This document shows positions 1-64,000 of a DNA stretch of 64,000 nt, piece after piece. The DNA is from Candidatus Woesearchaeota archaeon (lineage in GTDB: Archaea > Nanobdellota > Nanobdellia > Woesearchaeales > SKIA01): the NCBI GenBank assembly GCA_046704725.1, contig JBJKRI010000004.1, positions 32,001-96,000 on the forward strand. Reading direction: 5' to 3'. The position numbers were made by a program, and so were the translations under genes. The notes below the pieces were generated by a model, which saw nothing but the letters and a program-made list of their open reading frames with translations, was not told the origin of the DNA and made no database searches. Numbering within the stretch: the first letter of the stretch is position 1; each line of letters begins with the position of its first letter.

Positions 1-1175
<1,175 letters not shown>

Positions 1176-3516
1176 TCTTGGACGGACGGCGACGCCCTAT
1201 AAGAACCTTCGCGGCGAGAAAGACGATGACCGCCGAGAGCAGCCACGCCCACCACGTCGAGCCGGAGACATGCACGGTGACGGGAACGGCTCCCGCAACG
1301 GCGTGCGCGGAGTTGTCAGAGCCGGTGAGGCTCGCCGTGATGACGCCCTTGTAGGTGCCGGACGGCAAGGTGATATTGCCGCTGTAGGCCCCGTCGGCAT
1401 AGGCGAGCGGGAAGCGGTACTGGCCGAAGACCGCGTTCACGGTCGCTTGCGGGATGCAGCCGTACGTGCTGCTCGAGGGGACTGCAAGGCCGTTCGCGCG
1501 AGAACGCACCTTCGCGCTGAGCACGAACGTCCCGTGCACCGTGCCGGGAGCCTTCACGTCGTACACGTCGAGACCGGGCTGCTGGGTCAGGGCGTAGATC
1601 TCGCCGAAGACCCGCGACAAGGAGGACTTGTCGCTGTTCGAGAAATAGAAATTACCGCAATCGTTCTTCGCGCGCGACTCACCGGCCATGCTCGCGAGCA
1701 AGTCAGTGGCGTTCACTCCCTGGTCGCCATAGCCGATAGTGTACAAGCACGCGTCGCCGAGCGCGCTATCGACCGCCTTGATGATCGCGGGCTTCCCGCC
1801 CGGATCGTATGGAGCGCCGTCGGACAAGAAGATGATGAGCGCCTTGCGGGTGCTACCAGAGAGCCTGACCTGGCTGCCGGCAAGCTTCAATGCGTTGATG
1901 TAGAAGGTCGAGCCGTCGCTCGTGATGGAATTCACCCCCGCGATGAGCGAGGGGAAGTCGGAGGTCAACGGGCGCACGATGAGCGCGTCATCGGAGAAGA
2001 CGATGAGCGAGGCACGGTCACCGGACTCGAGGACATGCAACAAGCCGTCAGCGGCCGCTTTGGCGTTCGCCAAGGGGGCTCCGGACATGCTTCCCGAGCG
2101 GTCGATCACCAAGACGAGATCGACAGGATCGTGATGGCTCGTGTTATCGTTGCGGAACGTTCCGGTGAAATCCGCGTTGGGATCGTGGTAGGAATAGTCG
2201 CCCGGAGAGAATGTGTGCGTCCAGGACTGTCCCGGCTGCAGCACAGGGGAGGACCACGAGCCGTCGGTCGCCTCGACGGAATGCGGATGAGTGTCGGCAT
2301 TGTGCCAGGTCACCACGCCCTCTGTGCTCACGCTCTGCGGCGAGAAGCCCTTGGGCCCGATCTCGACCTCGACGTACTTGTTGTTGTTCAGCAATGGCTG
2401 GAGCTTCGACCACGGGACCTGGCAGGCCTGCGAGGGACCCGCGGACACCGTCACGTTGCCCGAACGCTCGCCTGTGAACAGGCACGCGCCCCCGCACTCT
2501 TCTTCGGCGGAGATGTAGTACGTGTATTGCCCTGCGGGAAGGCTCTGGTTGAAGGACAAGGCCGTCCCTGAACGCTTGGCGACGACCCGCTTGCCCTGCA
2601 GCACGGTGAACGTGAGCGTAGGGGAGAAGCACGTATCGGCCAGGGATGCGTTGTTGATGGCGCTAGACAAGGAAGTGTTGATCCGCACTCCCTGGTCGCC
2701 CGAGACGTTCGCCGCCACATCGATGACCTGCTCGGAGGACACGCGCGAATAGATGCTCGAGAAGATATGCTGGAGATCGAAATCGTTCTCTCCCGCGCGG
2801 AAGTACTGCCCGCAGCCAGTCTCCTGCTGGGAGATGGAAGCCATGCGCTGCAGGATCTGCTGGGCATCGGCCTCCGCGGAGGCGGCGTAGGCGATCGTGA
2901 AGATGCAGGTCCCTTGCTTGCCGAGCTGCGAGACCAGGTTGAACAGCGCCGTCTGGTTATCGTCTGGCTTGCCGTCGGACAAGAAGACGATGATGCGACG
3001 GTTTGCGCCCGTCAAGGACTGCGCCTTGCGCAACCCCGCGCTGTACTGGGTGAAATCACCGACCTGGATATCGTTTATTGCGGTGTGCAACTGCTGCTTG
3101 TCAGCGGTGAGGGCGGAGAAGACCTCTGCGTGGCTGTCGAAAGCGATGACCGCCGCGCGGTCACCGCGTGTGAGCGCGTCAACGAGGTCGTTGGCCGCGG
3201 TCTTGGCGCGATCGAGCTTGCTGCCGCGCATGCTCCCGGAGCGGTCGAGCACGAGGACATAATCCTTCGCGCCCTGCTGCGCGATGGTGGCGTTCGTGCC
3301 GTACGTAAGCAGGTGCGCCGCCTGCGGCTCGGTGCAGACCGCGCCTACGGCGAGCAAAGAGACTGCCAACAAGACGAGCACCGCGGCTCTCCTCACCTCT
3401 CTACCGCCGCACGGCATGCCATTCTGCCGGAATGACCATATAAAAAGCTATGCGGCGCGAAATCTTTCCGGAAAACAGGCTGGAGAGCACTAAAAGCCCG
3501 GATACGGAGAGGATCC

Positions 3517-3804
3517 ATGGAGGAACGTACGCTGCTCGTCATCGCTCTTTCCATCGCGGTCATCGGGCTTGCCGCGTTGTTCGTGCTGCCCGACCTGCCG
3601 CCATCGACGGTGGCGGCGCACATCGAATGGACGAACGGCACCGATGCACGAGCGAGCACCGGGACGCTCTACATCACTTTTGCGCAACCAACATCGGTCA
3701 AGAGAGGGGATTGCGTCGTTCTTGAAGGCACGCTCGACGGACAAGACCTGCTCAACGCAAGACTTTCTCCAGCTGGTCCACAAGGGTCCCGTTCCTGTTC
3801 CTGA
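3517..3804 (+). CDS. Small membrane-anchored hypothetical protein (possible OB-fold)
   Basis: SD-like GGAG upstream, N-terminal TM helix, beta-rich remainder (GDCVVLEGTL). Confidence 0.55.
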   Translation: MEERTLLVIALSIAVIGLAALFVLPDLPPSTVAAHIEWTNGTDARASTGTLYITFAQPTSVKRGDCVVLEGTLDGQDLLNARLSPAGPQGSRSCS

Positions 3805-4393
3805 TCTCGAACATCAGGGTCGTGATGTTGCTGGGCGGGTCGTTGGGGAAGCCGCCTGTACCGTTGGTCATCACGTAGGTCATGAATTGCTTGCCGCTGC
3901 CGAGGTTCACCGTGTCAGAGACGTCGGCGGTATTGGGGTAGAAGCCCGCCCAATAGACCTTATAGGTGAGTTCTTGAGCATCCTTCAAGCCGTTGGTGAT
4001 ACTGATCTGCACGTTCTGGAGCTTCTGGGAGTTCACTGAATCCGTCGTGACGACCCAGCCCGCGCTGATGCGCCCGGAAAGGAAGGGGTTCGTTGTGGAA
4101 GCGGCCGAAGAGGTGTTGGTGGTCGAGGACGCTGCCTGCGTCGCCGACTGGGTCGCCGCCTGCGCGGTCTTGACGGCCTGCTGCGAAGCGTTGAGCTCCT
4201 TGGTGAGGTTCTTGTTCTGCGCGGTGAGCTGCGAGATCTGCTGCTGGAGCGCGGAGACGTTCACGCTCGACGTGTGCTGGGGGGCCGCGGTGGGGGGCCG
4301 CAAGAAGATGTACAGGCCCAGCGCGATGATGATGAGGATATAGACGGTCCGCTCGAAGGTGTGGGCATTGATACGGATCTGGATGTCGGACAC
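3752..4393 (-). CDS. Membrane-anchored protein with coiled coil, S/T-rich linker and Ig-like tail
   Basis: TM helix, heptad stretch LQQQISQLTAQNKNLTKELNA, S/T/A-rich linker, many N-x-S/T sequons. Confidence 0.75.
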   Translation of the reverse strand: MSDIQIRINAHTFERTVYILIIIALGLYIFLRPPTAAPQHTSSVNVSALQQQISQLTAQNKNLTKELNASQQAVKTAQAATQSATQAASSTTNTSSAASTTNPFLSGRISAGWVVTTDSVNSQKLQNVQISITNGLKDAQELTYKVYWAGFYPNTADVSDTVNLGSGKQFMTYVMTNGTGGFPNDPPSNITTLMFEIRNRNGTLVDQLEKVLR

Positions 4394-4517
4394 TCAGCAG
4401 AGCGCGGCGCGGCATCTTATATGCTTTGCGGCCGAAGCCTCGTAATTCCGGTCGGCGTGGACGCGTTCCGAGAGAGGCGTGGCGTGAGACAAGAACGCGC
4501 GTGGCGCACCCTCACGC

Positions 4518-5681
4518 ATGGAATTACCGGCGATAGCCCTCGGGATCGGCGCAGGCATCGTGACCGGCCTCACGCCGGGCGTGCATGTCAATCTTGTCGC
4601 GACGCTCGCATTGGCCGCCGGGGCGGGAGCCGCTGCAGTGCCTTTTCTTCTGGGACTGGCCGTCACGCACACCTTCTTGGACACCATCCCCGGGGTGCTG
4701 TTGGGAGCGCCGGACGCGGACACCGCGCTCGGCGTCCTGCCGGGGCATCGCTACCTGCTCCGCGGCTGGGGCTACATGGCCGTCAAGCTCACGCTCGTCG
4801 GCTCGCTCCTCGGGCTTGTCGCGGCGACAGCGCTCATCCCGCTCTGGTGGCTCGCCATCCAAGCGTACCCCTATCTCGTGTCCGTCATGGGATACGTCCT
4901 GCTCGTCGTGTCGGCATACCTGATCCTGCGCGACCGGCAAAGGAAATGGGCGGTCGTCGTCTTCGGACTGTCGGCAATCCTCGGCTATCTCCTCCTGAAC
5001 AGGCCATTGCTCACCGACCCGTTATTCCCGCTCTTCAGCGGACTGTTCGGGACGAGCACCTTGCTGTACAGCCTGAAGAGCGACCCCGTCGTGCCGCCGC
5101 AACAGATCGAGACGCGCATCCAAGTACGATGGAAAGACGCTTCACGCGCGATCGGCGCAGGAACCTTCGCCGGATTCCTGACGAGCATGCTCCCCGGCCT
5201 CGGGAGCGCGCAAGCCGCGATCATCGGACAGCGACTGTCCGGACGCGTGGGAGACCACGGCTTTCTCGTATTGCTCGGAGCGGTCAGCACAGTGAACTTC
5301 ACGCTCTCATTGCTCACTTGGCTGGCATTGGACAAGGCACGGAACGGCGCTGTGGTGGCGATGCAACAGCTCACGCTGCCGAGCCTCCTATTGACCGCGC
5401 GACTGTTCGCCGCCGCGCTGCTGGCGGGAGGCATCGCCACATTCCTGGGCATCGCCCTTGCGAGAAAAGCGGTGAGACTCATCAACCGCGTGCCCTACAA
5501 GGGGCTCTCCATCGGTATCGTGGCGCTCATCGTCGCGCTCGTCGGCATATTGACGGGACTGAGGGGATTGCTCGTGCTCACCGTCGCCACAGGTATAGGC
5601 CTTGTGCCAGCGGTCACGCGGACAAGCCGCGCGCAGGCCATGGGCTGCCTGCTCCTACCGGTAGCACTATACTTTCTTTAG
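4518..5681 (+). CDS. Tripartite tricarboxylate transporter TctA-family (DUF112) membrane protein
   Basis: GIVTGLTPGVHVN, HTFLDTIPGVLLGAPD, LPGHRYL..G.G, PLFSGLFG, LPGLGSAQA motifs. Confidence 0.88.
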   Translation: MELPAIALGIGAGIVTGLTPGVHVNLVATLALAAGAGAAAVPFLLGLAVTHTFLDTIPGVLLGAPDADTALGVLPGHRYLLRGWGYMAVKLTLVGSLLGLVAATALIPLWWLAIQAYPYLVSVMGYVLLVVSAYLILRDRQRKWAVVVFGLSAILGYLLLNRPLLTDPLFPLFSGLFGTSTLLYSLKSDPVVPPQQIETRIQVRWKDASRAIGAGTFAGFLTSMLPGLGSAQAAIIGQRLSGRVGDHGFLVLLGAVSTVNFTLSLLTWLALDKARNGAVVAMQQLTLPSLLLTARLFAAALLAGGIATFLGIALARKAVRLINRVPYKGLSIGIVALIVALVGILTGLRGLLVLTVATGIGLVPAVTRTSRAQAMGCLLLPVALYFL

Positions 5682-6567
5682 CCGCGATAATCGCGATATC
5701 CTGAGCGGCCCCATCCAGCGGTTTCACGAGGACGTCGACATGACGCGCATTCGTGTATCGCATGGTTGGGGCAAGGGATAACAAGTATTGCATACGTGGT
5801 CCGCCGCCGATGGAGAGCTGCAGGATGTGCTTCGATCGCCAGAACCTCCGGGCGCCCACATAACCAGCGTGATCCGCAGCGATATCGACGAGCCGGTCCG
5901 ACACATTCTCCACTGCAGGCCTTTCAAGGCTTGGGATATCGAACCGTGCGTTGAATCGAGTGCGGAAATCGACGCGCACCTCCTTTGTTCCTGTCGCGAA
6001 AGGAAGCGCAGCGATCCCGCTCCGATCACGATTGGCGAAGGTCCGAAGATCGCCGAGCACGATCAGGTCCGAGTACAGCTCCGCAGAGCTTGTCTCGTAT
6101 GCGCCGCCCGCCGGCGAGAATGTATGCTCGTTCCAAGACGTATCCCGTCGCGACGCGACAGGGTACGCATTCACTGCTGCGCTCTCGTATGCTATCGGCA
6201 CGATCTGCAGATTGTTCTGGCTCACCGCGACCGCTGACGGTCGAGTCTTCCTAGCGATCGCCCCATCCATGGACGCGAGCGAAAATCGCAAGCAAAGTCC
6301 TTTAAGGAAATTCTTGCTGAAAGGCACTACTTGGACCTGCCCGCCGCTGAGGCCAACGGTCATGTAATTGCTGGAACTCCAGAAGCCGAAAGTACTTTGC
6401 TGTCTTGTACGCACGCCGATGTATGGATATCGCTGCGCATCCTCGATGAGGCGCGCGAGGCCGTCTTCGCTATTCGCGTAAAGAGGCCGCTCGCGCGGGA
6501 GCCCCTTCAAGCGCTCCTTGCTGATATCTGCCTCATATGTTCCCTCCGGGGTACGGACCGTGGTCAT
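5614..6567 (-). CDS. Hypothetical protein
   Basis: 317-aa ORF with a TATA-like element upstream (about 6590); no recognisable motif. Confidence 0.6.
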   Translation of the reverse strand: MTTVRTPEGTYEADISKERLKGLPRERPLYANSEDGLARLIEDAQRYPYIGVRTRQQSTFGFWSSSNYMTVGLSGGQVQVVPFSKNFLKGLCLRFSLASMDGAIARKTRPSAVAVSQNNLQIVPIAYESAAVNAYPVASRRDTSWNEHTFSPAGGAYETSSAELYSDLIVLGDLRTFANRDRSGIAALPFATGTKEVRVDFRTRFNARFDIPSLERPAVENVSDRLVDIAADHAGYVGARRFWRSKHILQLSIGGGPRMQYLLSLAPTMRYTNARHVDVLVKPLDGAAQDIAIIAAKESIVLPVGAGSPWPARGLSA

Positions 6568-6654
6568 GAAACCTGCTGCACGGGCGGATACATATAACCA
6601 TTTCGCAATGAGAACGACGGAACGCTTTTAAAGGGATGCGCGTTCCGCACAGAC

Positions 6655-6909
6655 ATGAAAGGCCGTATCCTGCATTTCCGGCAGAACAGGCACTCCACGA
6701 CGGGAAACCAGATGCTCGTCTCAGTCGACGGAGTGGACGACCGCGAGAAAGCGGGAAAGCTCGTCGGAAAGAACGTGACCTACGACACGGGCAAGAACAA
6801 GATCGCGGGCGTCGTGGCAGGAGCGCACGGCAACAGCGGCGTGCTCCGCGTGCGGTTCAACAAGGGCATGCCCGGACAGGCCATCGGCAAGGACTGCGAG
6901 ATTCAGTAG
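6655..6909 (+). CDS. rpl35ae: 50S ribosomal protein L35Ae (eL33)
   Basis: MKGRILHFRQNRH...GKLVGK...HGNSGVLRVRFNKGMPGQAIG. Confidence 0.95.
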   Translation: MKGRILHFRQNRHSTTGNQMLVSVDGVDDREKAGKLVGKNVTYDTGKNKIAGVVAGAHGNSGVLRVRFNKGMPGQAIGKDCEIQ

Positions 6910-6910
6910 T

Positions 6911-7333
6911 TCAGCGCGCGTTCTCGAGCTCTGCCGCCTCTTCTTGCCGAACGCGTTCATCAAATTTGTCCTCTTCCTCGAGCCGCTTCTTCAGATCATC
7001 CACAAGACGGTTGAGAGATGCGATGAGCTCATGGTTCGGATTCTCCACGATGATGCGGAAGATGGCTTGGATATGTTTGATATCCTCTTCCTCGGCGCGA
7101 AGAATGTTTTGCAGACCTTTGTTGTGTTTAGACAACCAGATCTCTTTTCGCTCATTACGATCGAGGACGTCCAGTGCCTTATTGATGCTTTCTCGTAGCT
7201 TGACCGCGCTATTGTCCTCTTTGAACCCTTCGATCAGGAAGTCCACATACCTTTTCAGATTCTGGATGGTCAACAAGGTAATCGACTTGATGTGTACGCT
7301 GATTTTCTCGTACCTCTTGAGATCCTCGTCCAT
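6911..7333 (-). CDS. Helical, charged hypothetical protein
   Basis: 140-aa ORF following 7336-7938 with a GGAGGA SD; more AT-rich codons than its neighbours. Confidence 0.7.
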   Translation of the reverse strand: MDEDLKRYEKISVHIKSITLLTIQNLKRYVDFLIEGFKEDNSAVKLRESINKALDVLDRNERKEIWLSKHNKGLQNILRAEEEDIKHIQAIFRIIVENPNHELIASLNRLVDDLKKRLEEEDKFDERVRQEEAAELENAR

Positions 7334-7335
7334 TC

Positions 7336-7938
7336 CTATCCTCCGATGAGGTCCGCGGTGGCGGCTCCCATGATAGCAAGGATGCTGACCGCGGCCACGT
7401 TCTTATAGATATCGGCGAACGACATCGTCGGTCCGATGCGACCGAACAAGAAGAGCACGAAAGCGATGACGATGTGCGCGGTCAAGTAGATCGTGAGCAC
7501 GCGCCACGGGATCCACTTATGATGGCGCACCGCCTTGACCTTCCGGAAACCGCTGAAGTAGATGAAGAGAACGAGCAAGACGAAGCTCGTCGCCATCAAC
7601 GCGTTCGCGCGCGCGATGCTCAAGCCGACGGCGATCTCTCCGCCGTAGAAGAAGGCGAAGTGGCCAACGATACCGAAGAACGAGCCGATGATGCCCTTGG
7701 TCACGTCGCGGTACGTGATGCGCGTCAAAGGATGCGGAGCGGTCTCCTTGTTGATCTGCTCCTCGAGCTGCTTGAGCTCCTCGAGGTCGGCGAGCTCTGC
7801 CTCCTCGTCCTTCTCGACCTCCTGCTCCTCATGCGCTTCCTTGGTGAGCTTCTTCTCGAGGCGGGCGATGCGACGCTTCATCGAGCGCACGTCGGACGCG
7901 ACGTCGTCGAGCACCTCTTTCTCGGTCTTGGTTGCCAT
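7336..7938 (-). CDS. Membrane protein with N-terminal coiled coil (DUF2391-like)
   Basis: Acidic coiled coil, then ITYRDVTKGIIGSFFG and about 4 TM helices ending MGAATADLIG. Confidence 0.75.
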   Translation of the reverse strand: MATKTEKEVLDDVASDVRSMKRRIARLEKKLTKEAHEEQEVEKDEEAELADLEELKQLEEQINKETAPHPLTRITYRDVTKGIIGSFFGIVGHFAFFYGGEIAVGLSIARANALMATSFVLLVLFIYFSGFRKVKAVRHHKWIPWRVLTIYLTAHIVIAFVLFLFGRIGPTMSFADIYKNVAAVSILAIMGAATADLIGG

Positions 7939-7942
7939 GAGT

Positions 7943-8383
7943 TCAGGCGGGATACGTGGTGGTCGCGTTGGTCGCCTGGCCGCCGCCCAGTGCCGCGGGG
8001 ACCATGGGAGTGATGAAGCCCCAGATGTACGGGCTCGCGGCGATCAGCGCGCCGATGACAAAGGCATGGCCGAGCTTCTCGCCCACGCTGTTATGCCCCT
8101 TGACGATGGCCGCCGCGCCCTTCACCTTGATGGTCGCGACAAGGCCGACGACGATGCGCAATCCCAGGTCGACCCAGAAGTTCTGCTGCAGATTGAGACC
8201 GACAAGGCCTGCGGCCCAGCCGAGATTCATAGCAATGAGGGTGAGGATAATCGCGATAGGCAACGTGTGGAAGCCGTGCGAGAGCCAGCCGAGCCCCTGC
8301 TCGTCGGCGTGCACGAAGAAGAGCTCGATGAGGCCGATGACGCCACCCATGATGAGCGCGGGAACGAGCATGAATCCTGCCAT
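7943..8383 (-). CDS. Conserved-looking 4-TM hypothetical membrane protein
   Basis: Hydrophobic 146 aa with polar intramembrane motifs (ELFFVHADE, HGFH, GEKLGHA); TATA at about 8408. Confidence 0.8.
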   Translation of the reverse strand: MAGFMLVPALIMGGVIGLIELFFVHADEQGLGWLSHGFHTLPIAIILTLIAMNLGWAAGLVGLNLQQNFWVDLGLRIVVGLVATIKVKGAAAIVKGHNSVGEKLGHAFVIGALIAASPYIWGFITPMVPAALGGGQATNATTTYPA

Positions 8384-8493
8384 GCGTCGTTTCCCGGAAG
8401 ACGCTCCTTATAAAGCTATTCCTGTGTGCGTCACCCTTCACGCGAAGGGAATCTTTAAATACGGTCTTCCGGGGAAAAACGGGCGATACAACC

Positions 8494-10551
8494 GTGGGAA
8501 CGAGCAGGAGAATCGCAGCAATAGCACTCGGACTAAGCATGCTCTTGCCCGCGGTGCGCGCCGCGGTCCCGAGTCAGAGCATCTGGCAAGGACTCGGGAA
8601 AGGATGGGCGCTCATCAATCCAGCGGCGGTCTACCAGCAGGGCAATCCCGCAGCGCACGTCATCGACGCGATACTCCTGTTCATCATCATCTTCGTGAGC
8701 GTCTTCGACATCGCGCGAAGCAAGGTCGGAGGACGCCAATTCCCCAAGAGCGTCGCGGCCGCGATGGGGCTGATAGTCTGGCTGCCGCTAGTCATCTACC
8801 TCAACGCGAACGGGCAGCTCCTGCTCACGAACATCTGGACGGTCTCCGCGTCCATCATCATCTTGACCCTGAACGTGGCGTTGCTCTTCCAGAAGTATGC
8901 GGCCTCGCTCGGCAAGACGACCAAGCGATGGAAGATTCTCTCGTTCCTGCTCGCGCTCGGGGTCGTCGGCGCGGGGATGACCGGTTTCCTCCAGCGCGCG
9001 ATCGCCACGTCGGCGACCGAACAGAGCGTGAAGGGATGGATGACCTATATCTACGGCATGGGTTGGCCGCTCGCGCTCATCTTCGGGCTCGGCATGCTCT
9101 TGCTCAGCGCGACAGGAGGCTACGCGCTGGGACGACAAGACAGGATGCGCGATGTCGCCTCCAAGAGTGACGACGCGGAAAAGAGAGCGAGAAAAGAACG
9201 GCGGCAGCGAAACAAGGAAGGCAAGAAGGACGACAAGTTCCTCAAGCGAGCCGAGCGTATCGAGACGGAGGCATCGGCTGACGCCGCGAGCCTGCGCGCG
9301 CAAGACCGCGGACTCGGGCAACGGCTCCAGGTCCTGCGGGTCCAGCTCCAGGACCTCAGCGACCACGTGAAGTCCTACGCGGAATGGAAACGCAAGAACA
9401 AACACGACCTGCCGAGCAACTACAAGGATAGCCTTGTCGCCGCGGCGAAGAGCTGGGAGACCCTTCTGCAGAGCTTCGAGGAGGACGTCGAGAAATTCGC
9501 GACGACCCTCAAGAAGGAAGCGAACACGATCGCATCGAACGTCAAGATCAATCTCGACGAGCTGCATACCCGTCGGCAACAGCTCGAGGGGACCAAGGCG
9601 AACATCGACTCCATCCGGAACGACGTGGAATCGATACGACGTGACGCCGCGAAGGCGCTGGCGGCAGCGGCAAAGGTGAAGCAGCGCAGCGTACAGGCAC
9701 AAGATGAAGAGGGTAGCCTGGCGGAATACTTCAAGAACAATACGAACGACCTGCGGAAATTCGCGAATCTCGCGGACAGTCAGCGCGGAATCATCGAGGA
9801 GCAGGAGCGGGCAGTCGCGACGTACGACACCGACGCGCAGCGCCTCGACAGCGCCATGCGCCAGGTCGAGAGCACCGAGCGCCTCGTCAGGAACGCAGAG
9901 AACGATATCGGCGAAATGCTCGACGAAGTCGTCAAGGATGTACGGAGCGCACGCGAGGACATCCGCAACGGGTTGGAGAATGTCAGAGTGAGCAGGACGC
10001 AGAACGCCGTGCGCGCGATCGACAAGGCGATCGCCACTGTGGCGAAAACGAATCAACTCGCGTCGCGACAGAGCGAGGCCGCACAGAACGCCGAGAATGT
10101 CATCGAAGAGCAAGAAAGAGCATGGGACCAGTTCTCCACCATCGATGACGGCCTCATCGGCAAGCTCCTGAATGCGGCAGAACGGGCGAAGGAACTGTTC
10201 ATCGCCTCCGATCTTGTCGAGGAGATATTCGACGGCGCGCTCATCCTCGAAGAACGCCTAAAGCAACTTCGGATAGCCATGGAGTACAACAAGAAGGACC
10301 ATCGGGGGGAATGGTTCAAGAGACAGCAGGTCGCGACCAAGGTCCTCAACGACGCGCGCAGCGAGATCAGTCGGAAACTTGAAGCGGTCATCAGGCGTGC
10401 CGCGCGCAAGCAGACGACTGTCGAAATGGCGAATACACTCCGTGAGATGCGCGCTCTGGCAGAGGGCTTGATAGCTGCGGTGACGCAAGATGAGGGCGCC
10501 GTGCGCAGGGATGCGCTCGCAAAATTGAAGGCTGTGAGGGCTGCCGTATGA
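8494..10551 (+). CDS. Large polytopic membrane protein with a long C-terminal coiled-coil domain
   Basis: Signal-like N-terminus, about 5 TM helices, then about 450 aa of charged alpha-helical heptads. Confidence 0.85.
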   Translation: MGTSRRIAAIALGLSMLLPAVRAAVPSQSIWQGLGKGWALINPAAVYQQGNPAAHVIDAILLFIIIFVSVFDIARSKVGGRQFPKSVAAAMGLIVWLPLVIYLNANGQLLLTNIWTVSASIIILTLNVALLFQKYAASLGKTTKRWKILSFLLALGVVGAGMTGFLQRAIATSATEQSVKGWMTYIYGMGWPLALIFGLGMLLLSATGGYALGRQDRMRDVASKSDDAEKRARKERRQRNKEGKKDDKFLKRAERIETEASADAASLRAQDRGLGQRLQVLRVQLQDLSDHVKSYAEWKRKNKHDLPSNYKDSLVAAAKSWETLLQSFEEDVEKFATTLKKEANTIASNVKINLDELHTRRQQLEGTKANIDSIRNDVESIRRDAAKALAAAAKVKQRSVQAQDEEGSLAEYFKNNTNDLRKFANLADSQRGIIEEQERAVATYDTDAQRLDSAMRQVESTERLVRNAENDIGEMLDEVVKDVRSAREDIRNGLENVRVSRTQNAVRAIDKAIATVAKTNQLASRQSEAAQNAENVIEEQERAWDQFSTIDDGLIGKLLNAAERAKELFIASDLVEEIFDGALILEERLKQLRIAMEYNKKDHRGEWFKRQQVATKVLNDARSEISRKLEAVIRRAARKQTTVEMANTLREMRALAEGLIAAVTQDEGAVRRDALAKLKAVRAAV

Positions 10552-13500
10552 GCCCGTCTTTTCTCGCGTACCCGCTCGGACTGCTGAATCCCGCGCAGGT
10601 CTATCTCACCGCGCCGTACCTCTGGGACGCGATCATCTACTTCATGCTCTTCCTCGGTCTTGCGACGTTCGTCTACACGCAGAAAGGAACGTACGGGAAG
10701 AAACGTGGAAAGCCCGTCGCGATCGCCATCGCGATGGCGCTCACATTTTCGCTGTCAGTATGGGAATACACGAGCGGCTGGTATCTCGGTCAGACGCGCT
10801 TCGCCATCCTCCCCCTCATCATCTTGCTCGGGCTGTTCTTCCTGCTCTTCTATCGCATGCTCACACAGATGTTCAACATGAAGGCGCACTGCGCGGCGGC
10901 GATATCCTATTATCTCACCTACGCCGGCGCGGGTGGCATGTTCGACGGCGCCATCAGCTCCGGACTCTCGCAATACCCCTCGATCGGCATGGTGCTCGAC
11001 ATCCTGATACTCACCGCGTTCATCACGTTGATCGTGTGCGTCATTGGATTGTTCCCCAAGTCGACGCCGACGGGAACAGGTGACGATGGTGGGGGCACGT
11101 CGTCCGGAGCGGGCACCATGCCTGACGGGGGCCGGGGAGGCAACGAACCAGGAGGGTTGTCTCCAGGGAAACCCGGGAAAGGCGGGCTCGAGGTGAAACT
11201 GAAGGAGCCGAAGAACAAGGCGAAGATTTCGGTGGACGACAAACTTCCGGTGAAAGCGAAGATCAGCGGCGGGACCGGAAACTATGTGTGGCGTGTCATC
11301 ACGCAGAAGGACGGCGGCGATGCAGAAGAGCAGAAGCGAGGGAAAGGGGAGAACGTGAAGGTCTCTGTCGGACCCTTCCCGCCCGGGAAGTACCGTGTCT
11401 ACGTCATCGTGCAGGACGGTCAGTCCGAGGCCAATGCGAACGCCCGATTCCGCGTCGAGTACAAGGACTCACAACTCGGCGTGATCGAAGGGACCGGTGT
11501 CTACGCGACCACCGACGAGCCGGTCCAGGACCGGACGATATTCTATCTCGTCGACGAGTACTTCGACCAACTGACCGGAAAGGACGGCAAGCCCATACGG
11601 ACCACGGGTCGCGTGGATGACGACGAGTGCACGTTCGTGTTCAAGGATATCCCCATCCCCAAGGAAGGGATCAACGTATGGGTGCAGGGGTACACCCCGT
11701 CAGGTGAGAACGGACGCTCTGAAAGCGCGGTGAACCTGCGCCGCGACGATCGGAAGAAGAGCGTGCGCGTGCGCTTCGGCGTCTCACCCAATCGCGTACT
11801 GCCGCAATTCGAGCAACCGCGGGAAAACGCAGAGCTGCTGGCCGGAGAAACGAGTGATGTGAAGCTCTATTTCCACGGCCCGGCGGGGGCGACCGCCATG
11901 TACAGCATCTCACTTGTGGACCGCAATAGTCACGAGGTGGTAAACGTCGTGCAGAACGCGAGCGTCAGGATACTCGGTACGGCCGTGGAGCGAAGGCACG
12001 CGATGACGCATCCGAAGGCGCCCGGAGCATACACGCTGACACTGACCTACGTCCAAGGTGAGCGCCGCGGCTCGATCAAACGGGAGGTCAGGGTCGTGGG
12101 CTCCACCGAAGGGACGCTGCGGGTGTCCGTGAAGCCCGAGCAAGAGCAATACGAAACACTGGATGTGGTCAAGTTCCAGCTGCATGTGGACGGACTGCAG
12201 GGCGTGAAACGCGAATGGAGGGCCATCCGCGGGGAGAACAACAAGAAGATCACCGATTGGATTGCGCTGGAAGGCGACACCGGAACATTCGACGGCACGC
12301 TGCGACTGCGGCACGGCCTCAACTTAACAGGAAAGCAACGCATACGCATCCTCGTACGGGACGGATACTCTGTCGGCAGCGACGAATTCACAGTGGAAAT
12401 CTTGTCCTCGGAACCACAGCGTGCAGTGACCATCTCCGGGCATGTGACCGACAGCGGCGCGCCGTCAGAGGGCCGATATGTACAGGTGCTCGACGAAAGA
12501 GGCGCGGAGCTGAAACGTTCCGACGAGACGCGTATCACGCCGAACAACCCTGACCTGTCGGGCGCATACAGCCTGCAATTGGGTACCATTCCGGACGGAC
12601 CACTCATCATCCAGGTCGTTGGCGCGCCGCAGACTGCACGGCCGCTGCAGATTGCCGAAGGAGCGAACGAGATACACGAGGACTTCGACCTCTCCGGGAA
12701 CACAACGCCGACGCCCGATAGCAATGTGACTGTCTTCCGAGGTCTCGTGCTGCATGTAGAGCCCAATGGCCGGATAGTCGGACCAGCGGCTGGAGGGGCC
12801 GTGAGATTGTCTTTTGACGGTACGCTGATTGCGCAAACGAGGATCGCGGACAACGGCTCGTACGCAGTCCGCGACACGCACCCCAAAACAGGCGTATATG
12901 TGTTGGATGCGGACACTGCGCGTGGACACAAGACTTTGCGCATCCGCATCAACCGACCGGGTCGTGTCAGTGAGAACCTGTTGGTCCCCGTAGATGCGAA
13001 TACAGGACAGCAATTTATTGTTGAGGGCAAGGCAGTATATGATGACGGCCGCGGGATAACCGAGGTATTGCCGCGCAACAGTACAGCGCAGCTCATCAAG
13101 GACGGTCGCCAGCGTGGTATTCAAGGCGTGGGGCCGGACGGAAGCTTCCGTGTCGCGGATGACTCTCCAGTCAGAGGCGATTACTTGCTCGTCATCGAGA
13201 CTCCCTTTGGCGAACGAGAATCCAGGACTGTGCGCTACGATCCGGACAGTCCGTCGATAGAGAAGAATATCAAGGTTGAGCGCGTGCAGACGGTCGTTGT
13301 CGGGCGCGTTCTCTCGGGAGGACACGGCGTTCCCGACGCGGAAGTGTCCGTGCTCACGCCGCGGGGTGAACCTGTTGATTGGAATACGACGACGGATCGT
13401 GAAGGGCGCTTTTCATTCGACGGTGTCCCTCGACTCGGAGAGTTCTATCTGCAGGCAATCACTGCTGAGGGGACCGGGCGCACGGAGTTGCTGAGAATGC

Positions 13501-14153
13501 CTGACACCGGCCGGATCGACGGCCTGGATATCGAGATAGCCGCTGGGCGAGACGGGAGCGAGGCGCGGTCGAGAACAGTGACTGGCAGCGATGCACGTCT
13601 GATTGTCAAACCCGCCGAGCAGACCGCAGATCATCTGCGCACGAACGGTAAGAATGTCTGGTACGGTGACGTGCGCAATCCGCTCACCGGGCAGAACCGC
13701 CTCGATTTCGAGATCTTTCCCCCCAAGGTTCCTGTGAGAGGCAATTTCCGCATCGCCGTCGGTGTGTCCGCGATATCCGGGAATGAGCGAAAGGACCTCA
13801 CGAATCGACAATTCAGCGCGTTGCACTTGAAGCTGTTGGCCCGCAGGAAGAAGGGAGAACCCATGACCAGTGAGATATCCTTCACAGCGGGCAGGGGAAG
13901 GGATGAAGGACGCTGGGTCGCGAACAATCAAGCAGTGTTCCAAAGCGCGGAAAGCATCAATGCAAGCCTGTTGCTGGATCTTTCTGACGGCGAGTCAGCG
14001 TTCGATATCGTGCCGGGCGCCGAGGCCTTCGTATTCGTCGTCACAGTGCATATAGGGACGCGGAACACGGTGAGCGAACTAGCCGGTGAGAAACTGATCG
14101 GGTATGCGGTCCTCACTGTCCGGAAGCCCGCCACGCGTCAAGAGGGCTCTTGA
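10548..14153 (+). CDS. Large membrane protein with a Gly-rich linker and tandem Ig/carboxypeptidase-regulatory-like beta-sandwich domains
   Basis: About 5 N-terminal TMs, G/P/T linker, repeated segments such as TISGHVTDSGAP, VVGRVLSGGHGVPDAEVSV...TTTDREGRFSFDGVP; ATGA overlap with the upstream gene. Confidence 0.85.
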   Translation: MSPSFLAYPLGLLNPAQVYLTAPYLWDAIIYFMLFLGLATFVYTQKGTYGKKRGKPVAIAIAMALTFSLSVWEYTSGWYLGQTRFAILPLIILLGLFFLLFYRMLTQMFNMKAHCAAAISYYLTYAGAGGMFDGAISSGLSQYPSIGMVLDILILTAFITLIVCVIGLFPKSTPTGTGDDGGGTSSGAGTMPDGGRGGNEPGGLSPGKPGKGGLEVKLKEPKNKAKISVDDKLPVKAKISGGTGNYVWRVITQKDGGDAEEQKRGKGENVKVSVGPFPPGKYRVYVIVQDGQSEANANARFRVEYKDSQLGVIEGTGVYATTDEPVQDRTIFYLVDEYFDQLTGKDGKPIRTTGRVDDDECTFVFKDIPIPKEGINVWVQGYTPSGENGRSESAVNLRRDDRKKSVRVRFGVSPNRVLPQFEQPRENAELLAGETSDVKLYFHGPAGATAMYSISLVDRNSHEVVNVVQNASVRILGTAVERRHAMTHPKAPGAYTLTLTYVQGERRGSIKREVRVVGSTEGTLRVSVKPEQEQYETLDVVKFQLHVDGLQGVKREWRAIRGENNKKITDWIALEGDTGTFDGTLRLRHGLNLTGKQRIRILVRDGYSVGSDEFTVEILSSEPQRAVTISGHVTDSGAPSEGRYVQVLDERGAELKRSDETRITPNNPDLSGAYSLQLGTIPDGPLIIQVVGAPQTARPLQIAEGANEIHEDFDLSGNTTPTPDSNVTVFRGLVLHVEPNGRIVGPAAGGAVRLSFDGTLIAQTRIADNGSYAVRDTHPKTGVYVLDADTARGHKTLRIRINRPGRVSENLLVPVDANTGQQFIVEGKAVYDDGRGITEVLPRNSTAQLIKDGRQRGIQGVGPDGSFRVADDSPVRGDYLLVIETPFGERESRTVRYDPDSPSIEKNIKVERVQTVVVGRVLSGGHGVPDAEVSVLTPRGEPVDWNTTTDREGRFSFDGVPRLGEFYLQAITAEGTGRTELLRMPDTGRIDGLDIEIAAGRDGSEARSRTVTGSDARLIVKPAEQTADHLRTNGKNVWYGDVRNPLTGQNRLDFEIFPPKVPVRGNFRIAVGVSAISGNERKDLTNRQFSALHLKLLARRKKGEPMTSEISFTAGRGRDEGRWVANNQAVFQSAESINASLLLDLSDGESAFDIVPGAEAFVFVVTVHIGTRNTVSELAGEKLIGYAVLTVRKPATRQEGS

Positions 14154-14916
14154 CGTCCTTGATCGTGTCGCGCGTAACGTGCGTGTAGATCTGCGTGGTC
14201 TGCAGGTTCGCGTGCCCGAGCAGTTCTTGGATGATTCGAACGTCCGTGCCCCCCTCGAGCAGGTGCGTGGCGAACGAGTGGCGGAGCACGTGCGGAGTCA
14301 CGTGTTTCGCGATGCCCGCGCGCTCGGAGGCATCCGCGACGATCGCTTGCACGTTGCGCGTGGTCATTGTGCCGTCGCCGAAGATGAAACCCTCGCCTCG
14401 CAGCTGTTCGCGCAGGCTGTCGGGGATGACGGTGATGCGGTCCTTACCCCCCTTTCCTTGTCGTACGTGCAAGGTACCGTCCGAGGAGATGTCGTCATAG
14501 CGGAGCTTGACGAGCTCGGAGACCCGCAGCCCGCAGGCGTAGAGCAACTCGATCATGAGACGGGACTGCTTCGTGGGAGCCGCCTGCACCAGTGAAGCGA
14601 CCTCTTCTTTCGTCAGATGGACAGGATGCTTCTGCGCGACCTTCGGAGCGCGGATGCCGGTGAAACCGCGCTCGAGGACCTCATTGTAGTAGAAGAGCAA
14701 TGCGCTGCGCGCGAGATTCACCGTGCGCGATGCCTTGCCATCGTCAATGAGCGTCGCGAGGTACGCTTTGATATCGTCCTTGGTGACATTCTCAGCATCC
14801 TTGCCCAGCCGCTTGAGGAACTGCGTGTTGTAGCGCAGATACGCCTTCTTGGTGTGCGGGGACAATCCGCGGAGCGTCATCTCCGTCTGCAAACGCTTCA
14901 TTTTATGCGAATACAC
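14113..14916 (-). CDS. xerA: Site-specific tyrosine recombinase, XerA/XerD-like
   Basis: SAM-like N-domain (RGLSPHTKKAY), LLYACGLRVSEL, GKGGKDR, HVLRHSFATHLLEGG.D.R.IQELLGH...TTQIYTHV. Confidence 0.92.
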   Translation of the reverse strand: MYSHKMKRLQTEMTLRGLSPHTKKAYLRYNTQFLKRLGKDAENVTKDDIKAYLATLIDDGKASRTVNLARSALLFYYNEVLERGFTGIRAPKVAQKHPVHLTKEEVASLVQAAPTKQSRLMIELLYACGLRVSELVKLRYDDISSDGTLHVRQGKGGKDRITVIPDSLREQLRGEGFIFGDGTMTTRNVQAIVADASERAGIAKHVTPHVLRHSFATHLLEGGTDVRIIQELLGHANLQTTQIYTHVTRDTIKDVKSPLDAWRASGQ

Positions 14917-14939
14917 TTACATCCTTCTTAAGGGCATCG

Positions 14940-15515
14940 CTACGCTACCAATTCGAGCTGCGGCTTGGCAGTTGGGATTGTTTCGTACAACTGTTCAGGC
15001 AGTTCCCTCTTGAGGTCGCGATAGATCGTGGAGGTCGATACACCCCACAGATTGGCGATATCGCGTACAGATGTCCCTTGCTTCCGCATCGCTTGAGCGT
15101 TCATCGCACGTCCGGCGATGTCCCAGGGGCGGGCTTCCCTCCGCGAAAGCCTGTTTGAAGTGCGTATTTCGCGGTATAGCTCCTCTTGACTGACTGTAGA
15201 GCTCGCTATGATGTGATATACCGGGGTGTTCGAGTTATAATAGAGGTCGATCGCAGTCTCCAGGGTTATGGGCCCGGAGCTTTGAAATGCCGTTTGCGGA
15301 CTGGGAGCTGGTGTTTGTGGGACGGGAACTGCCTGTGCATCGGTATCAGAATTGGTGGGCTCACGTACAGGGATGACGAGCGGGATCATCGGTTCCTCAG
15401 CAGATCGAAACAGATCCAGTACTCTGGCTACAAGACCGTGCGCACGCGCTGTCAAGTCATAAGCGCGTGTGAGAATAGTCTGCTTCGGTATGAACTGCTG
15501 AATCGTCTGATACAT
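14940..15515 (-). CDS. Hypothetical protein with C-terminal helix-turn-helix (start uncertain, up to 15587)
   Basis: GTSVRDIANLWGVSTSTIYRDLK is a typical HTH. Confidence 0.7.
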   Translation of the reverse strand: MYQTIQQFIPKQTILTRAYDLTARAHGLVARVLDLFRSAEEPMIPLVIPVREPTNSDTDAQAVPVPQTPAPSPQTAFQSSGPITLETAIDLYYNSNTPVYHIIASSTVSQEELYREIRTSNRLSRREARPWDIAGRAMNAQAMRKQGTSVRDIANLWGVSTSTIYRDLKRELPEQLYETIPTAKPQLELVA

Positions 15516-15926
15516 CGCTGTTTGCTGCAACTGCTTTGGTGCGTAGCGCGAAGTCCGTTCAGTAGGTGTGGATGCGCGGTCGCGCAACGCTGCGTATCCT
15601 TCGTGGATTCTTGCTGAGAATCTGCCTCACACTGATTCCGTTGGGTTGCGTGACCTCTCTAAAGCGTTTTCGATAATCATTACTGAATAGGGGTATATCT
15701 CCATGCTATTTAAATATGCATTCTTTGATGTGTTTAATGGGCTGTATTATGATTATAATATATGCTTATAAATAATAGACGTTGTATTGTGAATTGTATG
15801 TCCAATATGTTAGTACTATTAAATTATGTGTTTCGAGGATGTCTGAAATATGTCGTTTTGTCGTAAAACTTTTTGTAGAGGATGGAATGCTGCGGCTTTA
15901 TAAAGTGCTCCGTGCAAATACGCCCC

Positions 15927-16544
15927 ATGAAATCGAGCAGACGCGCAGTGACCTGGGCGGTACTCAGTACGATTGTCGCGGGAAATGCCCTCGCAGGCTG
16001 CAGGATCGCCACACCGAGCAAGAAGACCCCTGAAGAGCTTGTCCCGGCCGCCACACAAGTGGAGCATGAAATGGAAGAGGGCAGATTCGCCGATGCCGGC
16101 GAGAAATTCGTGAGCTTTGCACAGGCGTGCCCTGGCACCGTGGACGCGCAGCAGGTCGGCGAGGTCTGCGCGAGTCTCGAATTGATCAAGAAGTACGCCG
16201 ATGCCATGATTGCCAACAAGGGGCTTGAAAGCTGGAAAGCTGGGCTGTCCGAGCTGGACCATGAGAATATGGCGTTTCTCACTGAAGGGCTCAAGCACTA
16301 CGCCAAGCTCATGAACGGATCGGATTATGATCTCCGAAAGCGGATGCTCTATGGGTTGCTGCCTACCCTGAACAAGGTACGCGACGGTCTTGAGCTGACT
16401 GTGCAGGCGAAGAACTCCTCCGTCTCCAAGCCGAGGGGAATTCTCGCTCGAGCGACAGGTTTGTCGCCCGACTGGGTATTGAAGGATGCGGAGAAGACGC
16501 GGAACGCGTATCTGAAGGCGCTTTCCCAGGCACTGCAGCCATAG
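15927..16544 (+). CDS. Putative lipoprotein, helical
   Basis: MKSSRR, hydrophobic stretch, then lipobox-like LAGC; TTTATAAA about 23 nt upstream. Confidence 0.65.
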   Translation: MKSSRRAVTWAVLSTIVAGNALAGCRIATPSKKTPEELVPAATQVEHEMEEGRFADAGEKFVSFAQACPGTVDAQQVGEVCASLELIKKYADAMIANKGLESWKAGLSELDHENMAFLTEGLKHYAKLMNGSDYDLRKRMLYGLLPTLNKVRDGLELTVQAKNSSVSKPRGILARATGLSPDWVLKDAEKTRNAYLKALSQALQP

Positions 16545-16570
16545 TTCGCATAATATACATTATCTGTATT
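16543..16570. other. dif-like Xer recombination site candidate
   Basis: AGTTCGCATAA-TATACA-TTATCTGTATT: 11-6-11 layout, inner ATAA/TTAT inverted repeat, resembles E. coli dif GGTGCGCATAA-TGTATA-TTATGTTAAAT; 1.6 kb from the Xer gene. Confidence 0.55.
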
Positions 16571-16763
16571 TATTTTCCGCCTGAATCGTGGTTTGTTTAA
16601 ATAGGGGGATGTAGAAGACAGGAAATCATGCACGAAACGTCTCATTTGTCTAGGAAAGCCCAATAGTTTGCTGCTGTTTGTTGCGATTCCGATCCCACCA
16701 TCTAACAAACATACAGTACACAATACATCATGAATATGTACTTTATGCCCATAGATTTTAGAA

Positions 16764-17792
16764 TTACAGAACTGGTTCGTTCCCGTTGTGGAAGAAGGCG
16801 AAGACCTTCTTCTCGATGGTGAAATCATCGTATCCATGCATGAAGAGTGCGATGGCCACGCCGATGAGGACGAAGTGCGGCCACACCGCCTCTTTGAAGA
16901 AGATGAGGCTGATGGTGAGAAACGTCAGGAAGAACAATGACGTAAAGCGGATGTCCATGCCGATGATGTAGAACAATCCGATGAGGATCTCCACAATCAT
17001 GGCCCCGAGCACCAGGAACATGGGGGAGAAGTGGAAATATGTGGTCAGATGGTAGGCTTTCACCGTGTCGAGGGCCAGGTCGGAATGGATGAGCTTGGCG
17101 TAGATGCTCGCATAGATCAGGCTAATGCCGAACAGCACCCGGAGAATCGGGAAGGTATAGCGCTCGAAGCTGGCGAAACGAGGCTTGAGCTTTCTCCACA
17201 CGTGGTCGAGGGAGAAGGTCTCTCCGCCCAATATGAGGACGAAGATCATCTCCCCGAGGTAATTGACGTAGGTGAGGGTGTACATGCCCTTGTTGAAGAG
17301 CACCGTGATGAAGCCCAAAAGCGCCACAAGCGCCGCAGGACGCGTCATGAAGCCGAGTATCAAGAAGACGCCGATGATGAAGAACGCCGCTCTCCAGAAG
17401 GGAGCGAAAGAGCCGAAGAGCGTCGATAAGGGTATCTCCGGACCGAATAATGCGTTGAAATAGCCCGCGGCGATCATGCACACGCCAAGCGTCCAGCGTG
17501 CGGCGATGCCCGCGTAGGGCTTGAGCTTGAGCAGCCAGGGATCGATCCCGCGCTGGATGAAATGCGACATGGAGAGCAGGAATATCGCCACGACAAGGAC
17601 TGTAGCCAGGAAACCCCAGAAGAAGAACTGCAGCTCGTCATGCGGGATGAGTGTGAGCGGGTCGGGGCTTCTCGCGGCCACGTCGCGAGCGATCGTGGAC
17701 TGGTTGAGGACGTAGATCTCGTGGGCCGAGACGGTCCCTGCCAGGCACAGCAGGAGTGTTGCTGCAAGGAGTATCGCTGCGAATCTCCACAT
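16764..17792 (-). CDS. DoxX-family membrane protein (duplicated DoxX-like halves)
   Basis: Signal peptide ending AHEIYVL; LILGFMTRPAA and EILIGLFYIIG..IRF halves; FSLDH; EAVWPH. Confidence 0.8.
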   Translation of the reverse strand: MWRFAAILLAATLLLCLAGTVSAHEIYVLNQSTIARDVAARSPDPLTLIPHDELQFFFWGFLATVLVVAIFLLSMSHFIQRGIDPWLLKLKPYAGIAARWTLGVCMIAAGYFNALFGPEIPLSTLFGSFAPFWRAAFFIIGVFLILGFMTRPAALVALLGFITVLFNKGMYTLTYVNYLGEMIFVLILGGETFSLDHVWRKLKPRFASFERYTFPILRVLFGISLIYASIYAKLIHSDLALDTVKAYHLTTYFHFSPMFLVLGAMIVEILIGLFYIIGMDIRFTSLFFLTFLTISLIFFKEAVWPHFVLIGVAIALFMHGYDDFTIEKKVFAFFHNGNEPVL

Positions 17793-17816
17793 CTTCTTAA
17801 CTACACGAAACGGTAC

Positions 17817-18146
17817 TTAAGCGTTCTGCGACCCCGCACGAGTGCGCACGGAACGGATCTTGTGCCGTAGACCGCGGAACAGCCTCGAGAACTCCTTGTA
17901 CAGCTCCGAGAGCTCCTGTTCCCCTCGCATCGAGAGCTTATAGCGCTTCTCCCTGCCCGAGCTTCTGTACGTGATGAGATGCTTTCTGTGCAGCGTCTTG
18001 AGCGCTGGATAGATCGTTCCTGGAGTCAGGAGGGCTCCGCGGCGATCGCCGATGCGTTTCGCTAGCTCTGTCCCTGTGGATGGCGTCCGCAGCTCGTGCA
18101 GGAGCAGGAAGGCGAGCGGCTCTGTGAGTTCGACGGCCCGTTTCAT
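17817..18146 (-). CDS. PadR-family transcriptional regulator
   Basis: TGTELAKRI...TPGTIYPALKTL...G REKRYKLS.RG. Confidence 0.9.
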   Translation of the reverse strand: MKRAVELTEPLAFLLLHELRTPSTGTELAKRIGDRRGALLTPGTIYPALKTLHRKHLITYRSSGREKRYKLSMRGEQELSELYKEFSRLFRGLRHKIRSVRTRAGSQNA

Positions 18147-18301
18147 GGCCGTCCATTCTCTGCCAGGGATATAAATATTGTGTTTCCAATATCAATAAAT
18201 ATGTTTCGCACACAATATCTAATAACTATAAGCGATTAATGATATTTTAAGATATGTGCAATTATTTTATTGTATTTACGATATGCTGAATAATTGGTTA
18301 T

Positions 18302-18823
18302 CTATTGCTGTTGTTCAAACAAGGATAATTGCATATCCCGACTCAATTGCTTCGAGAGATTATCATCGATGCCGACTATATTGTGACGTGCTTGAAGCTC
18401 GTGGAACTCGATGTCCAACAAGAGCAAGAACCGTCCCTCGGGCGAGCGCTGCTTGATCACCGGCACCCCTTTCTGGATGAGAGCGAACACCAGATCCTGA
18501 ACGTGCGACGACGGAAGGGAAAGGCGACGGGACAGCTCGGCATACCCGATCGGACCCGCCGCGGTATAGAGCAAGAGGAAGACCTCCTGCTCGCGAAGCG
18601 ACAGGGAGATACGCGAAAAACGCCCGAACGCGGGATCCTCCAGTCGCATTTGAAACCCTGCAAGGGCGTCTTGCACCTTGCAGAGCCGCTCACTCAACTC
18701 GAGAAGCATAGCGCGATTCTCGAGAGTCTCTTCGGTATTCGAGTTGATCGCGTCCAAGTGCTCGTCAAGCTCCTCCTTGACGGCGCCGAACGCCTGTCGC
18801 AGTCTTTTCTCCTTGCGGAACAA
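18302..18823 (-). CDS. Coiled-coil plus winged-helix DNA-binding protein (TTG start inferred)
   Basis: AFGAVKEELDEHLDAINSNT coiled coil; LSLREQEVFLLLY...YAELSRRLSLP...LIQKGVPVIK wHTH; GGGGGT SD before the TTG. Confidence 0.75.
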   Translation of the reverse strand: MFRKEKRLRQAFGAVKEELDEHLDAINSNTEETLENRAMLLELSERLCKVQDALAGFQMRLEDPAFGRFSRISLSLREQEVFLLLYTAAGPIGYAELSRRLSLPSSHVQDLVFALIQKGVPVIKQRSPEGRFLLLLDIEFHELQARHNIVGIDDNLSKQLSRDMQLSLFEQQQ

Positions 18824-18975
18824 CTCATTACCCCCAGAAACAGGAGCACACAACCGCCTTAAAAATTCATATGGTGCGCCAGCGCACATGTCATCAACGA
18901 GTGAAACAGTGTAAGCGCAAGGACTAAATACACGCACGCAAAAGAGCCAAGAAATGCGCGGAATGCACGAGATCC

Positions 18976-19072
18976 GGATGTGGTATATCCCGAATCGTAT
19001 CATCCTGCGCAAGCCCTGTCATTGCTGAGGACCCGGATGCGGGCGCCTCGGACGATGACAGGAACCACATCT
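18976..19072 (+). ncRNA. Candidate structured RNA or 5' leader
   Basis: GATGTGGT (18977-84) pairs with ACCACATC (19064-71) and encloses the hairpin CCTGTCATTG-CTGAGG-ACCCG/CGGG-CCTCGG-CGATGACAGG; G-U pairs work on the + strand. Confidence 0.4.
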
Positions 19073-19118
19073 TCTCTGAGCGCCCCGCCACAAGAGGTCC
19101 CTGGCGGAGGAATGACGG

Positions 19119-19406
19119 ATGGAATGCACCATGTGCGAAGAACCCATCACCAACCCGTTGTGCCCGGACTGCCTGGGACAGGCAGTCAGTGCGTGGCTAA
19201 ACGAGCAGAGGCCACGAAAGGTCGCTGCGCTCCAAAATCTCACGAACAGCTGGAAGAGCCAGCACGGCGAGCACTGCATCCGCTGCGGACAATCGTTCGT
19301 CTTGTGCACGTACTGCTACACGAAGGACGTGTTCAACTGGCTGCGCGACGGGGAACTGCAAGTGCAATTCCTGAGGCATTTCGACTTCCTGAGTCAAAAC
19401 GCATAA
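19119..19406 (+). CDS. Small Cys-rich zinc-finger protein
   Basis: Four CxxC motifs (CTMC, CPDC, CIRC, CTYC); GGAGG SD. Confidence 0.8.
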   Translation: MECTMCEEPITNPLCPDCLGQAVSAWLNEQRPRKVAALQNLTNSWKSQHGEHCIRCGQSFVLCTYCYTKDVFNWLRDGELQVQFLRHFDFLSQNA

Positions 19407-19430
19407 AAGCCCCGCACGGCTCGACAATGC

Positions 19431-20039
19431 ATGCCATCGAAAAGCCAGCTGGCCGTGGCGCTCTCGAAGCTCAAGGGCTTCGACAAGCCCAAGGATGCGC
19501 TCGAGCAATACCGCACGGACGGCGACACGGCAGCGGACCTGCTGCACAAAGCGCAACTCATCGACGGCATCGAAGGCAAACGCGTCGCCGACCTCGGGGC
19601 AGGGACCGGCATCCTCGGGATCGGCTGCCTGCAACTGGGAGCATCGCACGTCACCTTCGTGGAGATCGACGAGGAAGCGATCACGCTGCTCGAAGAGAAC
19701 CTCGCGCCCTTCGCACAGGACAGGAGAGAGATCATCCACGGAGGAGTGCAGCACGTGCAAGCGGACATCGTCGTCATGAACCCGCCTTTTGGCGTGCAGC
19801 GCACGCACGCGGACCGTCCGTTCCTGCTTGCGGCATTCTCGTCCGCGCCGATCATCTACAGCCTGCACCTCGCGGGGTCGGAAGGCTTTCTGGACGCGCT
19901 GTGCAACGAGCATGGCTACGCACGCACGCACACCTGGGACTACGAGCTCCAGCTGGCTCGGAGCATGAAGCACCACCGCCAACGCACGCACCGGACGGCC
20001 GCGATCGGGGTGCGCCTCGAGAGAAGGCAACCTTTATAA
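19431..20039 (+). CDS. METTL5-family N6-adenine RNA methyltransferase
   Basis: LEQYRT, DLGAGTGILGIG, MNPPFG, HADRPFL, YSLH. Confidence 0.92.
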   Translation: MPSKSQLAVALSKLKGFDKPKDALEQYRTDGDTAADLLHKAQLIDGIEGKRVADLGAGTGILGIGCLQLGASHVTFVEIDEEAITLLEENLAPFAQDRREIIHGGVQHVQADIVVMNPPFGVQRTHADRPFLLAAFSSAPIIYSLHLAGSEGFLDALCNEHGYARTHTWDYELQLARSMKHHRQRTHRTAAIGVRLERRQPL

Positions 20040-20062
20040 ACGGGTCTGGGGTTCCGCGACAC

Positions 20063-20338
20063 ATGGAGATCGCAGTCCTCGAGCAGGACAAGAACCGGAT
20101 GAAGTTCGTCCTGAAAGGAGCCGGACACACCTTCTGCAACAACCTGAAACGCGAGCTGTACGCGGACAAGAACGTCCACGTCGCGAGCTACAGGGTGGAC
20201 CACCCGCTCATCGGCACGCCGACCTTCATTCTCGAAAAGACCGGGACCGCGTCATTCGCGAAGATCCTCGCGGACGCGGCAAAACGGATACAGAAACAGA
20301 ACGCGGAGGCCCAAAAGGCCTTCAAGAAACTGAAGTGA
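20063..20338 (+). CDS. rpoL: RNA polymerase subunit Rpo11 (L)
   Basis: GAGHTFCNNLKRELY...ASYRVDHPL; TATA at 20033-20040. Confidence 0.93.
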   Translation: MEIAVLEQDKNRMKFVLKGAGHTFCNNLKRELYADKNVHVASYRVDHPLIGTPTFILEKTGTASFAKILADAAKRIQKQNAEAQKAFKKLK

Positions 20339-20544
20339 GCCTGAAAATCATCGAGCATCGCTGCCCGGAATGCGGAGCGGCCCTCCAGCCTGCCCGCGTC
20401 GGAGACGAGACCATCCGTGCATGCCGATGCGGATACGGACAGCCGGAGAAGCGGGAGGAGAACACGCGAGGGATAGTGACCTATATCCAGCAGCTCGGAG
20501 CGGCAACGCTCACACACCTCATGCAGAACCGTGAAAAGCGCTAG
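20335..20544 (+). CDS. Small zinc-ribbon protein (TFS/RpoM N-terminal-like)
   Basis: CPECGAAL...CRCGY; GTGA overlap with rpoL. Confidence 0.55.
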   Translation: MSLKIIEHRCPECGAALQPARVGDETIRACRCGYGQPEKREENTRGIVTYIQQLGAATLTHLMQNREKR

Positions 20545-21242
20545 GCGCCGAAACGGCGTTCGCGGGAAGCATACTGTGACAAGCACTCGTCGAACTCCTC
20601 CTTGGAGAAGGCGGGCCAGAGCGAATCCACGAAGCACCACTCGCTGTACGGGCTCTGCCAGAGAAGAAAGTTCGAGGTCCGCCGTTCGCCGCCAGTACGG
20701 ATGATGAGATCGGGACTGTCAGCCATGACGAGCGCATCATCCACGATCGCTTCCGAGATATCAACCGGGGAGAGCTCACCGTCCCTCACGCGCTCGGCGA
20801 GCGAACGGAAAGCGTCGACGAGCTCCTCACGACCGCCGTAGGCGATCGCGACGTTCAACAAATAGTCGGAGAAATCCGTGGTCGCCTCCTCAAGCGCCGA
20901 CAATGCCGAGCGCACGGACGCGGGAAGCATATCCAGCCGTCCGAGGAACCGCACACGCACCTTATTGCGCATCACTTCAGAACCGGGCTTGACCTGCTCT
21001 TTAGCGAAACCCGTGAAGGTCCGCATGAGGAAATCGAACTCTATTTTGGGACGGGAGAAATTCTGCAATGACAACGCATACACCGTCACGGTGCGGATGC
21101 CCGCATCGCGGCACCATGAGAGCACCTCCTTGAGCTTGGAAGCGCCCTGTGAGTGTCCGACGGACGGGTCCTTGAGCAAGGCGCGCGCGTACCGTCGATT
21201 CCCATCCATGATGAAAGCGACATGCGAAGGGGTCATGCGCAT
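20541..21242 (-). CDS. uppS: cis-prenyltransferase (polyprenyl diphosphate synthase)
   Basis: HVAFIMDGNRRYA, YALS.QNFSRP..E, AYGGREE, PDLIIRTGGERRTSNFLLWQ..YSE, RRFG. Confidence 0.96.
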   Translation of the reverse strand: MRMTPSHVAFIMDGNRRYARALLKDPSVGHSQGASKLKEVLSWCRDAGIRTVTVYALSLQNFSRPKIEFDFLMRTFTGFAKEQVKPGSEVMRNKVRVRFLGRLDMLPASVRSALSALEEATTDFSDYLLNVAIAYGGREELVDAFRSLAERVRDGELSPVDISEAIVDDALVMADSPDLIIRTGGERRTSNFLLWQSPYSEWCFVDSLWPAFSKEEFDECLSQYASRERRFGA

Positions 21243-21322
21243 CGGACCGGAAAAGTGAATATAAAGATTCCTGGGAGCGCCGGAACGAATCCTTATAAAC
21301 AAGAGAGTCCCGGAACGGACGG

Positions 21323-21913
21323 ATGAACGCGATACTCAAGTTCCTGCTCTTCTTGCTCGGCATCGTGCTCGTCGCAGGAGTCCTGTTCCAACTCGCTCAC
21401 CCGCCGGTCAGGACGAACACGAACCCGGTGGCCCAACCGAACTACACCGCCGTCGTGCCGCCCGGTTTCACCGCCGAGAACGTGACGCGCGTGCTCGACC
21501 CGCACGACGCCGGAAAGCTCATGACGCCGCGCCTGCCATTGGTGAAGATCGCCGACAAGATCACAAGCATCGCCTGCCCTGGCGGAGGGATGCAATGCAA
21601 GGCCAAAGCCCTGCTCGTCTGGACGCGCACCAACATCCAGCACCTTGCGGTATTGCCGCCGAACGAACAGATACTCGGGCCCGAAGAGACCATCCTCTAC
21701 CGGCAGGGCGACGACACGACGATGAGCGTCCTGCTCATCGCGATGCTACGGGCAGAAGGCATCAAGGCACGCATGGGCATCACGCCGTACGTGACGTTCG
21801 TCGAAGCGACCGTGGGCGGCGTGAACGTGCAGCTCGATCCCGGATGCGCCGATTGCGCGTACGGCGATAGCCGATACACCGGCCAAGCGAAAGACATCAC
21901 CTGGGTGTCGTAG
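21323..21913 (+). CDS. Membrane-anchored transglutaminase-like protein, probably inactive
   Basis: PEETI..RQGDDTTMSVLLIAMLRAEGIKAR matches the TGase core, but the usual GDC cysteine is absent. Confidence 0.7.
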   Translation: MNAILKFLLFLLGIVLVAGVLFQLAHPPVRTNTNPVAQPNYTAVVPPGFTAENVTRVLDPHDAGKLMTPRLPLVKIADKITSIACPGGGMQCKAKALLVWTRTNIQHLAVLPPNEQILGPEETILYRQGDDTTMSVLLIAMLRAEGIKARMGITPYVTFVEATVGGVNVQLDPGCADCAYGDSRYTGQAKDITWVS

Positions 21914-23225
21914 GAGACACGACCATACCGTCCAGCACCTTCCCGTCTATGAAGCGCACCCCCTCCTCAGCGAGCAACCGTCGCTTGCGATCGAGCGGCT
22001 CGCCAGAGACCGCGCCCATGAAACCGCCGATCGTGCCGTCAGAAGCGATGACGCGATGGCACGGCACGGTAGGCGCGTAGGGATTCTTGCGCAAGGCCGC
22101 GCCGACAGCACGGTACGCGGCACTATCGAGCGCTCTGGCCACCAAGGCATACGTGGTGACCTTCCCGACGGGAACCGAGCGCACGGCGCGATAGACGCGC
22201 TCGGCGAAGGAATCAGCAACGAGCGTGGCTGGACGGATGCGGAGCTCGGGGAAACGCTTGTCGAGCACGACCAGATACTCACGCAACTGCGACAGGTTCT
22301 GGGGGCGCGGGCTGTGCCGGGCACGCTCGAAATCGATGAGCGTGACCGCCTGCCCGGAGACGATGACGTGCTTGTAGGGATTGGTGAACTCGGTCTTGCG
22401 GATGCCGGCATGATCCAGCAAACGGGCCTGTCGTACCAGTTCGGAGAGCACCTCCAGCGCCTCGACGCGAGAGGCGTGCGAGAGGAACTCCTCGATGCGC
22501 TCGCCCGGAACGTACGCTATGCACAACACAGCATCCTCATGGGAGAAATATTGCGGGCCGATGCCCAGAGCGTTCACAATGCCGAGCATACGCGCCTCCT
22601 GCGTGATGCGGCGCTGGTCAGCGATCTTGAAGACGCGGTCATCCTCCTTGTACACGCGGCTGCGCTTTCCCGATGCGAGGTACCGTGCGGCAGGATGATC
22701 GGGCAGGGCGAAGACGATGCGATAGACACGAAGCTCCTCGAACGAGATTCGTCGCTTTTCGACGACCTCCCAGGAGAACCCGCGCTCGAGCAAGGACCGC
22801 TCGACCACCGCGAAGTTCGTGCGGGAAGAGACGAGCAGGAATGCCTGTCCGTCGCGGGACAGATGGTCGGCGAGCCCGGAGAGGAAACGGACGGTCCATT
22901 CGTAGCCGTGAGGACCGCCGTCGAGCGCGACGTCCGGAGCGGCTCTCTCGTCCGGGAGGTACGGCGCGTTGCATACCACAGTATCGAAGACGCCATCCAC
23001 GGCGGAGAACAGGTCTGAACGGTGGGCATCGACCCCTGCCTTGCGCGCGGCGGCGACGGCCTCAGGATCGATATCGACAGCCACGACCGCGCCCACATCA
23101 GGATTCTCTTTCGCGGCGATCGCCTGCACGCCGCTGCCAGTACCCATATCCAACACCCGGCCCTTGGCGGCAGAGCGTACGACGCGCGAGAGCAGTTCGC
23201 TGTCCTCACGAGGCTCGTATACCAT
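21897..23225 (-). CDS. Fusion: HemK2/PrmC-like methyltransferase + Ser/Thr kinase-like domain + O6-methylguanine-DNA methyltransferase
   Basis: VYEPREDSELL, LDMGTGSG, NAPY; then GKRSRVY...E...IDFERA; then VPVGKVTTY..VA...AYRAVG.AL..NP...VPCHRVI. Confidence 0.9.
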   Translation of the reverse strand: MVYEPREDSELLSRVVRSAAKGRVLDMGTGSGVQAIAAKENPDVGAVVAVDIDPEAVAAARKAGVDAHRSDLFSAVDGVFDTVVCNAPYLPDERAAPDVALDGGPHGYEWTVRFLSGLADHLSRDGQAFLLVSSRTNFAVVERSLLERGFSWEVVEKRRISFEELRVYRIVFALPDHPAARYLASGKRSRVYKEDDRVFKIADQRRITQEARMLGIVNALGIGPQYFSHEDAVLCIAYVPGERIEEFLSHASRVEALEVLSELVRQARLLDHAGIRKTEFTNPYKHVIVSGQAVTLIDFERARHSPRPQNLSQLREYLVVLDKRFPELRIRPATLVADSFAERVYRAVRSVPVGKVTTYALVARALDSAAYRAVGAALRKNPYAPTVPCHRVIASDGTIGGFMGAVSGEPLDRKRRLLAEEGVRFIDGKVLDGMVVSPTTPR

Positions 23226-23247
23226 ACGACGAGAATACCGCGGTCGT

Positions 23248-23712
23248 TTATCTGCCTTTACCGAAGGCCTTGTCGGCGACGGCCAGATATTCCTTGACCC
23301 GAGACAATATGGAGGCGAGGAAATACTGCTCGACATGCTCCTCGAAGATCGAGACGAGCGAAGCGTTCTCGCGCACGCGATACGCGTTCTTCACCTTCTC
23401 GACGAGGAATATCTCGCGCAGGCGCAACACCTGGCGGCGGATGTTCGAGGGAGCGACGCCGAGGACGGGGACCCCTGCCGCTTCCCGGGCGTCGATGGTC
23501 GCGTGCTCGATCTGCTTGCTCGTGAGCGGCTCTTTCGCGCGCAGCAGGACATGCAAGACATCGACGATGACATCGCGGCTATCGCCGGGCTGCAGTACGC
23601 CTAGGGAAAGGCAGAGCTTTCGCACGAGTTCGCGCTCGGACAGGCCGCGCGGCGGCTCGTACTTGCGCAGCGTCAGTTCTCCAAGGGGGGTATCTGTTGC
23701 TTTTCTTGCCAT
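23248..23712 (-). CDS. Conserved archaeal winged-helix-like protein
   Basis: LTLRKYEPP...LCLSLGVLQPGDSRD...SNIRRQVLRLREIFLVEK. Confidence 0.75.
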   Translation of the reverse strand: MARKATDTPLGELTLRKYEPPRGLSERELVRKLCLSLGVLQPGDSRDVIVDVLHVLLRAKEPLTSKQIEHATIDAREAAGVPVLGVAPSNIRRQVLRLREIFLVEKVKNAYRVRENASLVSIFEEHVEQYFLASILSRVKEYLAVADKAFGKGR

Positions 23713-24545
23713 GCGTTCTTCTCCACGTGCAGCACGCGCTGCGGGAAGGGAATCGTGATGCCCTGCTCGTCGAGCGCGTCCTTGATGCGCTCGAGATACT
23801 CTTGCCTGATGGCGAGCTCGTCCTCGGCCTTGTTGACCCAGACGCGGAGCAGGATGTTCACACCGCTGTCGGCGAGCTCGGTCACGACGACCGTGGGCCG
23901 CAGGTACTGCGACAGTCGCGTATCCGCCGAGGGGTCGACGAGCGAGAGCACGACCGAGCGCGTCTTGCTCACGCTGTCGCTGTAGCTGATGGAGAACGGG
24001 ATCTCCACGCGCACCTCGCCGTTCTTGGTGTGATTGACGACGAGCTGGTTGACGATAGAGGTGTTGGGCACGATGAGGTACTGGTTCTGGAGCGTGCGGA
24101 TGCGCGTGGAACGCATCGTGATCTCCGTCACGCGCCCGTACAGGCTATTGACCTCGATGTAGTCGCCCACATAGAATGGCTTGTCCCAGAAGATCGTGAC
24201 GCCGGCGATATAGTTGCTCACGGTGTCCTGCGCCGCGAAGCCGAGGCCGACGCCCACGATACCCAGGCCGGTGAGCGCATCCCCGATACGCACGCCCATC
24301 TGGTATAAGGCGATGACCGCGCCGACGATGATGAGGAAGTACTTGTAGGTCTTGAGAGACAAGGAGATGATGCTCGCGTGGACGTGCCGTCGCTCGAGCG
24401 CCGCGCGCAAGAGCAGGACGGTGCCCTGGTACATCGCGTAGAACGCCGCGAAGATGAGCAGTCCGACCAGGAAGCGCGGAAGGAAGGTGACGAAAGAGCC
24501 CCAGACACGCGCGAGCTCGGCGACCGGGATGATGCTGAGGGCCAT
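23673..24545 (-). CDS. mscS: Small-conductance mechanosensitive channel
   Basis: GLGFAAQDTVSNYIAG...KPFYVGDYIE...G.V.EITMRSTRIRT...VPN...GITIPFPQR. Confidence 0.94.
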   Translation of the reverse strand: MALSIIPVAELARVWGSFVTFLPRFLVGLLIFAAFYAMYQGTVLLLRAALERRHVHASIISLSLKTYKYFLIIVGAVIALYQMGVRIGDALTGLGIVGVGLGFAAQDTVSNYIAGVTIFWDKPFYVGDYIEVNSLYGRVTEITMRSTRIRTLQNQYLIVPNTSIVNQLVVNHTKNGEVRVEIPFSISYSDSVSKTRSVVLSLVDPSADTRLSQYLRPTVVVTELADSGVNILLRVWVNKAEDELAIRQEYLERIKDALDEQGITIPFPQRVLHVEKNAWQEKQQIPPLEN

Positions 24546-24578
24546 TCCGCTTAAAAATTGTGAGCAGGGTATTTAAGC

Positions 24579-27500
24579 CTATTCCTGGAGGGCGATGCCG
24601 TAGCGCAACGCGCGTTTCCGCACGCGCTCCTCGGCCGTGTGCGGCGTCGTGAGCTTGTCGACGAAGGAGACGGCCGTCACGCCGCAGACCGTCTTGAGCT
24701 CGTCCTCGCGGCCGCTCACGACGTCCTGGAGGTCCGTGGCGAGCTGGATGCTGACGCGGTCGGTCTTGTCCATGCCTGCCTCCTTGCGCAGGCGCTGTAT
24801 GCGCCTGACGAGCTCGCGGAAAAAGCCTTCCTTTAGCAGCTCTTCGTCCTGCGCTGTGGAGACGAGCACCTTGATGCCCTGCGACTCCGCGAACGCCCAA
24901 CCGTCCGGCGCGTGCGCGGTCACTGACAGGAACTCCGGGCCCAAGGTCTCTTCCAGTACGGTCACCTTCCCATCCTTGGCGAACTGCGCGCCGAGCCGGT
25001 CGGCGTCCTTCTTGATGGCCGTCGCGAGCTCGGCGGTACGGGCCCCGAAGGACTTGCCGAGCGCCTTGAAATCGGGATCCACCGTGAAGGACAACGGGAG
25101 GGATTCCTCGAAGCGGATCTCCTTGACGTTCGCTTGTTGGGCGACGAGGGAAGCGAGCTCATCCGGCAGCACAGCAACGCCACTGACCCGCGCGGTGCGG
25201 AGCGGCCAGCGCAGACCCGTCTGTGCCTTGTCACGCGCCGCCAGGATGACGCTGAGCACGTCCATGGCCTCATGCATACCGCCTTCGAGCGCGGTATCGA
25301 TCCGTTTTTCGTCCGCAGCGGGAAGGCCGCTCAAGTGCACGCTCTGCTCCTGCAATCCGAGCGGACCGCGGAGGTTCCGCCAGATGGCCTCGGTGATGAA
25401 CGGCGAGACCGAAGCGAGCAGACGGACAGCGATGAGATATGATTCGGTCAAAGCGCTGCGCACGGCCGCACGCTCGTCATCGGTGCCCTGCGCGACCTTG
25501 GGGCGCACCAGCTGGATGTATGTCCGGCTGATATCGTCGAGCAGGGATTCGATCGCTTCGGGGATGCGGTCGAGGCGATAGGCGTCCAGGAGGTCCGCGA
25601 CCTGTTTCGCGGTGCTGTGGGCGCGCGACAGGATGTACCGCTCCTCGACACCCAACGAAGGCTTCCCCCGCGCGTCGGCGTACAGGTCGAGCAGGTACTT
25701 GTGGATGTTCCAATAGACGAGCAAGCTCTTGCGCTTGTTCTCGCAATCATCGAGATTATAGTTGAGGTCCTGGCCGGCGCGTGTGCCGCTGATGAGGTAC
25801 AAGCGCACGGCGTCAGCGCCGTACTTGCCGATGACCTCCTCCGGCAGGATGTAGTTGCCCTCGCTCTTGGACATCTTGCGTCCCTGGGCGTCCTGTATCA
25901 TGCCGTGCATGTACACGTTCTTGAAGGGCAGCTTGTCGAAGGCGACGGTCGATGCGACCATGAGCAGGTTGAACCAGCCGCGTATCTGGTCGTTGCCCTC
26001 GATGATGAAATCCGCGGGGAAGAACGTATCGAAGAGATCCTTGCGTGCGGGGAAGTGCAGCGACGCGAACGACGCGACACCCGCATCAACCCAGACGTCG
26101 ATCACGTCGGGCAAGCGACGAAACGTCTTCTTGCCCTTCTTGATGATGACATCATCGATCCACGGCTTGTGCAGCTCCTTCACCGGATGCCCGCAGAGCC
26201 TTTCGAGCTCTTCCTTGGAGCCCACGACGATGACATCGTCCGGGTCCTCCTCGTTGCGCCAGACAGGGAAAGGCGTCCCCCAGAAGCGTTGCTTGGTCAG
26301 GCTGTTGTCGCGCAGGTTCTCCAGCCAGCTGTTGAAGGCGTTGAAACCGGCCTCGGGAACCCAATGGGCCTTCTTGTTCTGCGCGACCATACGCTCCTTG
26401 AGGTCATCTACATGCAAGAACCACTGCCGCGTCGTCTTATAGACGATGGGCTGCTTGGAGCGCTCGGCGAACGGATAATCGTGGACGTAGGGCTCGATCG
26501 CGACGAGCATGCCCTTCGCCTCGATCTGCTCGGTGAAAAAAGCGTCCTCGAAACGCGCGCGCTTGCCCGAGAAGATGTCGACGTCCTCAGGGTACCGGCC
26601 CCGCTCGTCGAGGAGGTTCCAGGCCGGGACGTCCTCGCGCACGCCCACCTCGTAATCCTCGGGGCCGCAGCCGGGAGCGGCGTGGACAAGACCGGTGCCG
26701 CTGTCGGTCGTCACGTACTCGACGGAAGCGACGACAGTATGGACATTGGGATGGTCCTTCTTGAGGGACGCGTAGTCGAAGGTGTCCGCGAAGAAATGCG
26801 TGTATTCCGCGCCGACGAGCTCCTTGCCAGGAGTCTTCCCGATGATTGTGCCCTTCTTTCCCGCGCCGGCCAGCACGGCGTCCACGCGCTGCTCGGCAAT
26901 GATCCAAACCTCATCATCCACCTTGACGTGCGCGTACGAGACGTCGGGATTCACCATGATCATGAGATTGAAGGGGATCGTCCACGGAGTGGTCGTCCAG
27001 ACGATGAAGAACTCGTCCTTCGCGTCCAGGCGGGGAAACTTCACGTAGATGCTCTTGTCCTCGACCTCCTGGTAATAGAGCTCGTGCTTGGCGAGGGCGG
27101 TCTCGTGCACGGGATCCCAGTACATGGGACGCAAGCCCTCATAGAGCCGTCCGTTCTCGTGGGCATGCTTGATGAGCCACCACACAGCGCCGATCCACTC
27201 GTCGCTGATCGTCTGGTAAGGATCGTCGAAATCGAGCCAGACACCGAGGCGCGCGAAGTCCTCGTTCATGGCGTGCATGCGCGATACGGTCAGGTCGCGG
27301 CAGTAGGTCGCGAAACGCTCGACGCCGTACGAGACGATATCCTCCTTGTTCTTGAGGCCGAGCTCGCGCATAGCGGCGTGCTCGTTGGGAAGGCCGTGCA
27401 TGTCGTAGCCCGCGCGGTCCCAGACCCTACGGCCCTGCATGCGTCGCAACCGCACGACCAGGTCCTTCATGCTCTTGTTCCACGCCGTGCCGATATGGAC

Positions 27501-27647
27501 CTTGCCGCTCGTGTAGGGAGGGCCGTCGAGGAAATAGAACGGCTCTCCCGAAGCCTTCTTGTTCGCCGCCGCATGAAGACCGTTCTTCTTCCAGAAGTCC
27601 AGCACAGCGGGCTCGAGCACGGTGAAATCCGGGTCGGGATACTCCAT
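24579..27647 (-). CDS. ileS: Isoleucyl-tRNA synthetase
   Basis: DGPPYTSG..HIGT, GYDMHGLP, WTTTPWT, GTGLVH.AP, DQIRGWF, KMSKS; true start MEYPDPDF. Confidence 0.97.
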   Translation of the reverse strand: MEYPDPDFTVLEPAVLDFWKKNGLHAAANKKASGEPFYFLDGPPYTSGKVHIGTAWNKSMKDLVVRLRRMQGRRVWDRAGYDMHGLPNEHAAMRELGLKNKEDIVSYGVERFATYCRDLTVSRMHAMNEDFARLGVWLDFDDPYQTISDEWIGAVWWLIKHAHENGRLYEGLRPMYWDPVHETALAKHELYYQEVEDKSIYVKFPRLDAKDEFFIVWTTTPWTIPFNLMIMVNPDVSYAHVKVDDEVWIIAEQRVDAVLAGAGKKGTIIGKTPGKELVGAEYTHFFADTFDYASLKKDHPNVHTVVASVEYVTTDSGTGLVHAAPGCGPEDYEVGVREDVPAWNLLDERGRYPEDVDIFSGKRARFEDAFFTEQIEAKGMLVAIEPYVHDYPFAERSKQPIVYKTTRQWFLHVDDLKERMVAQNKKAHWVPEAGFNAFNSWLENLRDNSLTKQRFWGTPFPVWRNEEDPDDVIVVGSKEELERLCGHPVKELHKPWIDDVIIKKGKKTFRRLPDVIDVWVDAGVASFASLHFPARKDLFDTFFPADFIIEGNDQIRGWFNLLMVASTVAFDKLPFKNVYMHGMIQDAQGRKMSKSEGNYILPEEVIGKYGADAVRLYLISGTRAGQDLNYNLDDCENKRKSLLVYWNIHKYLLDLYADARGKPSLGVEERYILSRAHSTAKQVADLLDAYRLDRIPEAIESLLDDISRTYIQLVRPKVAQGTDDERAAVRSALTESYLIAVRLLASVSPFITEAIWRNLRGPLGLQEQSVHLSGLPAADEKRIDTALEGGMHEAMDVLSVILAARDKAQTGLRWPLRTARVSGVAVLPDELASLVAQQANVKEIRFEESLPLSFTVDPDFKALGKSFGARTAELATAIKKDADRLGAQFAKDGKVTVLEETLGPEFLSVTAHAPDGWAFAESQGIKVLVSTAQDEELLKEGFFRELVRRIQRLRKEAGMDKTDRVSIQLATDLQDVVSGREDELKTVCGVTAVSFVDKLTTPHTAEERVRKRALRYGIALQE

Positions 27648-27698
27648 GTAAGGGTGCGCACGCGTAGCTTTAAAAGGGTTTTCGGTCCTCCGGAACGT

Positions 27699-27995
27699 AT
27701 GCCAGTAGAGACTATCCGCGGATGCCCCGTCTGCGGCGGGACCGTCTCCGGGAACGGAGTCCTCGGCTACCTGTGCGGGCACTGCTCGCTCGTATTCAGC
27801 AAGAAGCACTTCTCTGGCCATCCGAGCAGAAAAGAGCTGCTGAGCGCGTTCGAGCGGACCGTGCGATACGTGCGCGCCGATGACAGCAATACCTATCACG
27901 TGCCTATGTGCAAATACGCCAAGCGAATCGACACGCAGCTGGAAGTGACGGACACGACCGGATTGCGTGCCTGCCGATGCGTGCGAAAGCCATAA
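27699..27995 (+). CDS. Small protein with a Zn ribbon and an Ada-like metal-binding motif
   Basis: CPVC...CGHC, then YHVPMCKYAKRI...GLRACRC. Confidence 0.7.
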   Translation: MPVETIRGCPVCGGTVSGNGVLGYLCGHCSLVFSKKHFSGHPSRKELLSAFERTVRYVRADDSNTYHVPMCKYAKRIDTQLEVTDTTGLRACRCVRKP

Positions 27996-28019
27996 AAGGG
28001 CCTGGCCGAACGCCACTGG

Positions 28020-28976
28020 GTGCTCACCGACACGATAGACCCGATCATCACGACGATACCTGCCTTCACGCTCGCGAGCGCGTGGATACTCTTCGGGGGC
28101 CTTCTCATCGCGCTCATCGGCGGAGCGCTCGCCTGGCGCCGGCACAAGAAACCGCAGGACGCCACCACCCTCTGGATCGGGGCCGTCATCGCGCTCATCG
28201 GCGTGTTCTTGTACCTGACGGGAAGAAGCAGCGTCGCGATCGGACCCATCAGCCTGCGCTGGTACGGCGTGGTCTACGTCCTCGGATTCATTGGCGGCTA
28301 CTGGGCCTTCAGAAAGCTCGCAGGACTCACCGCGGACGAGGCCGACAGCCTCACGCTGTGGGCGATGATCGGACTGCTCATCGGGGCGCGCACGTTCTTC
28401 TTCGCTTTCTACAGGCCGGACCTGTTCAGTCCCGCAGAGTTCTTCGCGGTCTGGCACGGGGGGATGAGCTTCCACGGAGCGCTCCTGGGCATCACCGTGG
28501 CGGGCTGGCTGTGGGCGCGGCACTACAAGAAACGGTTCTGGCGGATAGCAGATGTGGGTGCGGTGCTCGTCTCATTCTTCCTCGCGCTCGGACGCCTCGC
28601 GAACTTCGCGAACAGCGAGATCGTGGGAACCGTGACGAACGTTCCGTGGTGCGTGCACTTCCCGCACGCGGCCCCGCCGGGGAACGTCGGCTGCAGGCAT
28701 CCAGTGCAATTGTACGCGGCGTTCAAGGACCTCTTGACAGGCTCGGGGATGCTATTGCTCTACAAAAAGGGCGGCTTCGCCGACGGGTTCCTGTTCTGGC
28801 TGTTCGCGGCGATCTACGGCGTGCTGCGCTTTGTCATCAACATCTGGCGTGCGGACCCCGTCATTGCGTTCGGCTGGCTGAAGATGGGGCAGATCCTATC
28901 GGTCGCGCTCCTGCTGATAGCGGTCCCCGTGCTGCTCAAGCGATACAGGAAAGACCTGCAGAAGATATTTAAGTGA
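28020..28976 (+). CDS. lgt: Prolipoprotein diacylglyceryl transferase
   Basis: LRWYG, IGAR, GGMSFHG, LGRLANFANSEIVG, RHPVQLY, YGVLRF, MGQILS. Confidence 0.92.
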   Translation: MLTDTIDPIITTIPAFTLASAWILFGGLLIALIGGALAWRRHKKPQDATTLWIGAVIALIGVFLYLTGRSSVAIGPISLRWYGVVYVLGFIGGYWAFRKLAGLTADEADSLTLWAMIGLLIGARTFFFAFYRPDLFSPAEFFAVWHGGMSFHGALLGITVAGWLWARHYKKRFWRIADVGAVLVSFFLALGRLANFANSEIVGTVTNVPWCVHFPHAAPPGNVGCRHPVQLYAAFKDLLTGSGMLLLYKKGGFADGFLFWLFAAIYGVLRFVINIWRADPVIAFGWLKMGQILSVALLLIAVPVLLKRYRKDLQKIFK

Positions 28977-28992
28977 AGATGCCGCGGACACG

Positions 28993-29631
28993 ATGATGGA
29001 ACCGCTGGTCATAGTCAACTTCAAGACGTACAAGAAAGCTACAGGACAAGCCGCGGTGTCATTGACCCAGGCATGCGCAGAATCAGGAGCGCAAGTCGCT
29101 GTCCAGGCCGTCGACATCCAGGCGTGCGCCGCGACAGGAGCGCAGGTCTGGGCGCAGCACGTGGATTCGGCAGGGTACGGATCGCACACCGGAGCGGTCA
29201 TTGTAGAAGCTGTCAAGGCCGCAGGAGCGATCGGCACATTGCTCAACCACAGCGAGCATCGTCTCGACGACCCAACCATCGGCGAGACGGTGAAGCGATG
29301 CAAAGAGCTCGGCCTGAAGACCGTCGTGTGCGCGGCGAGCGTGGAGGAGGCAGAACGTTACAAGGCCTTCGCGCCAGACTATATCGCTGTCGAGATCCCT
29401 GCACTCATCGGCGGGGATGTGAGCATCATGAACGCCGAGCCGGGCATCGTCAAGCGCGCGGTTGAACAGCTCGGAAGCAACGTGCTCGTGGGAGCCGGCG
29501 TCTCCTCGGGGGATGACCTCAAGACCGCTATGGACGAGGGCGCTGCGGGCGTCCTGTTGGCGAGCGCGATCGCGAAGAAGGCGGACGACCCCAAGGCCGC
29601 GCTGCGCGAGCTCTACTCCAAACTCACGTAG
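28993..29631 (+). CDS. tpiA: Triosephosphate isomerase (archaeal type)
   Basis: VNFKTY, AQHVD, LLNHSE, AVE.P.LIG, VGAGV, GVLLASA. Confidence 0.96.
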   Translation: MMEPLVIVNFKTYKKATGQAAVSLTQACAESGAQVAVQAVDIQACAATGAQVWAQHVDSAGYGSHTGAVIVEAVKAAGAIGTLLNHSEHRLDDPTIGETVKRCKELGLKTVVCAASVEEAERYKAFAPDYIAVEIPALIGGDVSIMNAEPGIVKRAVEQLGSNVLVGAGVSSGDDLKTAMDEGAAGVLLASAIAKKADDPKAALRELYSKLT

Positions 29632-30152
29632 AGGTGCTGGACCCCGTAGACCGTCGAGGTCCCTTCATCGACCGTGACCGTGTAGATGAACTGCTTGGCA
29701 TCGATGTTCGTCGGAGGCGTGATGAGCACTGATTCGTACTTCGTCTGGCCCGGCTTGATATCGAGCGTGTCGGTGAAGTACTGTATCTGTCCGTTGCCCT
29801 CCTGTTTCGGATTGGCAGCAATAACATTGATCTTGAAACTGTTCATAGAAGCCCCGGTGTTCTTGATGCCGATGGCGAACATCGCTGTCTTCTGCGAGGA
29901 CCCCCCGCACAGGGGGCTTCCCGTCATCTTCGCGGTCTTGCTGTTGTCCGCGACGACGACGCGGCCGCCGCCCGCGAGGAGACGGTCGATCTGGTTCTGC
30001 GTCTGGGAATCGACGGTGTTCGAGTAATGCACTGCCGCGCACAACGCCTTGTAGGTGAGCGTGAAGGCCATACCGAGGATGACAATCGCGACGAGGAGGA
30101 TGACGACGGTGCTGGCCGCGAGCTCGATGCCGCGCTTATTTAGTGATCTCAT
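29613..30152 (-). CDS. Type IV pilin-like protein (class III signal peptide)
   Basis: NKRG|IELAASTVVILLVAIVIL. Confidence 0.75.
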   Translation of the reverse strand: MRSLNKRGIELAASTVVILLVAIVILGMAFTLTYKALCAAVHYSNTVDSQTQNQIDRLLAGGGRVVVADNSKTAKMTGSPLCGGSSQKTAMFAIGIKNTGASMNSFKINVIAANPKQEGNGQIQYFTDTLDIKPGQTKYESVLITPPTNIDAKQFIYTVTVDEGTSTVYGVQHLYVSLE

Positions 30153-30360
30153 ACTCCCGGATGAGGATGCTCATGAAGAGCAGCAGGACGAAGGCACCGC
30201 CGACCATGATCCAAAAGCCGTAGGTGAGGTTGCTGTTGTGGATGATGATGTACAAGCCGTAGAGCAGGATAATAAGGCCCGCCCACAAGAACTTGTCCAA
30301 TACGAGCTTCAGGATATCGAACTCCTCTTGCCGCGTGAGTTTCTTCTTGTTCTTCGCCAT
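30136..30360 (-). CDS. Small 2-TM membrane protein
   Basis: MAKNKKKLTRQEEFDILKLVLDKFLW plus two TMs; overlaps both pilin-like genes; GGTGA SD. Confidence 0.8.
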   Translation of the reverse strand: MAKNKKKLTRQEEFDILKLVLDKFLWAGLIILLYGLYIIIHNSNLTYGFWIMVGGAFVLLLFMSILIREYEITK

Positions 30361-30902
30361 TATTGGTTCACCGTCAGGCTGAATTCCGCAGGAGATATCT
30401 CGCTGATCGCCTGTGGAGTGGAACCACCGCCTGTGACGCCCATCGCCACGATCCGGCACAAGTAGGTCGAACTCACGGCGTTCTTGTTGATCATGAACAC
30501 GTACGTGAAGACGTTCGAATCGCCCGGCTTGAGCGTCTTGCTGAAGTACTGTTGGCTCTTATCGGCGATGGGATTCGTACCGCTGGCAGGGTCGTTCTTG
30601 CATTCAATCGCCGGATACGCTCCAGTGATAGTTGTCGAGGGCGTGTTGTCGAGGATTCCAATCTTCATACCGATGTAATCGCCGCGCGAGCCCGATTCCG
30701 CGGTGCGCGACAGCGTGATGGGAGTTCCCTGCGAGGGCGCCGGCGGATTGGGCTCGTTCGAATCGATCGAGTTGAAGAACTTCTGCTCGACGGAATTGAA
30801 CGCGCGCGTCACAAGACCGATGATGAGGCCGAGCATGATGACCGCGATGATGAGCACGACGATCGCGTTGGTCGAGATGGATAATGAAGCGCGTCGTTGC
30901 AT
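30360..30902 (-). CDS. Type IV pilin-like protein (class III signal peptide)
   Basis: MQRRA|SLSISTNAIVVLIIAVIMLGLII. Confidence 0.75.
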   Translation of the reverse strand: MQRRASLSISTNAIVVLIIAVIMLGLIIGLVTRAFNSVEQKFFNSIDSNEPNPPAPSQGTPITLSRTAESGSRGDYIGMKIGILDNTPSTTITGAYPAIECKNDPASGTNPIADKSQQYFSKTLKPGDSNVFTYVFMINKNAVSSTYLCRIVAMGVTGGGSTPQAISEISPAEFSLTVNQ

Positions 30903-30959
30903 GACACGCGTTCTCCAATAAAGAGCTTTATAAAACTTTCTCGCTCTGCGAGAGTGATT

Positions 30960-31424
30960 CTATTCGGAATCCTGCGCCGCAGGCTTTTCCTCGGCCTGAC
31001 GAGCCGTCTTCTCCGAAGCATCCTTGTCGCTCTTGGAAGCCTCGTCAGCCTTCTGGGCTTTCTTATCCTCGGCAGGAGCTTCGTCAGTTTTCTTGGCCTT
31101 CTTCGCTTCCTTCTTGGCCTTCTTGTCGTCCTTGGCAGCCTCCTCGGCAGCGATCTCGGACGGGAGCTGCTCGCCCTCGAGCACAGCATGCACGACGCCA
31201 TCCTCGTCCTTCTCGGTGACGACAGTCACGCGAGCGGGCGGCTTTCGCGAACCGCGTTCCCAGAGCAGCTCGTTGATGGACGGACCGATACGGACATCAT
31301 CTCCTTTCATGTGCTTGGACAGGAAACTGCGCACGGACGAAACCGCCTTCTTCGTGCGCTGGTGACGCTGCGAGCGCTGGAAGGAGCGTCGGAGCGGAAT
31401 CGTGTAGGTGCGCTTATCGGCCAT
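30960..31424 (-). CDS. rpl31e: 50S ribosomal protein L31e with a K/A/E-rich tail
   Basis: RTYTIPLR...RTKKAV...FLSKHMK...INELLWERG..KPP. Confidence 0.95.
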   Translation of the reverse strand: MADKRTYTIPLRRSFQRSQRHQRTKKAVSSVRSFLSKHMKGDDVRIGPSINELLWERGSRKPPARVTVVTEKDEDGVVHAVLEGEQLPSEIAAEEAAKDDKKAKKEAKKAKKTDEAPAEDKKAQKADEASKSDKDASEKTARQAEEKPAAQDSE

Positions 31425-31428
31425 GGTC

Positions 31429-31599
31429 CTATACCTTCAGGCGCGATCGGCGCCAGTGACGCTTGGTGTGCGTGTGGCGGCCGGGATGAACATTGTAGCG
31501 GCCGTACTTCTTCGAGACGGTCCAGAACGGAGCCCAGACGGTCTGCGTGTTTCGCTTGGCGAGGCGTCGCTTGACCGCCGGGTGCTTGTTGCGGGTCAT
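31429..31599 (-). CDS. rpl39e: 50S ribosomal protein L39e (not in the ORF track)
   Basis: Manual translation MTRNKHPAVKRRLAKRNTQTVWAPFW...KRHWRRSRLKV; sits between S19e and L31e. Confidence 0.92.
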   Translation of the reverse strand: MTRNKHPAVKRRLAKRNTQTVWAPFWTVSKKYGRYNVHPGRHTHTKRHWRRSRLKV

Positions 31600-32018
31600 G
31601 CTGTCACCCCGATGACAGCCTTGTCCAGAAGAGACTCGCCCTTCGGCGTGAGGACACGGCCCTTATGGCCCTCGACCTCGGCCTGCTTGACCAGGCCGGC
31701 GGCCTCGAGCTGCTGGAGCGCCGTGCGGATCACGCTGCCGGAGCCCTTGGCGAAAGCGTCGGGCTTGTGGCCGCGGTTCTTGCGCCCGCCGTAGAGCACG
31801 CGGAGCTTGTTGGTCCCGATAGGACCGCGCAGAGCGACCTTGCGGAGCACGGCGGCGCAGCGCACATACCACCAGTCAGGCTGCATGGGCGCGCGCTCCT
31901 TGTGCATGCCCGTCTTGACATAGGACGCCCACACTGGAGGCTGCACTTGCTCAAGCTGCTTGAGCTCTTGCGCAACGCGCATGATGAGCGCCTCTGGAGC
32001 CGCAAACTGGATTCGCAT
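31596..32018 (-). CDS. rps19e: 30S ribosomal protein S19e
   Basis: PPVWASYVKTGMHKERAP..PDWWYVRCAA...GSGSVIRTALQQLE. Confidence 0.96.
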   Translation of the reverse strand: MRIQFAAPEALIMRVAQELKQLEQVQPPVWASYVKTGMHKERAPMQPDWWYVRCAAVLRKVALRGPIGTNKLRVLYGGRKNRGHKPDAFAKGSGSVIRTALQQLEAAGLVKQAEVEGHKGRVLTPKGESLLDKAVIGVTA

Positions 32019-32061
32019 GTTCCGGGCGAATCGAAGACGTTTTATAAAGATATTGGTCGCC

Positions 32062-32355
32062 TCACGCGCTCTTGAGCGCGCGAGAGGCCTCGTCGAGGTC
32101 CTTGAGCACGCCGTCGAGGGCGAAGTAGAGATTCTCGTCCCGACGCGACGCCTTGAGGGTGTGACCTCCGACAAGGAGTTCCCCGGAGACGGTGCACTTA
32201 TCGTCGAGGTCGGCGGTGATGGTCAGGCCCTCGAAGCCACGGACGCGCTCGGAGACATGCTTTGTGAAATTACCGACGATCTTCTTGACAACGATAAGGT
32301 CGCTGCTGTCCTCCTCGTCGAAACCGACGAGTTCGATATTCCCTCCGAGTTCCAT
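32062..32355 (-). CDS. Hypothetical protein, possible HPF/RaiA-like fold
   Basis: 97 aa with a beta-alpha-beta-beta-beta-alpha pattern ending ENLYFALDGVLKDLD. Confidence 0.6.
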   Translation of the reverse strand: MELGGNIELVGFDEEDSSDLIVVKKIVGNFTKHVSERVRGFEGLTITADLDDKCTVSGELLVGGHTLKASRRDENLYFALDGVLKDLDEASRALKSA

Positions 32356-32515
32356 GCGAAGCCCCGCTATAGCCCCCTAAGCGGCGTTCGGGTATAAAAA
32401 GTCTCTGTCCGTACACGTCCAACACCTTTAAAAACGAAGCCCCGTTCTCATCAGCGACGGAATGTGGGCCTGTCTCGCCTGAACCGTCCAAGACACCAAG
32501 AACGGAGGACACAAC

Positions 32516-33082
32516 ATGGCAATCTACAAGCAATTGCGAGAATTCTGGCAGAGCAAGGCTGGAGAGAAAGCGCTCTCCCAACAGCTCATCGCCTGGCGAA
32601 AAGAACCGGTCACGGTACGTTTGGAGCATCCAACGCGCCTCGATCGCGCACGCAGCGTCGGCTACAAGGCCAAGCAAGGCTATGTGATCGTGCGCCAACG
32701 CGTCTTGCGCGGCGGAAGGCAACGACCGGCCATCGAGCACGGCAGGCGCCCGAGGCACAACCGACGCAAGAAGAACCTCAAGCTCGACTACCGCCTCGTC
32801 GCCGAGGGACGCGCGCAGGCGAAGTTCCCGAACCTGACCGTCCTGAACAGCTACCTGCTCGGAAAGGACGGCAAGCATGCCTGGTACGAGATCATCCTCG
32901 TGGACCCGCAGCACCCGAACATCGCCAAGGACCGCTCGCTCAAAGGCGCCGCAGCAAAGCGTGGACGCGTGGAGCGCGGCCTGACCAACGCCGGCAAGCG
33001 GGCGCGCGGACAGAAAGGCAAGGGCAAGGGTCACGAGAAGAACCGCCCGAGCCTGGCAGCGCACCAGAAGCGCGGGAACTAA
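32516..33082 (+). CDS. rpl15e: 50S ribosomal protein L15e
   Basis: PTRLDRARSVGYKAKQG, NLTVLNSY...WYEIILVDP.HP, RGLTNAG. Confidence 0.97.
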   Translation: MAIYKQLREFWQSKAGEKALSQQLIAWRKEPVTVRLEHPTRLDRARSVGYKAKQGYVIVRQRVLRGGRQRPAIEHGRRPRHNRRKKNLKLDYRLVAEGRAQAKFPNLTVLNSYLLGKDGKHAWYEIILVDPQHPNIAKDRSLKGAAAKRGRVERGLTNAGKRARGQKGKGKGHEKNRPSLAAHQKRGN

Positions 33083-33113
33083 GCGGAAGCGTATCGCTGA
33101 AGCGGACGTTCGT

Positions 33114-33665
33114 TCACTCGGTGAACAAACGGTGCTTCTCGTTGCCAGAGAGCTCTGCCATGATACGGCGGATGATAAGCTTCTGGGGGTCGGGCAAGAG
33201 CTTGACGCGCTTTCGGATATCGGCGAAACTCTCGAAATCCCCGTCGCGGCGCGCCTCGATGACCTCCCACATATGCTTTTTGCCTAGGCCGGGGAGCAGT
33301 TCGAGCGAATGCATGCGCGTCGACAAGGGCTGTGCCTTGTTGAAGAACTCGATAAAGCGCTGCTCGCTCTCCTTGACCAGGCGCGCGATGACGACCTGCA
33401 ATTCACCGGAGGCCGTGTTCGTGAGCTTGTCGCGCGTGATCCGTCCCTCGATGTGATGCACCTTGTCGCGCTTACCCTCGCCGATGTACACCTCGTCGCC
33501 GATATTGAGGAAGACCCCTTCTTTGGGGACGAGTTCCAACAGGGAGAAACGCGTCTTGCCGATCGCCTGCGCGATGGCGCTCTTGCGATGGCTCGGACGC
33601 TTGTCGAGCGGATGGCCTTCGGGCAAGAAGTCCAATACTACCGCGTGCTCCTCCCTCCCAACCAT
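33114..33665 (-). CDS. DUF655 predicted RNA-binding protein
   Basis: VLDFLPEG, AQAIG..FSLLE, FFNKAQPLSTRMHSLELLPGLGKK; conserved position after rpoF. Confidence 0.93.
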   Translation of the reverse strand: MVGREEHAVVLDFLPEGHPLDKRPSHRKSAIAQAIGKTRFSLLELVPKEGVFLNIGDEVYIGEGKRDKVHHIEGRITRDKLTNTASGELQVVIARLVKESEQRFIEFFNKAQPLSTRMHSLELLPGLGKKHMWEVIEARRDGDFESFADIRKRVKLLPDPQKLIIRRIMAELSGNEKHRLFTE

Positions 33666-33700
33666 AGCATATCCTCCGGAAAACGACCTTATAAACGTTT

Positions 33701-34039
33701 CTACGCGTTGAGCGCGTCGATGATCTTCTGCTGATAGTCTTTGTTCACCGTCAGCGTGTAGCCGGACAGGATCAGGTTGAGCTCCTTGACGGTCTTGGGC
33801 ATCAGATCGATGATCTTGTGGATATGGAAGGGCTTGAGACGCGGCACGTTGAGCGCCTCGATGGCGGTGAAAAGCTGCTCGATGCGCTCGGCATCGACAA
33901 CATGGATGTGATTGAGGTGGTCCAGGGTCTTGCCGGCACGGAAGCTGAGCTCCCCATCGCGCTCCTGAATCGCGGTGAGCTTATCCTTGAGCTCGCTGAG
34001 CGTGAGCGTCTGCTCCTCCAGAATCTGCGGTTGCGACAT
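33701..34039 (-). CDS. rpoF: RNA polymerase subunit Rpo4 (F)
   Basis: ELSFRAGKTLDHL...KIIDLMPKTVKEL; rpl21e-rpoF-DUF655 gene order. Confidence 0.88.
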   Translation of the reverse strand: MSQPQILEEQTLTLSELKDKLTAIQERDGELSFRAGKTLDHLNHIHVVDAERIEQLFTAIEALNVPRLKPFHIHKIIDLMPKTVKELNLILSGYTLTVNKDYQQKIIDALNA

Positions 34040-34330
34040 CTAGACCCTCCTTAGGTGCGACGGGTGGACGATCAACGTCTTGGCCTTGCCACCGTCCTGG
34101 ACATGGATGAGATAACACTCGCCACTCTTGCCAGTGACGCGACCGGCCTTGCCGTGGAAGCGCGGCAGGTACATGCCCTCCTGCACAGCAGGCTCGACCG
34201 CGAGCAGCACCTCATCGCCCTCAGAGAACGTCTGGAGGGCGCGACGGATGCTGATTTTGCCGCGCGTGCGCGGCGACTTGGCGAGCTTCGTACGCGTCTT
34301 GCGGCGCATGCCGCCCTTCCGTTGCACCAT
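34040..34330 (-). CDS. rpl21e: 50S ribosomal protein L21e
   Basis: G.RRKTRTKL...F.EGDEV...GMYLPRFHGKAG.V...KTLIVHPSHL. Confidence 0.96.
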   Translation of the reverse strand: MVQRKGGMRRKTRTKLAKSPRTRGKISIRRALQTFSEGDEVLLAVEPAVQEGMYLPRFHGKAGRVTGKSGECYLIHVQDGGKAKTLIVHPSHLRRV

Positions 34331-34432
34331 GGGCTGTGCGAACGGCAGGCCATTTTTAAAGGTTTGCGTCTGGCGCATACGCGAAATCCTTAAATACGGG
34401 GTCCTCCGGGATTCATGTAGCACACGAGGTGA

Positions 34433-34657
34433 GTGCCTATCGCAAAACACATCCAATCCCACGTGCTCGAGAAGGCCATCGGAACGCTGATGGTGATTTT
34501 CGGCCTGTTCGCGCTGTACATCTTCTTCACGACGCTGCCGCAAGCGCAGCAGGTCTCGCAAGAGGTCGCGATCATCGAGATACTGCTCATCATCGTGCTG
34601 GCCATCCTGGCGCAGACGATCGTGCTGATCAGGATCTACGAGAAGGTCGAGAAGTAG
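34433..34657 (+). CDS. Small 2-TM membrane protein
   Basis: GAGGTGA SD before GTG; two hydrophobic helices; T-run after the stop codon. Confidence 0.7.
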   Translation: MPIAKHIQSHVLEKAIGTLMVIFGLFALYIFFTTLPQAQQVSQEVAIIEILLIIVLAILAQTIVLIRIYEKVEK

Positions 34658-34667
34658 TACGTTTTTT

Positions 34668-34783
34668 GATTCGGCAGGCTCCTACGTATCAGGGAGTTGC
34701 TTGGAACTTCATCGCATTACTTTTGCGGTGGGGATGCGGTATAGCATAGACAGATACCACTCCACGCAGAGAGCCAATAGACC
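34668..34783. ncRNA. Candidate structured RNA, possibly a highly divergent 5S rRNA (minus strand)
   Basis: About 116 nt with nested helices TTGGC/GCCGA, GCGTGG/CCACCGC, GGTAT/ATACC, AGTT/AACT; lacks the canonical CCGAAC loop. Confidence 0.3.
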
Positions 34784-34815
34784 ATTCTTCGTGTGCTGCT
34801 GCGGAAAGACGTATT

Positions 34816-35547
34816 TTACAGGCTCTTGGAGACCGCCTTCTCGGCGGCCGTGGCCTCTTCGGGCAGGACCTCGTCGGCGATAGCAGACGGGACGCCGGCC
34901 TCGGTGAGAGCCGCCTTGATAGCGCTGCGCTCCTTGCCCGCCATGGAGGACACGATGCCTTGCGCAGTGGCGAGGAGCTCCTCGCGGCGCTCCTCCATCT
35001 CGGCCTTGAGCCGGGCGCGCTCCTCCTCGAGCTGTTTCTTCTCCTCAGCGGAGATCTCGGTCTTGCGCGCATTAATCTGGGAATCGTACTCGCCCGCCTC
35101 GATGCGCTTGAGCGCCTCTTGCGCGGGCTTGCCCTCGACGAGGACGCCCATGGACTGGCAGGTGCCGACGATCTCACGGACCTTGCCCTTCATGTCCTTG
35201 CCGAGGAGGTTGTCCTCCTTCATGATGGCGATCTTGATGACCTGCTCGATGGCGAGGTCAGCGACCTTGTCGAGCAACGGATTGCCGGCGCCCTTCTTGA
35301 TGCCCGCCTCCTTCTTGATGAGGGCGGAGGCCGGCGGGGTGCCGACGGTGATGGTGAAAGCCTTGGTCTCGGTGTCCACCGAGACGGTGACAGGCACTTG
35401 CATGCCTTTGAAGCCGTCAGTCTTCTTGTTGATCTCCGAGACGACCTGCCCGATATTCACACCAAGCGGGCCGAGCGCGGGACCGAGCGGAGGCGCAGCG
35501 GTGGCTTTGCCCCCTTCGATGAGCACGTCGACGGATTCAGTGGCCAT
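34816..35547 (-). CDS. rpl11: 50S ribosomal protein L11 with C-terminal extension
   Basis: GGKATAAPPLGPALGPLGVN, GTPPASALIKKE, GTCQSMG. Confidence 0.97.
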   Translation of the reverse strand: MATESVDVLIEGGKATAAPPLGPALGPLGVNIGQVVSEINKKTDGFKGMQVPVTVSVDTETKAFTITVGTPPASALIKKEAGIKKGAGNPLLDKVADLAIEQVIKIAIMKEDNLLGKDMKGKVREIVGTCQSMGVLVEGKPAQEALKRIEAGEYDSQINARKTEISAEEKKQLEEERARLKAEMEERREELLATAQGIVSSMAGKERSAIKAALTEAGVPSAIADEVLPEEATAAEKAVSKSL

Positions 35548-35571
35548 GCTCGGGCGAATCAGGAGCTGTTT

Positions 35572-36099
35572 TTAAACGTTGCTCTCAAACAGCTTACGGA
35601 GCGCGGCGTCGCACGCATCCTGGAGAGAGGTGTGGATGGGGAAACCAGGACGCTCCTGTTGGAATGCTCTTCTCAACGTCCGAAGACCCGAGAAGCCCTG
35701 CTCCGCCCCCAGGACGAAGGACGGCCCGTCGCCCGCCTTGTACTGGCCGATGATGGTCCCAAGCTCCCTGCGAGTGTCCATACCGTAGGGATGTGCGCAG
35801 TTGTGCTCTTGTTCGGCTGGAAGATAGCCAAGGATCACTCCTCGCTTTCCCGCGGATTCAAGATAATGATCCTCCCAGTAGAACTGTCCGTTGATCCTGT
35901 CAGGGGAACGCAAGCGGAATCGCTCATAGCGGGGAGGAAGAGAATGGTCCGGGCTGACGATAGGGATATCCGGACTCCCAAGCCACAACAACTCATTCGC
36001 CTCCTCACGCCACACAGGAGCGCCCCCGATCGGCCCGAGGAGGAACACGTGGGGCTCTCGGAGAGTGAAGCGATCGTACGGAATGATGACCCGACCCAC
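35572..36099 (-). CDS. Nucleoside 2-deoxyribosyltransferase-like protein
   Basis: VFLLGPI...WREEA...QFYWE..YL...TRRELG. Confidence 0.65.
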   Translation of the reverse strand: MGRVIIPYDRFTLREPHVFLLGPIGGAPVWREEANELLWLGSPDIPIVSPDHSLPPRYERFRLRSPDRINGQFYWEDHYLESAGKRGVILGYLPAEQEHNCAHPYGMDTRRELGTIIGQYKAGDGPSFVLGAEQGFSGLRTLRRAFQQERPGFPIHTSLQDACDAALRKLFESNV

Positions 36100-36123
36100 G
36101 AGTTCTGCCTAGCGTTCCACTAT

Positions 36124-36663
36124 TTACGCGTTGCTCTTGCGCGCGAAGAAGAACTGGAGCGCGAATATCGCGGCGAAGACGGACAAGGAAAGCAGCGGGA
36201 TGGTGAAAAAGCCGAACGCGTTGAGGTACGGGCTCGCGCAGGACGCGGTGGCGTCGCACGGGGCGGAGGCCTCGAGGAAGGCGAGGTGCTGCAAGGCATA
36301 GTGATATATGGCTACAAGTCCGCCAATCACCGTCATCCAGAGCGCCAGGAGACGCTGCGACTTCCGCTGGTACAGCGCGAGCGCGAACACCAATACGAGC
36401 GGGTACATGAAGATGCGCTGGAACCAACAGAGCACGCAAGGCGTGAGATTGGCGATGTTGGACAGGTACAGGCTTCCGAGGGTCGCTGCAGCGGCCAAGA
36501 ACAGGCTCCACCGGTCGGCGGTACGTCGCAAGTGCTTCTCCAGCGCCTTCCAGAAGGATGGCTTGGTCCATGCGGCCACGCCGACGATCACCAGCGCGGC
36601 CCACAATGCGAGCGCCGCAGCAGAAGCGATTTCAAAGATGATAGGCAGGTAGGCCAGCGTCAT
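36124..36663 (-). CDS. dsbB: Disulfide bond formation protein B (DsbB/BdbC)
   Basis: ATLGSLYLS...PCVLCWFQRIFMYPL; second Cys pair (PCDATASC). Confidence 0.93.
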   Translation of the reverse strand: MTLAYLPIIFEIASAAALALWAALVIVGVAAWTKPSFWKALEKHLRRTADRWSLFLAAAATLGSLYLSNIANLTPCVLCWFQRIFMYPLVLVFALALYQRKSQRLLALWMTVIGGLVAIYHYALQHLAFLEASAPCDATASCASPYLNAFGFFTIPLLSLSVFAAIFALQFFFARKSNA

Positions 36664-37148
36664 GCCGTCTCGTCGAACTCCTCATCATCACGGCGGATGA
36701 CGCGGATAGCGTCCATCTTGAGCGTGATGGGGATGCTGACGACCGCCTCGAGAAGCTCGACGATGACCTCCTCCTTGGTCGGGTCCACGCGCGTGACCTT
36801 GGCCTTCTCGCGCTTGAACGGACCGGAGATGATCTCGGCGATGTCACCCTTGCGGATGTTCATCTCTTTTTTGACCTGCTCGAGCATGTGCTCGATCTCC
36901 TTGTACTCCACCTCGTTGGGGAGCACGCCCTTCGCGTAGGGAACGCCGTGCGCTGCCTGCTCCGCATCGGAACGGGAAGCAGCCTCCACGAAGATATAGC
37001 CGCGCATGCCGTGCGGGCGGACCACGGAGTACACATTGAGGCCTTTCTTGTTCGCGTTGGACGCGACGAACGTGACGACCTGATCCTCACGGTTCGCCGT
37101 GGTACGCAGCGCGTAGATGTGTCCTTCCTGGGATTCTGCTTCGGTCAT
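36660..37148 (-). CDS. spt5: Transcription elongation factor Spt5
   Basis: NGN domain (RGYIFVEA) plus KOW (GDIAEIISGPFKREKAKV). Confidence 0.96.
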   Translation of the reverse strand: MTEAESQEGHIYALRTTANREDQVVTFVASNANKKGLNVYSVVRPHGMRGYIFVEAASRSDAEQAAHGVPYAKGVLPNEVEYKEIEHMLEQVKKEMNIRKGDIAEIISGPFKREKAKVTRVDPTKEEVIVELLEAVVSIPITLKMDAIRVIRRDDEEFDETA

Positions 37149-37152
37149 TGGT

Positions 37153-37326
37153 TCAGCCGCCTTGGGTGATGAGGATATAGCCGATCTGGATGATGAAGCC
37201 GATCAGCCCGATAACAATCAGGCCAAGACCGGTGATCTTCACCAACTCGGTGAACTCGCTCTGGTCGGGCTTGCGTGTGATCTTGAGCACACGCACGCAG
37301 TTGTGCCAGAAGAGCTTCAAATCCAT
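37153..37326 (-). CDS. secE: Protein translocase subunit SecE/Sec61-gamma (not in the ORF track)
   Basis: Manual translation RVLKITRKPDQSEF..LVKITGLGLIVIGLIGFII; ftsZ-secE-spt5 gene order. Confidence 0.93.
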   Translation of the reverse strand: MDLKLFWHNCVRVLKITRKPDQSEFTELVKITGLGLIVIGLIGFIIQIGYILITQGG

Positions 37327-37363
37327 GCCCCGGACAATCGGCGTCGTCTTATAAATGTTGCCG

Positions 37364-38503
37364 CTAGTCGACGAACTCGATGCCGAGCTCGGACTGGACC
37401 TTGTGCTTCTCGTCGATGGCCTTCTTCTTGACGACAGAAGCCCCGGTGATCTGCTCGCTATGCACGCCGGTCACGATGATCATGACGCGCAACGTGCCTT
37501 CGAGGTCGTCGCGGATCTGGGCTCCCCAGATGATGCGAGCATCCTCGTCGAGCTGCTCGGACACCTCTTCGACGACCAATCGAGCCTCCTCGAGGGTGAG
37601 GTCCGGTCCGCCGACGACATTGATGAGCGCGCCGTTCGCGCCCTTGATATCGGCGTCGAGCAAGGGATTCGTGACCGCCTTGACGACCGCGTCCCGCGCC
37701 CGGTCAGACGTGTCCGACTCGCCCACTCCGATAAGCGCGACGCCGCCCTTTCCCATGACGGTCTTGATGTCCGCGAAGTCGAGGTTTACGAGGCCTGCCT
37801 TGGTGACCAGCTCGGCGATGCCCTTGACCGCGTTGGTGAGTATCTCGTCAGCGACCTTGAAGGCCGTGTGTATCGGCAGGTCGGGCGCGAGCTCGAGGAG
37901 CTTGTCGTTGGGGATGATGATGAGCGTGTCGACATTGTCCTGCATGCGCTCGAGCCCCCACATGGCGTTGTCCTTGCGACGGCCGCCCTCCATGTGGAAG
38001 GGTGTCGTCACGACACCGACGACGAGCGCTCCCTGTTTCTTCGCGATCTCCGCGACGACGGGCGCAGAACCGGTGCCCGTCCCACCGCCGAGCCCGCACG
38101 TGATAAAGATGAGGTCCGCGCCAGCGACGGCCTCGCGTATCTCGTGCTCTTGCTCGCGGGCGGCCTCCTCGCCGACCTTGGGGATGCTTCCAGCGCCAAG
38201 GCCTTTGGTGGTCTCACGCCCGATGAGAATCTTCTTGTCCGCGGAGGTGTATAATAGGTCCTGCGCGTCCGTATTGAGCGCAATGGTCTCCGCGCCCTCC
38301 ACGCCGATCTCCGTGATGCGATTGACGGTATTCTTTCCCGCGCCGCCGCAACCGACCACGCGGATGTTCGCTCGCTGCGCCGCGAGCAACTGCTCCAATT
38401 CGTCATCGATGGAATGCCGCTTCTGCGGACGATCGGGTTCGGTGCGTTGCTGCGCTTGCTGAATATAGCTGTCCATGTCGTCGCTCTCCGGAAATGTCTC
38501 CAT
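37364..38503 (-). CDS. ftsZ: Cell division protein FtsZ
   Basis: VGCGGAG, NTDAQDL, GLGGGTGTG, VNLDFAD, C-terminal ELGIEFV. Confidence 0.98.
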   Translation of the reverse strand: METFPESDDMDSYIQQAQQRTEPDRPQKRHSIDDELEQLLAAQRANIRVVGCGGAGKNTVNRITEIGVEGAETIALNTDAQDLLYTSADKKILIGRETTKGLGAGSIPKVGEEAAREQEHEIREAVAGADLIFITCGLGGGTGTGSAPVVAEIAKKQGALVVGVVTTPFHMEGGRRKDNAMWGLERMQDNVDTLIIIPNDKLLELAPDLPIHTAFKVADEILTNAVKGIAELVTKAGLVNLDFADIKTVMGKGGVALIGVGESDTSDRARDAVVKAVTNPLLDADIKGANGALINVVGGPDLTLEEARLVVEEVSEQLDEDARIIWGAQIRDDLEGTLRVMIIVTGVHSEQITGASVVKKKAIDEKHKVQSELGIEFVD

Positions 38504-38520
38504 TCCTGGATATTTAAGGA

Positions 38521-39180
38521 TTACGCATCGGACTTCTTGGGGGCGCGGAATTCGACGCCCGTCGCCGCTGTATGCGCAGCGACCTCATCGGAGACCTGCT
38601 TTTGCGCCTGTTCCGGCAATTCCAGGGGAAGCTCGAGCACGGCTTTCCCCTCGTCGATGGTTATCTTGGGAGAGAAGCCGAGCATGCGCCCCACGATCGC
38701 CTCCACCTGTTCCGGAAGCTCATCGACAGTGCCTTCGAGCATGACCTCGTACGTGAGCTCCTTTCCCGCGAGGGGATGGTTGAAATCGACGATGATTCGG
38801 TTGCCCGTGACGTTGCGGACCACTCCCCGCACACCGTCGATATCCACTTCCAGTCCGGGCTGGGGAACAACCTCCTGTTTCTTGAAGGCGGACAAGGGCA
38901 TGAGCTTGATGCGGTCGGCGCGTTTCTTGCCGAAGGCGTCCTCGGCCGACAAGGTGATAGAGAACGTGCCTTCCGGCCCCTTACCGACGAGCGCCGCGTC
39001 GAGCGCTGGCAAGAGGAATCCCTCGCCCACGCAGACGGTCAACGGCTCGAAGGTGACGTTCCGGCCAGCGAGACCGTGCTCTTTGGCGACGCTCTCCTTT
39101 GTCGTGTCGAAGACCTCACCAGTCTCTGCGATCCTGCCGGTGAAATCGAGGCGGACGAAGTCGCCCTTCTTGATGGCCAT
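38521..39180 (-). CDS. slyD: FKBP-type peptidyl-prolyl isomerase (SlyD-like, long archaeal form)
   Basis: GEVFDTT, EDAFG, VDFNHPLAGKEL. Confidence 0.93.
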   Translation of the reverse strand: MAIKKGDFVRLDFTGRIAETGEVFDTTKESVAKEHGLAGRNVTFEPLTVCVGEGFLLPALDAALVGKGPEGTFSITLSAEDAFGKKRADRIKLMPLSAFKKQEVVPQPGLEVDIDGVRGVVRNVTGNRIIVDFNHPLAGKELTYEVMLEGTVDELPEQVEAIVGRMLGFSPKITIDEGKAVLELPLELPEQAQKQVSDEVAAHTAATGVEFRAPKKSDA

Positions 39181-39248
39181 GCGTGACGGACTTGTCGCGC
39201 ATTTATAAGGTTGTTGAAGAGAAAGAAAAGAGAAAAGAAGAATGTCCC

Positions 39249-39833
39249 TTACGGGTACAGGTACACGCGTTGTGTACTGATCACGTCGGGCGTGTTGAAC
39301 TCCACGAGCGTGGGCGTACCGATCTTCGGGATGAAGTTCAGACGCATGTGCTCGTCCTGGCCTATGGAGCGGGGCATAGCGAACTGCAACCGCACAACAT
39401 CTCCACGTTGGAGGTTGCCGTCCAAGTGGTTGGTGCCGTTGATAAGGTACGTGATGCCGAAGGTTCCCGTCGTCGCGTTGGCTACGGTCGCGAACGATGA
39501 GTTGCCGCTGTAAGTCAGGGTAGTCGTGGAGTTGTCCGTGTCCACCGTGAACGTCACTTCATCAAGCTTCATGGGATCAGAGCCGGGGCTCAACTTCATC
39601 TCCAGCGAGAAATTCTCAAGAGTCTGGTCCGTGCCGTCGACGGCAGAGACCTCGATGACTTTCGCATTCGTGGATATCTCGCCTTTCGATTGCTGACCGG
39701 TCGACAGGGCCTTCTGCTGAAGACTGCCCGCAGTCTGGAGCAATACTCCTGCAGCCACCGCAGCGACCAACAGCATGGCGATGAAGATGATGAGCGTGCC
39801 TACGCCCATTTCTGCTTTCTTGTTCCACTTCAT
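39249..39833 (-). CDS. arlB: Archaellin (archaeal flagellin)
   Basis: KKA|EMGVGTLIIFIAMLLVAAVAAGVLLQTAGSLQQKALSTG. Confidence 0.93.
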   Translation of the reverse strand: MKWNKKAEMGVGTLIIFIAMLLVAAVAAGVLLQTAGSLQQKALSTGQQSKGEISTNAKVIEVSAVDGTDQTLENFSLEMKLSPGSDPMKLDEVTFTVDTDNSTTTLTYSGNSSFATVANATTGTFGITYLINGTNHLDGNLQRGDVVRLQFAMPRSIGQDEHMRLNFIPKIGTPTLVEFNTPDVISTQRVYLYP

Positions 39834-39998
39834 AAGGCGTTCACCTATATACCGTATACTGTGCTACGGTTTTGTATACTAGGAGGTCTTGAGTATAAAA
39901 ATGTTTGCCCCCCCTTATATTGCTCAATCCAAGCGAGAGAGCGCCCGCTGCGGGCGAAATACGCCACCTATTTAAAGAAGCGCACGTTGCGGACCGCT

Positions 39999-41594
39999 AT
40001 GGAGCCGAGCGGAATCCAACCCATCTTCATCCTGCCAGAGAGCAGCCAACGCAGCACCGGGAAGAACGCGCAACGAAACAACATCCTGGCTGCGCGCATG
40101 GTCGCCGAGACCGTGCGGACGACCCTCGGACCCAAAGGCATGGACAAGATGCTCGTGGACAGCGCGGGAGAGGTCACCGTCACCAACGACGGCGTCACCA
40201 TACTCGAGGAGATGGACATCGCGCACCCGGCGGCGAAGATGATCGTCGAGGTAGCCCGCACGCAAGAGAACGAGGTCGGCGACGGAACGACCACCGCTGT
40301 AGTGCTCGCCGGAGAGCTGCTCACGAACGCAGAACGGCTGCTCGACGATAAGATCCATCCGACAGTCATCATCAAGGGCTATCGTCTCGCCGAAGCGGAA
40401 GCGCAGCGGGCCCTCGAGAAGCTTTCGCAAGGGGTGTCGCAGAAAGATACCTCGCTACTGCGCAAGATCGCGGCAACAGCCATGACAGGCAAGGGGGCCG
40501 AGTCGCAGAAAGAGCATCTCGCAGAGCTCGCGGTGCGCGCGGTGCGCGCGGTCGCAACAGAGGACGGGATCGACCTGGACAGCATCAAGATTATGCACAA
40601 GGTCGGCGGGTCCATACAAGACAGCGAGCTCATCGCCGGCATCGTGCTCGACAAGGAACGCGTGCACCCGTCCATGCCGGACTACATCGAGCGCGCACGC
40701 ATCCTCTTGCTAGACAGCGCGCTCGAGCTCAAGGAGACGGAGCTCGACGCGAAGATCAGCATCACAGACCCGACACAGATGCAATCCTATCTGGACATGG
40801 AGGAACGCATGCTGGAGAGCATGGTCTCGCGAGTGCTCGCGGCGGGCGCGAACGTGGTCGTCTGCCAAAAAGGCGTTGACGACCTTGCGGCCTACCAGCT
40901 CGCCAAGCAAGGCGTGTTCGTCGTGCGACGCGTCGCGAAGAGCGACATGGAGAAACTCTCTAAAGCGACGGGGGCGGACATCCTCAGCGACCTCAAGGAC
41001 GCACGCGCACAGCATCTCGGACGCGCCGGGAGCGTGCAGCAAGCGAAGGTCGGTGACGAACAGATGATCTTCATCGAGGACTGCCGCAAGGCCAAGGCAG
41101 TGTCCTTGCTCATCCGCGGCGGGACGAGCCACGTGGTGGACGAAGTCAGGCGCGCGGTGACAGACGCGGTCGGTGACCTGCGCGCAGCATTGCTCTCCGA
41201 ACGTGCGGTCCCGGGAGCGGGAGCCACGGAGATCGAGCTGGCCAAACGACTGTCGCGATACGCCCGCAGCCTGTCCGGACGGGAGCAGCTCGCCGTGGAA
41301 GCGTACGCGCAGGCCATGGAGGTCATCCCGCGCACGCTCGCCGAGAACGCGGGACTCGACCCCATAGATGTGGTGGCGGACCTGAAGAGCGGCCACAGCA
41401 ACGACAAGGAGGCAGGGATCGACGTCTTCTCCGGAAAGGTCATCAATGCGTGGCGCAAGGGAGTCATCGAGCCGTTGCGCATCAAGACCCAAGCCATCAG
41501 CAGCGCGACCGACGTGGCGTGCATGCTCCTGCGCATCGACGACGTGATAACGAACGGACAAACGGAGCAGCCCGTGCAGCCGCAGCTGGACTGA
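39999..41594 (+). CDS. ths: Thermosome (group II chaperonin) subunit
   Basis: [47 protein letters not shown]. Confidence 0.97.
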
Positions 41595-41633
41595 GCGAAA
41601 GCTTATATATCGGTCTTTCCGGGCAAGGACGAG

Positions 41634-42059
41634 GTGAGCATGGACGAAGATAGTTCTTCACGGTCGTTGGTAGAAGCCATGGACAGGCTGGCTAGCCAGC
41701 TCGCACACCTCACCCAACTGTTCGAGCAAGCGAACAAGGAACTCTACGATGAATACAGCGCAGGTTTCCATGAGGAATCCGCTCGGCTCGACAAGCTCAT
41801 CGCGCAGAACGAGAAGATCGCGCGCGGGGTCTTGGCGGTGGCCGACATGGTGCAGGAACGTCGACCGACGTCGATGCGCGACGAATCCCCTATCCGGACC
41901 GTGGCGGTGGAGGAACAGCCCGAACAGTTCCAGGACGAGAGCGCAGCACCACAACCGCTGGTGCCGGAGACACCCGCCGCCCCCCAAGAGCAACCGCCTG
42001 ATGCGGGCATGGAGCATGAACAGATGAGCAGGAAGCAGCTGCTGGACGCGTTCCGATGA
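41634..42059 (+). CDS. Hypothetical coiled-coil protein
   Basis: GAGGTGA SD; QNEKIARGVLAVADMV helix; P/Q-rich tail. Confidence 0.7.
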   Translation: MSMDEDSSSRSLVEAMDRLASQLAHLTQLFEQANKELYDEYSAGFHEESARLDKLIAQNEKIARGVLAVADMVQERRPTSMRDESPIRTVAVEEQPEQFQDESAAPQPLVPETPAAPQEQPPDAGMEHEQMSRKQLLDAFR

Positions 42060-42316
42060 GACAGCAGCACCACAAGCACCTGCTCTTGCACCTGGTCGAC
42101 GCGTGGAATCGCAATCCGCTCGTCCTGCATACGCGTTTCTCCGGACAGCAAGTGACCGACGGGCTGCACGAGAAACTCGAGAAGGAGACCTTGCGTCAAC
42201 AGCTCAAGCGAGAACTTGCGAGCGTGAAAGCGATATTGAGCCAGCATCACGGCAACCCGCGGGCAGGAGAGCTTTTTGCACGCGCCTCTGAGATCGAAGA
42301 GCGATTGAAAGAGTAG
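42056..42316 (+). CDS. Hypothetical protein
   Basis: ATGA overlap with the upstream gene; helical. Confidence 0.5.
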   Translation: MRQQHHKHLLLHLVDAWNRNPLVLHTRFSGQQVTDGLHEKLEKETLRQQLKRELASVKAILSQHHGNPRAGELFARASEIEERLKE

Positions 42317-42341
42317 AAAAGAAAAAAGAGAGTAGACGGTC

Positions 42342-42512
42342 TTACAGGTCCTTGGCCATGACCGTCTTGCGGTTGTTGCCTTCTGCGCGCTTGACAGCAT
42401 CCTTGATCATGCTACGCACACGGCGGTCCAGAGCGTCGGCGAAATCGCCGGCCACGTTATAGCCCGCTGCAACATCCTTAATCTTTGCCTTGACGACAAT
42501 CATATCTGACAT
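42342..42512 (-). CDS. Short histone-fold protein (DUF1931-like, truncated alpha3)
   Basis: MSDMIVVKAKIKD...NVAGDFADALD...AVKRAEGNNRKTVMAKDL; GGGGTGA SD. Confidence 0.85.
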   Translation of the reverse strand: MSDMIVVKAKIKDVAAGYNVAGDFADALDRRVRSMIKDAVKRAEGNNRKTVMAKDL

Positions 42513-42678
42513 AGTGTTCACCCCGTTGATTCGGTGTTTTTGGCGCCCCTGAAGGCGCTTCTGCTGTATCTCCGCGGATGTAGATATAAAAAGGTTATGG
42601 TTCCGGAGGGCTGAAAGGCCCGAATTCGAGGGGCAGCCGTGCGAAAAGGACTTAAGCACACTGTTCCGGAGTTCGCAC

Positions 42679-43254
42679 GTGACTTGGATCGCGAAAGAGC
42701 AGCAAGAGCGAGGTTGGCGCGCAGCAAAACGCTCAGGCCTGAACGAGGACGCTTGTGCATATGTCGCGAATGTCGTGAGTGATCCGGGTACAGGATTCCA
42801 CAGCTCCAGACTGGAACCCGCACTGTACGTTTCTGACATGATCAAAGACGCGAGTGCATTCCACTTCGGTATCAGGAAGCAAATCGCGGACAAGATGCTC
42901 ATGCAGAACAGCATTTTCTTCGAGGTGCTCGCCGCACGCGAGAATCGCGGAGCCCCACCCAGAGACTGGTACGCATCGTTCGGCCGCCAGCTCTATGTCG
43001 GTCTGTTCGACATGACAAGAGAGCTTCCCCTCATGGCGAAGATCTTTTTGAACGTGGCTGTACATTACCACGTGCTGTCCCTTCAGTTGCACCAGGAGTT
43101 CTGGAAAGAACAGACAGCACCGGACATTTTGATGCGAGATGGAAGCGTGCCACGCGTCGCACAAGAATGGCGACCCCAAGCGTTCCCGCCAGACGAGAAC
43201 TGCATCAATAGCGTGCTCTCAGAGGTCGAGCGTACGCGAAACAGGCTTCACTGA
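42679..43254 (+). CDS. Hypothetical protein
   Basis: 191-aa ORF with GTG start filling the gap; no motif recognised. Confidence 0.55.
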   Translation: MTWIAKEQQERGWRAAKRSGLNEDACAYVANVVSDPGTGFHSSRLEPALYVSDMIKDASAFHFGIRKQIADKMLMQNSIFFEVLAARENRGAPPRDWYASFGRQLYVGLFDMTRELPLMAKIFLNVAVHYHVLSLQLHQEFWKEQTAPDILMRDGSVPRVAQEWRPQAFPPDENCINSVLSEVERTRNRLH

Positions 43255-44906
43255 TGCGCGAACCAGAAGCGATTCTCCCTCATATCATCGCAGCGGACGA
43301 AACCGAAACGCTCGAACTGGTATAGACTGTCCGAAATGAAGTCGCGAGGCTCGATCGCGCCGTCCATCCAGGAACCGTCTGGCATATGGACCCGCGCGTC
43401 GTCCGCGTCGTCCGCGGGAAGCCATTGGACAATGCGACGTCTTTTCGCCTTGCGGAACTCCTCGATACTCTTGGAGACAAAGACCCAGGCGCCGTTCTCC
43501 CTACGAAAGTTATAGGCGTCCATGAGACGGAAGAGCACACCGTCCGCGTCCTCCAGGTCGTTTGCTGGAACGACCACCTTCGGTCCGGCGGCGAGCGAGC
43601 GGCCGCCCTTGCGCTCGGTGGGATGCAGGTCGAGCCTCACGGGGAATTCGGGAGCGCCCTCGATGACGATGTCCACCGGGTCGGGGATGAAGAACGCCCT
43701 GTCGGCGATGGGGTCGATGATCTCCCTGTTGAATGCCTCGATATTGCGGAAGTACTCGGCTTTGGAGACCTTCTTGTCCGTGGCGGAAAAGCCCATCTCC
43801 TCCGCCAGGCGCAAGAACGCCTCGGGCTGGAAACCCCTCCTGCGCAATGCGGGCAGGAACGGCAGGCGGATATCGTCCCAACCGCTGAACTTCCCCTCCT
43901 CGATGCTCTTTCTCGTCTCGGTGGTGGAAAGACGCAAGTCGGTGAAGTTGATGCGACCAACGTTGTAGACTTTTGGTATGGGCTTGTCGAAATAGCGGTA
44001 CATGAACTCCTGGCGCTTGGCGTTATCGGCGTGGTCCTTGGCGCGCAAGACATGCGTCATGCCCATCTCCATATCATCGACGGAGACGCTGAAATTCATG
44101 AGGGGCCAGACGCGATACTTCGTCCCTTGACGTGGATGGACAGACGTATTGATACGCAGCGCCGGCCAGTCGCGCATGGCAGGATTCTTGTGCGTGACGT
44201 CGGTCTTGATACGGACGACAGCGTCGCCGGGCTCGAAGTCCGTGAGCATCAACTGCCAGCGCTCGAGGTGCTGTGCTGGCGGGAGGTCCCTGCACGGGCA
44301 CGCCTCCTTGTTGTTGACCAGCTTCCGGAAAGAGTCGGAATCGCACGTGCACACATACGCCCAGCCTTCGGTGAGCATCCGTTCCGCATAACTGTAGTAG
44401 AGCTCCATACGGTCGGACTGCACATGGACTTCGTCGATGTTATCGTGGGTGTACCACTTCGCGTCGGCAGGGAGGAGCTCGTACGCCCCCTCATAGATAT
44501 TCTCCGGATTCGTATCGGCGATTCGCAGGATGAGCCTGCCGTCGTTGCGGACAGCGAGGAGATGATTGAGGCCGAGCGGATAGGTATGCCCGATGTGCAT
44601 CGGACCAGAGGGGCTGGGCTCGAAACGCACGACAGGCTTGGTCCCGAGGTCGAACGGGTCCATCTTCTCTCTCACAGGGGCGCCGGAGCCGCCGAGCTCC
44701 TCAAGGGCTGATGCTTGCTCTTCCGCGCTCAGCGCGTTCACCTCCGTAGCGATGCGCGCGAGGATCGGCTGGACCTCCTTGGCCTTGCCACGAAACTCGG
44801 GGAACTCGCGCATGACCGCGCCCATCACGGCGCCAGGATGGGCGTGGCCGTCGTGCTTTTGGGCGTTGTCGAGCAACGCCTTTCGCACGAAATCCTCGAT
44901 ATCCAT
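43248..44906 (-). CDS. gltX: Glutamyl-tRNA synthetase (archaeal type)
   Basis: RFEPSPSGPMHIGH, DTNP, AYVCTC, HPRQG...VWP..NF, GWDD.RLP, QFERFGF. Confidence 0.97.
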   Translation of the reverse strand: MDIEDFVRKALLDNAQKHDGHAHPGAVMGAVMREFPEFRGKAKEVQPILARIATEVNALSAEEQASALEELGGSGAPVREKMDPFDLGTKPVVRFEPSPSGPMHIGHTYPLGLNHLLAVRNDGRLILRIADTNPENIYEGAYELLPADAKWYTHDNIDEVHVQSDRMELYYSYAERMLTEGWAYVCTCDSDSFRKLVNNKEACPCRDLPPAQHLERWQLMLTDFEPGDAVVRIKTDVTHKNPAMRDWPALRINTSVHPRQGTKYRVWPLMNFSVSVDDMEMGMTHVLRAKDHADNAKRQEFMYRYFDKPIPKVYNVGRINFTDLRLSTTETRKSIEEGKFSGWDDIRLPFLPALRRRGFQPEAFLRLAEEMGFSATDKKVSKAEYFRNIEAFNREIIDPIADRAFFIPDPVDIVIEGAPEFPVRLDLHPTERKGGRSLAAGPKVVVPANDLEDADGVLFRLMDAYNFRRENGAWVFVSKSIEEFRKAKRRRIVQWLPADDADDARVHMPDGSWMDGAIEPRDFISDSLYQFERFGFVRCDDMRENRFWFAHQ

Positions 44907-44951
44907 GAACCCTGGTCACGCACGGTCCGCTTAAATGCTTTACCGCCAGAA

Positions 44952-45048
44952 TGGACTCGGCGGGAGTCGCACCCGCGGCCTCACCGTATTACGAGTCCAC
45001 TGTGGTGAACCTTGCGAACGGTGCGCTCTGCTACTGAGCTACGAGCCC
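44952..45048 (-). tRNA. tRNA-Ala(CGC) with a 25-nt intron at 37/38 (intron 44988-45012)
   Basis: Acceptor GGGCTCG/CGAGTCC-A with G3:U70; anticodon stem CACCG/CGGTG; intron hairpin GGTTCAC/GTGGACT with a relaxed BHB. Confidence 0.9.
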
Positions 45049-45812
45049 ATCACGTCTGCGAACATGCTTCCGTTTAAAAAGGCTCTGCCTTTCCACGGAG
45101 AGGTGAGCATGAGAAATTTTGACGCCTGTCTGCTGCTAACCCGTACGCGATAAAGCGGTTTGTTCTTGCCAACGGTCAGTTGAATAGAGGAATCTATGTC
45201 AAACTCTCGTAGGAGGTTCGCTAATTGATGCGCAAGACGTCTTGATGTCGTAGTGTAGATAATGCGGAGATAGATGTCCTTGTCCTTAAGAACTGCGCCA
45301 TCCGTGTCCAGAAAACCTTTTAGAAAGCCAATCTTGAATTCAGTTGAAATGCCGTCTTTCAAGCTCACACTGCAATGCTTCGCATGAGGGTCATAATCCA
45401 AGTAGTTGCTGAAGTAATTAAACACGTCCTTTGAGCGCGTTCGGAGCCGCAAAGCCACATCGCTTTGCATCAGGTTCCATCTCTTGCCGAAAAAAGTCTC
45501 AAATATGTTCTTGACGTAAGCAGCATAGTCGTGGGCGTCGCGCCCGAAATGAATGTTCGTATCGTACCCATACGACGTCTTGGCAAGATTCTGGCTTCCG
45601 TCACCTGCGAATATCCCGCAGATTTCTCCCTCAATCCGCGTCCCTTGAGGTGTGATGGATGGTGGAGCATAAGTGACTCCGCGCAGTTTCTTGAAATGAT
45701 AGTAGACTGATGATTTCGGCAGGTGAAGATCCCGAGAGATACGGTTGAGCGAATCTCCCCGCAGAGTCATCAGCTTAATCGCAGTAATCTCTTCTGTGCT
45801 CAAACGAGGCAT
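45039..45812 (-). CDS. Free-standing two-motif LAGLIDADG endonuclease with N-terminal HTH
   Basis: HTH SLNRISRDLHLPKSSVYYH; motifs EICGIFAGDGS and FLKGFLDTDG; lower GC than flanks; no intein splicing blocks. Confidence 0.88.
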   Translation of the reverse strand: MPRLSTEEITAIKLMTLRGDSLNRISRDLHLPKSSVYYHFKKLRGVTYAPPSITPQGTRIEGEICGIFAGDGSQNLAKTSYGYDTNIHFGRDAHDYAAYVKNIFETFFGKRWNLMQSDVALRLRTRSKDVFNYFSNYLDYDPHAKHCSVSLKDGISTEFKIGFLKGFLDTDGAVLKDKDIYLRIIYTTTSRRLAHQLANLLREFDIDSSIQLTVGKNKPLYRVRVSSRQASKFLMLTSPWKGRAFLNGSMFADVMGS

Positions 45813-45863
45813 GCATAGACTATGCATAAACTATTGATGTGCGTTTCGCGCCTGGATGTCCGG

Positions 45864-46169
45864 TCAGCGCAGGTCGTCAGGGCTGATATCGCCCTTCGCG
45901 AGCGCGATGAGCTTGTCCATATGCTCCTTGGACGGGGTGCCCGAAGCGCCGATCGGCTGGGGATAGCCAGGGCCGACGAGCACGAACGTCGGTACGCCGC
46001 GGACGCCGAACTCCATCGCTTTTTGCTGGCCCTCCGGCGTTGCCGCGGACATGTGCTTGAACTTCACGTCCTCCTTGTCGGGGAAGTAGCGCTGGGCGAA
46101 GGATTTCGCCGCGGGGCAGTACGGGCACGTCGGACTCGTGAACAGGAATGCTTGGACTGTGGATGTCAT
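45864..46169 (-). CDS. Thioredoxin/glutaredoxin-like protein
   Basis: FTSPTCPYCPAA...FGVRGVPT. Confidence 0.92.
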   Translation of the reverse strand: MTSTVQAFLFTSPTCPYCPAAKSFAQRYFPDKEDVKFKHMSAATPEGQQKAMEFGVRGVPTFVLVGPGYPQPIGASGTPSKEHMDKLIALAKGDISPDDLR

Positions 46170-46235
46170 AGAGGGAAAGAGCACGATTCAGTTTAAGAAT
46201 GCTGTCTTGAAACGCTCGATACGGGCCTTGAGGAC

Positions 46236-46358
46236 TGCGGATGCCCGGACTTGAACCGGGGACCCCGACGTGTCTTATCGGTGCGGCGGTCATCGGCGCC
46301 GTCCTCATCGCTCAAACCTTTATGAGCGTCGTGCTCTAACCAACTGAGCTACATCCGC
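46236..46358 (-). tRNA. tRNA-Met(CAT), probably elongator, with a 49-nt intron (46272-46320)
   Basis: GCGGATG/CATCCGC-A acceptor, AGTTGGTTA D loop, CGACG-CTCATA|A-CGTCG anticodon arm, GGTTCAAGTCC T arm. Confidence 0.9.
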
Positions 46359-46393
46359 GTGCAGCGGCGAGACCCGTCGACGCTTAAAAAGGT

Positions 46394-46846
46394 TTACTCC
46401 TGCCAGGCGGACAAGGAGCGCTCGACGAACGGCCTTATCGACCGCAGGAGCTCTTGCCACTCCTTGAGCGCTTCGGTGATGAAGGACGAATCGGCAGTAT
46501 CATCGTGATCGAGCTCGAGCAGCGTGGAGCGGCGCGACAAGCGCATGATGCGCGAGATGAGTTTCATGGCCTCATCTTTTTCCTCGTCGGAGAACTTGCC
46601 GCTCTCCTCGTACAGGACGAGGTTCTGGTCCCCTGGCAGGATGACGCTGTGCAGGTAGCCGGTCCAGTTGTCGCCGAACTGGACGATGCGACGGCGCACG
46701 AAACGCAGGGGGTTTGTGGAGATAAAGCCCTCATGCAGGACGGCGTCGCGCACTTCGAAGACCGCATCAAGATCATCCAAGGAAGGAAGGGAGAGGGCTT
46801 CCGCCATGTTCTCGTATGCGTCCTCGAAGTCGTCGAGCAGTTCCAC
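46394..46846 (-). CDS. Hypothetical protein (GTG start inferred directly after tRNA-Ala)
   Basis: ELLDDFEDAYENM...LPSLDDLDAVFEV...LRFVRRRI; the track's extension to 46888 lies inside the tRNA. Confidence 0.7.
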   Translation of the reverse strand: MELLDDFEDAYENMAEALSLPSLDDLDAVFEVRDAVLHEGFISTNPLRFVRRRIVQFGDNWTGYLHSVILPGDQNLVLYEESGKFSDEEKDEAMKLISRIMRLSRRSTLLELDHDDTADSSFITEALKEWQELLRSIRPFVERSLSAWQE

Positions 46847-46918
46847 TGGACTCGCCGGGAGTCGAACCCGGAGTCTCTCCTCAGCCAAAGGAGTGTACTA
46901 CCATTGTACCACGAGCCC
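46847..46918 (-). tRNA. tRNA-Ala(GGC)
   Basis: GGGCTCG/CGAGTCC-A with G3:U70; CTCCT-TTGGCTG-AGGAG; GGTTCGACTCC. Confidence 0.9.
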
Positions 46919-46959
46919 GCGTGAGATGCGGAGAAACAGCCGTCTTTTAAAAGCTTGGC

Positions 46960-47187
46960 TTACAGGCCGCTCGTATCGAAGGCGAGGCGGATGTCGCGGG
47001 CCTTGACGGTCTTGCGGCCGCTGTGCTTGGCGATCTTGACCGCGGACTCGGAGATCTGGAGAGCGATGTCGGAGAGCTCTTGCGCCATGCGCTCCGCGCC
47101 AGAGGCGGAGATGCGCTTTGCTCCGATACCGGAGAGGATGCGTTCGACGGGCGCTACAGGAATGGGTGTCAGTGACTTTCGTGGCAT
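46960..47187 (-). CDS. Archaeal histone (HMf-type)
   Basis: IPVAPVERIL...GAKRISA...AVKIAKHSGRKTVKARDI. Confidence 0.93.
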   Translation of the reverse strand: MPRKSLTPIPVAPVERILSGIGAKRISASGAERMAQELSDIALQISESAVKIAKHSGRKTVKARDIRLAFDTSGL

Positions 47188-47239
47188 GTCGCAGCGATGG
47201 GAACACGGTTTATATGGCTTGTGATAGATTGTTAGAGAA

Positions 47240-47322
47240 CGCCGCGGCCCGGATTTGAACCGGGATACTCTTTCGAGTCAGGATTTCCAGTCCTGTGCAA
47301 TACCAGGTTATGCGACCGCGGC
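47240..47322 (-). tRNA. tRNA-Ser(GGA)
   Basis: GCCGCGG/CCGCGGC-G; CAGGA-CTGGAAA-TCCTG; long variable arm ACTC-GAAA-GAGT; GGTTCAAATCC. Confidence 0.93.
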
Positions 47323-47347
47323 AGCGGTTGCAGGGACGCTGGCTGCT

Positions 47348-48055
47348 TTATAAGTCTTGCAGGCGCTTGCGCAGGTCCTTCACAGTCCCCATATAGAGCG
47401 TCTCGCCGTCGGAGAGCACATGCACAGAGAACTTGGAGATATCGTCCAGGAACGGGCTGTTGAGCGGCATGGTCAGGACGTCCGTGCCTTCCGTGAGGCT
47501 GAACATGCTCGGAAGCACAATCAATTCCTTGCCCTTCCACGTGCCGACGAGATAGCACTTGACGCGCTCGGCGCGCGGGCCGTCACGGACGGTGACAGCA
47601 GGATGCTCGTGGCCGATGACGACAGTCTCCACATCAGGAACACTCTTTGGCAGCGCATCGCCGTGGAAGAATGCGATACCATCAGAGACGAATAAAGGAA
47701 CAACCTGCAATCCGTTCTTCTCGGCCAGAGGACCAAGAAGCGGATCGTGGTTGCCCGCCACGAGGACGACCTTCGCGTGCTGCAACAAGATATCCAGCAA
47801 TTGTCCTGCATGACGCCATTCCGCGTCGCTGATGCGACCGAAGGCATGCTTGAAATCGCCGTCGATGACGATTGTCCGCGGCTCGGTGCAGGTCACTGTC
47901 CGAATGAGTCGTTGCCGCAAGGAAGCGAACTCGTTGCCCGGGACAAACACGCCCTTCGAACGCAGATCCGCTTCATAACCCAAGTGTAGGTCGGCGAAGG
48001 CGAGGATGCGCTCCTCAGGGAACCAGACCGAGCCGTCGATGAACACGTGTTGCAT
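47348..48055 (-). CDS. Metallophosphoesterase (ICC/SbcD-like)
   Basis: ADLHLG, DGDFKH, GNHD, FHG, GHEHP. Confidence 0.92.
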   Translation of the reverse strand: MQHVFIDGSVWFPEERILAFADLHLGYEADLRSKGVFVPGNEFASLRQRLIRTVTCTEPRTIVIDGDFKHAFGRISDAEWRHAGQLLDILLQHAKVVLVAGNHDPLLGPLAEKNGLQVVPLFVSDGIAFFHGDALPKSVPDVETVVIGHEHPAVTVRDGPRAERVKCYLVGTWKGKELIVLPSMFSLTEGTDVLTMPLNSPFLDDISKFSVHVLSDGETLYMGTVKDLRKRLQDL

Positions 48056-48091
48056 AGAGCGAGAGAATCGAAAGGGAAGAAAAGGATTTGC

Positions 48092-48598
48092 CTAGAACGG
48101 GATCTCGGCCTTCTCGAGCTCCTCGATGCGCTGCGCGAGGAACTCGACGGTGCGGGCGTTGTCCTGCTGGTGCATGATCTCGTTGCACTCCGGGCAATGG
48201 AACTCGTACTCGACCGCTCGCTCGAAGTCCATGCGGGTGCACGCGTTCTGGCACATGAAGAACTGCGAGGACTGCTCGCGGCTGAGACGGTCGCGCATCT
48301 TCGCGATCTTCGTCTGTCGGATCTTCTCGACCAGATGCGGGATGTACTCCTTGTTCAGGTTCCAATAGCAGATGTACCAACCCTTCTTCTTGTCCTTCTT
48401 GCGATTGAAGGTGAGCAGGTTGTGCTCGAAGCAGCGGTACAGGATGTTGCGCATCTGATGGATCTCCACGTCGAGATCCTCGGCGACGATGAATTCCGAG
48501 ACGTTCTTCTTGCCCTGCAGGTACAAGACCGCCTCGACGGCGTCCTCGCCGACGAGCTCCTGCACGATCTCCTTGATGAGTTGTTCAGTGATCTTCAT
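48092..48598 (-). CDS. tfe: Transcription factor E (TFIIE alpha)
   Basis: wHTH (VSEF.VAE...RNILY...GWY..YW) plus Zn ribbon C...FE.A.EY.FHCPEC. Confidence 0.93.
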   Translation of the reverse strand: MKITEQLIKEIVQELVGEDAVEAVLYLQGKKNVSEFIVAEDLDVEIHQMRNILYRCFEHNLLTFNRKKDKKKGWYICYWNLNKEYIPHLVEKIRQTKIAKMRDRLSREQSSQFFMCQNACTRMDFERAVEYEFHCPECNEIMHQQDNARTVEFLAQRIEELEKAEIPF

Positions 48599-48607
48599 AG
48601 TATCCCC

Positions 48608-48829
48608 CTAAGCCTGCACCAGACTGTCCTCGGCAGCCCAATGCTCCAGGCATGCGAGGCTGCAGAACGTGAACGTGTCCGGCGTGTCCTTGATCTTCCA
48701 GTGAGCGGCAAGCGTGAAATGATCGGTCTTCTCGTCGATCGGCTTTCCGCACCGCTCGCACGAGAGCACCGCTCCTTGCGCTTTCCATTCCTTTGGTATC
48801 TTCTGGAAGTACTTCGTCATGGTGTTCAT
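48608..48829 (-). CDS. Small Zn-binding (TRASH-like) protein
   Basis: CERCGKPI...FCSLACL. Confidence 0.7.
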   Translation of the reverse strand: MNTMTKYFQKIPKEWKAQGAVLSCERCGKPIDEKTDHFTLAAHWKIKDTPDTFTFCSLACLEHWAAEDSLVQA

Positions 48830-48947
48830 GATCGAGGCACGCCCGTTGACTATCGTCGACAGGCACCCCCAACAGCCCTATATCCCTTACTGGGGATTAC
48901 ACTATTTAAACTTTATGGAAATCGTCATACCTACTGGAGTAGCGAAA

Positions 48948-49274
48948 TCACTCCCTGGTGTCGACCTCATCCGCCTCGGCGATGAGCTGCGCAGCCGAAT
49001 CCTTGCCCTCCTGCAGGTCCTCGCTCCCACAATACGAGCACACACGCTTAGCATCGGAGTTCTCCCGGAAACGGGTCTCGAAACCGCACTTCGCGCAGAC
49101 GAGCTTCACGCGCTTGACGGGCGAGGCATCGAAGCCCTTGGCGCGATCGCCCTGGCCGCGCGCCTTACCGCTGTGAGCGAGAAAACACGTCTCGCAATAG
49201 AACTCCGAAGGCGAGACATAACGCACCTCTCCCGAGGAGACCTCTTTTCCGCAGCGCTGGCATCGCACGGCCAT
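48948..49274 (-). CDS. Double zinc-ribbon hypothetical protein
   Basis: CQRC, CETC, CAKC, CSYC; GGTGA SD. Confidence 0.75.
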   Translation of the reverse strand: MAVRCQRCGKEVSSGEVRYVSPSEFYCETCFLAHSGKARGQGDRAKGFDASPVKRVKLVCAKCGFETRFRENSDAKRVCSYCGSEDLQEGKDSAAQLIAEADEVDTRE

Positions 49275-49317
49275 ACACTCTCACCGCAGTAAACGGTATA
49301 AAAAACTTATGGAGCGA

Positions 49318-50550
49318 TCAGTCGAGCCGCTCGCCATCGCGGAGAACGCCATAGCCGATGAGACGGAAGCGCGTGCCCGTCCGGCGGCTGATCGTGACGC
49401 GGTCGCCAACGTCGGCACACACAGGCTTGCGCAAAGAAACCGTGATGCGGTCCTTGCCCAACTCGGTGACCACGCCGACAGTCGCGGCGCTGTGCACATT
49501 GAGCATGAGCAATTCCTTGAGCTTGAGCGGTTCCACAGCAATCGATTCCTCGCTGCCCACGACCCGATCGAGCAATTTGACCTCGAGCTGCATGGAATAC
49601 CAGACGGGCGGCAGCTTGCCCGGAAGGCCGACGACAGAGCCGACAAGAGTGTCGGATTTCACGAGGCCAGGGTCCAAGGAAGTCATCATGGCCGAGGACC
49701 CGCCAGGAGTGAGTTCGGAGACCTGCTTGCCGCCAGCCATAAGCGACAACACACGGGCGCGCAAAGGCTTGGCCACCTGACGGTTCGCCTCCTCGACGAT
49801 ACGACCAGGACGGACCTCCACGTCAATATCCGCGGAGAATGAGCCGGACACGACGGCACCACCGAGCACACCACCCTTGAGTTTGGATGGGACGGTACCA
49901 GGCCGATTGATATCAAAGCTGCGCGCGACGAAGAACTGCGGGGCCGCCTTGCTATCACGCTTGGGAGTCGGGATATGCGTCTGGATCGTGTCGAGCAGCA
50001 AGTCGATATTCACGCCCTTCGCCGCGCTGATCGGCACGATCGGAGCGTCCTTGAAACGCGTCTCGGACAAGAAGGCGCGGATCTGCTCATGGTTCTTCTC
50101 GGCACGCTCCGCCGAGACGAGATCGATCTTGTTCTGCACGACAATCACGTTCTGGATGCCTGCGATATCAAGAGCCATGAGGTGCTCGACGGTCTGCGGC
50201 TGCGGGCAATGCTCGTTCGCTGCGACGAGCAGTATCGCGCCGTCCATGAGCGAGGCGCCGGCGAGCATCGTCGCCATGAGGCTCTCGTGGCCAGGAGCGT
50301 CGATGATGGATATCGACCGGACCGGCTCGGTCTTCTTGGCACCGACCTTCTCCTCGACGGTCCACCGCTCGACACCCTTCTTGCCAGGGATCTCACGGAT
50401 GGTCGCGTCAGCGTAGCCGAGACGGATAGTGATGCCGCGCTTGAGCTCCTCAGAGTGGGTGTCCGTCCACCGGCCCGACAAGCGTTGGGTCAGCGTCGTC
50501 TTCCCATGGTCCACATGGCCCACAAGACCGATATTCACTTCCGGCTGCAT
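49318..50550 (-). CDS. eif2g: Translation initiation factor aIF2 gamma
   Basis: GHVDHGKTT, RGITIRLGYA, DAPGHE, PQPQT.EH, NKID. Confidence 0.97.
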   Translation of the reverse strand: MQPEVNIGLVGHVDHGKTTLTQRLSGRWTDTHSEELKRGITIRLGYADATIREIPGKKGVERWTVEEKVGAKKTEPVRSISIIDAPGHESLMATMLAGASLMDGAILLVAANEHCPQPQTVEHLMALDIAGIQNVIVVQNKIDLVSAERAEKNHEQIRAFLSETRFKDAPIVPISAAKGVNIDLLLDTIQTHIPTPKRDSKAAPQFFVARSFDINRPGTVPSKLKGGVLGGAVVSGSFSADIDVEVRPGRIVEEANRQVAKPLRARVLSLMAGGKQVSELTPGGSSAMMTSLDPGLVKSDTLVGSVVGLPGKLPPVWYSMQLEVKLLDRVVGSEESIAVEPLKLKELLMLNVHSAATVGVVTELGKDRITVSLRKPVCADVGDRVTISRRTGTRFRLIGYGVLRDGERLD

Positions 50551-50580
50551 GGTGCGGCCAACGAGGGCCCTGTTATAAAA

Positions 50581-50985
50581 CTATGCTTGGTCCGCGGGAG
50601 CCGCTTCTCCCTCCTCGGCGGCTGCAGGAGCCTCCACCAAGGGTTTGGGGCCGGCCTTGACGATACGGACATTGAGCTGCGCGGTGCGCTCGCCGACCGT
50701 GTTGCCGCAGACAGTCTTCCGGATACGGATGCCCTTGCGCTTGGGCCTGAAACCAACCCCTCCGGCGAGCAATACCTTCCGGCGGGCGGTGCCATTGACA
50801 TCGGTCCGCATGGGGAAACCCGCATTGTCGGAACCTCCCGTGATACGGAAGACGTATCCAGTGCGGTCGATGAGCTCTCCCTTGAATTCCTCTCCGAGAT
50901 GCTTGCCGTACAACGGCTTTCCCTCGGGCAACGACAACGTGACGCTCTTTCCGGACGCGTCACCAACAGTCAGCTTGATCTCCAT
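50581..50985 (-). CDS. rps6e: 30S ribosomal protein S6e
   Basis: ITGGSDNAGFPMR...G.RIRKTVCGN. Confidence 0.96.
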   Translation of the reverse strand: MEIKLTVGDASGKSVTLSLPEGKPLYGKHLGEEFKGELIDRTGYVFRITGGSDNAGFPMRTDVNGTARRKVLLAGGVGFRPKRKGIRIRKTVCGNTVGERTAQLNVRIVKAGPKPLVEAPAAAEEGEAAPADQA

Positions 50986-51049
50986 AGTAGTCCTCCGAGG
51001 CCTTTTTCATCCTCAGTGATTGACAGGACACCGCTGTCATTCAAAAAGA

Positions 51050-51853
51050 CTATGGTTGGCCGCTCGGCGTGAAGACAGAGTCAGAGACGCCCAAGGAGAT
51101 GCCTGTGAAGGTATAGAGCCGGTCGCTGAACTGCACTTTGAGCGGCAGGCCAGAATAGGTGTCCGCCCACAGCTCGACGGGCTGGCCGTCAATATCACCC
51201 TTCAGATGATAGACCTGCCGCGAATCATAGGTCTCTGTAGTGCCAACGATCGTGGCGTTCGTGAACGAAGAGAGCATGCTCAACGGCGATGCGAGCTGCG
51301 CGGCCGAATACGGCAGCGCGATGGGCGAGAGATTGCCGCAGCCCACACAATATCCGGTGGACGTGTTTGTCTTCATATTCGCGACAAGGCGCGTCATCTG
51401 CCGAGAAGAACCGGCGACATAGGTCTTTCCGGGGAAATCAATCGCGATTTGCGGCGGCTTGACGCTTACGCGCGCGGCGCCATAGACACCGGCAGCCTGG
51501 ATACCGCCGCTATAGAGCTGATAGAGGTAGGAATAACCGTTCGCGGTCTTGTTGTGCGCTCGGAGAAGCAATTGGACAGGAGACCAACCCGCAGGAGCCG
51601 TCGCGGTCTGGTTGCTGCCGAACAACTGCTGGGTCGGATTCGTCTGCGCGGGAGCCGGCGGAGGCGTCGGCGTTGGTTGCGACGGGGTGGTCGTCGTCGT
51701 GTTCTGCACGGGCGCGGGAGCCGGCTGAGCCGGGCACTGCGAAGCGTTCGCGACGACAGAACCGTCCGGACAGACGATAGAATGCTGCACTGGTTGGCAT
51801 GCCGCGAGGGCGAGCATGATCCCGAGGAATCCGACGAGCCACAGGGTGCGCAT
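51050..51853 (-). CDS. Putative lipoprotein with P/T linker and LolA-like-looking beta domain
   Basis: MRTLWL...LALAAC lipobox; CPDGS.V.N.SQC motif; LWADTYSGLPLKV. Confidence 0.7.
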   Translation of the reverse strand: MRTLWLVGFLGIMLALAACQPVQHSIVCPDGSVVANASQCPAQPAPAPVQNTTTTTPSQPTPTPPPAPAQTNPTQQLFGSNQTATAPAGWSPVQLLLRAHNKTANGYSYLYQLYSGGIQAAGVYGAARVSVKPPQIAIDFPGKTYVAGSSRQMTRLVANMKTNTSTGYCVGCGNLSPIALPYSAAQLASPLSMLSSFTNATIVGTTETYDSRQVYHLKGDIDGQPVELWADTYSGLPLKVQFSDRLYTFTGISLGVSDSVFTPSGQP

Positions 51854-51903
51854 GGGGTTAATGGGCAGCAGGTATTTATTAATGCTTCGCGCGTCCGGAG
51901 CGC

Positions 51904-52833
51904 ATGGCATTCGAGAGCGTTCCTGCAGTACCTGATGCGGAGAAGCTGCTCGCTCGCGCGCTACGCCAAGCACGATCCGTGCGGATAGAACGAAAGAAGA
52001 GCGACACCGCGCTGATCTTCGCTCGGAAACGGACGCGAGAACGGCTCACAGCCGTCGCTGACGCGCTCCGCACAGCTCTATCGAACATCCCCAAGCAGTT
52101 CCCGAGCGTGGACGGTCTCAATGAGTTCTACCGGGAGCTCATCGCCACGCGGATCGACCTTGACGCGTACCGGCAACGGCTCGGACGCATACAGAACGCC
52201 GCAACCGTGGTGGGCGGGCTGCGAAAGACCTATAGGGGACGCATCGAGGCGGCTCCGACAGTGGAGGCGATCCGCACCGCCGAAAGAGCCTTCCATGGAC
52301 GATGCGCGTCGGTCGTCAAACGATTGGACAGCGCGTTCTCCTGGCTCTCCGACGTGCGGGAGATGTTCCGCTCGCTGCCAACGGTAAAGGAGCGGTTCAC
52401 GGTCTGCATCGCAGGCTTCCCCAACGTGGGAAAGAGCACGCTCTTGGCGGCGCTCACCGGCGCGAAGGCTGAGGTCAAGGACTACGCGTTCACCACGAAG
52501 GGTCTGAACCTAGGCTATTCGCGCCTCGGGCGGACGAACATCCAATTCGTCGATACACCAGGAACGCTCAACCGAGACCGCATGAACCCGATCGAACTAC
52601 AAGCGCACCTCGCCCTGAAATACCTCGCCGACAGCATCGTCTACGTCTACGACCCGACAGACACGTATCCACTCGCAGAGCAGAAAGCGCTACGCGAAGC
52701 GATGGACGCATACGGGGTGCCGGTCATCGAGTACGTATCGAAAACGGACCTCAAGCCACAGACCAGTCTCAGCAAAGGCCGTGCCACAAGCGTCGAAGCG
52801 TTGAGAGAAGCGATACGCGAGCGAACGGTCTAG
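51904..52833 (+). CDS. NOG1-family GTPase
   Basis: FP.VD.L.EFY.EL N-domain; GFPNVGKS, YAFTTK, DTPG, SKTD. Confidence 0.93.
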   Translation: MAFESVPAVPDAEKLLARALRQARSVRIERKKSDTALIFARKRTRERLTAVADALRTALSNIPKQFPSVDGLNEFYRELIATRIDLDAYRQRLGRIQNAATVVGGLRKTYRGRIEAAPTVEAIRTAERAFHGRCASVVKRLDSAFSWLSDVREMFRSLPTVKERFTVCIAGFPNVGKSTLLAALTGAKAEVKDYAFTTKGLNLGYSRLGRTNIQFVDTPGTLNRDRMNPIELQAHLALKYLADSIVYVYDPTDTYPLAEQKALREAMDAYGVPVIEYVSKTDLKPQTSLSKGRATSVEALREAIRERTV

Positions 52834-53393
52834 AGACGGATATGCGTCTTGCTCGGCGCGTTCGAGCCGGCAGAGACCTGCTCGACGATGATGTAATAGT
52901 CGTTCGGCAACTTGGTGGAGATGACGCGCAAGGCTTCCTTGGCGACCTGGAGGTCCTTCTCCTCGACGCCGATCTCGAAGACCACATCTCCCCGATGGAC
53001 CTGCGTGGCCACACCAATAGGCTTTCCGAAGCTCTTCTTCATGCCGGTCGACAAGCGGTCGGCTCCCGCGCCGGACGCGAGCGCGTTCTCACGGAGCACA
53101 TGGTGCGGAATCCTGTGGCATCGGAAGAAGAAGCCTGTCTTGCCGAGCTTGGCCTCGAGCCGACGGTTGGCCGACATACGGCTCGCCTCGAGCGCGTTAT
53201 GACGGATCTGGAGGTCTGTCTTGGACACGAGCTTCACCGAGAACGGGAACGTGCGGGAGCGATCCCCCATCACGAAACGAACCATCTTGGAGTGCGGATT
53301 CCCTCGCACGTACATGTATCGGCGGTACTTGCTCTTGCGCGTGTACGGGCGCTCCAAGCGGCGATACGCGACGAATTTCCGGTCTCGTGCCAT
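52830..53393 (-). CDS. rpl10e: 50S ribosomal protein L10e/uL16
   Basis: QIRHNALEASR, PHHVLREN...GAGADRLSTGMKKSFGKP. Confidence 0.97.
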   Translation of the reverse strand: MARDRKFVAYRRLERPYTRKSKYRRYMYVRGNPHSKMVRFVMGDRSRTFPFSVKLVSKTDLQIRHNALEASRMSANRRLEAKLGKTGFFFRCHRIPHHVLRENALASGAGADRLSTGMKKSFGKPIGVATQVHRGDVVFEIGVEEKDLQVAKEALRVISTKLPNDYYIIVEQVSAGSNAPSKTHIRL

Positions 53394-53488
53394 GCTTCGC
53401 GGAAGCACGGAACCGTTTATAAAGTTACTGGCGGGGTCCCATACGTTCTTGAACCCCTAGCCATTCCCTGGACAGGATAGGCGAAGCC

Positions 53489-56428
53489 ATGGTCGAACGA
53501 CTCGAAACGCCGTACACCGAGAGCGAGATACTGGCAAGTCTGACCCCGATCGTGCGCGACTGGTTCTTGGAGCGGTTCACCACGTTCTCGCCACCGCAAC
53601 GATACAGCATCCTCAATATCAAGCGGCGCAAGAACACGCTCATCAGCAGTCCGACGGGAAGCGGAAAGACCTTGAGCGCATTTCTCGCAATCCTCGATGA
53701 TCTCATACGGGACTCCTTGGACGGACGTCTCGAGGACAAGGTCTACTGCGTGTACGTCAGCCCCCTCAAGGCGTTGGGAAACGACATCGAGAAGAACCTC
53801 TCGCGGCCGCTGCAAGAATTGCAGGAACGAGCCGGAAGGGATCTTGGGATCCGTGTGGGGATACGGACGGGCGACACGCCAGCGCACGAGCGTTCGCGCA
53901 TGCTCAAGAGACCCCCGCATATCCTCATCACCACGCCGGAATCGCTCGCGATCATGCTCACGAGCCCGAAATTCTCGACGCTCCTGCACGGCATCGACTG
54001 GGCGGTGATCGACGAGGTGCACGCGTTGGCGGAGAACAAGCGCGGCACCCAGCTCGCGCTGGTGCTCGAACGGCTCTCCGCACAGACGTTCTACACGCGT
54101 ATCGGGCTATCAGCGACGGTCGCTCCCCTCGAGGACGTGGCGGAGTACCTCGTCGGGCTTGAGGGCGGCGATCCCCGACCGTGCGACGTCGTGGACGTGA
54201 ACTATGAGAAAGACTTGGACATCGAGGTCCTCAGTCCTGTGGACAATCTCATCGCGACCACGCACGCCCAACTGCTGGACAAGCAATACGCGTTGCTCGA
54301 CCGGCTCGTGCAGGAGCACCGCACCACGATCATCTTCACGAACACGCGCGCCGCGACAGAACGTGTCGTCCACCAACTGAAGAGACGATACCCATCGCAC
54401 TACACCGACACCCTCGCGACCGTGGATGATGCGAGCGACGAGAGCGGGGATATCCGCACGACCATCGCCGCGCATCACGGCAGCCTCAGCAAGGAACACC
54501 GACTGGCCGTGGAGGAGCAGCTGCGTCGCGGACAACTGCGCTGCGTCGTGTCGAGCACGTCCCTCGAGCTGGGGATCGATATCGGCTTCGTGGACCTGGT
54601 CATACTGCTCGGCAGCCCGAAGAGCGTCGCGCGAGCCCTCCAACGCATCGGCCGTTCCGGTCACCGAATCCACGACACGGCGAAAGGGCGCATCGTCGTC
54701 CTCGACAGGGACGACCTCGTGGAGTGCAGCGTGCTGGCGCGCGAAGCGCTCAACAGGCACATCGATCGTATCCACATCCCTGAAGGGGCGCTCGACGTGC
54801 TCAGCCAGGAAATCTACGGCATCGCGATACAGCGACGCATCAGCATCCAGGAGCTGTATTCCCTCGTGACCGGCGCGTACCCGTACCGCCACCTCTCCCG
54901 GACCGACCTGCTGTCGGTGATCCGGTATCTCGCAGGAGAGTTCGCCGCGCTCGAGGAGCGCCATGTGTACGCGAAGATCTGGTACGATGAGAACGAGGGG
55001 ATGATCGGTCGGAAAGGACGCCTCGCGCGCATGCTCTACAGCACGAACGTGGGCACGATCCCCGACCAGACGGATGTCGTTGTCAAGCTCGGCGGCGTGC
55101 CCATCGGCAGTATCAGCGAGCCATTCCTGGAGAGCCTCAAGACCGGAGATGTATTCGTCCTGGGAGGAGAGGCCTATCAGTTCCGATACAGCAGAGGAAT
55201 GACGGCCCAAGTCACTGTGGCCGACGGTCGCCGTCCAACAGTGCCCTCGTGGTTCTCGCAGATGCTCCCCTTGTCGTACGACCTGTCGATAGCGGTGCAG
55301 GAGTTCCGCGGCCACCTCGAGGAGCTTTTTCGTCAGGACGCTGCAGACGACCGGGCCCTCGCATGGATACAGAGCTTCGTCCCCGTGGACGATAACGCGG
55401 CCAAGAGCATCCTGGAGTACGCGCGCCAACAATACTTGTACGCGCGCATCCCCACACGGCACCGGCTGGTCGTCGAGCATTTCTCCGACCACAACACCAA
55501 GTACGCCATATTCCACTCCTTGTACGGCAGGCGCGTCAACGACGTGCTCTCTCGCGCTCTGGGATACGCCTTGGGAAGAATCGGGGCTGGCGATGTGGAG
55601 ATCGGGCTGTCCGACAATGGCTTCTACCTGCGCTACAAGCGAGCCGTCCCGGTCATGCGGGGCTTCCGTCTGCTCCATGCGTCAGAATTGCGGGATGTCA
55701 TGGAGCGGGCGCTCGAGCGCACGGAGGTCTTGCTGCGGCGCTTCCGGCACTGCGCGGGACGGAGCCTGATGATCCTGCGGAGCTACAAGGGGAACCGGAA
55801 GACCGTGGGCAGGCAACAAGTGTCCTCGAGACTGCTCATGGCTGCGGTCCGTCGCCTCAAGGAGGACTTCCCGATCCTGCGCGAGGCGCGTCGGGAGGTC
55901 CTTGAGGATCTCATGGATGTCGAGCACGCACGCGAAGTCCTCGCGATGATCGAGGAGCGCAACGTGCAGGTGGAGGAGATCACCACGGATGTCCCTTCGC
56001 CCTTCGCTTTCTCTCTCGTGCTCCAGGGATACGCGGACGTGATGCGCATGGAGGAGCGTCAGGAGTTCCTCCGTCGCCTGCACAGGGAGGTCCTCGCGAA
56101 GATGAGCCTGAGCAAGACCGCGGCGCAGCTCGCATCCGTGACGCGCCCAGAGGATTTCAGCTATGAGGAGGAATGGGAGCAGCACGAGACTCCGACACCT
56201 GACGAGGAGCGTGACACGCTCAAGCAATCACTCTACGAGGCGGCGCAGCGAGAGGACGTTCCCGCGCAGTACGTGTACGAGCTCCAACGCGTGATCGAAG
56301 GCGACCGAGATGGTTTCCCGGAACATTTCGTGCTCTGGCTGGACGGACTCTTGTCGAAGGACAGCGATTGGCCGGATAGGCTTCTCACATTCTTACGGGC
56401 GGCGGCGCCGGACCTCAATTGGCGTTGA
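53489..56428 (+). CDS. lhr: Lhr-family ATP-dependent helicase
   Basis: SPTGSGKT, RTGDTP, TTPES, DEVH, SAT, AHHGS, SLELGID, QRIGRSGH, GTIPD, P.WFS. Confidence 0.96.
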   Translation: MVERLETPYTESEILASLTPIVRDWFLERFTTFSPPQRYSILNIKRRKNTLISSPTGSGKTLSAFLAILDDLIRDSLDGRLEDKVYCVYVSPLKALGNDIEKNLSRPLQELQERAGRDLGIRVGIRTGDTPAHERSRMLKRPPHILITTPESLAIMLTSPKFSTLLHGIDWAVIDEVHALAENKRGTQLALVLERLSAQTFYTRIGLSATVAPLEDVAEYLVGLEGGDPRPCDVVDVNYEKDLDIEVLSPVDNLIATTHAQLLDKQYALLDRLVQEHRTTIIFTNTRAATERVVHQLKRRYPSHYTDTLATVDDASDESGDIRTTIAAHHGSLSKEHRLAVEEQLRRGQLRCVVSSTSLELGIDIGFVDLVILLGSPKSVARALQRIGRSGHRIHDTAKGRIVVLDRDDLVECSVLAREALNRHIDRIHIPEGALDVLSQEIYGIAIQRRISIQELYSLVTGAYPYRHLSRTDLLSVIRYLAGEFAALEERHVYAKIWYDENEGMIGRKGRLARMLYSTNVGTIPDQTDVVVKLGGVPIGSISEPFLESLKTGDVFVLGGEAYQFRYSRGMTAQVTVADGRRPTVPSWFSQMLPLSYDLSIAVQEFRGHLEELFRQDAADDRALAWIQSFVPVDDNAAKSILEYARQQYLYARIPTRHRLVVEHFSDHNTKYAIFHSLYGRRVNDVLSRALGYALGRIGAGDVEIGLSDNGFYLRYKRAVPVMRGFRLLHASELRDVMERALERTEVLLRRFRHCAGRSLMILRSYKGNRKTVGRQQVSSRLLMAAVRRLKEDFPILREARREVLEDLMDVEHAREVLAMIEERNVQVEEITTDVPSPFAFSLVLQGYADVMRMEERQEFLRRLHREVLAKMSLSKTAAQLASVTRPEDFSYEEEWEQHETPTPDEERDTLKQSLYEAAQREDVPAQYVYELQRVIEGDRDGFPEHFVLWLDGLLSKDSDWPDRLLTFLRAAAPDLNWR

Positions 56429-56573
56429 CGCGCTTGAGGAATCGCGTGTACAAGAACAAAGCGAAGGCGAATATCCAGAACACCCACCAGGATATCCTTC
56501 CGAGTATCGCTCCGGTCACGCAGGCGATGAGCAGGACAGCGAGGACAGCAGCGATGATCGGTTGCGCCTTCAT
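56415..56573 (-). CDS. Small 2-TM membrane protein (52 aa, not in the ORF track)
   Basis: Manual translation MKAQPIIAAVLAVLLIACVTGAILGRISWWVFWIFAFALFLYTRFLKRVNAN; ATGA overlap with the upstream gene. Confidence 0.65.
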   Translation of the reverse strand: MKAQPIIAAVLAVLLIACVTGAILGRISWWVFWIFAFALFLYTRFLKRVNAN

Positions 56574-56821
56574 CCGACGAAGGCCACGTGTGTGAGGTGG
56601 AGGATGAGCACGAGGATGAAACCGACGATGCCTCCGATGGCCGTGATGAGGACCGACCAGACGTTTATCGTGAGCGTCGGGAGCACGAGCTTGGCCGCGA
56701 AAAGCGCGAAAAAGCCGATGACGCTGTTGACGGCGAGGATGAGGATCTTCTTGAGGACGAACGCGATGATGAGAACGATGATGAGCAAGACAACGATGAG
56801 CCCGATCTCAAGGAATGCCAT
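56570..56821 (-). CDS. BofA-like (pro-sigmaK processing inhibitor family) small membrane protein
   Basis: LAVNSVIG...ITAIGGIVG 3-TM pattern. Confidence 0.75.
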   Translation of the reverse strand: MAFLEIGLIVVLLIIVLIIAFVLKKILILAVNSVIGFFALFAAKLVLPTLTINVWSVLITAIGGIVGFILVLILHLTHVAFVG

Positions 56822-56852
56822 ACAGAGGGTAAGGATGAACCTCCTTTAAAGC

Positions 56853-57248
56853 TTATCCGAGGTTCATCAGCCAGATCGCGTTGCGCAGGAGAACGCCGAG
56901 CACCTCTTGCTCGCCCGGCTGCAATCCCTTCGTAAAATCATCGGCACGCAAAACGACGGCGTTCTGCTGCCGGGAGACCCAGATCTTCGTGGATTCCCCT
57001 TGGAAGCTGTGGAAGAAGGAAGCCTCGTCGGTCGCCCCCGAGAGGACGCGCAGGATCTCACCGAGCTCCACATCAGCGAACTTCACATTCTTCCAGACCC
57101 ATGCGCCTTCGCTCTTGCGGCCCCACTTAAGGAAGGCCGCGTCCTTGCGCACCTGCACGGTGATACAGTTGTCCTTGCCGAAGAAGGCCTTATCAAGCAG
57201 CAGCGGCGGTGCGGAGACCGTTGCTTGGGGAGTGGTTGCGGCGTCCAT
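56853..57248 (-). CDS. Hypothetical protein, possible Whirly/PC4-like ssDNA-binding fold
   Basis: W..K.VKF...ELGEIL......ASFFH ... GLQPGEQEVL pattern. Confidence 0.55.
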   Translation of the reverse strand: MDAATTPQATVSAPPLLLDKAFFGKDNCITVQVRKDAAFLKWGRKSEGAWVWKNVKFADVELGEILRVLSGATDEASFFHSFQGESTKIWVSRQQNAVVLRADDFTKGLQPGEQEVLGVLLRNAIWLMNLG

Positions 57249-57321
57249 GCCCGAGATATACAAAGACAGCATATAAAGGACGTCTCCATGCGTGTCCAGT
57301 GGCAAGACAGCTTTAATAAGC

Positions 57322-58797
57322 ATGTCCCACCCCGCGAGAAGCATGGAGGAGAAGATAAAGGCGGACAGGGAGAAGAAGCTCGCGTCCCTCGAGAAACAGA
57401 GCATCAACGCCTACCCGTACTCGTACGACGTCACCATGAGCACGGCCGCCATACGCAAGGAATACGCGGGTGCCAGCCACGTCCCGAGCGAGAAGAAAGT
57501 ACGAGTCGCGGGGCGTATCATGCTCTGGCGCCCGATGGGGAAACTCACTTTCGCGCAGATCCAGGACCGCTCCGGACGCATCCAGGTGCTCAGCAGCGAG
57601 AAGGACACCGCGGACTATGATCTGCTGTCGGATCTCGAGATGGGCGATATCATCGGCGTGGAAGGACCGGTCTTCCGGACGAAGACCGATGAGCTCACCG
57701 TCAAGGCCGAACGCGTGACAGTCCTGTCGAAGGCGATCGCTCCGATGCCGGAGAAGTTCCACGGCGTGCAAGAAACGGAGCTGCGCTACCGAAAGCGATA
57801 CCTGGATCTGCTCTACAACGAGAAGAGCAAGAACGTGTTCATCGCCCGCACGAAGATCGTCTCCGAGATACGCGCGTTCCTGGACGGCCAGGGATTCCTC
57901 GAGGTAGAAACGCCCATCCTCCAACAAGTCTATGGCGGAGCGAACGCCAAGCCGTTCACCACGCACCACAACACCCTGGACATGCAGCTCTACTTGCGCA
58001 TCAGCGACGAACTGTATCTCAAACGGCTCATCATCGGAGGCCTGGAACGCGTCTACGAGATATGCAGGAACTTCCGCAACGAGGGCATCGACACGACGCA
58101 CAACCCAGAGTTCAGCATGGTGGAATGGTACCAAGCGTACGCGGACTACAACACCATGATGGCAGAGACCGAAGAGCTCCTCGGACGCATCGCGAAAAAA
58201 CTCCATGGCAAGCAGCAGATCCGCTTCGGGGAGCACACCATCAATCTCAAGCCGCCGTTCCGTCGACTGACGATGCTCGACGCGCTGAAAGAGTACGCAA
58301 AGATTGACGCCGACAGCATGGACGAGAAAGAGATACTCGCGGAATGCGAGAAACGCCACGTGAAAGTCGCGCAACGGACCTGGGGACACGCGGTGCAGGC
58401 ATTGTTCGACGAGCTCGTGGAGGACAAGCTCGTCCAACCCACATTCATCATCGACTATCCATGGGAGGTGAGCCCGCTCACCAAGAAACACCGAAAGGAT
58501 CCACGGCTCGTGGAACGATTCGAGCTGTTCATCAGCGGCTGGGAGATCGCGAACGCGTACAGCGAACTCACCGACCCGCGCGACCAGCGCAAACGCTTCG
58601 AGCAGCAGGTCGCCGAGCGCGAGCACGGAGACGAGGAAGCGCACCCGATGGACGAGGACTTCATCGAAGCGATGGAGTACGGCATGCCCCCCACAGGCGG
58701 CATCGGCATCGGCATCGACCGGCTCGTCATGCTCATGACCGGCACAGAGAGCATCCGCGACGTCATCTTGTTCCCCACGCTGCGCGAGGAGAAATGA
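57322..58797 (+). CDS. lysS: Lysyl-tRNA synthetase, class II
   Basis: OB fold (VAGRIM..R.MGKL.F), RYRKRYLDL, GGANAKPF.THHN, FRNEG...HNPEF, GMPPTGG.GIGIDRL. Confidence 0.97.
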   Translation: MSHPARSMEEKIKADREKKLASLEKQSINAYPYSYDVTMSTAAIRKEYAGASHVPSEKKVRVAGRIMLWRPMGKLTFAQIQDRSGRIQVLSSEKDTADYDLLSDLEMGDIIGVEGPVFRTKTDELTVKAERVTVLSKAIAPMPEKFHGVQETELRYRKRYLDLLYNEKSKNVFIARTKIVSEIRAFLDGQGFLEVETPILQQVYGGANAKPFTTHHNTLDMQLYLRISDELYLKRLIIGGLERVYEICRNFRNEGIDTTHNPEFSMVEWYQAYADYNTMMAETEELLGRIAKKLHGKQQIRFGEHTINLKPPFRRLTMLDALKEYAKIDADSMDEKEILAECEKRHVKVAQRTWGHAVQALFDELVEDKLVQPTFIIDYPWEVSPLTKKHRKDPRLVERFELFISGWEIANAYSELTDPRDQRKRFEQQVAEREHGDEEAHPMDEDFIEAMEYGMPPTGGIGIGIDRLVMLMTGTESIRDVILFPTLREEK

Positions 58798-59186
58798 AAG
58801 GAACGCTGCACACGGACGGAGCGTGCTTCGGCAATCCCGGACCCATGGGCCTTGGGATCGTGCTGGAATACGACGGGAAGACCGTCGAGAAGAGCGTGCC
58901 GCACGGCGACGGCACGAACAACATCGCCGAATACAGCGCCCTCATCAAAGGGATGCAGCTCGCGAAGGAGAAGGGCGTTTCCGAACTGGAAGCGTACATG
59001 GACTCCGAGCTCGTCGTCCGACAGGTGAACGGCGAGTGGCGCGTCAAGGACGCGACGCTGCAAGAACTGCACGCGACCGTGCAACGATTGCGCAAGGACT
59101 TCGACTCTTTCTCTCTGAATCACGTGCGCCGCGAGAGGAACGCCCGCGCGGACGCATTGAGTAAGGCCGCAGCGATGCGGAACTAA
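58794..59186 (+). CDS. rnhA: Ribonuclease HI
   Basis: TDGACFGNPG, TNNIAEY.AL, DSELVV.Q..G, HVRRERNARAD. Confidence 0.95.
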   Translation: MKGTLHTDGACFGNPGPMGLGIVLEYDGKTVEKSVPHGDGTNNIAEYSALIKGMQLAKEKGVSELEAYMDSELVVRQVNGEWRVKDATLQELHATVQRLRKDFDSFSLNHVRRERNARADALSKAAAMRN

Positions 59187-59223
59187 GCACAACAGATATA
59201 TTGCTGTAGATGAGAATCTGTAA

Positions 59224-59658
59224 GTGGATGATGACGAAAGATTCATGCGGATGGCTCTGAAAGAAGCCGAACAAAGCGCGTACCCTTATGGGGCTGTCCT
59301 TGTCGCGGATGGAAATGTCATCGCGAAAGCCGGTTCAGGAGGGGAATTCGATCCTACTGCGCACGCAGAGATGAATGTCATCCGCGCGGCATGCAGAAAA
59401 GCACGAAGCAATACTCTCCCGAACACCGTACTGTACGCTACATGCGAGCCGTGCGCCATGTGTTTCGAAGCCACGTGGCTAGCAGGCATATCCAGAATTG
59501 TCTATGGAATGTCCATCAAGGATTCCGCACAGGCGTTCCCGGAGATCCAGATATCCGCTAGACGTTTGAACGTGCTCGGGGGAGAACGGCTACTGATCGA
59601 ATCCGGAGTCCTCGCTGACGAGATTCTGGCAATATTCAAACAACGAACAGACAACTAG
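59224..59658 (+). CDS. Zn-dependent nucleoside/nucleobase deaminase (TadA/GuaD-like)
   Basis: PYGAVLV, DPTAHAEM, TCEPCAMC. Confidence 0.9.
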   Translation: MDDDERFMRMALKEAEQSAYPYGAVLVADGNVIAKAGSGGEFDPTAHAEMNVIRAACRKARSNTLPNTVLYATCEPCAMCFEATWLAGISRIVYGMSIKDSAQAFPEIQISARRLNVLGGERLLIESGVLADEILAIFKQRTDN

Positions 59659-60533
59659 TGGCGCAGAGCGTCGTAGGCCTCGTAGAAAGCGTCGAAGACC
59701 TCCATGTCCGTCGTGACGGACACGAAATGATGGTGCAATTGGTCGCACACGTTGCGGATCTCGGCGATGTGCTGGTCGAGCATGCCCTGATAGGTGTGGC
59801 TGACACGACGCGTCACGTACGTCCGCAGTTCGGTGCCCTCCTCGCTGTCGCGCAGGACGTAATCACCCTCCATGGCGAAGGACCGCTCGATGGGATCGAG
59901 CACCTGCACGCACAGCACATCAGAGTGGCGGAAGCGCGAGAGGGTCTCGCGGATCTCGTCCACGCTGTACAGGAAGTCGGACAGCAAGATGATGACGGAC
60001 TTGTGGGTGATGAGGTTCTTGGCGCTCTCGAGGGATTCTGTGAAACGGCTCTTCCCCTTCACATCCACGTGGCGCAACGAATCCATGAGCAGCACCAATT
60101 GCTTGCGTCCTTTGCGCGCCCGCACGGGCTTGAGGGACTCGGCAAAGGTGGAGAACTCGAACTTCTCGTTGTCCTTGAGCGCAAGATACGCGAAACCAAT
60201 ACCCAAGAGCACGGCGAAATCGAACTTGCGGGGATCGCCGAAATCCATGCTCGCCGAAGCGTCCACGATGCAGTGCACCGTCGCGTTGCGCTCCTCCTCG
60301 AAACGGCGCACGTAGAACTTCCCCGTCCGGCCGTAGATGCGCCAGTCGATGTTACGGAAATCGTCTCCAGGGACATAATCCTTGTAGTCCTTGAAGGTCA
60401 GTCCGGAGCCCGCGAAAGACGACTCACGAGAGCCGTGGTACTTGCTCGATACGCGTCGCTTGAGCACGAGACGGAAACGGTCGAGCTGCCGGAGGAACTC
60501 GAGGCTCAGGTCCTTTCTCGCGGTCTTGGCCAT
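59655..60533 (-). CDS. DUF58 (vWA-related) protein
   Basis: F.DYKDYVPGDDFRNIDWR, DASASM, LSDF. Confidence 0.93.
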   Translation of the reverse strand: MAKTARKDLSLEFLRQLDRFRLVLKRRVSSKYHGSRESSFAGSGLTFKDYKDYVPGDDFRNIDWRIYGRTGKFYVRRFEEERNATVHCIVDASASMDFGDPRKFDFAVLLGIGFAYLALKDNEKFEFSTFAESLKPVRARKGRKQLVLLMDSLRHVDVKGKSRFTESLESAKNLITHKSVIILLSDFLYSVDEIRETLSRFRHSDVLCVQVLDPIERSFAMEGDYVLRDSEEGTELRTYVTRRVSHTYQGMLDQHIAEIRNVCDQLHHHFVSVTTDMEVFDAFYEAYDALRH

Positions 60534-60572
60534 GGGTTCGCACAGCGAAGGACGATATATAAGGACACCGGT

Positions 60573-61535
60573 CTAAGACGCCTTCTTGAGGAGTTCGCCG
60601 ATAATGTCGTCGGGGCTCTTTCCCTCGCGCTCGGCAGCGAAGCTGAGCACGATGCGATGCCGCAGGACAGGATACGCCATGGCGTCCACGTCCTTGGAGG
60701 AGACGAACTTGCGGCCTTCGATGAGAGCGCGCGCCTTCGCCGCCAATGTGAGTCCGATGCTCGCGCGAGGCGACGCTCCGTACTCGATGAGCTCCGGAGA
60801 GGTCCTGGTCAACTGCACGAGATTGACGATGCGTTTCTTGATGTCGTCGGCGATCGGCACTTGGCGTGTGAGCTTCTGGAGGAGCTTGACGCTGTTCTCC
60901 CCGAGCAGTGTGTTGACCGTCGGAGTATCCTTGGCCACCGTGTAGCGATCGATGATCTCGATCTCCTCCTGAGGGGATGGATACCCGACGAGGATCTTGA
61001 GCAGGAACCGGTCGGTCTGCGCCTCGGGAAGGGGATACGTGCCTTCCTGGTCTATCGGGTTCTGCGTGGCGAGCACGAAGAACGGCTCGTCGAGCTTGAA
61101 GGTCTGCGTACCGACAGTGACCTGCTTCTCCTGCATGGCCTCGAGCAGCGCCGCCTGCGTCTTGGGCGTCGCGCGGTTGATCTCATCGGCAAGCACGATG
61201 TTCGCGAAGATCGGGCCCTTCTGGAAGACGAAACGCTTCTTGCCCTCAGACTCCTCGATGATATAAGTCCCGGTGATGTCCGATGGCATGAGGTCAGGTG
61301 TGGACTGGATACGGCTGAACTCGAGGTCCATGATGTCCGCGATGGTCTTGATCATCGTGGTCTTTCCAAGGCCTGGATAGGATTCGAGCAACGCGTTGCT
61401 GTCGCACAAGAGCGCGACGAGTATCTGCGTGATGACCTCGTCCTGGCCGACGATGACCTTCGCGGCCTCTTTGGCGACATTGCCGAAGGTGTCCTTGAGC
61501 TTCTCGAGATTCTTGACCTGGTCGAGCTGCGCCAT
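60573..61535 (-). CDS. moxR: MoxR-family AAA+ ATPase
   Basis: IVGQ, PGLGKT, TPDLMPSDITG, ADEINRATPKTQ, ATQNP..QEGTYPLPEAQ.DRF, GASPR. Confidence 0.96.
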   Translation of the reverse strand: MAQLDQVKNLEKLKDTFGNVAKEAAKVIVGQDEVITQILVALLCDSNALLESYPGLGKTTMIKTIADIMDLEFSRIQSTPDLMPSDITGTYIIEESEGKKRFVFQKGPIFANIVLADEINRATPKTQAALLEAMQEKQVTVGTQTFKLDEPFFVLATQNPIDQEGTYPLPEAQTDRFLLKILVGYPSPQEEIEIIDRYTVAKDTPTVNTLLGENSVKLLQKLTRQVPIADDIKKRIVNLVQLTRTSPELIEYGASPRASIGLTLAAKARALIEGRKFVSSKDVDAMAYPVLRHRIVLSFAAEREGKSPDDIIGELLKKAS

Positions 61536-61572
61536 CGGTGGGCAGGTGCCACGCGGCCTTATAAAGATTGCT

Positions 61573-62391
61573 CTACTTGGCGCACGCGCCCTTCGTCTGG
61601 CAGGCGTAGTCATTGATGAGTTGGACGTCCTCGGCCGAATAGACGCCTCCGGTAGAAGCGGCAGCCGCTTGCGGGGTGATGTCCGACGGGTAGTTGTTGT
61701 AGGTGAATGTTTTGGACTGCGGGTTGCCGACTTGGTCAAAACTCACTTGGGAACCCCCCGAACGCACTTGGACATTGAGCTTGTCGTTGCCGAGATTAAG
61801 CATCTGCGCATCCCCATAAGTCAGGTTCGTCGTGTTGAGTTTGGTGGGCGCGAAGAAATCCTTGATGCCGGTCGTCGTCTGGTTGTTCACGATGCTGCCG
61901 AGATTCACGTTCTGCAAGGGATTCGCCTGGATGAGGTACGGCGTGAAGCTGATGATCAGCGCAGGCATGAACGCGAGAAGAGCGATCGCGATGAGCTTGG
62001 TCATGACGGTCTTCGGCTTGATGAGCACGCCCGTAGACACCGTGGAGAGCTTCCGTTGCAGCTCATAGAGCAATCCTTGCGCCATCAACGTGTTCTCTCG
62101 TTGGTATTCGTAGGCGGTGCGCAGGATTTCATGCACTTCGGGATTCCCCCTCTCAATCTCGACGAGCACCGCCTTGCGGAAGCCCCTTGCGGTGCGCCAG
62201 GCGAGCATCACGACGGCGACGGCCACAGAAGGCCAGAAACTCATGTTGAAAATGGTGAGCACGATATTGATGGCGAAGAACACGATCGCCGCGTTCATCA
62301 GCTCGTTGAGGAACACGGCCTTGGCAACCTCCCGTCGCAACTCACGGAAGAGCCGGCGGGGAGCGAAAGGACTACGGGTGCTGACAGGCAT
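61573..62391 (-). CDS. Membrane protein of the MoxR/vWA operon
   Basis: 2 TMs, IERGNP...LRTAY motif, third TM, extracellular tail. Confidence 0.75.
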   Translation of the reverse strand: MPVSTRSPFAPRRLFRELRREVAKAVFLNELMNAAIVFFAINIVLTIFNMSFWPSVAVAVVMLAWRTARGFRKAVLVEIERGNPEVHEILRTAYEYQRENTLMAQGLLYELQRKLSTVSTGVLIKPKTVMTKLIAIALLAFMPALIISFTPYLIQANPLQNVNLGSIVNNQTTTGIKDFFAPTKLNTTNLTYGDAQMLNLGNDKLNVQVRSGGSQVSFDQVGNPQSKTFTYNNYPSDITPQAAAASTGGVYSAEDVQLINDYACQTKGACAK

Positions 62392-62851
62392 AAAGCTCCC
62401 CCTGTAACGTACTGACCTGGGACTGGAGACTGGTAACCGTCCTTCCCAGGGCCGCGATCTGTGACGCGTCCTTTTGCATCGTCGACTGGAGATTGAGGTT
62501 CTGTTGCTTTGCCGATGCCAGCTCCACGTTGAGCTTGGCTATCTCATCGTTCGCTTTGGACAGGTTCGACTGCGTGGTCGCCAGCTCATTCGTCTTCTGC
62601 TGGAACAAGCCGACCGTCTTGTTCACATCACCCTGATAGGCCTGGAGCTGGGTCTGGGTCTGGTTGAGCGAAGCGAGCGTACCGGCCAAGGTCTGGTTGC
62701 AGGTGGCCGACGACTTGGACGCATCGAGATACTGGTTGCCGAGGCTGCTGAGCCGCTGCTGATAGACGACGGACATGCCCGCGATGAGCACGATACCGAC
62801 GAGGATGATGAAGAGCAGGAACAGGTTCACCTGCTTTTTCATGAATGCCAT
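62372..62851 (-). CDS. Membrane-anchored coiled-coil protein
   Basis: N-terminal TM, long Q/N-rich heptads. Confidence 0.75.
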   Translation of the reverse strand: MAFMKKQVNLFLLFIILVGIVLIAGMSVVYQQRLSSLGNQYLDASKSSATCNQTLAGTLASLNQTQTQLQAYQGDVNKTVGLFQQKTNELATTQSNLSKANDEIAKLNVELASAKQQNLNLQSTMQKDASQIAALGRTVTSLQSQVSTLQGELYACQHP

Positions 62852-62892
62852 GGACAGCCCTCCAGAACGAAACGACGCTTAAAAACCATTCG

Positions 62893-64000
62893 TTAGCGCC
62901 TCCGCAGCGCGAGCACGCGGCGCACGCTCACTTCAAGGACGAGGAGCACCAACGCGATGAGGAGCAAGGGCCAGGCGATCTGCACATGCTCGACACGCTG
63001 GAGCTTCTGCGCGGTCTTGACCTGTGTGATGATGGCGTCCACGGCGCTCGTGGGGAACACCCTCCCGCCGCTGAGGTTCAATGCCTGTGCAAGAGCGGGA
63101 GACACTCCGACACCAGCGTACTCGGCAGGATAGTTCACGGCGTACTGCGCACCGAGCACAGTATAGACCCCTGTCGTGTTCGGCGTGAGCGTCGCGACGT
63201 ACGTCTGGGGACTTTTCGGGACGAACGTGAGGTTTGCTCCCTGTGGGACCTGTTCGCTGCGCACGGTCACAGAGAGGGGTGCGCCGACGGTGCCGTCCTG
63301 GACGGCGACCTGGAATGAGTCCTTGCGCTGCGGATCGCCGATTGCCCAGTTGATGGTGCGCGACAAGAGCTTGCTGTTGGTGCCGGAGAGCAACGCTCCG
63401 AGATCGGGGCCGTTGTAGCCGGTGATGGAAGCCACGCGCCCCACGCCATAGTTCCAGACGGTGAGTATCGGGTCGCCGCCGTTGCTCGTGACGAGTTCCT
63501 CGCTGCCTGGCTTGGGAGCGACCTGGTTATAGCCGTAGAGCACCGCGTCCATGTTCTGCACGTTCGGATCGCTCGTGATGAAATGGTATTGGTTAAGCAC
63601 CACCGCGTCGAAAGCGTCTCCCTGACTGATATTGACTGGCTTGCCGAAGAGGATGGACAGCCGGTTCGCCTGTGTGGCCTTGAAGTACGCGCCGCCCCCC
63701 GCCGCCGCAATCTGCTGCAGCGCTGCCTGTCCGCCGGGATCGCTACCGACCTGGACGGTGAAGACCCGGCCGCCCTGCGCGGCGAGAAGCTTGCTCGCGG
63801 CGACCGCCTGCTGGACGTCCTGGGGTCCGGTGATGCCGTCGCTGATCAATATGATATTCTTGCTGCCGGAGCGCCCCTCGAGCATCTTCACAGCGCCCTG
63901 CACGCCCGTCGAGACCGATGTCCCGCCAGTGATATTGAGCCGTGAGACCTTGTCGATGATCGATTGCTTGTTGTTCCCGAGCTCCTGCACGGGCGTGATG
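62893..64000 (-). CDS. vWA-domain membrane protein with GATase-like domain; 3' part, 5' end beyond the window
   Basis: GGTS, IILISDG, GGGAYF; P.LTVWNYGVGRV; NYPAEY; C-terminal TM ending LEVSVRR. Confidence 0.85.
   Translation of the reverse strand, partial: ITPVQELGNNKQSIIDKVSRLNITGGTSVSTGVQGAVKMLEGRSGSKNIILISDGITGPQDVQQAVAASKLLAAQGGRVFTVQVGSDPGGQAALQQIAAAGGGAYFKATQANRLSILFGKPVNISQGDAFDAVVLNQYHFITSDPNVQNMDAVLYGYNQVAPKPGSEELVTSNGGDPILTVWNYGVGRVASITGYNGPDLGALLSGTNSKLLSRTINWAIGDPQRKDSFQVAVQDGTVGAPLSVTVRSEQVPQGANLTFVPKSPQTYVATLTPNTTGVYTVLGAQYAVNYPAEYAGVGVSPALAQALNLSGGRVFPTSAVDAIITQVKTAQKLQRVEHVQIAWPLLLIALVLLVLEVSVRRVLALRRR

Follow-up and report, generated by a model that had tools for sequence, protein, structure and literature searches.

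The locus analysed here encodes two unnamed families of membrane proteins that are widespread in Woesearchaeota-type genomes, possess clear invariant residues and form a conserved gene pair. The first is a five-helix anchor module found at the N-terminus of two adjacent genes, D and E; the second is a 4-TM protein, C146, which is the only recurrent partner of the anchor family. We tentatively favor a reading in which the anchor and C146 would form an integral-membrane core with variable cytoplasmic arms, over one in which the tails are displayed at the cell surface.

The five genes lie in the window (the whole 64,000-nucleotide stretch of DNA that was analysed), and the ORF list places them at the coordinates given in an earlier note made from the letters of the sequence (Table 1). 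That note also described D and E as coupled through an ATGA, which is borne out by the ATG of E (10548-10550) and the TGA stop of D (10549-10551), and it put the divergent gap at about 110 bp, as measured. The tight packing it reported for the three minus-strand genes is seen in spacings of 4 and 2 nt. Two TATA-like boxes can be read directly in the gap and may function as promoters: TTATAAA (8408-8414) precedes the ATG of the minus-strand genes by 25-31 nt, and TTTAAATA (8454-8461) precedes the GTG of D by 33-40 nt.

Table 1. Features of the locus, in window positions.
Feature	Position	Strand	Description
D685 (D)	8494..10551	+	leader, 5-TM anchor module and amphipathic-helical tail
E1201 (E)	10548..14153	+	leaderless 5-TM anchor module, linker and non-helical tail
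C146	7943..8383	-	4-TM protein, His-rich; recurs in genomes as the partner of the anchor family
B200	7336..7938	-	N-terminal amphipathic helix and membrane domain; partial DUF2391 / TIGR02587 match
A140	6911..7333	-	small charged helical protein; last gene of the minus-strand trio
Divergent intergenic region	8384..8493	.	110 bp; two TATA-like boxes

The locus is flanked by a recombinase gene (14113-14916) that matches the NCBIfam equivalog NF040815, XerA, at 221.3 bits (cut-off 220). The recombinase is thus of the chromosomal Xer type and gives no evidence for a mobile element. A mobile element is ruled out: the window is housekeeping chromosome, and the TctA/L35Ae/XerA neighborhood recurs in relatives. 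A defence system was also rejected: the PADLOC matches are only weak coiled-coil noise.

The N-termini of D and E are homologous, as the earlier note had proposed. Pairwise, they align weakly (27% over 73 aa, E 0.001); an HMM built from 11 E-like modules of relatives, with D left out, matches D at E 3.4e-11, and hhalign of a D-type against an E-type profile gives a probability of 97.85% and an E-value of 6.6e-13 over 123 columns. Both proteins match the five-helix module of the anchor family (defined by alignments A1/A3), with an invariant Tyr and Asp before and in helix 1. These two residues are invariant in 52 anchor modules and correspond to Y47/D58 of D and Y19/D27 of E. The family is large: thresholds of E 1e-3, 1e-10 and 1e-30 give 1396, 915 and 287 representatives, respectively. 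The proteins range in total length from 194 to 1416 aa, and the module is N-terminal in all 1396 representatives (E<=1e-3); the proposed design of a conserved anchor with a variable C-terminus is real and characterizes a large family. The relatives bear Woesearchaeota names and are distributed across Woesearchaeota-type genomes and sister orders, which fits the DPANN origin guessed at in the earlier note. Of 301 genomes with a completeness of 90% or more, 79 have an anchor. We found no paralogues in this genome besides D and E.

The module has no match in Pfam, NCBIfam or the PDB, and no significant similarity by sequence to solved structures. Among the 149 best representatives (E excluded), 142 have no Pfam match at 1e-4. 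An AF2 model of E aa 1-211 (pLDDT 82) places helices at 23-44, 50-76, 87-109, 113-131, 133-142 and 144-168, and shows five long helices with connecting loops of 3-5 residues. A Foldseek search with the module model returned no match at E<=0.001; the best VIA-align wide match was partial, with 80 residues aligned and a Z score (8.9) such as common helical arrangements give, and named clusters in the ESM Atlas scored at most 0.77.

The two tails differ in kind. D begins with a signal-peptide-like leader (aa 1-24, read by eye), followed by the five TM helices of the module (approximately aa 36-236, nt 8599-9201) and a tail of ~456 aa (aa 230-685) that is amphipathic-helical and resembles a coiled coil. 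The tail has a strong hydrophobic periodicity at 3.5 residues (z 10.8 against 200 shuffles) and a single proline in 456 aa, in agreement with the coiled coil of about 450 aa described previously. D matches no Pfam family above its cut-off. The leaderless module of E (aa 1-168, nt 10548-11051) is followed by a Gly/Pro/Thr-rich linker (aa 169-215, nt 11052-11192) and a non-helical tail of 986 aa (periodicity z -1.4). The linker is Gly-rich as claimed, but the many beta sandwiches that the earlier note saw in this tail reduce to one significant CarboxypepD_reg domain (PF13620; aa 917-979, nt 13296-13484; 39.9 bits, gathering cut-off 32.3) and a mere hint of a second at aa ~711-860. Further copies are below significance, BLAST detects no internal repeats in E, and the tail has no significant similarity by sequence to solved structures.

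Within the genus, neighboring genes share 55-68% identity, the modules 26-37% and the tails approximately 21-26%. Anchor pairs of the same genome are sisters in five genomes (support 99-100). Tandem duplication of anchor genes is thus recurrent, and the tails are hypervariable. Coiled coils diverge rapidly for structural reasons, so fast tail evolution alone proves little.

Of 150 family members, 108 match the leader columns of the alignment; read by eye for a positive n-region, a hydrophobic core and a small-x-small cleavage site, the leader looks like a Sec-type signal peptide. In every tail class, loop 1 carries a net charge between +2.4 and +2.8. A signal-peptide-like leader followed by five helices with a positive first loop would leave the tails in the cytoplasm, and these signals argue against surface display. 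The envelope machine for attachment, fusion or effector display that the earlier note envisaged is not supported as stated; the predicted topology places the tails inside.

Surface display, the view taken in the earlier note, is only slightly less probable than our preferred reading. The anchor would then hold hypervariable tails on the exterior, where they would act as adhesins, proteases or arms for host contact, and C146 would be an assembly or export helper. The recognisable tail domains among the 149 representatives are Peptidase_C1 (three), CarboxypepD_reg (three, plus E) and fn3 (one), and no typically cytoplasmic domain was seen in these tails with Pfam. Papain-like, CarboxypepD_reg and fn3 domains are usually found outside cells. 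The linkers rich in Gly, Pro and Thr, the extreme divergence of the tails and the repeated tandem duplications are also as expected of displayed proteins, and the 25 residues that follow helix 5 show no positive charge (net -0.3 to +0.7). Raised non-synonymous diversity in hypothetical surface proteins and a FlaJ/TadC homologue of Nanoarchaeota, described in PMC6142677, points the same way. Against display, in addition to the topology signals, highly charged helices make up the tails of 67 of the 150 members, and across 146 tails N-glycosylation sequons show no enrichment (250 observed, 269.7 +/- 16 expected), with depletion in the helical ones (50 observed, 71 +/- 7.8 expected). In three lineages (G002, G003 and family f142) an ORF without signal peptide or TM segment is translationally coupled to a short or module-only anchor and occupies the place of the tail. 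By their position these ORFs can be regarded as 'split tails'; they have no BLAST similarity to the E tail or to each other. There is thus a sharp conflict between tails predicted to lie inside and nameable tail domains of an extracellular type. Its resolution would point either to a variable scaffold under the membrane or to display or export by an unknown route.

C146 is present in 100 of the 301 genomes (at least 90% complete), and 43 have both families where 26 would be expected by chance. The two genes are adjacent (<300 bp) in 21 of these 43 and 0.3-5 kb apart in six, so that 27 have them within 5 kb (counts collated by hand from two tables). With ~1100 genes in a genome, the probability that two particular genes are adjacent by chance is well under 1%. 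Three arrangements occur, namely divergent, C146 upstream and C146 downstream, and the adjacency is kept at loci where the other neighbors all differ (L038, L039, L044, L045, L033, L034). At L044 and L045, from two taxonomic families of sister orders, the anchor gene and C146 follow the genes for a T2SSE ATPase (E 1e-13) and a polytopic protein of 715 aa, all four being co-directional and separated by short gaps. The 4-TM protein is therefore a recurrent neighbor, as the earlier note had supposed, including in sister orders and in varied orientations. The note would have been refuted by a lack of synteny with the small membrane genes in other genomes, and this is partly the case: each family also occurs without the other, and all eight genomes of the sampled taxonomic family f138 that have both carry them on separate contigs.

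The remaining two genes are more loosely attached. B200 matches PF09622 (DUF2391) at 27.9 bits (cut-off 22) over profile positions 174-274 of 275; its match to TIGR02587 (31.5 bits) is far under the cut-off of 183.7, and its N-terminus is an amphipathic helix of ~75 aa (periodicity z 5.4). The DUF2391-like assignment in the earlier note is thus tentative, with a match confined to the C-terminal third of the Pfam model, and the linkage is weaker, with a B200-like gene at seven of 35 anchor loci. A140, which the note had described as a low-GC helical protein, has a GC content of ~48% (0.57/0.23/0.65 by codon position). It has positional analogues, ORFs of 120-146 aa and similar character that follow B200 at L014, L015, L016 and L018, but no homologue was detected by tblastn in 34 loci; A140 is conserved by position only.

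If the five genes were independent membrane proteins in an inherited neighborhood (TctA, L35Ae, XerA), there would be no machine at all. L35Ae, TctA and XerA are indeed beside the anchor at 12/35, 10/35 and 9/35 loci, respectively, and in the order sample the two families occur together little more often than by chance (18 genomes with both, 15.3 expected). C146 is often alone, with an anchor-like neighbor at only 5-6 of 20 C146-centered loci, and neither the rare linkage of B200 nor the lack of conservation of A140 suggests a common function. The frequency of direct C146-anchor adjacency and its persistence in three orientations among all-different neighbors make this explanation improbable.

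C146 is a single-copy family. Its AF2 model (pLDDT 86.9, pTM 0.81) has four long helices, and the His/Glu motifs noticed earlier are found among its invariant residues, E20, D27, H36, H39, H106 and P118 (alignments A2, A4); H25, K86 and E102 are nearly invariant. The Glu/Asp/His cluster is at one membrane face, resembles a metal site and may bind metal. The side with the His cluster is richer in K/R, and the cluster is probably on the cytoplasmic face. C146 has no Pfam match, no significant similarity by sequence to solved structures and no Foldseek match at E<=0.001 with its model; the best VIA-align wide match was partial, with a Z score (6.7) such as common helical arrangements give, and its ESM Atlas matches are hypothetical archaeal clusters only. 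A site-2 or other intramembrane metalloprotease was rejected: in 82 sequences the consensus contains H-x-D-E and H-x-x-H but lacks HExxH, and the sole peptidase match in the family is to one member at E 0.18, with unspecific fold searches.

The Gly-rich linker is predicted to leave the membrane on the face where this cluster lies, which raises the idea that C146 is a membrane-adjacent, metal-dependent hydrolase that cuts the flexible linker beyond helix 5 and so releases the tail in a regulated manner. The split forms, in which a protein of its own takes the place of the tail, would fit such a release. We consider it very doubtful, as the C146 consensus lacks any known protease motif, neither Pfam nor fold searches match it to a hydrolase, and a Gly run near the module end is found in only 53 of 150 members. 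Similarly little credence is given to the five-helix module and C146 as a self-contained device of a new kind that moves cargo without signal peptides (its own fused tail, or the coupled downstream protein of split forms) through the membrane of an ultrasmall symbiont to a host-facing surface or cell-cell bridge, which would reconcile the inside-pointing topology with the papain-like, CarboxypepD_reg and fn3 domains.

Our preferred reading, an integral-membrane core with cytoplasmic arms, would make the locus a lineage-specific two-part membrane module of Woesearchaeota-type DPANN archaea, with a spread at the level of a GTDB class. The anchor would have its start on the exterior, in most cases behind a Sec-type leader, and its invariant Tyr and Asp would lie where helix 1 has its outer end. 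The anchor would end at the cytoplasmic side, where a flexible Gly/Pro-rich linker would lead into a fast-evolving tail, coiled-coil-like in D and beta-rich in E, and it would duplicate in tandem repeatedly. The second part would be the single-copy C146, possibly in a physical complex with the anchor, with its cluster as a putative metal site at the cytoplasmic face. The tails may be interchangeable cytoplasmic arms that act as tethers or scaffolds beneath the membrane and that would, in certain lineages, serve an adjoining type-IV-pilus-like ATPase and platform. The invariant Tyr and Asp of the anchor and the Glu/Asp/His cluster of C146 are direct handles for mutagenesis.

DPANN archaea rely on contacts with other cells, yet most of their membrane proteins are unnamed. 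Neither family is described in the accessible parts of the literature on DPANN/Woesearchaeota membrane proteins (including PMC9258230 and PMC5898192), the supplements of which may list the two families as unnamed clusters. We found no paper for 'DUF2391' in full-text literature. The membrane domain of B200 fits the C-terminal third of the DUF2391 model (PF09622) above its cut-off, but B200 differs from that family in its added amphipathic helix and from TIGR02587 in its low score.

Several known systems resemble the module in architecture. VirB6/TrbL proteins have five helices with the N-terminus outside and the C-terminus inside, and Rickettsiales have extended tandem VirB6 paralogues. The anchor family is similar in its five helices, predicted N-out/C-in topology, variable C-terminal extensions and tandem paralogues, but type IV secretion genes are absent from the D/E locus. 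PF04610 has no match in 158 family proteins scanned. One full-length relative matches TrbL/VirB6 (NF010449 / PF04610) at 27.2 bits (cut-off 442), and since none of 52 module-only sequences matches, that hit is compositional; a TrbL/VirB6 identity was rejected. ZorA of Zorya and MotA/ExbB-type stators have a polytopic N-terminal membrane part and a very long cytoplasmic coiled-coil tail. D resembles them in its membrane part and coiled-coil tail, the small membrane partner gene that adjoins it and the conserved acidic residue within a membrane helix. The anchor differs in its five helices, which would start outside after a leader, and C146, with four helices and a His cluster, differs from the single-helix stator partner with its Asp and wall-binding domain. 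A stator finds no support by sequence: neither D nor E has a MotA_ExbB match (Pfam, E<=0.1), and PADLOC gives none at 0.01. Fold searches with the module gave nothing specific. Lastly, archaeal type IV filament machines have FlaX-type scaffolds, which combine a membrane anchor with a cytoplasmic coiled coil. The genome has five T2SSE ATPases, none of them near the D/E locus, and the comparison is one of architecture. The likeness is in the membrane anchor joined to a predicted cytoplasmic coiled coil, and in the two sister-order families in which the anchor and C146 follow a T2SSE ATPase.

The first 200 residues of E, the larger of the two plus-strand membrane proteins of the locus, head ORFs of 197-1136 aa when E is searched against 40 related genomes. 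The earlier note held that D and E have homologous N-termini. BLASTP of one against the other gives a borderline match (E 0.001; 27% over 73 aa). An HMM of 11 E-like modules, with D left out, matches D at 3.4e-11, and hhalign aligns a D-type profile (five sequences) with an E-type profile (six sequences) over 123 columns (probability 97.85%, E 6.6e-13). Judged by these profiles the homology is therefore real, as the note had proposed. We call the shared five-helix membrane part the anchor and the variable C-terminal remainder the tail.

The anchor is a large, nameless family. Searching 1.84 billion representative proteins with a 23-module profile retrieved 1396 of them at E<=1e-3; 915 reach <=1e-10 and 287 reach <=1e-30. 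Among the best 150 of the 1396, the module always starts <=21 residues from the N-terminus and total length is 194-1416 aa. The AF2 model of E 1-211 (pLDDT 82.3) has two short helices before five long ones (23-44, 50-76, 87-109, 113-131 and 144-168) with very short loops. One Tyr just before helix 1 and one Asp at its start are invariant in 52 modules. Neither Pfam nor NCBIfam has a name for the module, and sequence and fold searches of solved structures returned nothing specific to it. At 1e-4, Pfam matches none of 142 of the 149 best representatives (E excluded); the exceptions are all tail domains (Peptidase_C1, n=3; CarboxypepD_reg, n=3; fn3, n=1). A TrbL match in one full-length relative vanished when the 52 modules were scanned alone.

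The module occurs in 84/301 genomes sampled from the order, a tally including two flagged as unpublished (G212 and G187), and in 79/301 high-quality genomes sampled across the phylum, of which 24 belong to other orders of the class. D and E are the only copies in their genome; elsewhere two to four are common, often in tandem. In a tree of 53 modules, same-genome copies are sisters in five genomes (support 99-100), and older D-type and E-type lineages appear in the window's own taxonomic family and in a second one, f80. Within the genus, neighbouring genes are 55-68% identical, modules only 26-37%. Identity between tails, about 21-26%, is close to the random level; E-type tails measure 986, 925 and 124 aa.

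The genome is archaeal (1.18 Mb, GC 60%), and the content of the window is chromosomal, with ribosomal proteins, aminoacyl-tRNA synthetases, FtsZ and thermosome. Its proteins have relatives with Woesearchaeota names. The stop of D and the start of E overlap as ATGA. A 110-bp divergent gap separates D from the minus-strand trio and contains two putative TATA-like boxes, spaced on either strand as expected of archaeal promoters. A TctA-family permease and L35Ae flank one side and a recombinase the other. The latter clears the XerA equivalog cut-off (221.3 vs 220 bits), so nothing indicates a mobile element. Side features are listed in the table; Pfam gave zero matches for the three pilin-like ORFs and for the putative 317-aa ORF.

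Features of the locus, its surroundings and related loci
Feature	Location	Strand	Remark
Two-VWA protein	window 1141-3417	-	large, secreted-looking; window start
Putative 317-aa ORF	window 5614-6567	-	third-position GC low (0.65); overlaps TctA gene end
A140	window 6911-7333	-	tightly packed trio with B200, C146
B200	window 7336-7938	-	same trio
C146	window 7943-8383	-	same trio
D	window 8494-10551	+	685 aa
E	window 10548-14153	+	1201 aa
XerA-type recombinase	window 14113-14916	-	converges on E; 41-nt overlap with E 3' end
HTH protein	window 14940-15587		in low-GC stretch
Low-GC stretch	window 15000-18500		GC 0.49-0.53 vs 0.60
Unnamed 220-aa ORF	window 15882-16544		in low-GC stretch
DoxX-like membrane protein	window 16764-17792		in low-GC stretch
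PadR regulator	window 17817-18146		in low-GC stretch; with next ORF, also in loci of relatives
Pilin-like small ORFs	window 29613-30152, 30360-30902, 62372-62851	-	short charged start, long hydrophobic helix
MoxR AAA ATPase, DUF58, VWA cluster	window 59655-63990	-	window end
Short/module-only anchor, then 693-817 aa ORF	L015:5104-7239	-	stop/start overlapping
Same	L019:1785-4238	+	same
Same	L038:7209-9290	+	same
Same	L039:6600-8690	+	same
Divergent anchor, apparently cut between helices 4 and 5	L048:5228-7193	-	adjoins C146; 231-aa ORF (leader, four helices), then 422-aa ORF (one helix, GGG linker, coiled-coil tail)
T2SSE ATPase, polytopic protein, anchor gene, C146	L044:1971-9327, L045:2193-9115		co-directional, short gaps

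By a crude composition rule, tails of the best 150 members are helical/charged (67), mixed (51), beta/Gly-Pro-Thr-rich (28) or absent (4). The tail of D is strongly amphipathic-helical (periodicity z 10.8) and that of E is not; E has a single significant CarboxypepD_reg domain, and the many beta sandwiches that the earlier note read there are putative. The ORFs of about 700-800 aa coupled to short or module-only anchors occur in G002, G003 and family f142. They have no leader or TM, and by BLAST resemble neither each other nor the E tail.

The likeliest reading, though a tentative one, is that the anchor and C146, a four-TM His/Glu protein, would form a membrane core from which the tails would extend as exchangeable cytoplasmic arms. 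A Sec-like leader (108/150 best members) and five up-down helices with short loops in AF2 give a parity favouring a cytoplasmic C-terminus. In all tail classes loop 1 is positive (net charge +2.4 to +2.8). Tails show no enrichment of sequons, and the coupled ORFs are leaderless. All of this argues against surface display, the view of the earlier note, in which the tails lie outside the cell. That view is possible though less likely, and it is favoured by nameable tail domains of extracellular type, stalk-like linkers and a stretch after helix 5 that is not positive. We gave structural parity more weight; the conflict is real, and no other aspect of the locus is as interesting.

The pairing with C146 was surveyed by clustering all ORFs of 35 anchor-centred loci. 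C146 is the commonest neighbour (15/35, directly adjacent in 13). It is divergent from the anchor in the window, L014-L016, L018, L033, L038 and L039, upstream and co-directional in L031, L032 and L034, and downstream and co-directional in L044 and L045. When both searches were crossed over the 301 high-quality genomes, C146 was found in 100 (always single copy; one, G424, flagged as unpublished) and together with the anchor in 43, with 26 expected by chance. The two genes are <300 bp apart in 21 of the 43, 0.3-5 kb apart in six, far apart on one contig in two and on different contigs in 14, eight of these from family f138. The overlap in the order sample is only 18 genomes vs 15.3 expected, and just 5-6 of 20 C146-centred loci have a neighbour resembling the anchor, in some cases split or very divergent; some divergent anchors surely escape our profile. 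Where a genome has both genes the linkage is thus strong, but it is not obligate. B200, a partial DUF2391 match, recurs in 7/35 loci; a small charged helical ORF follows B200 in four close relatives, and no homologue of A140, the third minus-strand protein, was detectable in anchor loci. L35Ae (12), TctA (10) and XerA (9) also recur in the 35 loci, the mark of an inherited neighbourhood. This favours mere inherited synteny, which we consider improbable as the whole explanation.

The C146 family search gave 148 matches of 128-198 aa, every one named 'hypothetical'. Across 82 sequences E20, D27, H36, H39, H106 and P118 are invariant and H25, K86 and E102 nearly so. AF2 predicts a confident four-helix bundle (pLDDT 86.9, pTM 0.81) with acidic and His residues clustered at one membrane face. 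Going by residue types this may be a metal site, and since the face is richer in Lys/Arg it probably looks into the cytoplasm. C146 has no Pfam family and no structural relative in sequence and fold searches; its Atlas neighbours are hypothetical archaeal clusters only. No library, structure or paper searched describes either family, including passages of PMC9258230 and PMC5898192. Cleavage of the linkers by C146 is doubtful, and the boldest reading, a new route carrying leaderless tails or coupled proteins outward, is a long shot.

For the proposed membrane core of anchor and C146, further context comes from two taxonomic families of a sister order. There, in L044, L045, L038 and L039, the pair adjoins genes for a T2SSE-type ATPase and a large polytopic protein of 715 aa; in L044 and L045 (ATPase E 1e-13) it lies behind both in one direction. 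None of the five T2SSE ATPases of the window genome is near the locus. The co-directional arrangement hints at a scaffold for a type-IV-filament-like machine. In architecture, the anchor-plus-tail design resembles ZorA, extended VirB6 and FlaX, a likeness of analogy and not of membership.

Follow-up and report, generated by a model that had tools for sequence, protein, structure and literature searches.

To our knowledge, homing endonucleases are thought to require either an intron or intein as a hiding place or a phage life style. The locus described here raises the question of what a LAGLIDADG gene lying directly against a tRNA gene in a cellular genome might be, and how it might persist there. 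The DNA belongs to Candidatus Woesearchaeota archaeon (GCA_046704725.1, contig JBJKRI010000004.1, positions 32,001–96,000 of the forward strand). This whole stretch of 64,000 nt is called the window, and all coordinates are positions in it. Judging from sequence comparisons, we consider the locus, with a probability of roughly 75%, to be a free-standing site-specific homing-endonuclease cassette of a tRNA-Ala-specific, I-DmoI-like clade with an extra helix-turn-helix (HTH) domain, docked on tRNA-Ala(CGC). Its main parts are as follows.

45864, minus strand: border between the thioredoxin-like gene and the cassette; the cassette's promoter box begins on the final letter of the stop codon of the thioredoxin-like gene
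about 45049–45864, minus strand: whole cassette, ~816 bp, free-standing, joined head-to-tail to the 5' end of tRNA-Ala(CGC)
45039–45812, minus strand: HTH-LAGLIDADG open reading frame (ORF), 257 aa, start ATG at 45812
45039–45827, minus strand: longer version of the same ORF, 262 aa, alternative ATG at 45827
44952–45048, minus strand: tRNA-Ala(CGC) gene with G3:U70 (Rfam tRNA, 51.9 bits; threshold 29)

The LAGLIDADG ORF was flanked by the thioredoxin-like gene on one side and by tRNA-Ala(CGC) on the other and therefore is not an intein. An Rfam scan of the window gave four tRNAs as the only RNA families and no group I intron. The tRNA's own intron (25 nt) is too small to hold the gene, which lies in neither an intron nor an intein. 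The GC content was 0.447–0.497 along the endonuclease ORF, compared with 0.57–0.66 in the flanks and 0.605 in the whole genome, and the low-GC island was confined to this ORF. The original prediction, made from the sequence of the window, had stated that no intein or group I intron surrounds the gene and that its GC is below that of the flanks; the neighbouring genes and the Rfam scan bore out the former, the GC values the latter. No direct repeats flanking the cassette were detected in 44900–45950. Like other free-standing homing genes, the locus showed no target-site duplication and no integrase or att structure.

The start at 45812 was favoured on the basis of the stored gene call and the 'MPRL' N-termini of relatives. 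The encoded protein and its start region contained the following elements.

45811–45827, minus strand: ATGCATAG-T-CTATGCAT, an 8+1+8 palindrome without mismatches that covers both candidate start codons
45681–45797, minus strand: three-helix HTH domain, residues 6–44 (AlphaFold helices 6–17, 22–29 and 33–44)
45594–45617, minus strand: LAGLIDADG motif 1, GIFAGDGS, which includes the first of the two catalytic Asp residues (invariant G66–Q74)
45294–45317, minus strand: LAGLIDADG motif 2, GFLDTDGA, which includes the second of these Asp residues (invariant D169, T170, D171 and G172)

The protein matched Pfam LAGLIDADG_3 (1.4e-14; 54.5 bits, cut-off 22.5), and the N-terminal HTH was weakly recognized by profiles (Pfam HTH_38, NCBIfam Cbp1-HTH). 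Its AlphaFold model (pLDDT 91.6) consisted of two alpha-beta-beta-alpha-beta-beta-alpha halves, i.e. a pseudo-dimeric fold, with lower confidence in the linker joining the HTH to the LAGLIDADG part. The top Foldseek matches were I-DmoI (E 4e-10, TM 0.75–0.79 on the target), which was also the best sequence match in a profile comparison with the PDB (E 1.9e-4); WhiA was a weaker fold match, at ranks 39 and 45. Both LAGLIDADG acidic residues had been predicted to be intact, and they indeed occupied invariant columns (GIFAGDGS, DTDG) of a 25-sequence alignment. The protein kept every one of the 37 columns that are invariant in the clade alignment, both catalytic Asp residues included. With its two motifs and this modelled fold, the protein is a single-chain LAGLIDADG protein of the I-DmoI type and a predicted nuclease.

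The junction with the tRNA gene comprised three further features.

about 44988–45012, minus strand: tRNA-Ala(CGC) intron, 25 nt, beside the anticodon (borders set by eye, mature loop UUCGCAA)
45039–45048, minus strand: ORF/tRNA overlap, 10 nt, in which the last ORF codons and TAG are tRNA nt 1–10
45073–45080, minus strand: tRNA-Ala TATA box TTTTTAAA, start at −32, within the A-F-L-N codons of the ORF's C-terminal tail

ARAGORN called tRNA-Ala(cgc) when introns were allowed and missed the gene by default; the cloverleaf arms were kept in the minimum free energy fold. The ORF ends in ATG GGC TCG TAG, the overlapped letters being G GGC TCG TAG. Since the stop TAG is at 45039–45041 and tRNA nt 1 at 45048, the overlap is exactly 10 nt, as originally predicted. 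The ORF has no stop codon of its own: tRNA U8-A9-G10 serves as TAG. The best full-length match of this tRNA was the genome's own tRNA-Ala(UGC) (65/71 aligned positions in a crude alignment). Co-import of tRNA-Ala(CGC) with the cassette was considered and is not indicated, because the tRNA is nearest to this resident gene. The genome's tRNA-Ala(UGC) locus and its tRNA-Ala(GGC) locus, the latter at a histone/tRNA junction (46800–47000), carry no such endonuclease gene.

A tRNA TATA box inside the ORF at 45073–45080 had also been proposed, and as sequence it held up. A TATA-like word starting at −42 to −26 was present at 31 of 46 host tRNA calls, with the mode at −31/−32, versus 33 of 5000 random windows, and the box at this locus matched the host's own tRNA promoter consensus. 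In the tRNA-Ala clade, 15/20 relatives had a TTTWTAA box at −42 to −32, formed by conserved F-(I/L)-x codons. At this locus these codons are degenerate (TTT CTC ATG), and the putative working TATA sits in a lineage-specific tail, which extends 16 residues past the invariant Lys versus mostly 4–10 in relatives. From this tail position and the host-consensus TATA, the ORF may merely have extended over a resident promoter. The original suggestion that the element supplies the tRNA promoter thus fits the position of the box and the 15 relatives, but is uncertain here given the degenerate codons and the host-like TATA. Three other tandem endonuclease-linked tRNAs of this genome had no recognisable TATA, so not every tRNA of this kind has its promoter within the ORF. 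ARAGORN detected no intron in about half of the linked tRNA-Ala genes of the clade, although a few of these are overlong and may hide inserts; the tRNA intron appears incidental to the gene–tRNA association.

A survey of how often homologues lie next to tRNA genes, suggested in the original prediction, revealed clear enrichment. Of 74 homologue loci that could be evaluated, 58 had an ORF whose 3' end ran into or abutted a tRNA gene, 47 of them in tandem and 11 in convergent orientation, compared with 18 of 830 non-LAGLIDADG ORFs of this genome (at least 150 aa, with a tRNA counted within −80 to +30 nt of the stop), so the adjacency is not due to chance. Five free-standing LAGLIDADG ORFs of this genome run into tRNA genes, and a decayed LAGLIDADG fragment lies about 400 nt 3' of tRNA-Leu(CAA). 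Since relatives in other genomes are docked likewise, the ends of tRNA genes appear to serve as a regular place of insertion for such genes. Homologues with at least 37% identity, the clade of this gene, were at tRNA-Ala in 23 of 26 loci. On the tree, the tRNA labels required 18 changes, versus a mean of 34.5 in 200 shuffles (range 30–37, minimum 30), which supports the view that homologue clades track tRNA identity. The distribution was patchy: 20 of 61 related genomes contained any homologue, at different tRNAs. None of the four congeners had an orthologue of this endonuclease, and the best same-genus match (38% identical) was at another tRNA. The closest protein among 5.8 billion was 48% identical, and a single contig carried this gene.

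Empty and filled alleles of one syntenic site were found in a sister lineage (genomes G061, G063, G068 and G069); the nearest relative of the copy studied here is 48% identical. In G068 and G069, tRNA-Ala follows directly past the stop codon of an aminoacyl-tRNA synthetase gene. In G061 and G063, a cassette lies exactly between this stop codon and tRNA +1. Between G063 and G069, the flanking gene was 95% identical (aa), the DNA was 92% identical upstream and 91% downstream, and tRNA-Met was identical (75/75), but the tRNA-Ala genes shared only 75% identity; that of G063 resembled that of G061 (84%). This pattern suggests that the cassette and the tRNA-Ala beside it were replaced jointly at this site. 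The replaced tract of G063 also contains an unrelated nucleotidyltransferase ORF, so that the replacement may have taken more than one event, and the filled/empty difference could also stem from precise losses. Spacers of 224 nt (G070) and 448 nt (G067), considered as decayed remnants, were not significantly similar to either the endonuclease or the cassette ends, and this assignment was dropped.

The comparison of the orthologous locus proposed in the original prediction gave no syntenic empty allele for the site itself. The gltX and thioredoxin-like loci of the congeners were not syntenic, tRNA-Ala(CGC) was not found in them (G001–G004) by three patterns, and a tRNA DNA search for an empty allele returned nothing useful. 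A metagenome scan for GltX yielded 37 loci (best identity 36–54%), none with the endonuclease. At a few metagenome gltX loci a divergent tRNA-Ala was nearby, which was not informative.

These data were weighed against other explanations. In a compact genome ORFs may often touch tRNA genes, as the 18 ordinary ORFs and the synthetase genes abutting tRNA-Ala in G068 and G069 illustrate; with 58 docked loci and clade-specific tRNA identity, chance is refuted at the family level and has a negligible probability here. The cassette might instead be a stranded relic, which arrived by homing or transfer, is immobile now and is kept since a deletion extending into its 3' end would take the tRNA-Ala(CGC) promoter with it, the intact ORF reflecting recency. 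This account is consistent with the distant closest relative and single contig, the lack of an endonuclease-less target allele in the congeners and the promoter within the ORF, and the fragment near tRNA-Leu(CAA) shows that such copies decay. We consider it unlikely, as the protein is full length with every invariant residue, its GC is not ameliorated, and promoter box and layout are intact.

Two readings assign a role to the tRNA intron or to the HTH domain. In collaborative homing, the nuclease would target the intron-less anticodon region, the 25-nt intron would shield the carrier, and both would spread jointly. The linked tRNA does contain an intron, as do about half of the clade's, but the other half lack one (with the reservation on overlong genes given above), filled G061 and G063 and their empty counterparts are all without intron, and the insertion point at tRNA +1 is at least 36 nt from the intron site; such a process is very improbable. 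Marginally less credible still is a domesticated, WhiA- or HO-like DNA-binding protein acting as a regulator of the tRNA locus or of genes nearby, the second reading offered originally. The extra HTH, the palindrome at its own start and the WhiA fold matches would suit it, but the invariant catalytic Asp residues, the patchy occurrence with four congeners lacking an orthologue, the foreign composition, the clades following different tRNAs and the viability of empty alleles in relatives argue against it. The other original reading, a tRNA-associated selfish element, agrees with the patchy family, the low GC, the tracking of tRNAs by clades and the empty and filled alleles elsewhere.

WhiA and yeast HO are domesticated LAGLIDADG proteins. 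WhiA is vertically conserved, has lost the catalytic residues and carries its HTH at the C-terminus. The protein described here shares with them the LAGLIDADG scaffold and an HTH-type DNA-binding domain; unlike WhiA, it has kept the catalytic residues, has an N-terminal HTH and is patchily distributed, so that neither catalytic loss nor vertical conservation was found. Collaborative or trans homing has reportedly been described for F-CphI beside the psbA intron and for T4 mobE with I-TevIII. These are likewise free-standing endonucleases adjoining an interrupted host gene, whereas the intron is dispensable here, about half of the linked tRNA-Ala genes being intronless by ARAGORN. The archaeal single-chain enzymes I-DmoI and I-Tsp061I also have two LAGLIDADG motifs per chain and both acidic residues. 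They are encoded in rRNA introns, whereas this gene has an added N-terminal HTH, is contained in neither an intron nor an intein, lies beyond the border of the host RNA gene and would rely on tRNA end-processing rather than splicing. According to its report, SegB is a free-standing GIY-YIG homing endonuclease in the phage T4 tRNA gene cluster, a conserved tRNA motif forms part of its recognition site, and it drives the inheritance of its gene and of the tRNA genes around that gene (PMC2330249). The free-standing nuclease gene among tRNA genes and the co-replacement of tRNA-Ala between G063 and G069 resemble that system; the LAGLIDADG family and the cellular chromosome here differ from its GIY-YIG family and phage, and SegB is not known to overlap a tRNA gene or to take its stop codon from one.

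We hypothesize that the predicted enzyme cuts cassette-less tRNA-Ala alleles at the 5' border of the tRNA gene or close to it, and that repair of the double-strand break from a carrier copies the cassette and neighbouring tRNA sequence, the pattern seen in relatives. This step would be intronless homing with co-conversion, as in phage T4 SegB. The insertion would be harmless: the mature tRNA is left intact, the TATA at −32 inside the ORF's 3' end could still drive it, tRNA 5' processing would strip anything upstream, and the ORF ends on the borrowed stop. A nuclease gene parked exactly at the tRNA gene border would represent a third way of life, in a cellular lineage, with RNA processing rendering insertion harmless and the conserved tRNA offering a durable target. 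No description of tRNA-docked LAGLIDADG genes was found in the openly accessible literature. If the mechanism holds, it would be a concrete force behind the replacement of tRNA genes and their horizontal spread in genomes of DPANN and CPR, explain many 'hypothetical' ORFs overlapping tRNA genes in such MAGs, warn annotators that ORF–tRNA overlaps are real, and supply a large natural LAGLIDADG set with predictable targets (tRNA gene 5'/3' borders) for specificity studies.

Upstream of the endonuclease ORF, a promoter-like arrangement was observed.

45857–45864, minus strand: ACCGGACA box at the cassette 5' end, 52 nt upstream of the ATG at 45812
45831–45838, minus strand: weak TATA-like stretch ATCAATAG, assigned by position only, from aligned promoter layouts

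The genome contained 26 copies of the word CACTGGACA, of which 14 lay outside ORFs despite a coding fraction of 0.89; the corresponding counts for control words were 9/2, 1/0 and 3/1. The layout box-N14-TATA-N~21-start also preceded MCM, two Orc1/Cdc6 genes, Hef, Hjc and Nre, genes for a Cas4-like nuclease and a C5 methylase, and 6/6 free-standing LAGLIDADG ORFs of this genome. From its spacing, which is that of the box-bearing host genes, ATCAATAG is the putative TATA of the endonuclease gene. The gene would be transcribed from a weak promoter with the ACYGGACA box of replication and recombination genes, and the nuclease would be made while the repair machinery is on, since the box is common to such genes. 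The palindrome at the start codons is possibly an operator. A conserved operator of that form was rejected, as it was absent from the start regions of 20/20 relatives.

More tentatively, and with the odds somewhat against it, LAGLIDADG genes of ultra-small archaea and CPR bacteria might form composite mobile units with their docked tRNAs and overwrite resident tRNA genes, processing replacing splicing, the last codons carrying a substitute tRNA promoter and the ACTGGACA box tying expression to the host replication/recombination regulon. If so, selfish nucleases would drive tRNA gene turnover, new variants and isoacceptors included, of which tRNA-Ala(CGC), apparently missing from four congeners, would be an example. 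If the proposed mechanism holds, the ACYGGACA box itself would be a candidate replication/repair regulon motif in Woesearchaeota, a group without a cultured model.

The endonuclease gene lies in an archaeal genome of 1.18 Mb (8 contigs, 99.7% complete, GC 0.605), which the names of homologues assign to the DPANN/Woesearchaeota group. The gene and its adjoining elements were called as follows.

45827/45812..45039, minus strand: LAGLIDADG ORF (ORF call)
44952-45048, minus strand: tRNA-Ala(CGC) (Rfam; ARAGORN with introns allowed)
45073-45080, minus strand: TATA of tRNA-Ala(CGC), TTTTTAAA, starting at -32
45857-45864, minus strand: ACCGGACA box; its first base doubles as the final base of the upstream gene's stop, 52 nt ahead of the ATG

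The ATG at 45812 was favoured as the start, since the stored gene call has 257 aa and relatives begin with 'MPRL'. Pfam matched the protein to LAGLIDADG_3 (1.4e-14), with a weak HTH_38 match at the N-terminus. In alignment A1 (25 members, with the window's protein as the reference row), all 37 invariant columns were present in the window's protein, among them GIFAGDGSQ and DTDG. An AlphaFold model run on A1 (pLDDT 91.6) placed three helices in an N-terminal domain (residues 6-44), which a linker joins to two alpha-beta-beta-alpha-beta-beta-alpha halves. Its top Foldseek match was I-DmoI (E 4e-10), with intein endonucleases, I-SceI, I-Tsp061I and WhiA at lower ranks, and the A1 profile also matched I-DmoI by sequence (E 1.9e-4). 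Judged from sequence and model, the protein seems to be an intact LAGLIDADG nuclease of the single-chain type to which an HTH has been added. Every part of the original observation was upheld, including two intact acidic residues, a GC content below the flanks (0.45-0.50, confined to the ORF) and no group I intron, Rfam having found no intron RNA family in the window. No flanking direct repeats were found around the ORF. A perfect palindrome (ATGCATAG-T-CTATGCAT, 45811-45827) spans both candidate start codons; it was not seen in the 20 relatives in which it was looked for.

The tRNA-Ala(CGC) has G3:U70 and 25 extra nucleotides next to the anticodon. Its overlap with the endonuclease was confirmed: tRNA nucleotides 1-10 are shared with the final codons of the ORF, ATG GGC TCG TAG. 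The tRNA TATA box was likewise found inside the ORF, as anticipated. The D-loop is short and without the usual GG (AGUAGCA), the T-loop (UGCGACU) has G where U55 is usual, and the Rfam score of 51.9 bits was the lowest among the window's four tRNAs. A search of the four congeners with three patterns did not find tRNA-Ala(CGC). An intron-containing tRNA-Met (46236-46358, minus strand) is missed by ARAGORN at default settings.

The same genome encoded one intein-type and seven free-standing copies or fragments of PF14528. Five of the free-standing copies, the window's included, run into tRNA genes. The copies outside the window were:

C6:50139-51041, plus strand: LAGLIDADG ORF, into tRNA-Arg(CCT) by 10 nt
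C8:56536-57471, minus strand: LAGLIDADG ORF, into an odd 106-nt tRNA by 11 nt
C6:24135-25046, plus strand: LAGLIDADG ORF, convergent into tRNA-Tyr by 39 nt
C7:63551-64366, minus strand: LAGLIDADG ORF, reads through tRNA-Thr(GGU)
C5:232158-232520, plus strand: LAGLIDADG fragment, about 400 nt 3' of tRNA-Leu(CAA)
C3:184277-185275, minus strand: LAGLIDADG ORF, no tRNA; the ORF ends in a tRNA-5'-like GCGGCACGTAGTTAA

Homologues were present in 20 of 61 related genomes. The four congeners encoded only distant ones (24-38% identity), which adjoin other tRNAs: Pro-GGG (G004), Ile-GAT (G002 and G003) and Ser-GCT (G001, broken ORF). A wider search of species-representative genomes with A1 yielded 78 loci, 74 of them evaluable, and 58 of the 74 had a tRNA gene at the ORF end. 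The tRNA was on the same strand at 47 of these docked loci, the ORF entering its 5' end, and the other 11 were convergent, the ORF entering the 3' end antisense. As a rule, docked ORFs carry no stop codon themselves and terminate at the first in-frame stop within the tRNA, with overlaps of 10, 15 or 21-23 nt set by the frame. As a control, 22 of 834 ORFs of at least 150 aa in the window's own genome had a tRNA at -80 to +30 nt from the stop; four of the 22 were LAGLIDADG ORFs, and their removal left 18/830.

Among evaluable loci at least 37% identical to the window's protein, the neighbour was tRNA-Ala in 23 of 26, mostly with anticodon GGC and in a few cases CGC. ARAGORN mis-called three of the tRNAs (L040, L045 and L068); inspection of G3:U70 and the anticodon loop by eye identified them as Ala. 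In a quick maximum-likelihood tree of 70 rows, from which sequences with internal stops, outside 170-420 aa or from non-evaluable loci were dropped, the window's gene fell within a 22-row clade (SH-aLRT 95) with 19 rows at tRNA-Ala. Further clades corresponded to Gly-CCC, Arg-UCG, Asp, Leu-UAA and Tyr. The last was a well-supported clade of distant homologues from CPR bacteria (L090, L094, L095, L101, L102, L106, L109 and L110; labelled Saccharibacteria, Parcubacteria and Nomurabacteria), directly before tRNA-Tyr(GUA) at all eight loci. The tRNA label changed 18 times on the tree, against an average of 34.5 and never fewer than 30 when labels were shuffled 200 times; since related rows share labels, this shows clustering and not its cause. 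The spread of host labels in the Ala clade (Woesearchaeota, Nanoarchaeia, Iainarchaeum and Aenigmatarchaeota) and its absence from the four congeners argue against simple vertical descent.

In the window's genome, a TATA-like word started at -42 to -26 (mode -31/-32) in 31 of 46 tRNA calls, against 33 of 5000 random windows. Across the tRNA-Ala clade, TTTWTAA started at -42 to -32 from tRNA +1 in 15 of 20 loci and occurred in 1.4% of equal windows elsewhere in the same ORFs (168/12306). In the relatives it was always encoded by conserved C-terminal codons, x-F-(I/L)-x, and carriers L035 and L036, which are richer in GC, retained it too. These statistics indicate that in most tRNA-Ala-clade relatives the last codons of the cassette (the endonuclease gene with its own 5' block) hold the TATA of the tRNA. 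The window's equivalents of these codons read TTT CTC ATG. Its protein extends 16 residues past the invariant Lys, compared with mostly 4-10 in relatives, and the tRNA TATA, which fits the host tRNA promoter consensus, sits in this tail. Either the cassette landed upstream of a promoter that was already there, with no stop arising in frame before the tRNA, or the tail evolved in the window's lineage. Not every case fits: three further tandem tRNAs linked to endonucleases in this genome had no recognisable TATA.

No empty allele of the window's exact locus was found among the congener gltX/trx and metagenome gltX loci searched. As a proxy, we compared the carrier locus L046 of genome G061 with its relatives, at the site that follows a gene for a class II aminoacyl-tRNA synthetase. 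The synthetases of two genomes with empty alleles, G068 and G069, were 88% and 79% identical to that of G061 (amino acids), and their tRNA-Ala(GGC) starts at the synthetase stop codon or immediately behind it. In the carriers G061 and G063, a cassette lies precisely between this stop codon and tRNA +1. It begins with a 5' block of roughly 60 nt, in which a TATA of its own precedes the ATG by about 24 nt, and the ORF follows. G063 and G069 were closely similar in the synthetase (95%; 92% for the DNA of the last 600 nt), a downstream stretch of 764 nt (91%) and tRNA-Met (75/75 positions), but their tRNA-Ala genes were only 75% identical. The nearest match of the G063 tRNA-Ala was that of the other carrier, G061 (84%). 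We read this as apparent overwriting of the resident tRNA-Ala along with the cassette, which is a prediction of co-conversion during homing. G063 also carries 798 nt that are missing in G069, directly 3' of the endonuclease-linked tRNA-Ala, with an AbiEii/DUF6036-like nucleotidyltransferase ORF (L054:3346-3843). Insertions thus flank this tRNA on both sides, and because of the extra 798 nt more than one event may lie behind the difference. Precise loss of the cassette may also explain the filled/empty contrast. No significant endonuclease remnants were detected in the G070 and G067 spacers. Carriers L044, L045, L048 and L052 have a histone gene a short way upstream of the endonuclease gene, which abuts tRNA-Ala(GGC). 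In the window, 41 nt separate a histone gene (46960-47187, minus strand) from the tRNA-Ala(GGC) that follows it (46847-46918, minus strand), with no cassette between, and this junction is an empty version of the site that the clade usually occupies. A 164-aa ORF nearby (46394-46888, minus strand) had no Pfam match; its true start is probably further in, since the listed TTG overlaps tRNA-Ala(GGC).

The findings are best read as intronless homing, in which the enzyme would target the 5' border of tRNA-Ala genes and the tRNA would be co-converted along with the cassette. Insertion would be tolerated because the mature tRNA is unaltered and released by end-processing. RNase P cleavage at tRNA +1 would strip the stop codon from any read-through mRNA, and such stop-less mRNA would hold nuclease levels low. 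Adjacency to tRNA genes by chance is a very improbable rival, against which the control frequency and the label shuffles speak. Less probably than by homing, the gene could be explained as a stranded relic, retained because the tRNA promoter lies in the cassette's end; the TATA within the ORF fits this, and the intact invariant columns speak against it. A domesticated regulator is an improbable rival, which the N-terminal HTH would suit and the conserved acidic residues contradict. Collaborative homing together with the tRNA intron is likewise improbable.

T-even phages provide known cases of free-standing homing endonucleases and of marker co-conversion. One report places SegB among tRNA genes and has it recognise a tRNA motif (PMC2330249), and another describes archaeal LAGLIDADG enzymes in rRNA introns and inteins (PMC6125680). 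For cellular, family-wide LAGLIDADG docking at tRNA gene ends (borrowed stop codons, embedded tRNA promoters, clade-specific tRNAs, tRNA overwriting), no literature was found, with subscription journals outside the coverage. The tRNA-Ala clade, the statistic on codon-embedded TATA boxes, the tRNA replacement between G063 and G069 and the genome-wide box test are contributed here.

The strict word of the upstream box, CACTGGACA, occurred 26 times in the genome, 14 of them outside ORFs (the genome is 89% coding), compared with 9/2, 1/0 and 3/1 for control words. Box-bearing genes shared a fixed layout of box, about 14 nt, TATA, about 21 nt and start. The box, as (C)ACTGGACA, sits some 50 nt ahead of eight genes: MCM, two Orc1/Cdc6 paralogues, Hef, Hjc, a Cas4-like PD-(D/E)XK nuclease, a C5 DNA methylase and Nre, which has it in the ACCGGACA form. 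No description of it was found in the literature searched. All six free-standing LAGLIDADG ORFs of the genome have the same layout upstream, the window's copy with a weak TATA at the expected position (ATCAATAG). In the survey the box was upstream in 14 of 74 loci, against 0 for the reversed word, and the six nearest relatives of the window's gene were all among the 14. We infer from these upstream sequences that the endonucleases may be co-regulated with replication and recombination genes, and consider the box a candidate motif of a replication/repair regulon. In L040, L044, L048 and L052 the endonuclease start is preceded by another conserved 5' block, ACTGCCAAAT...TTCGCTTAAAATTCTCTTTTT...hairpin...GGAGGT, whose Shine-Dalgarno-like GGAGGT lies 6-8 nt before the ATG. 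Because of this other block, the cassette lineages probably differ in their mode of expression.
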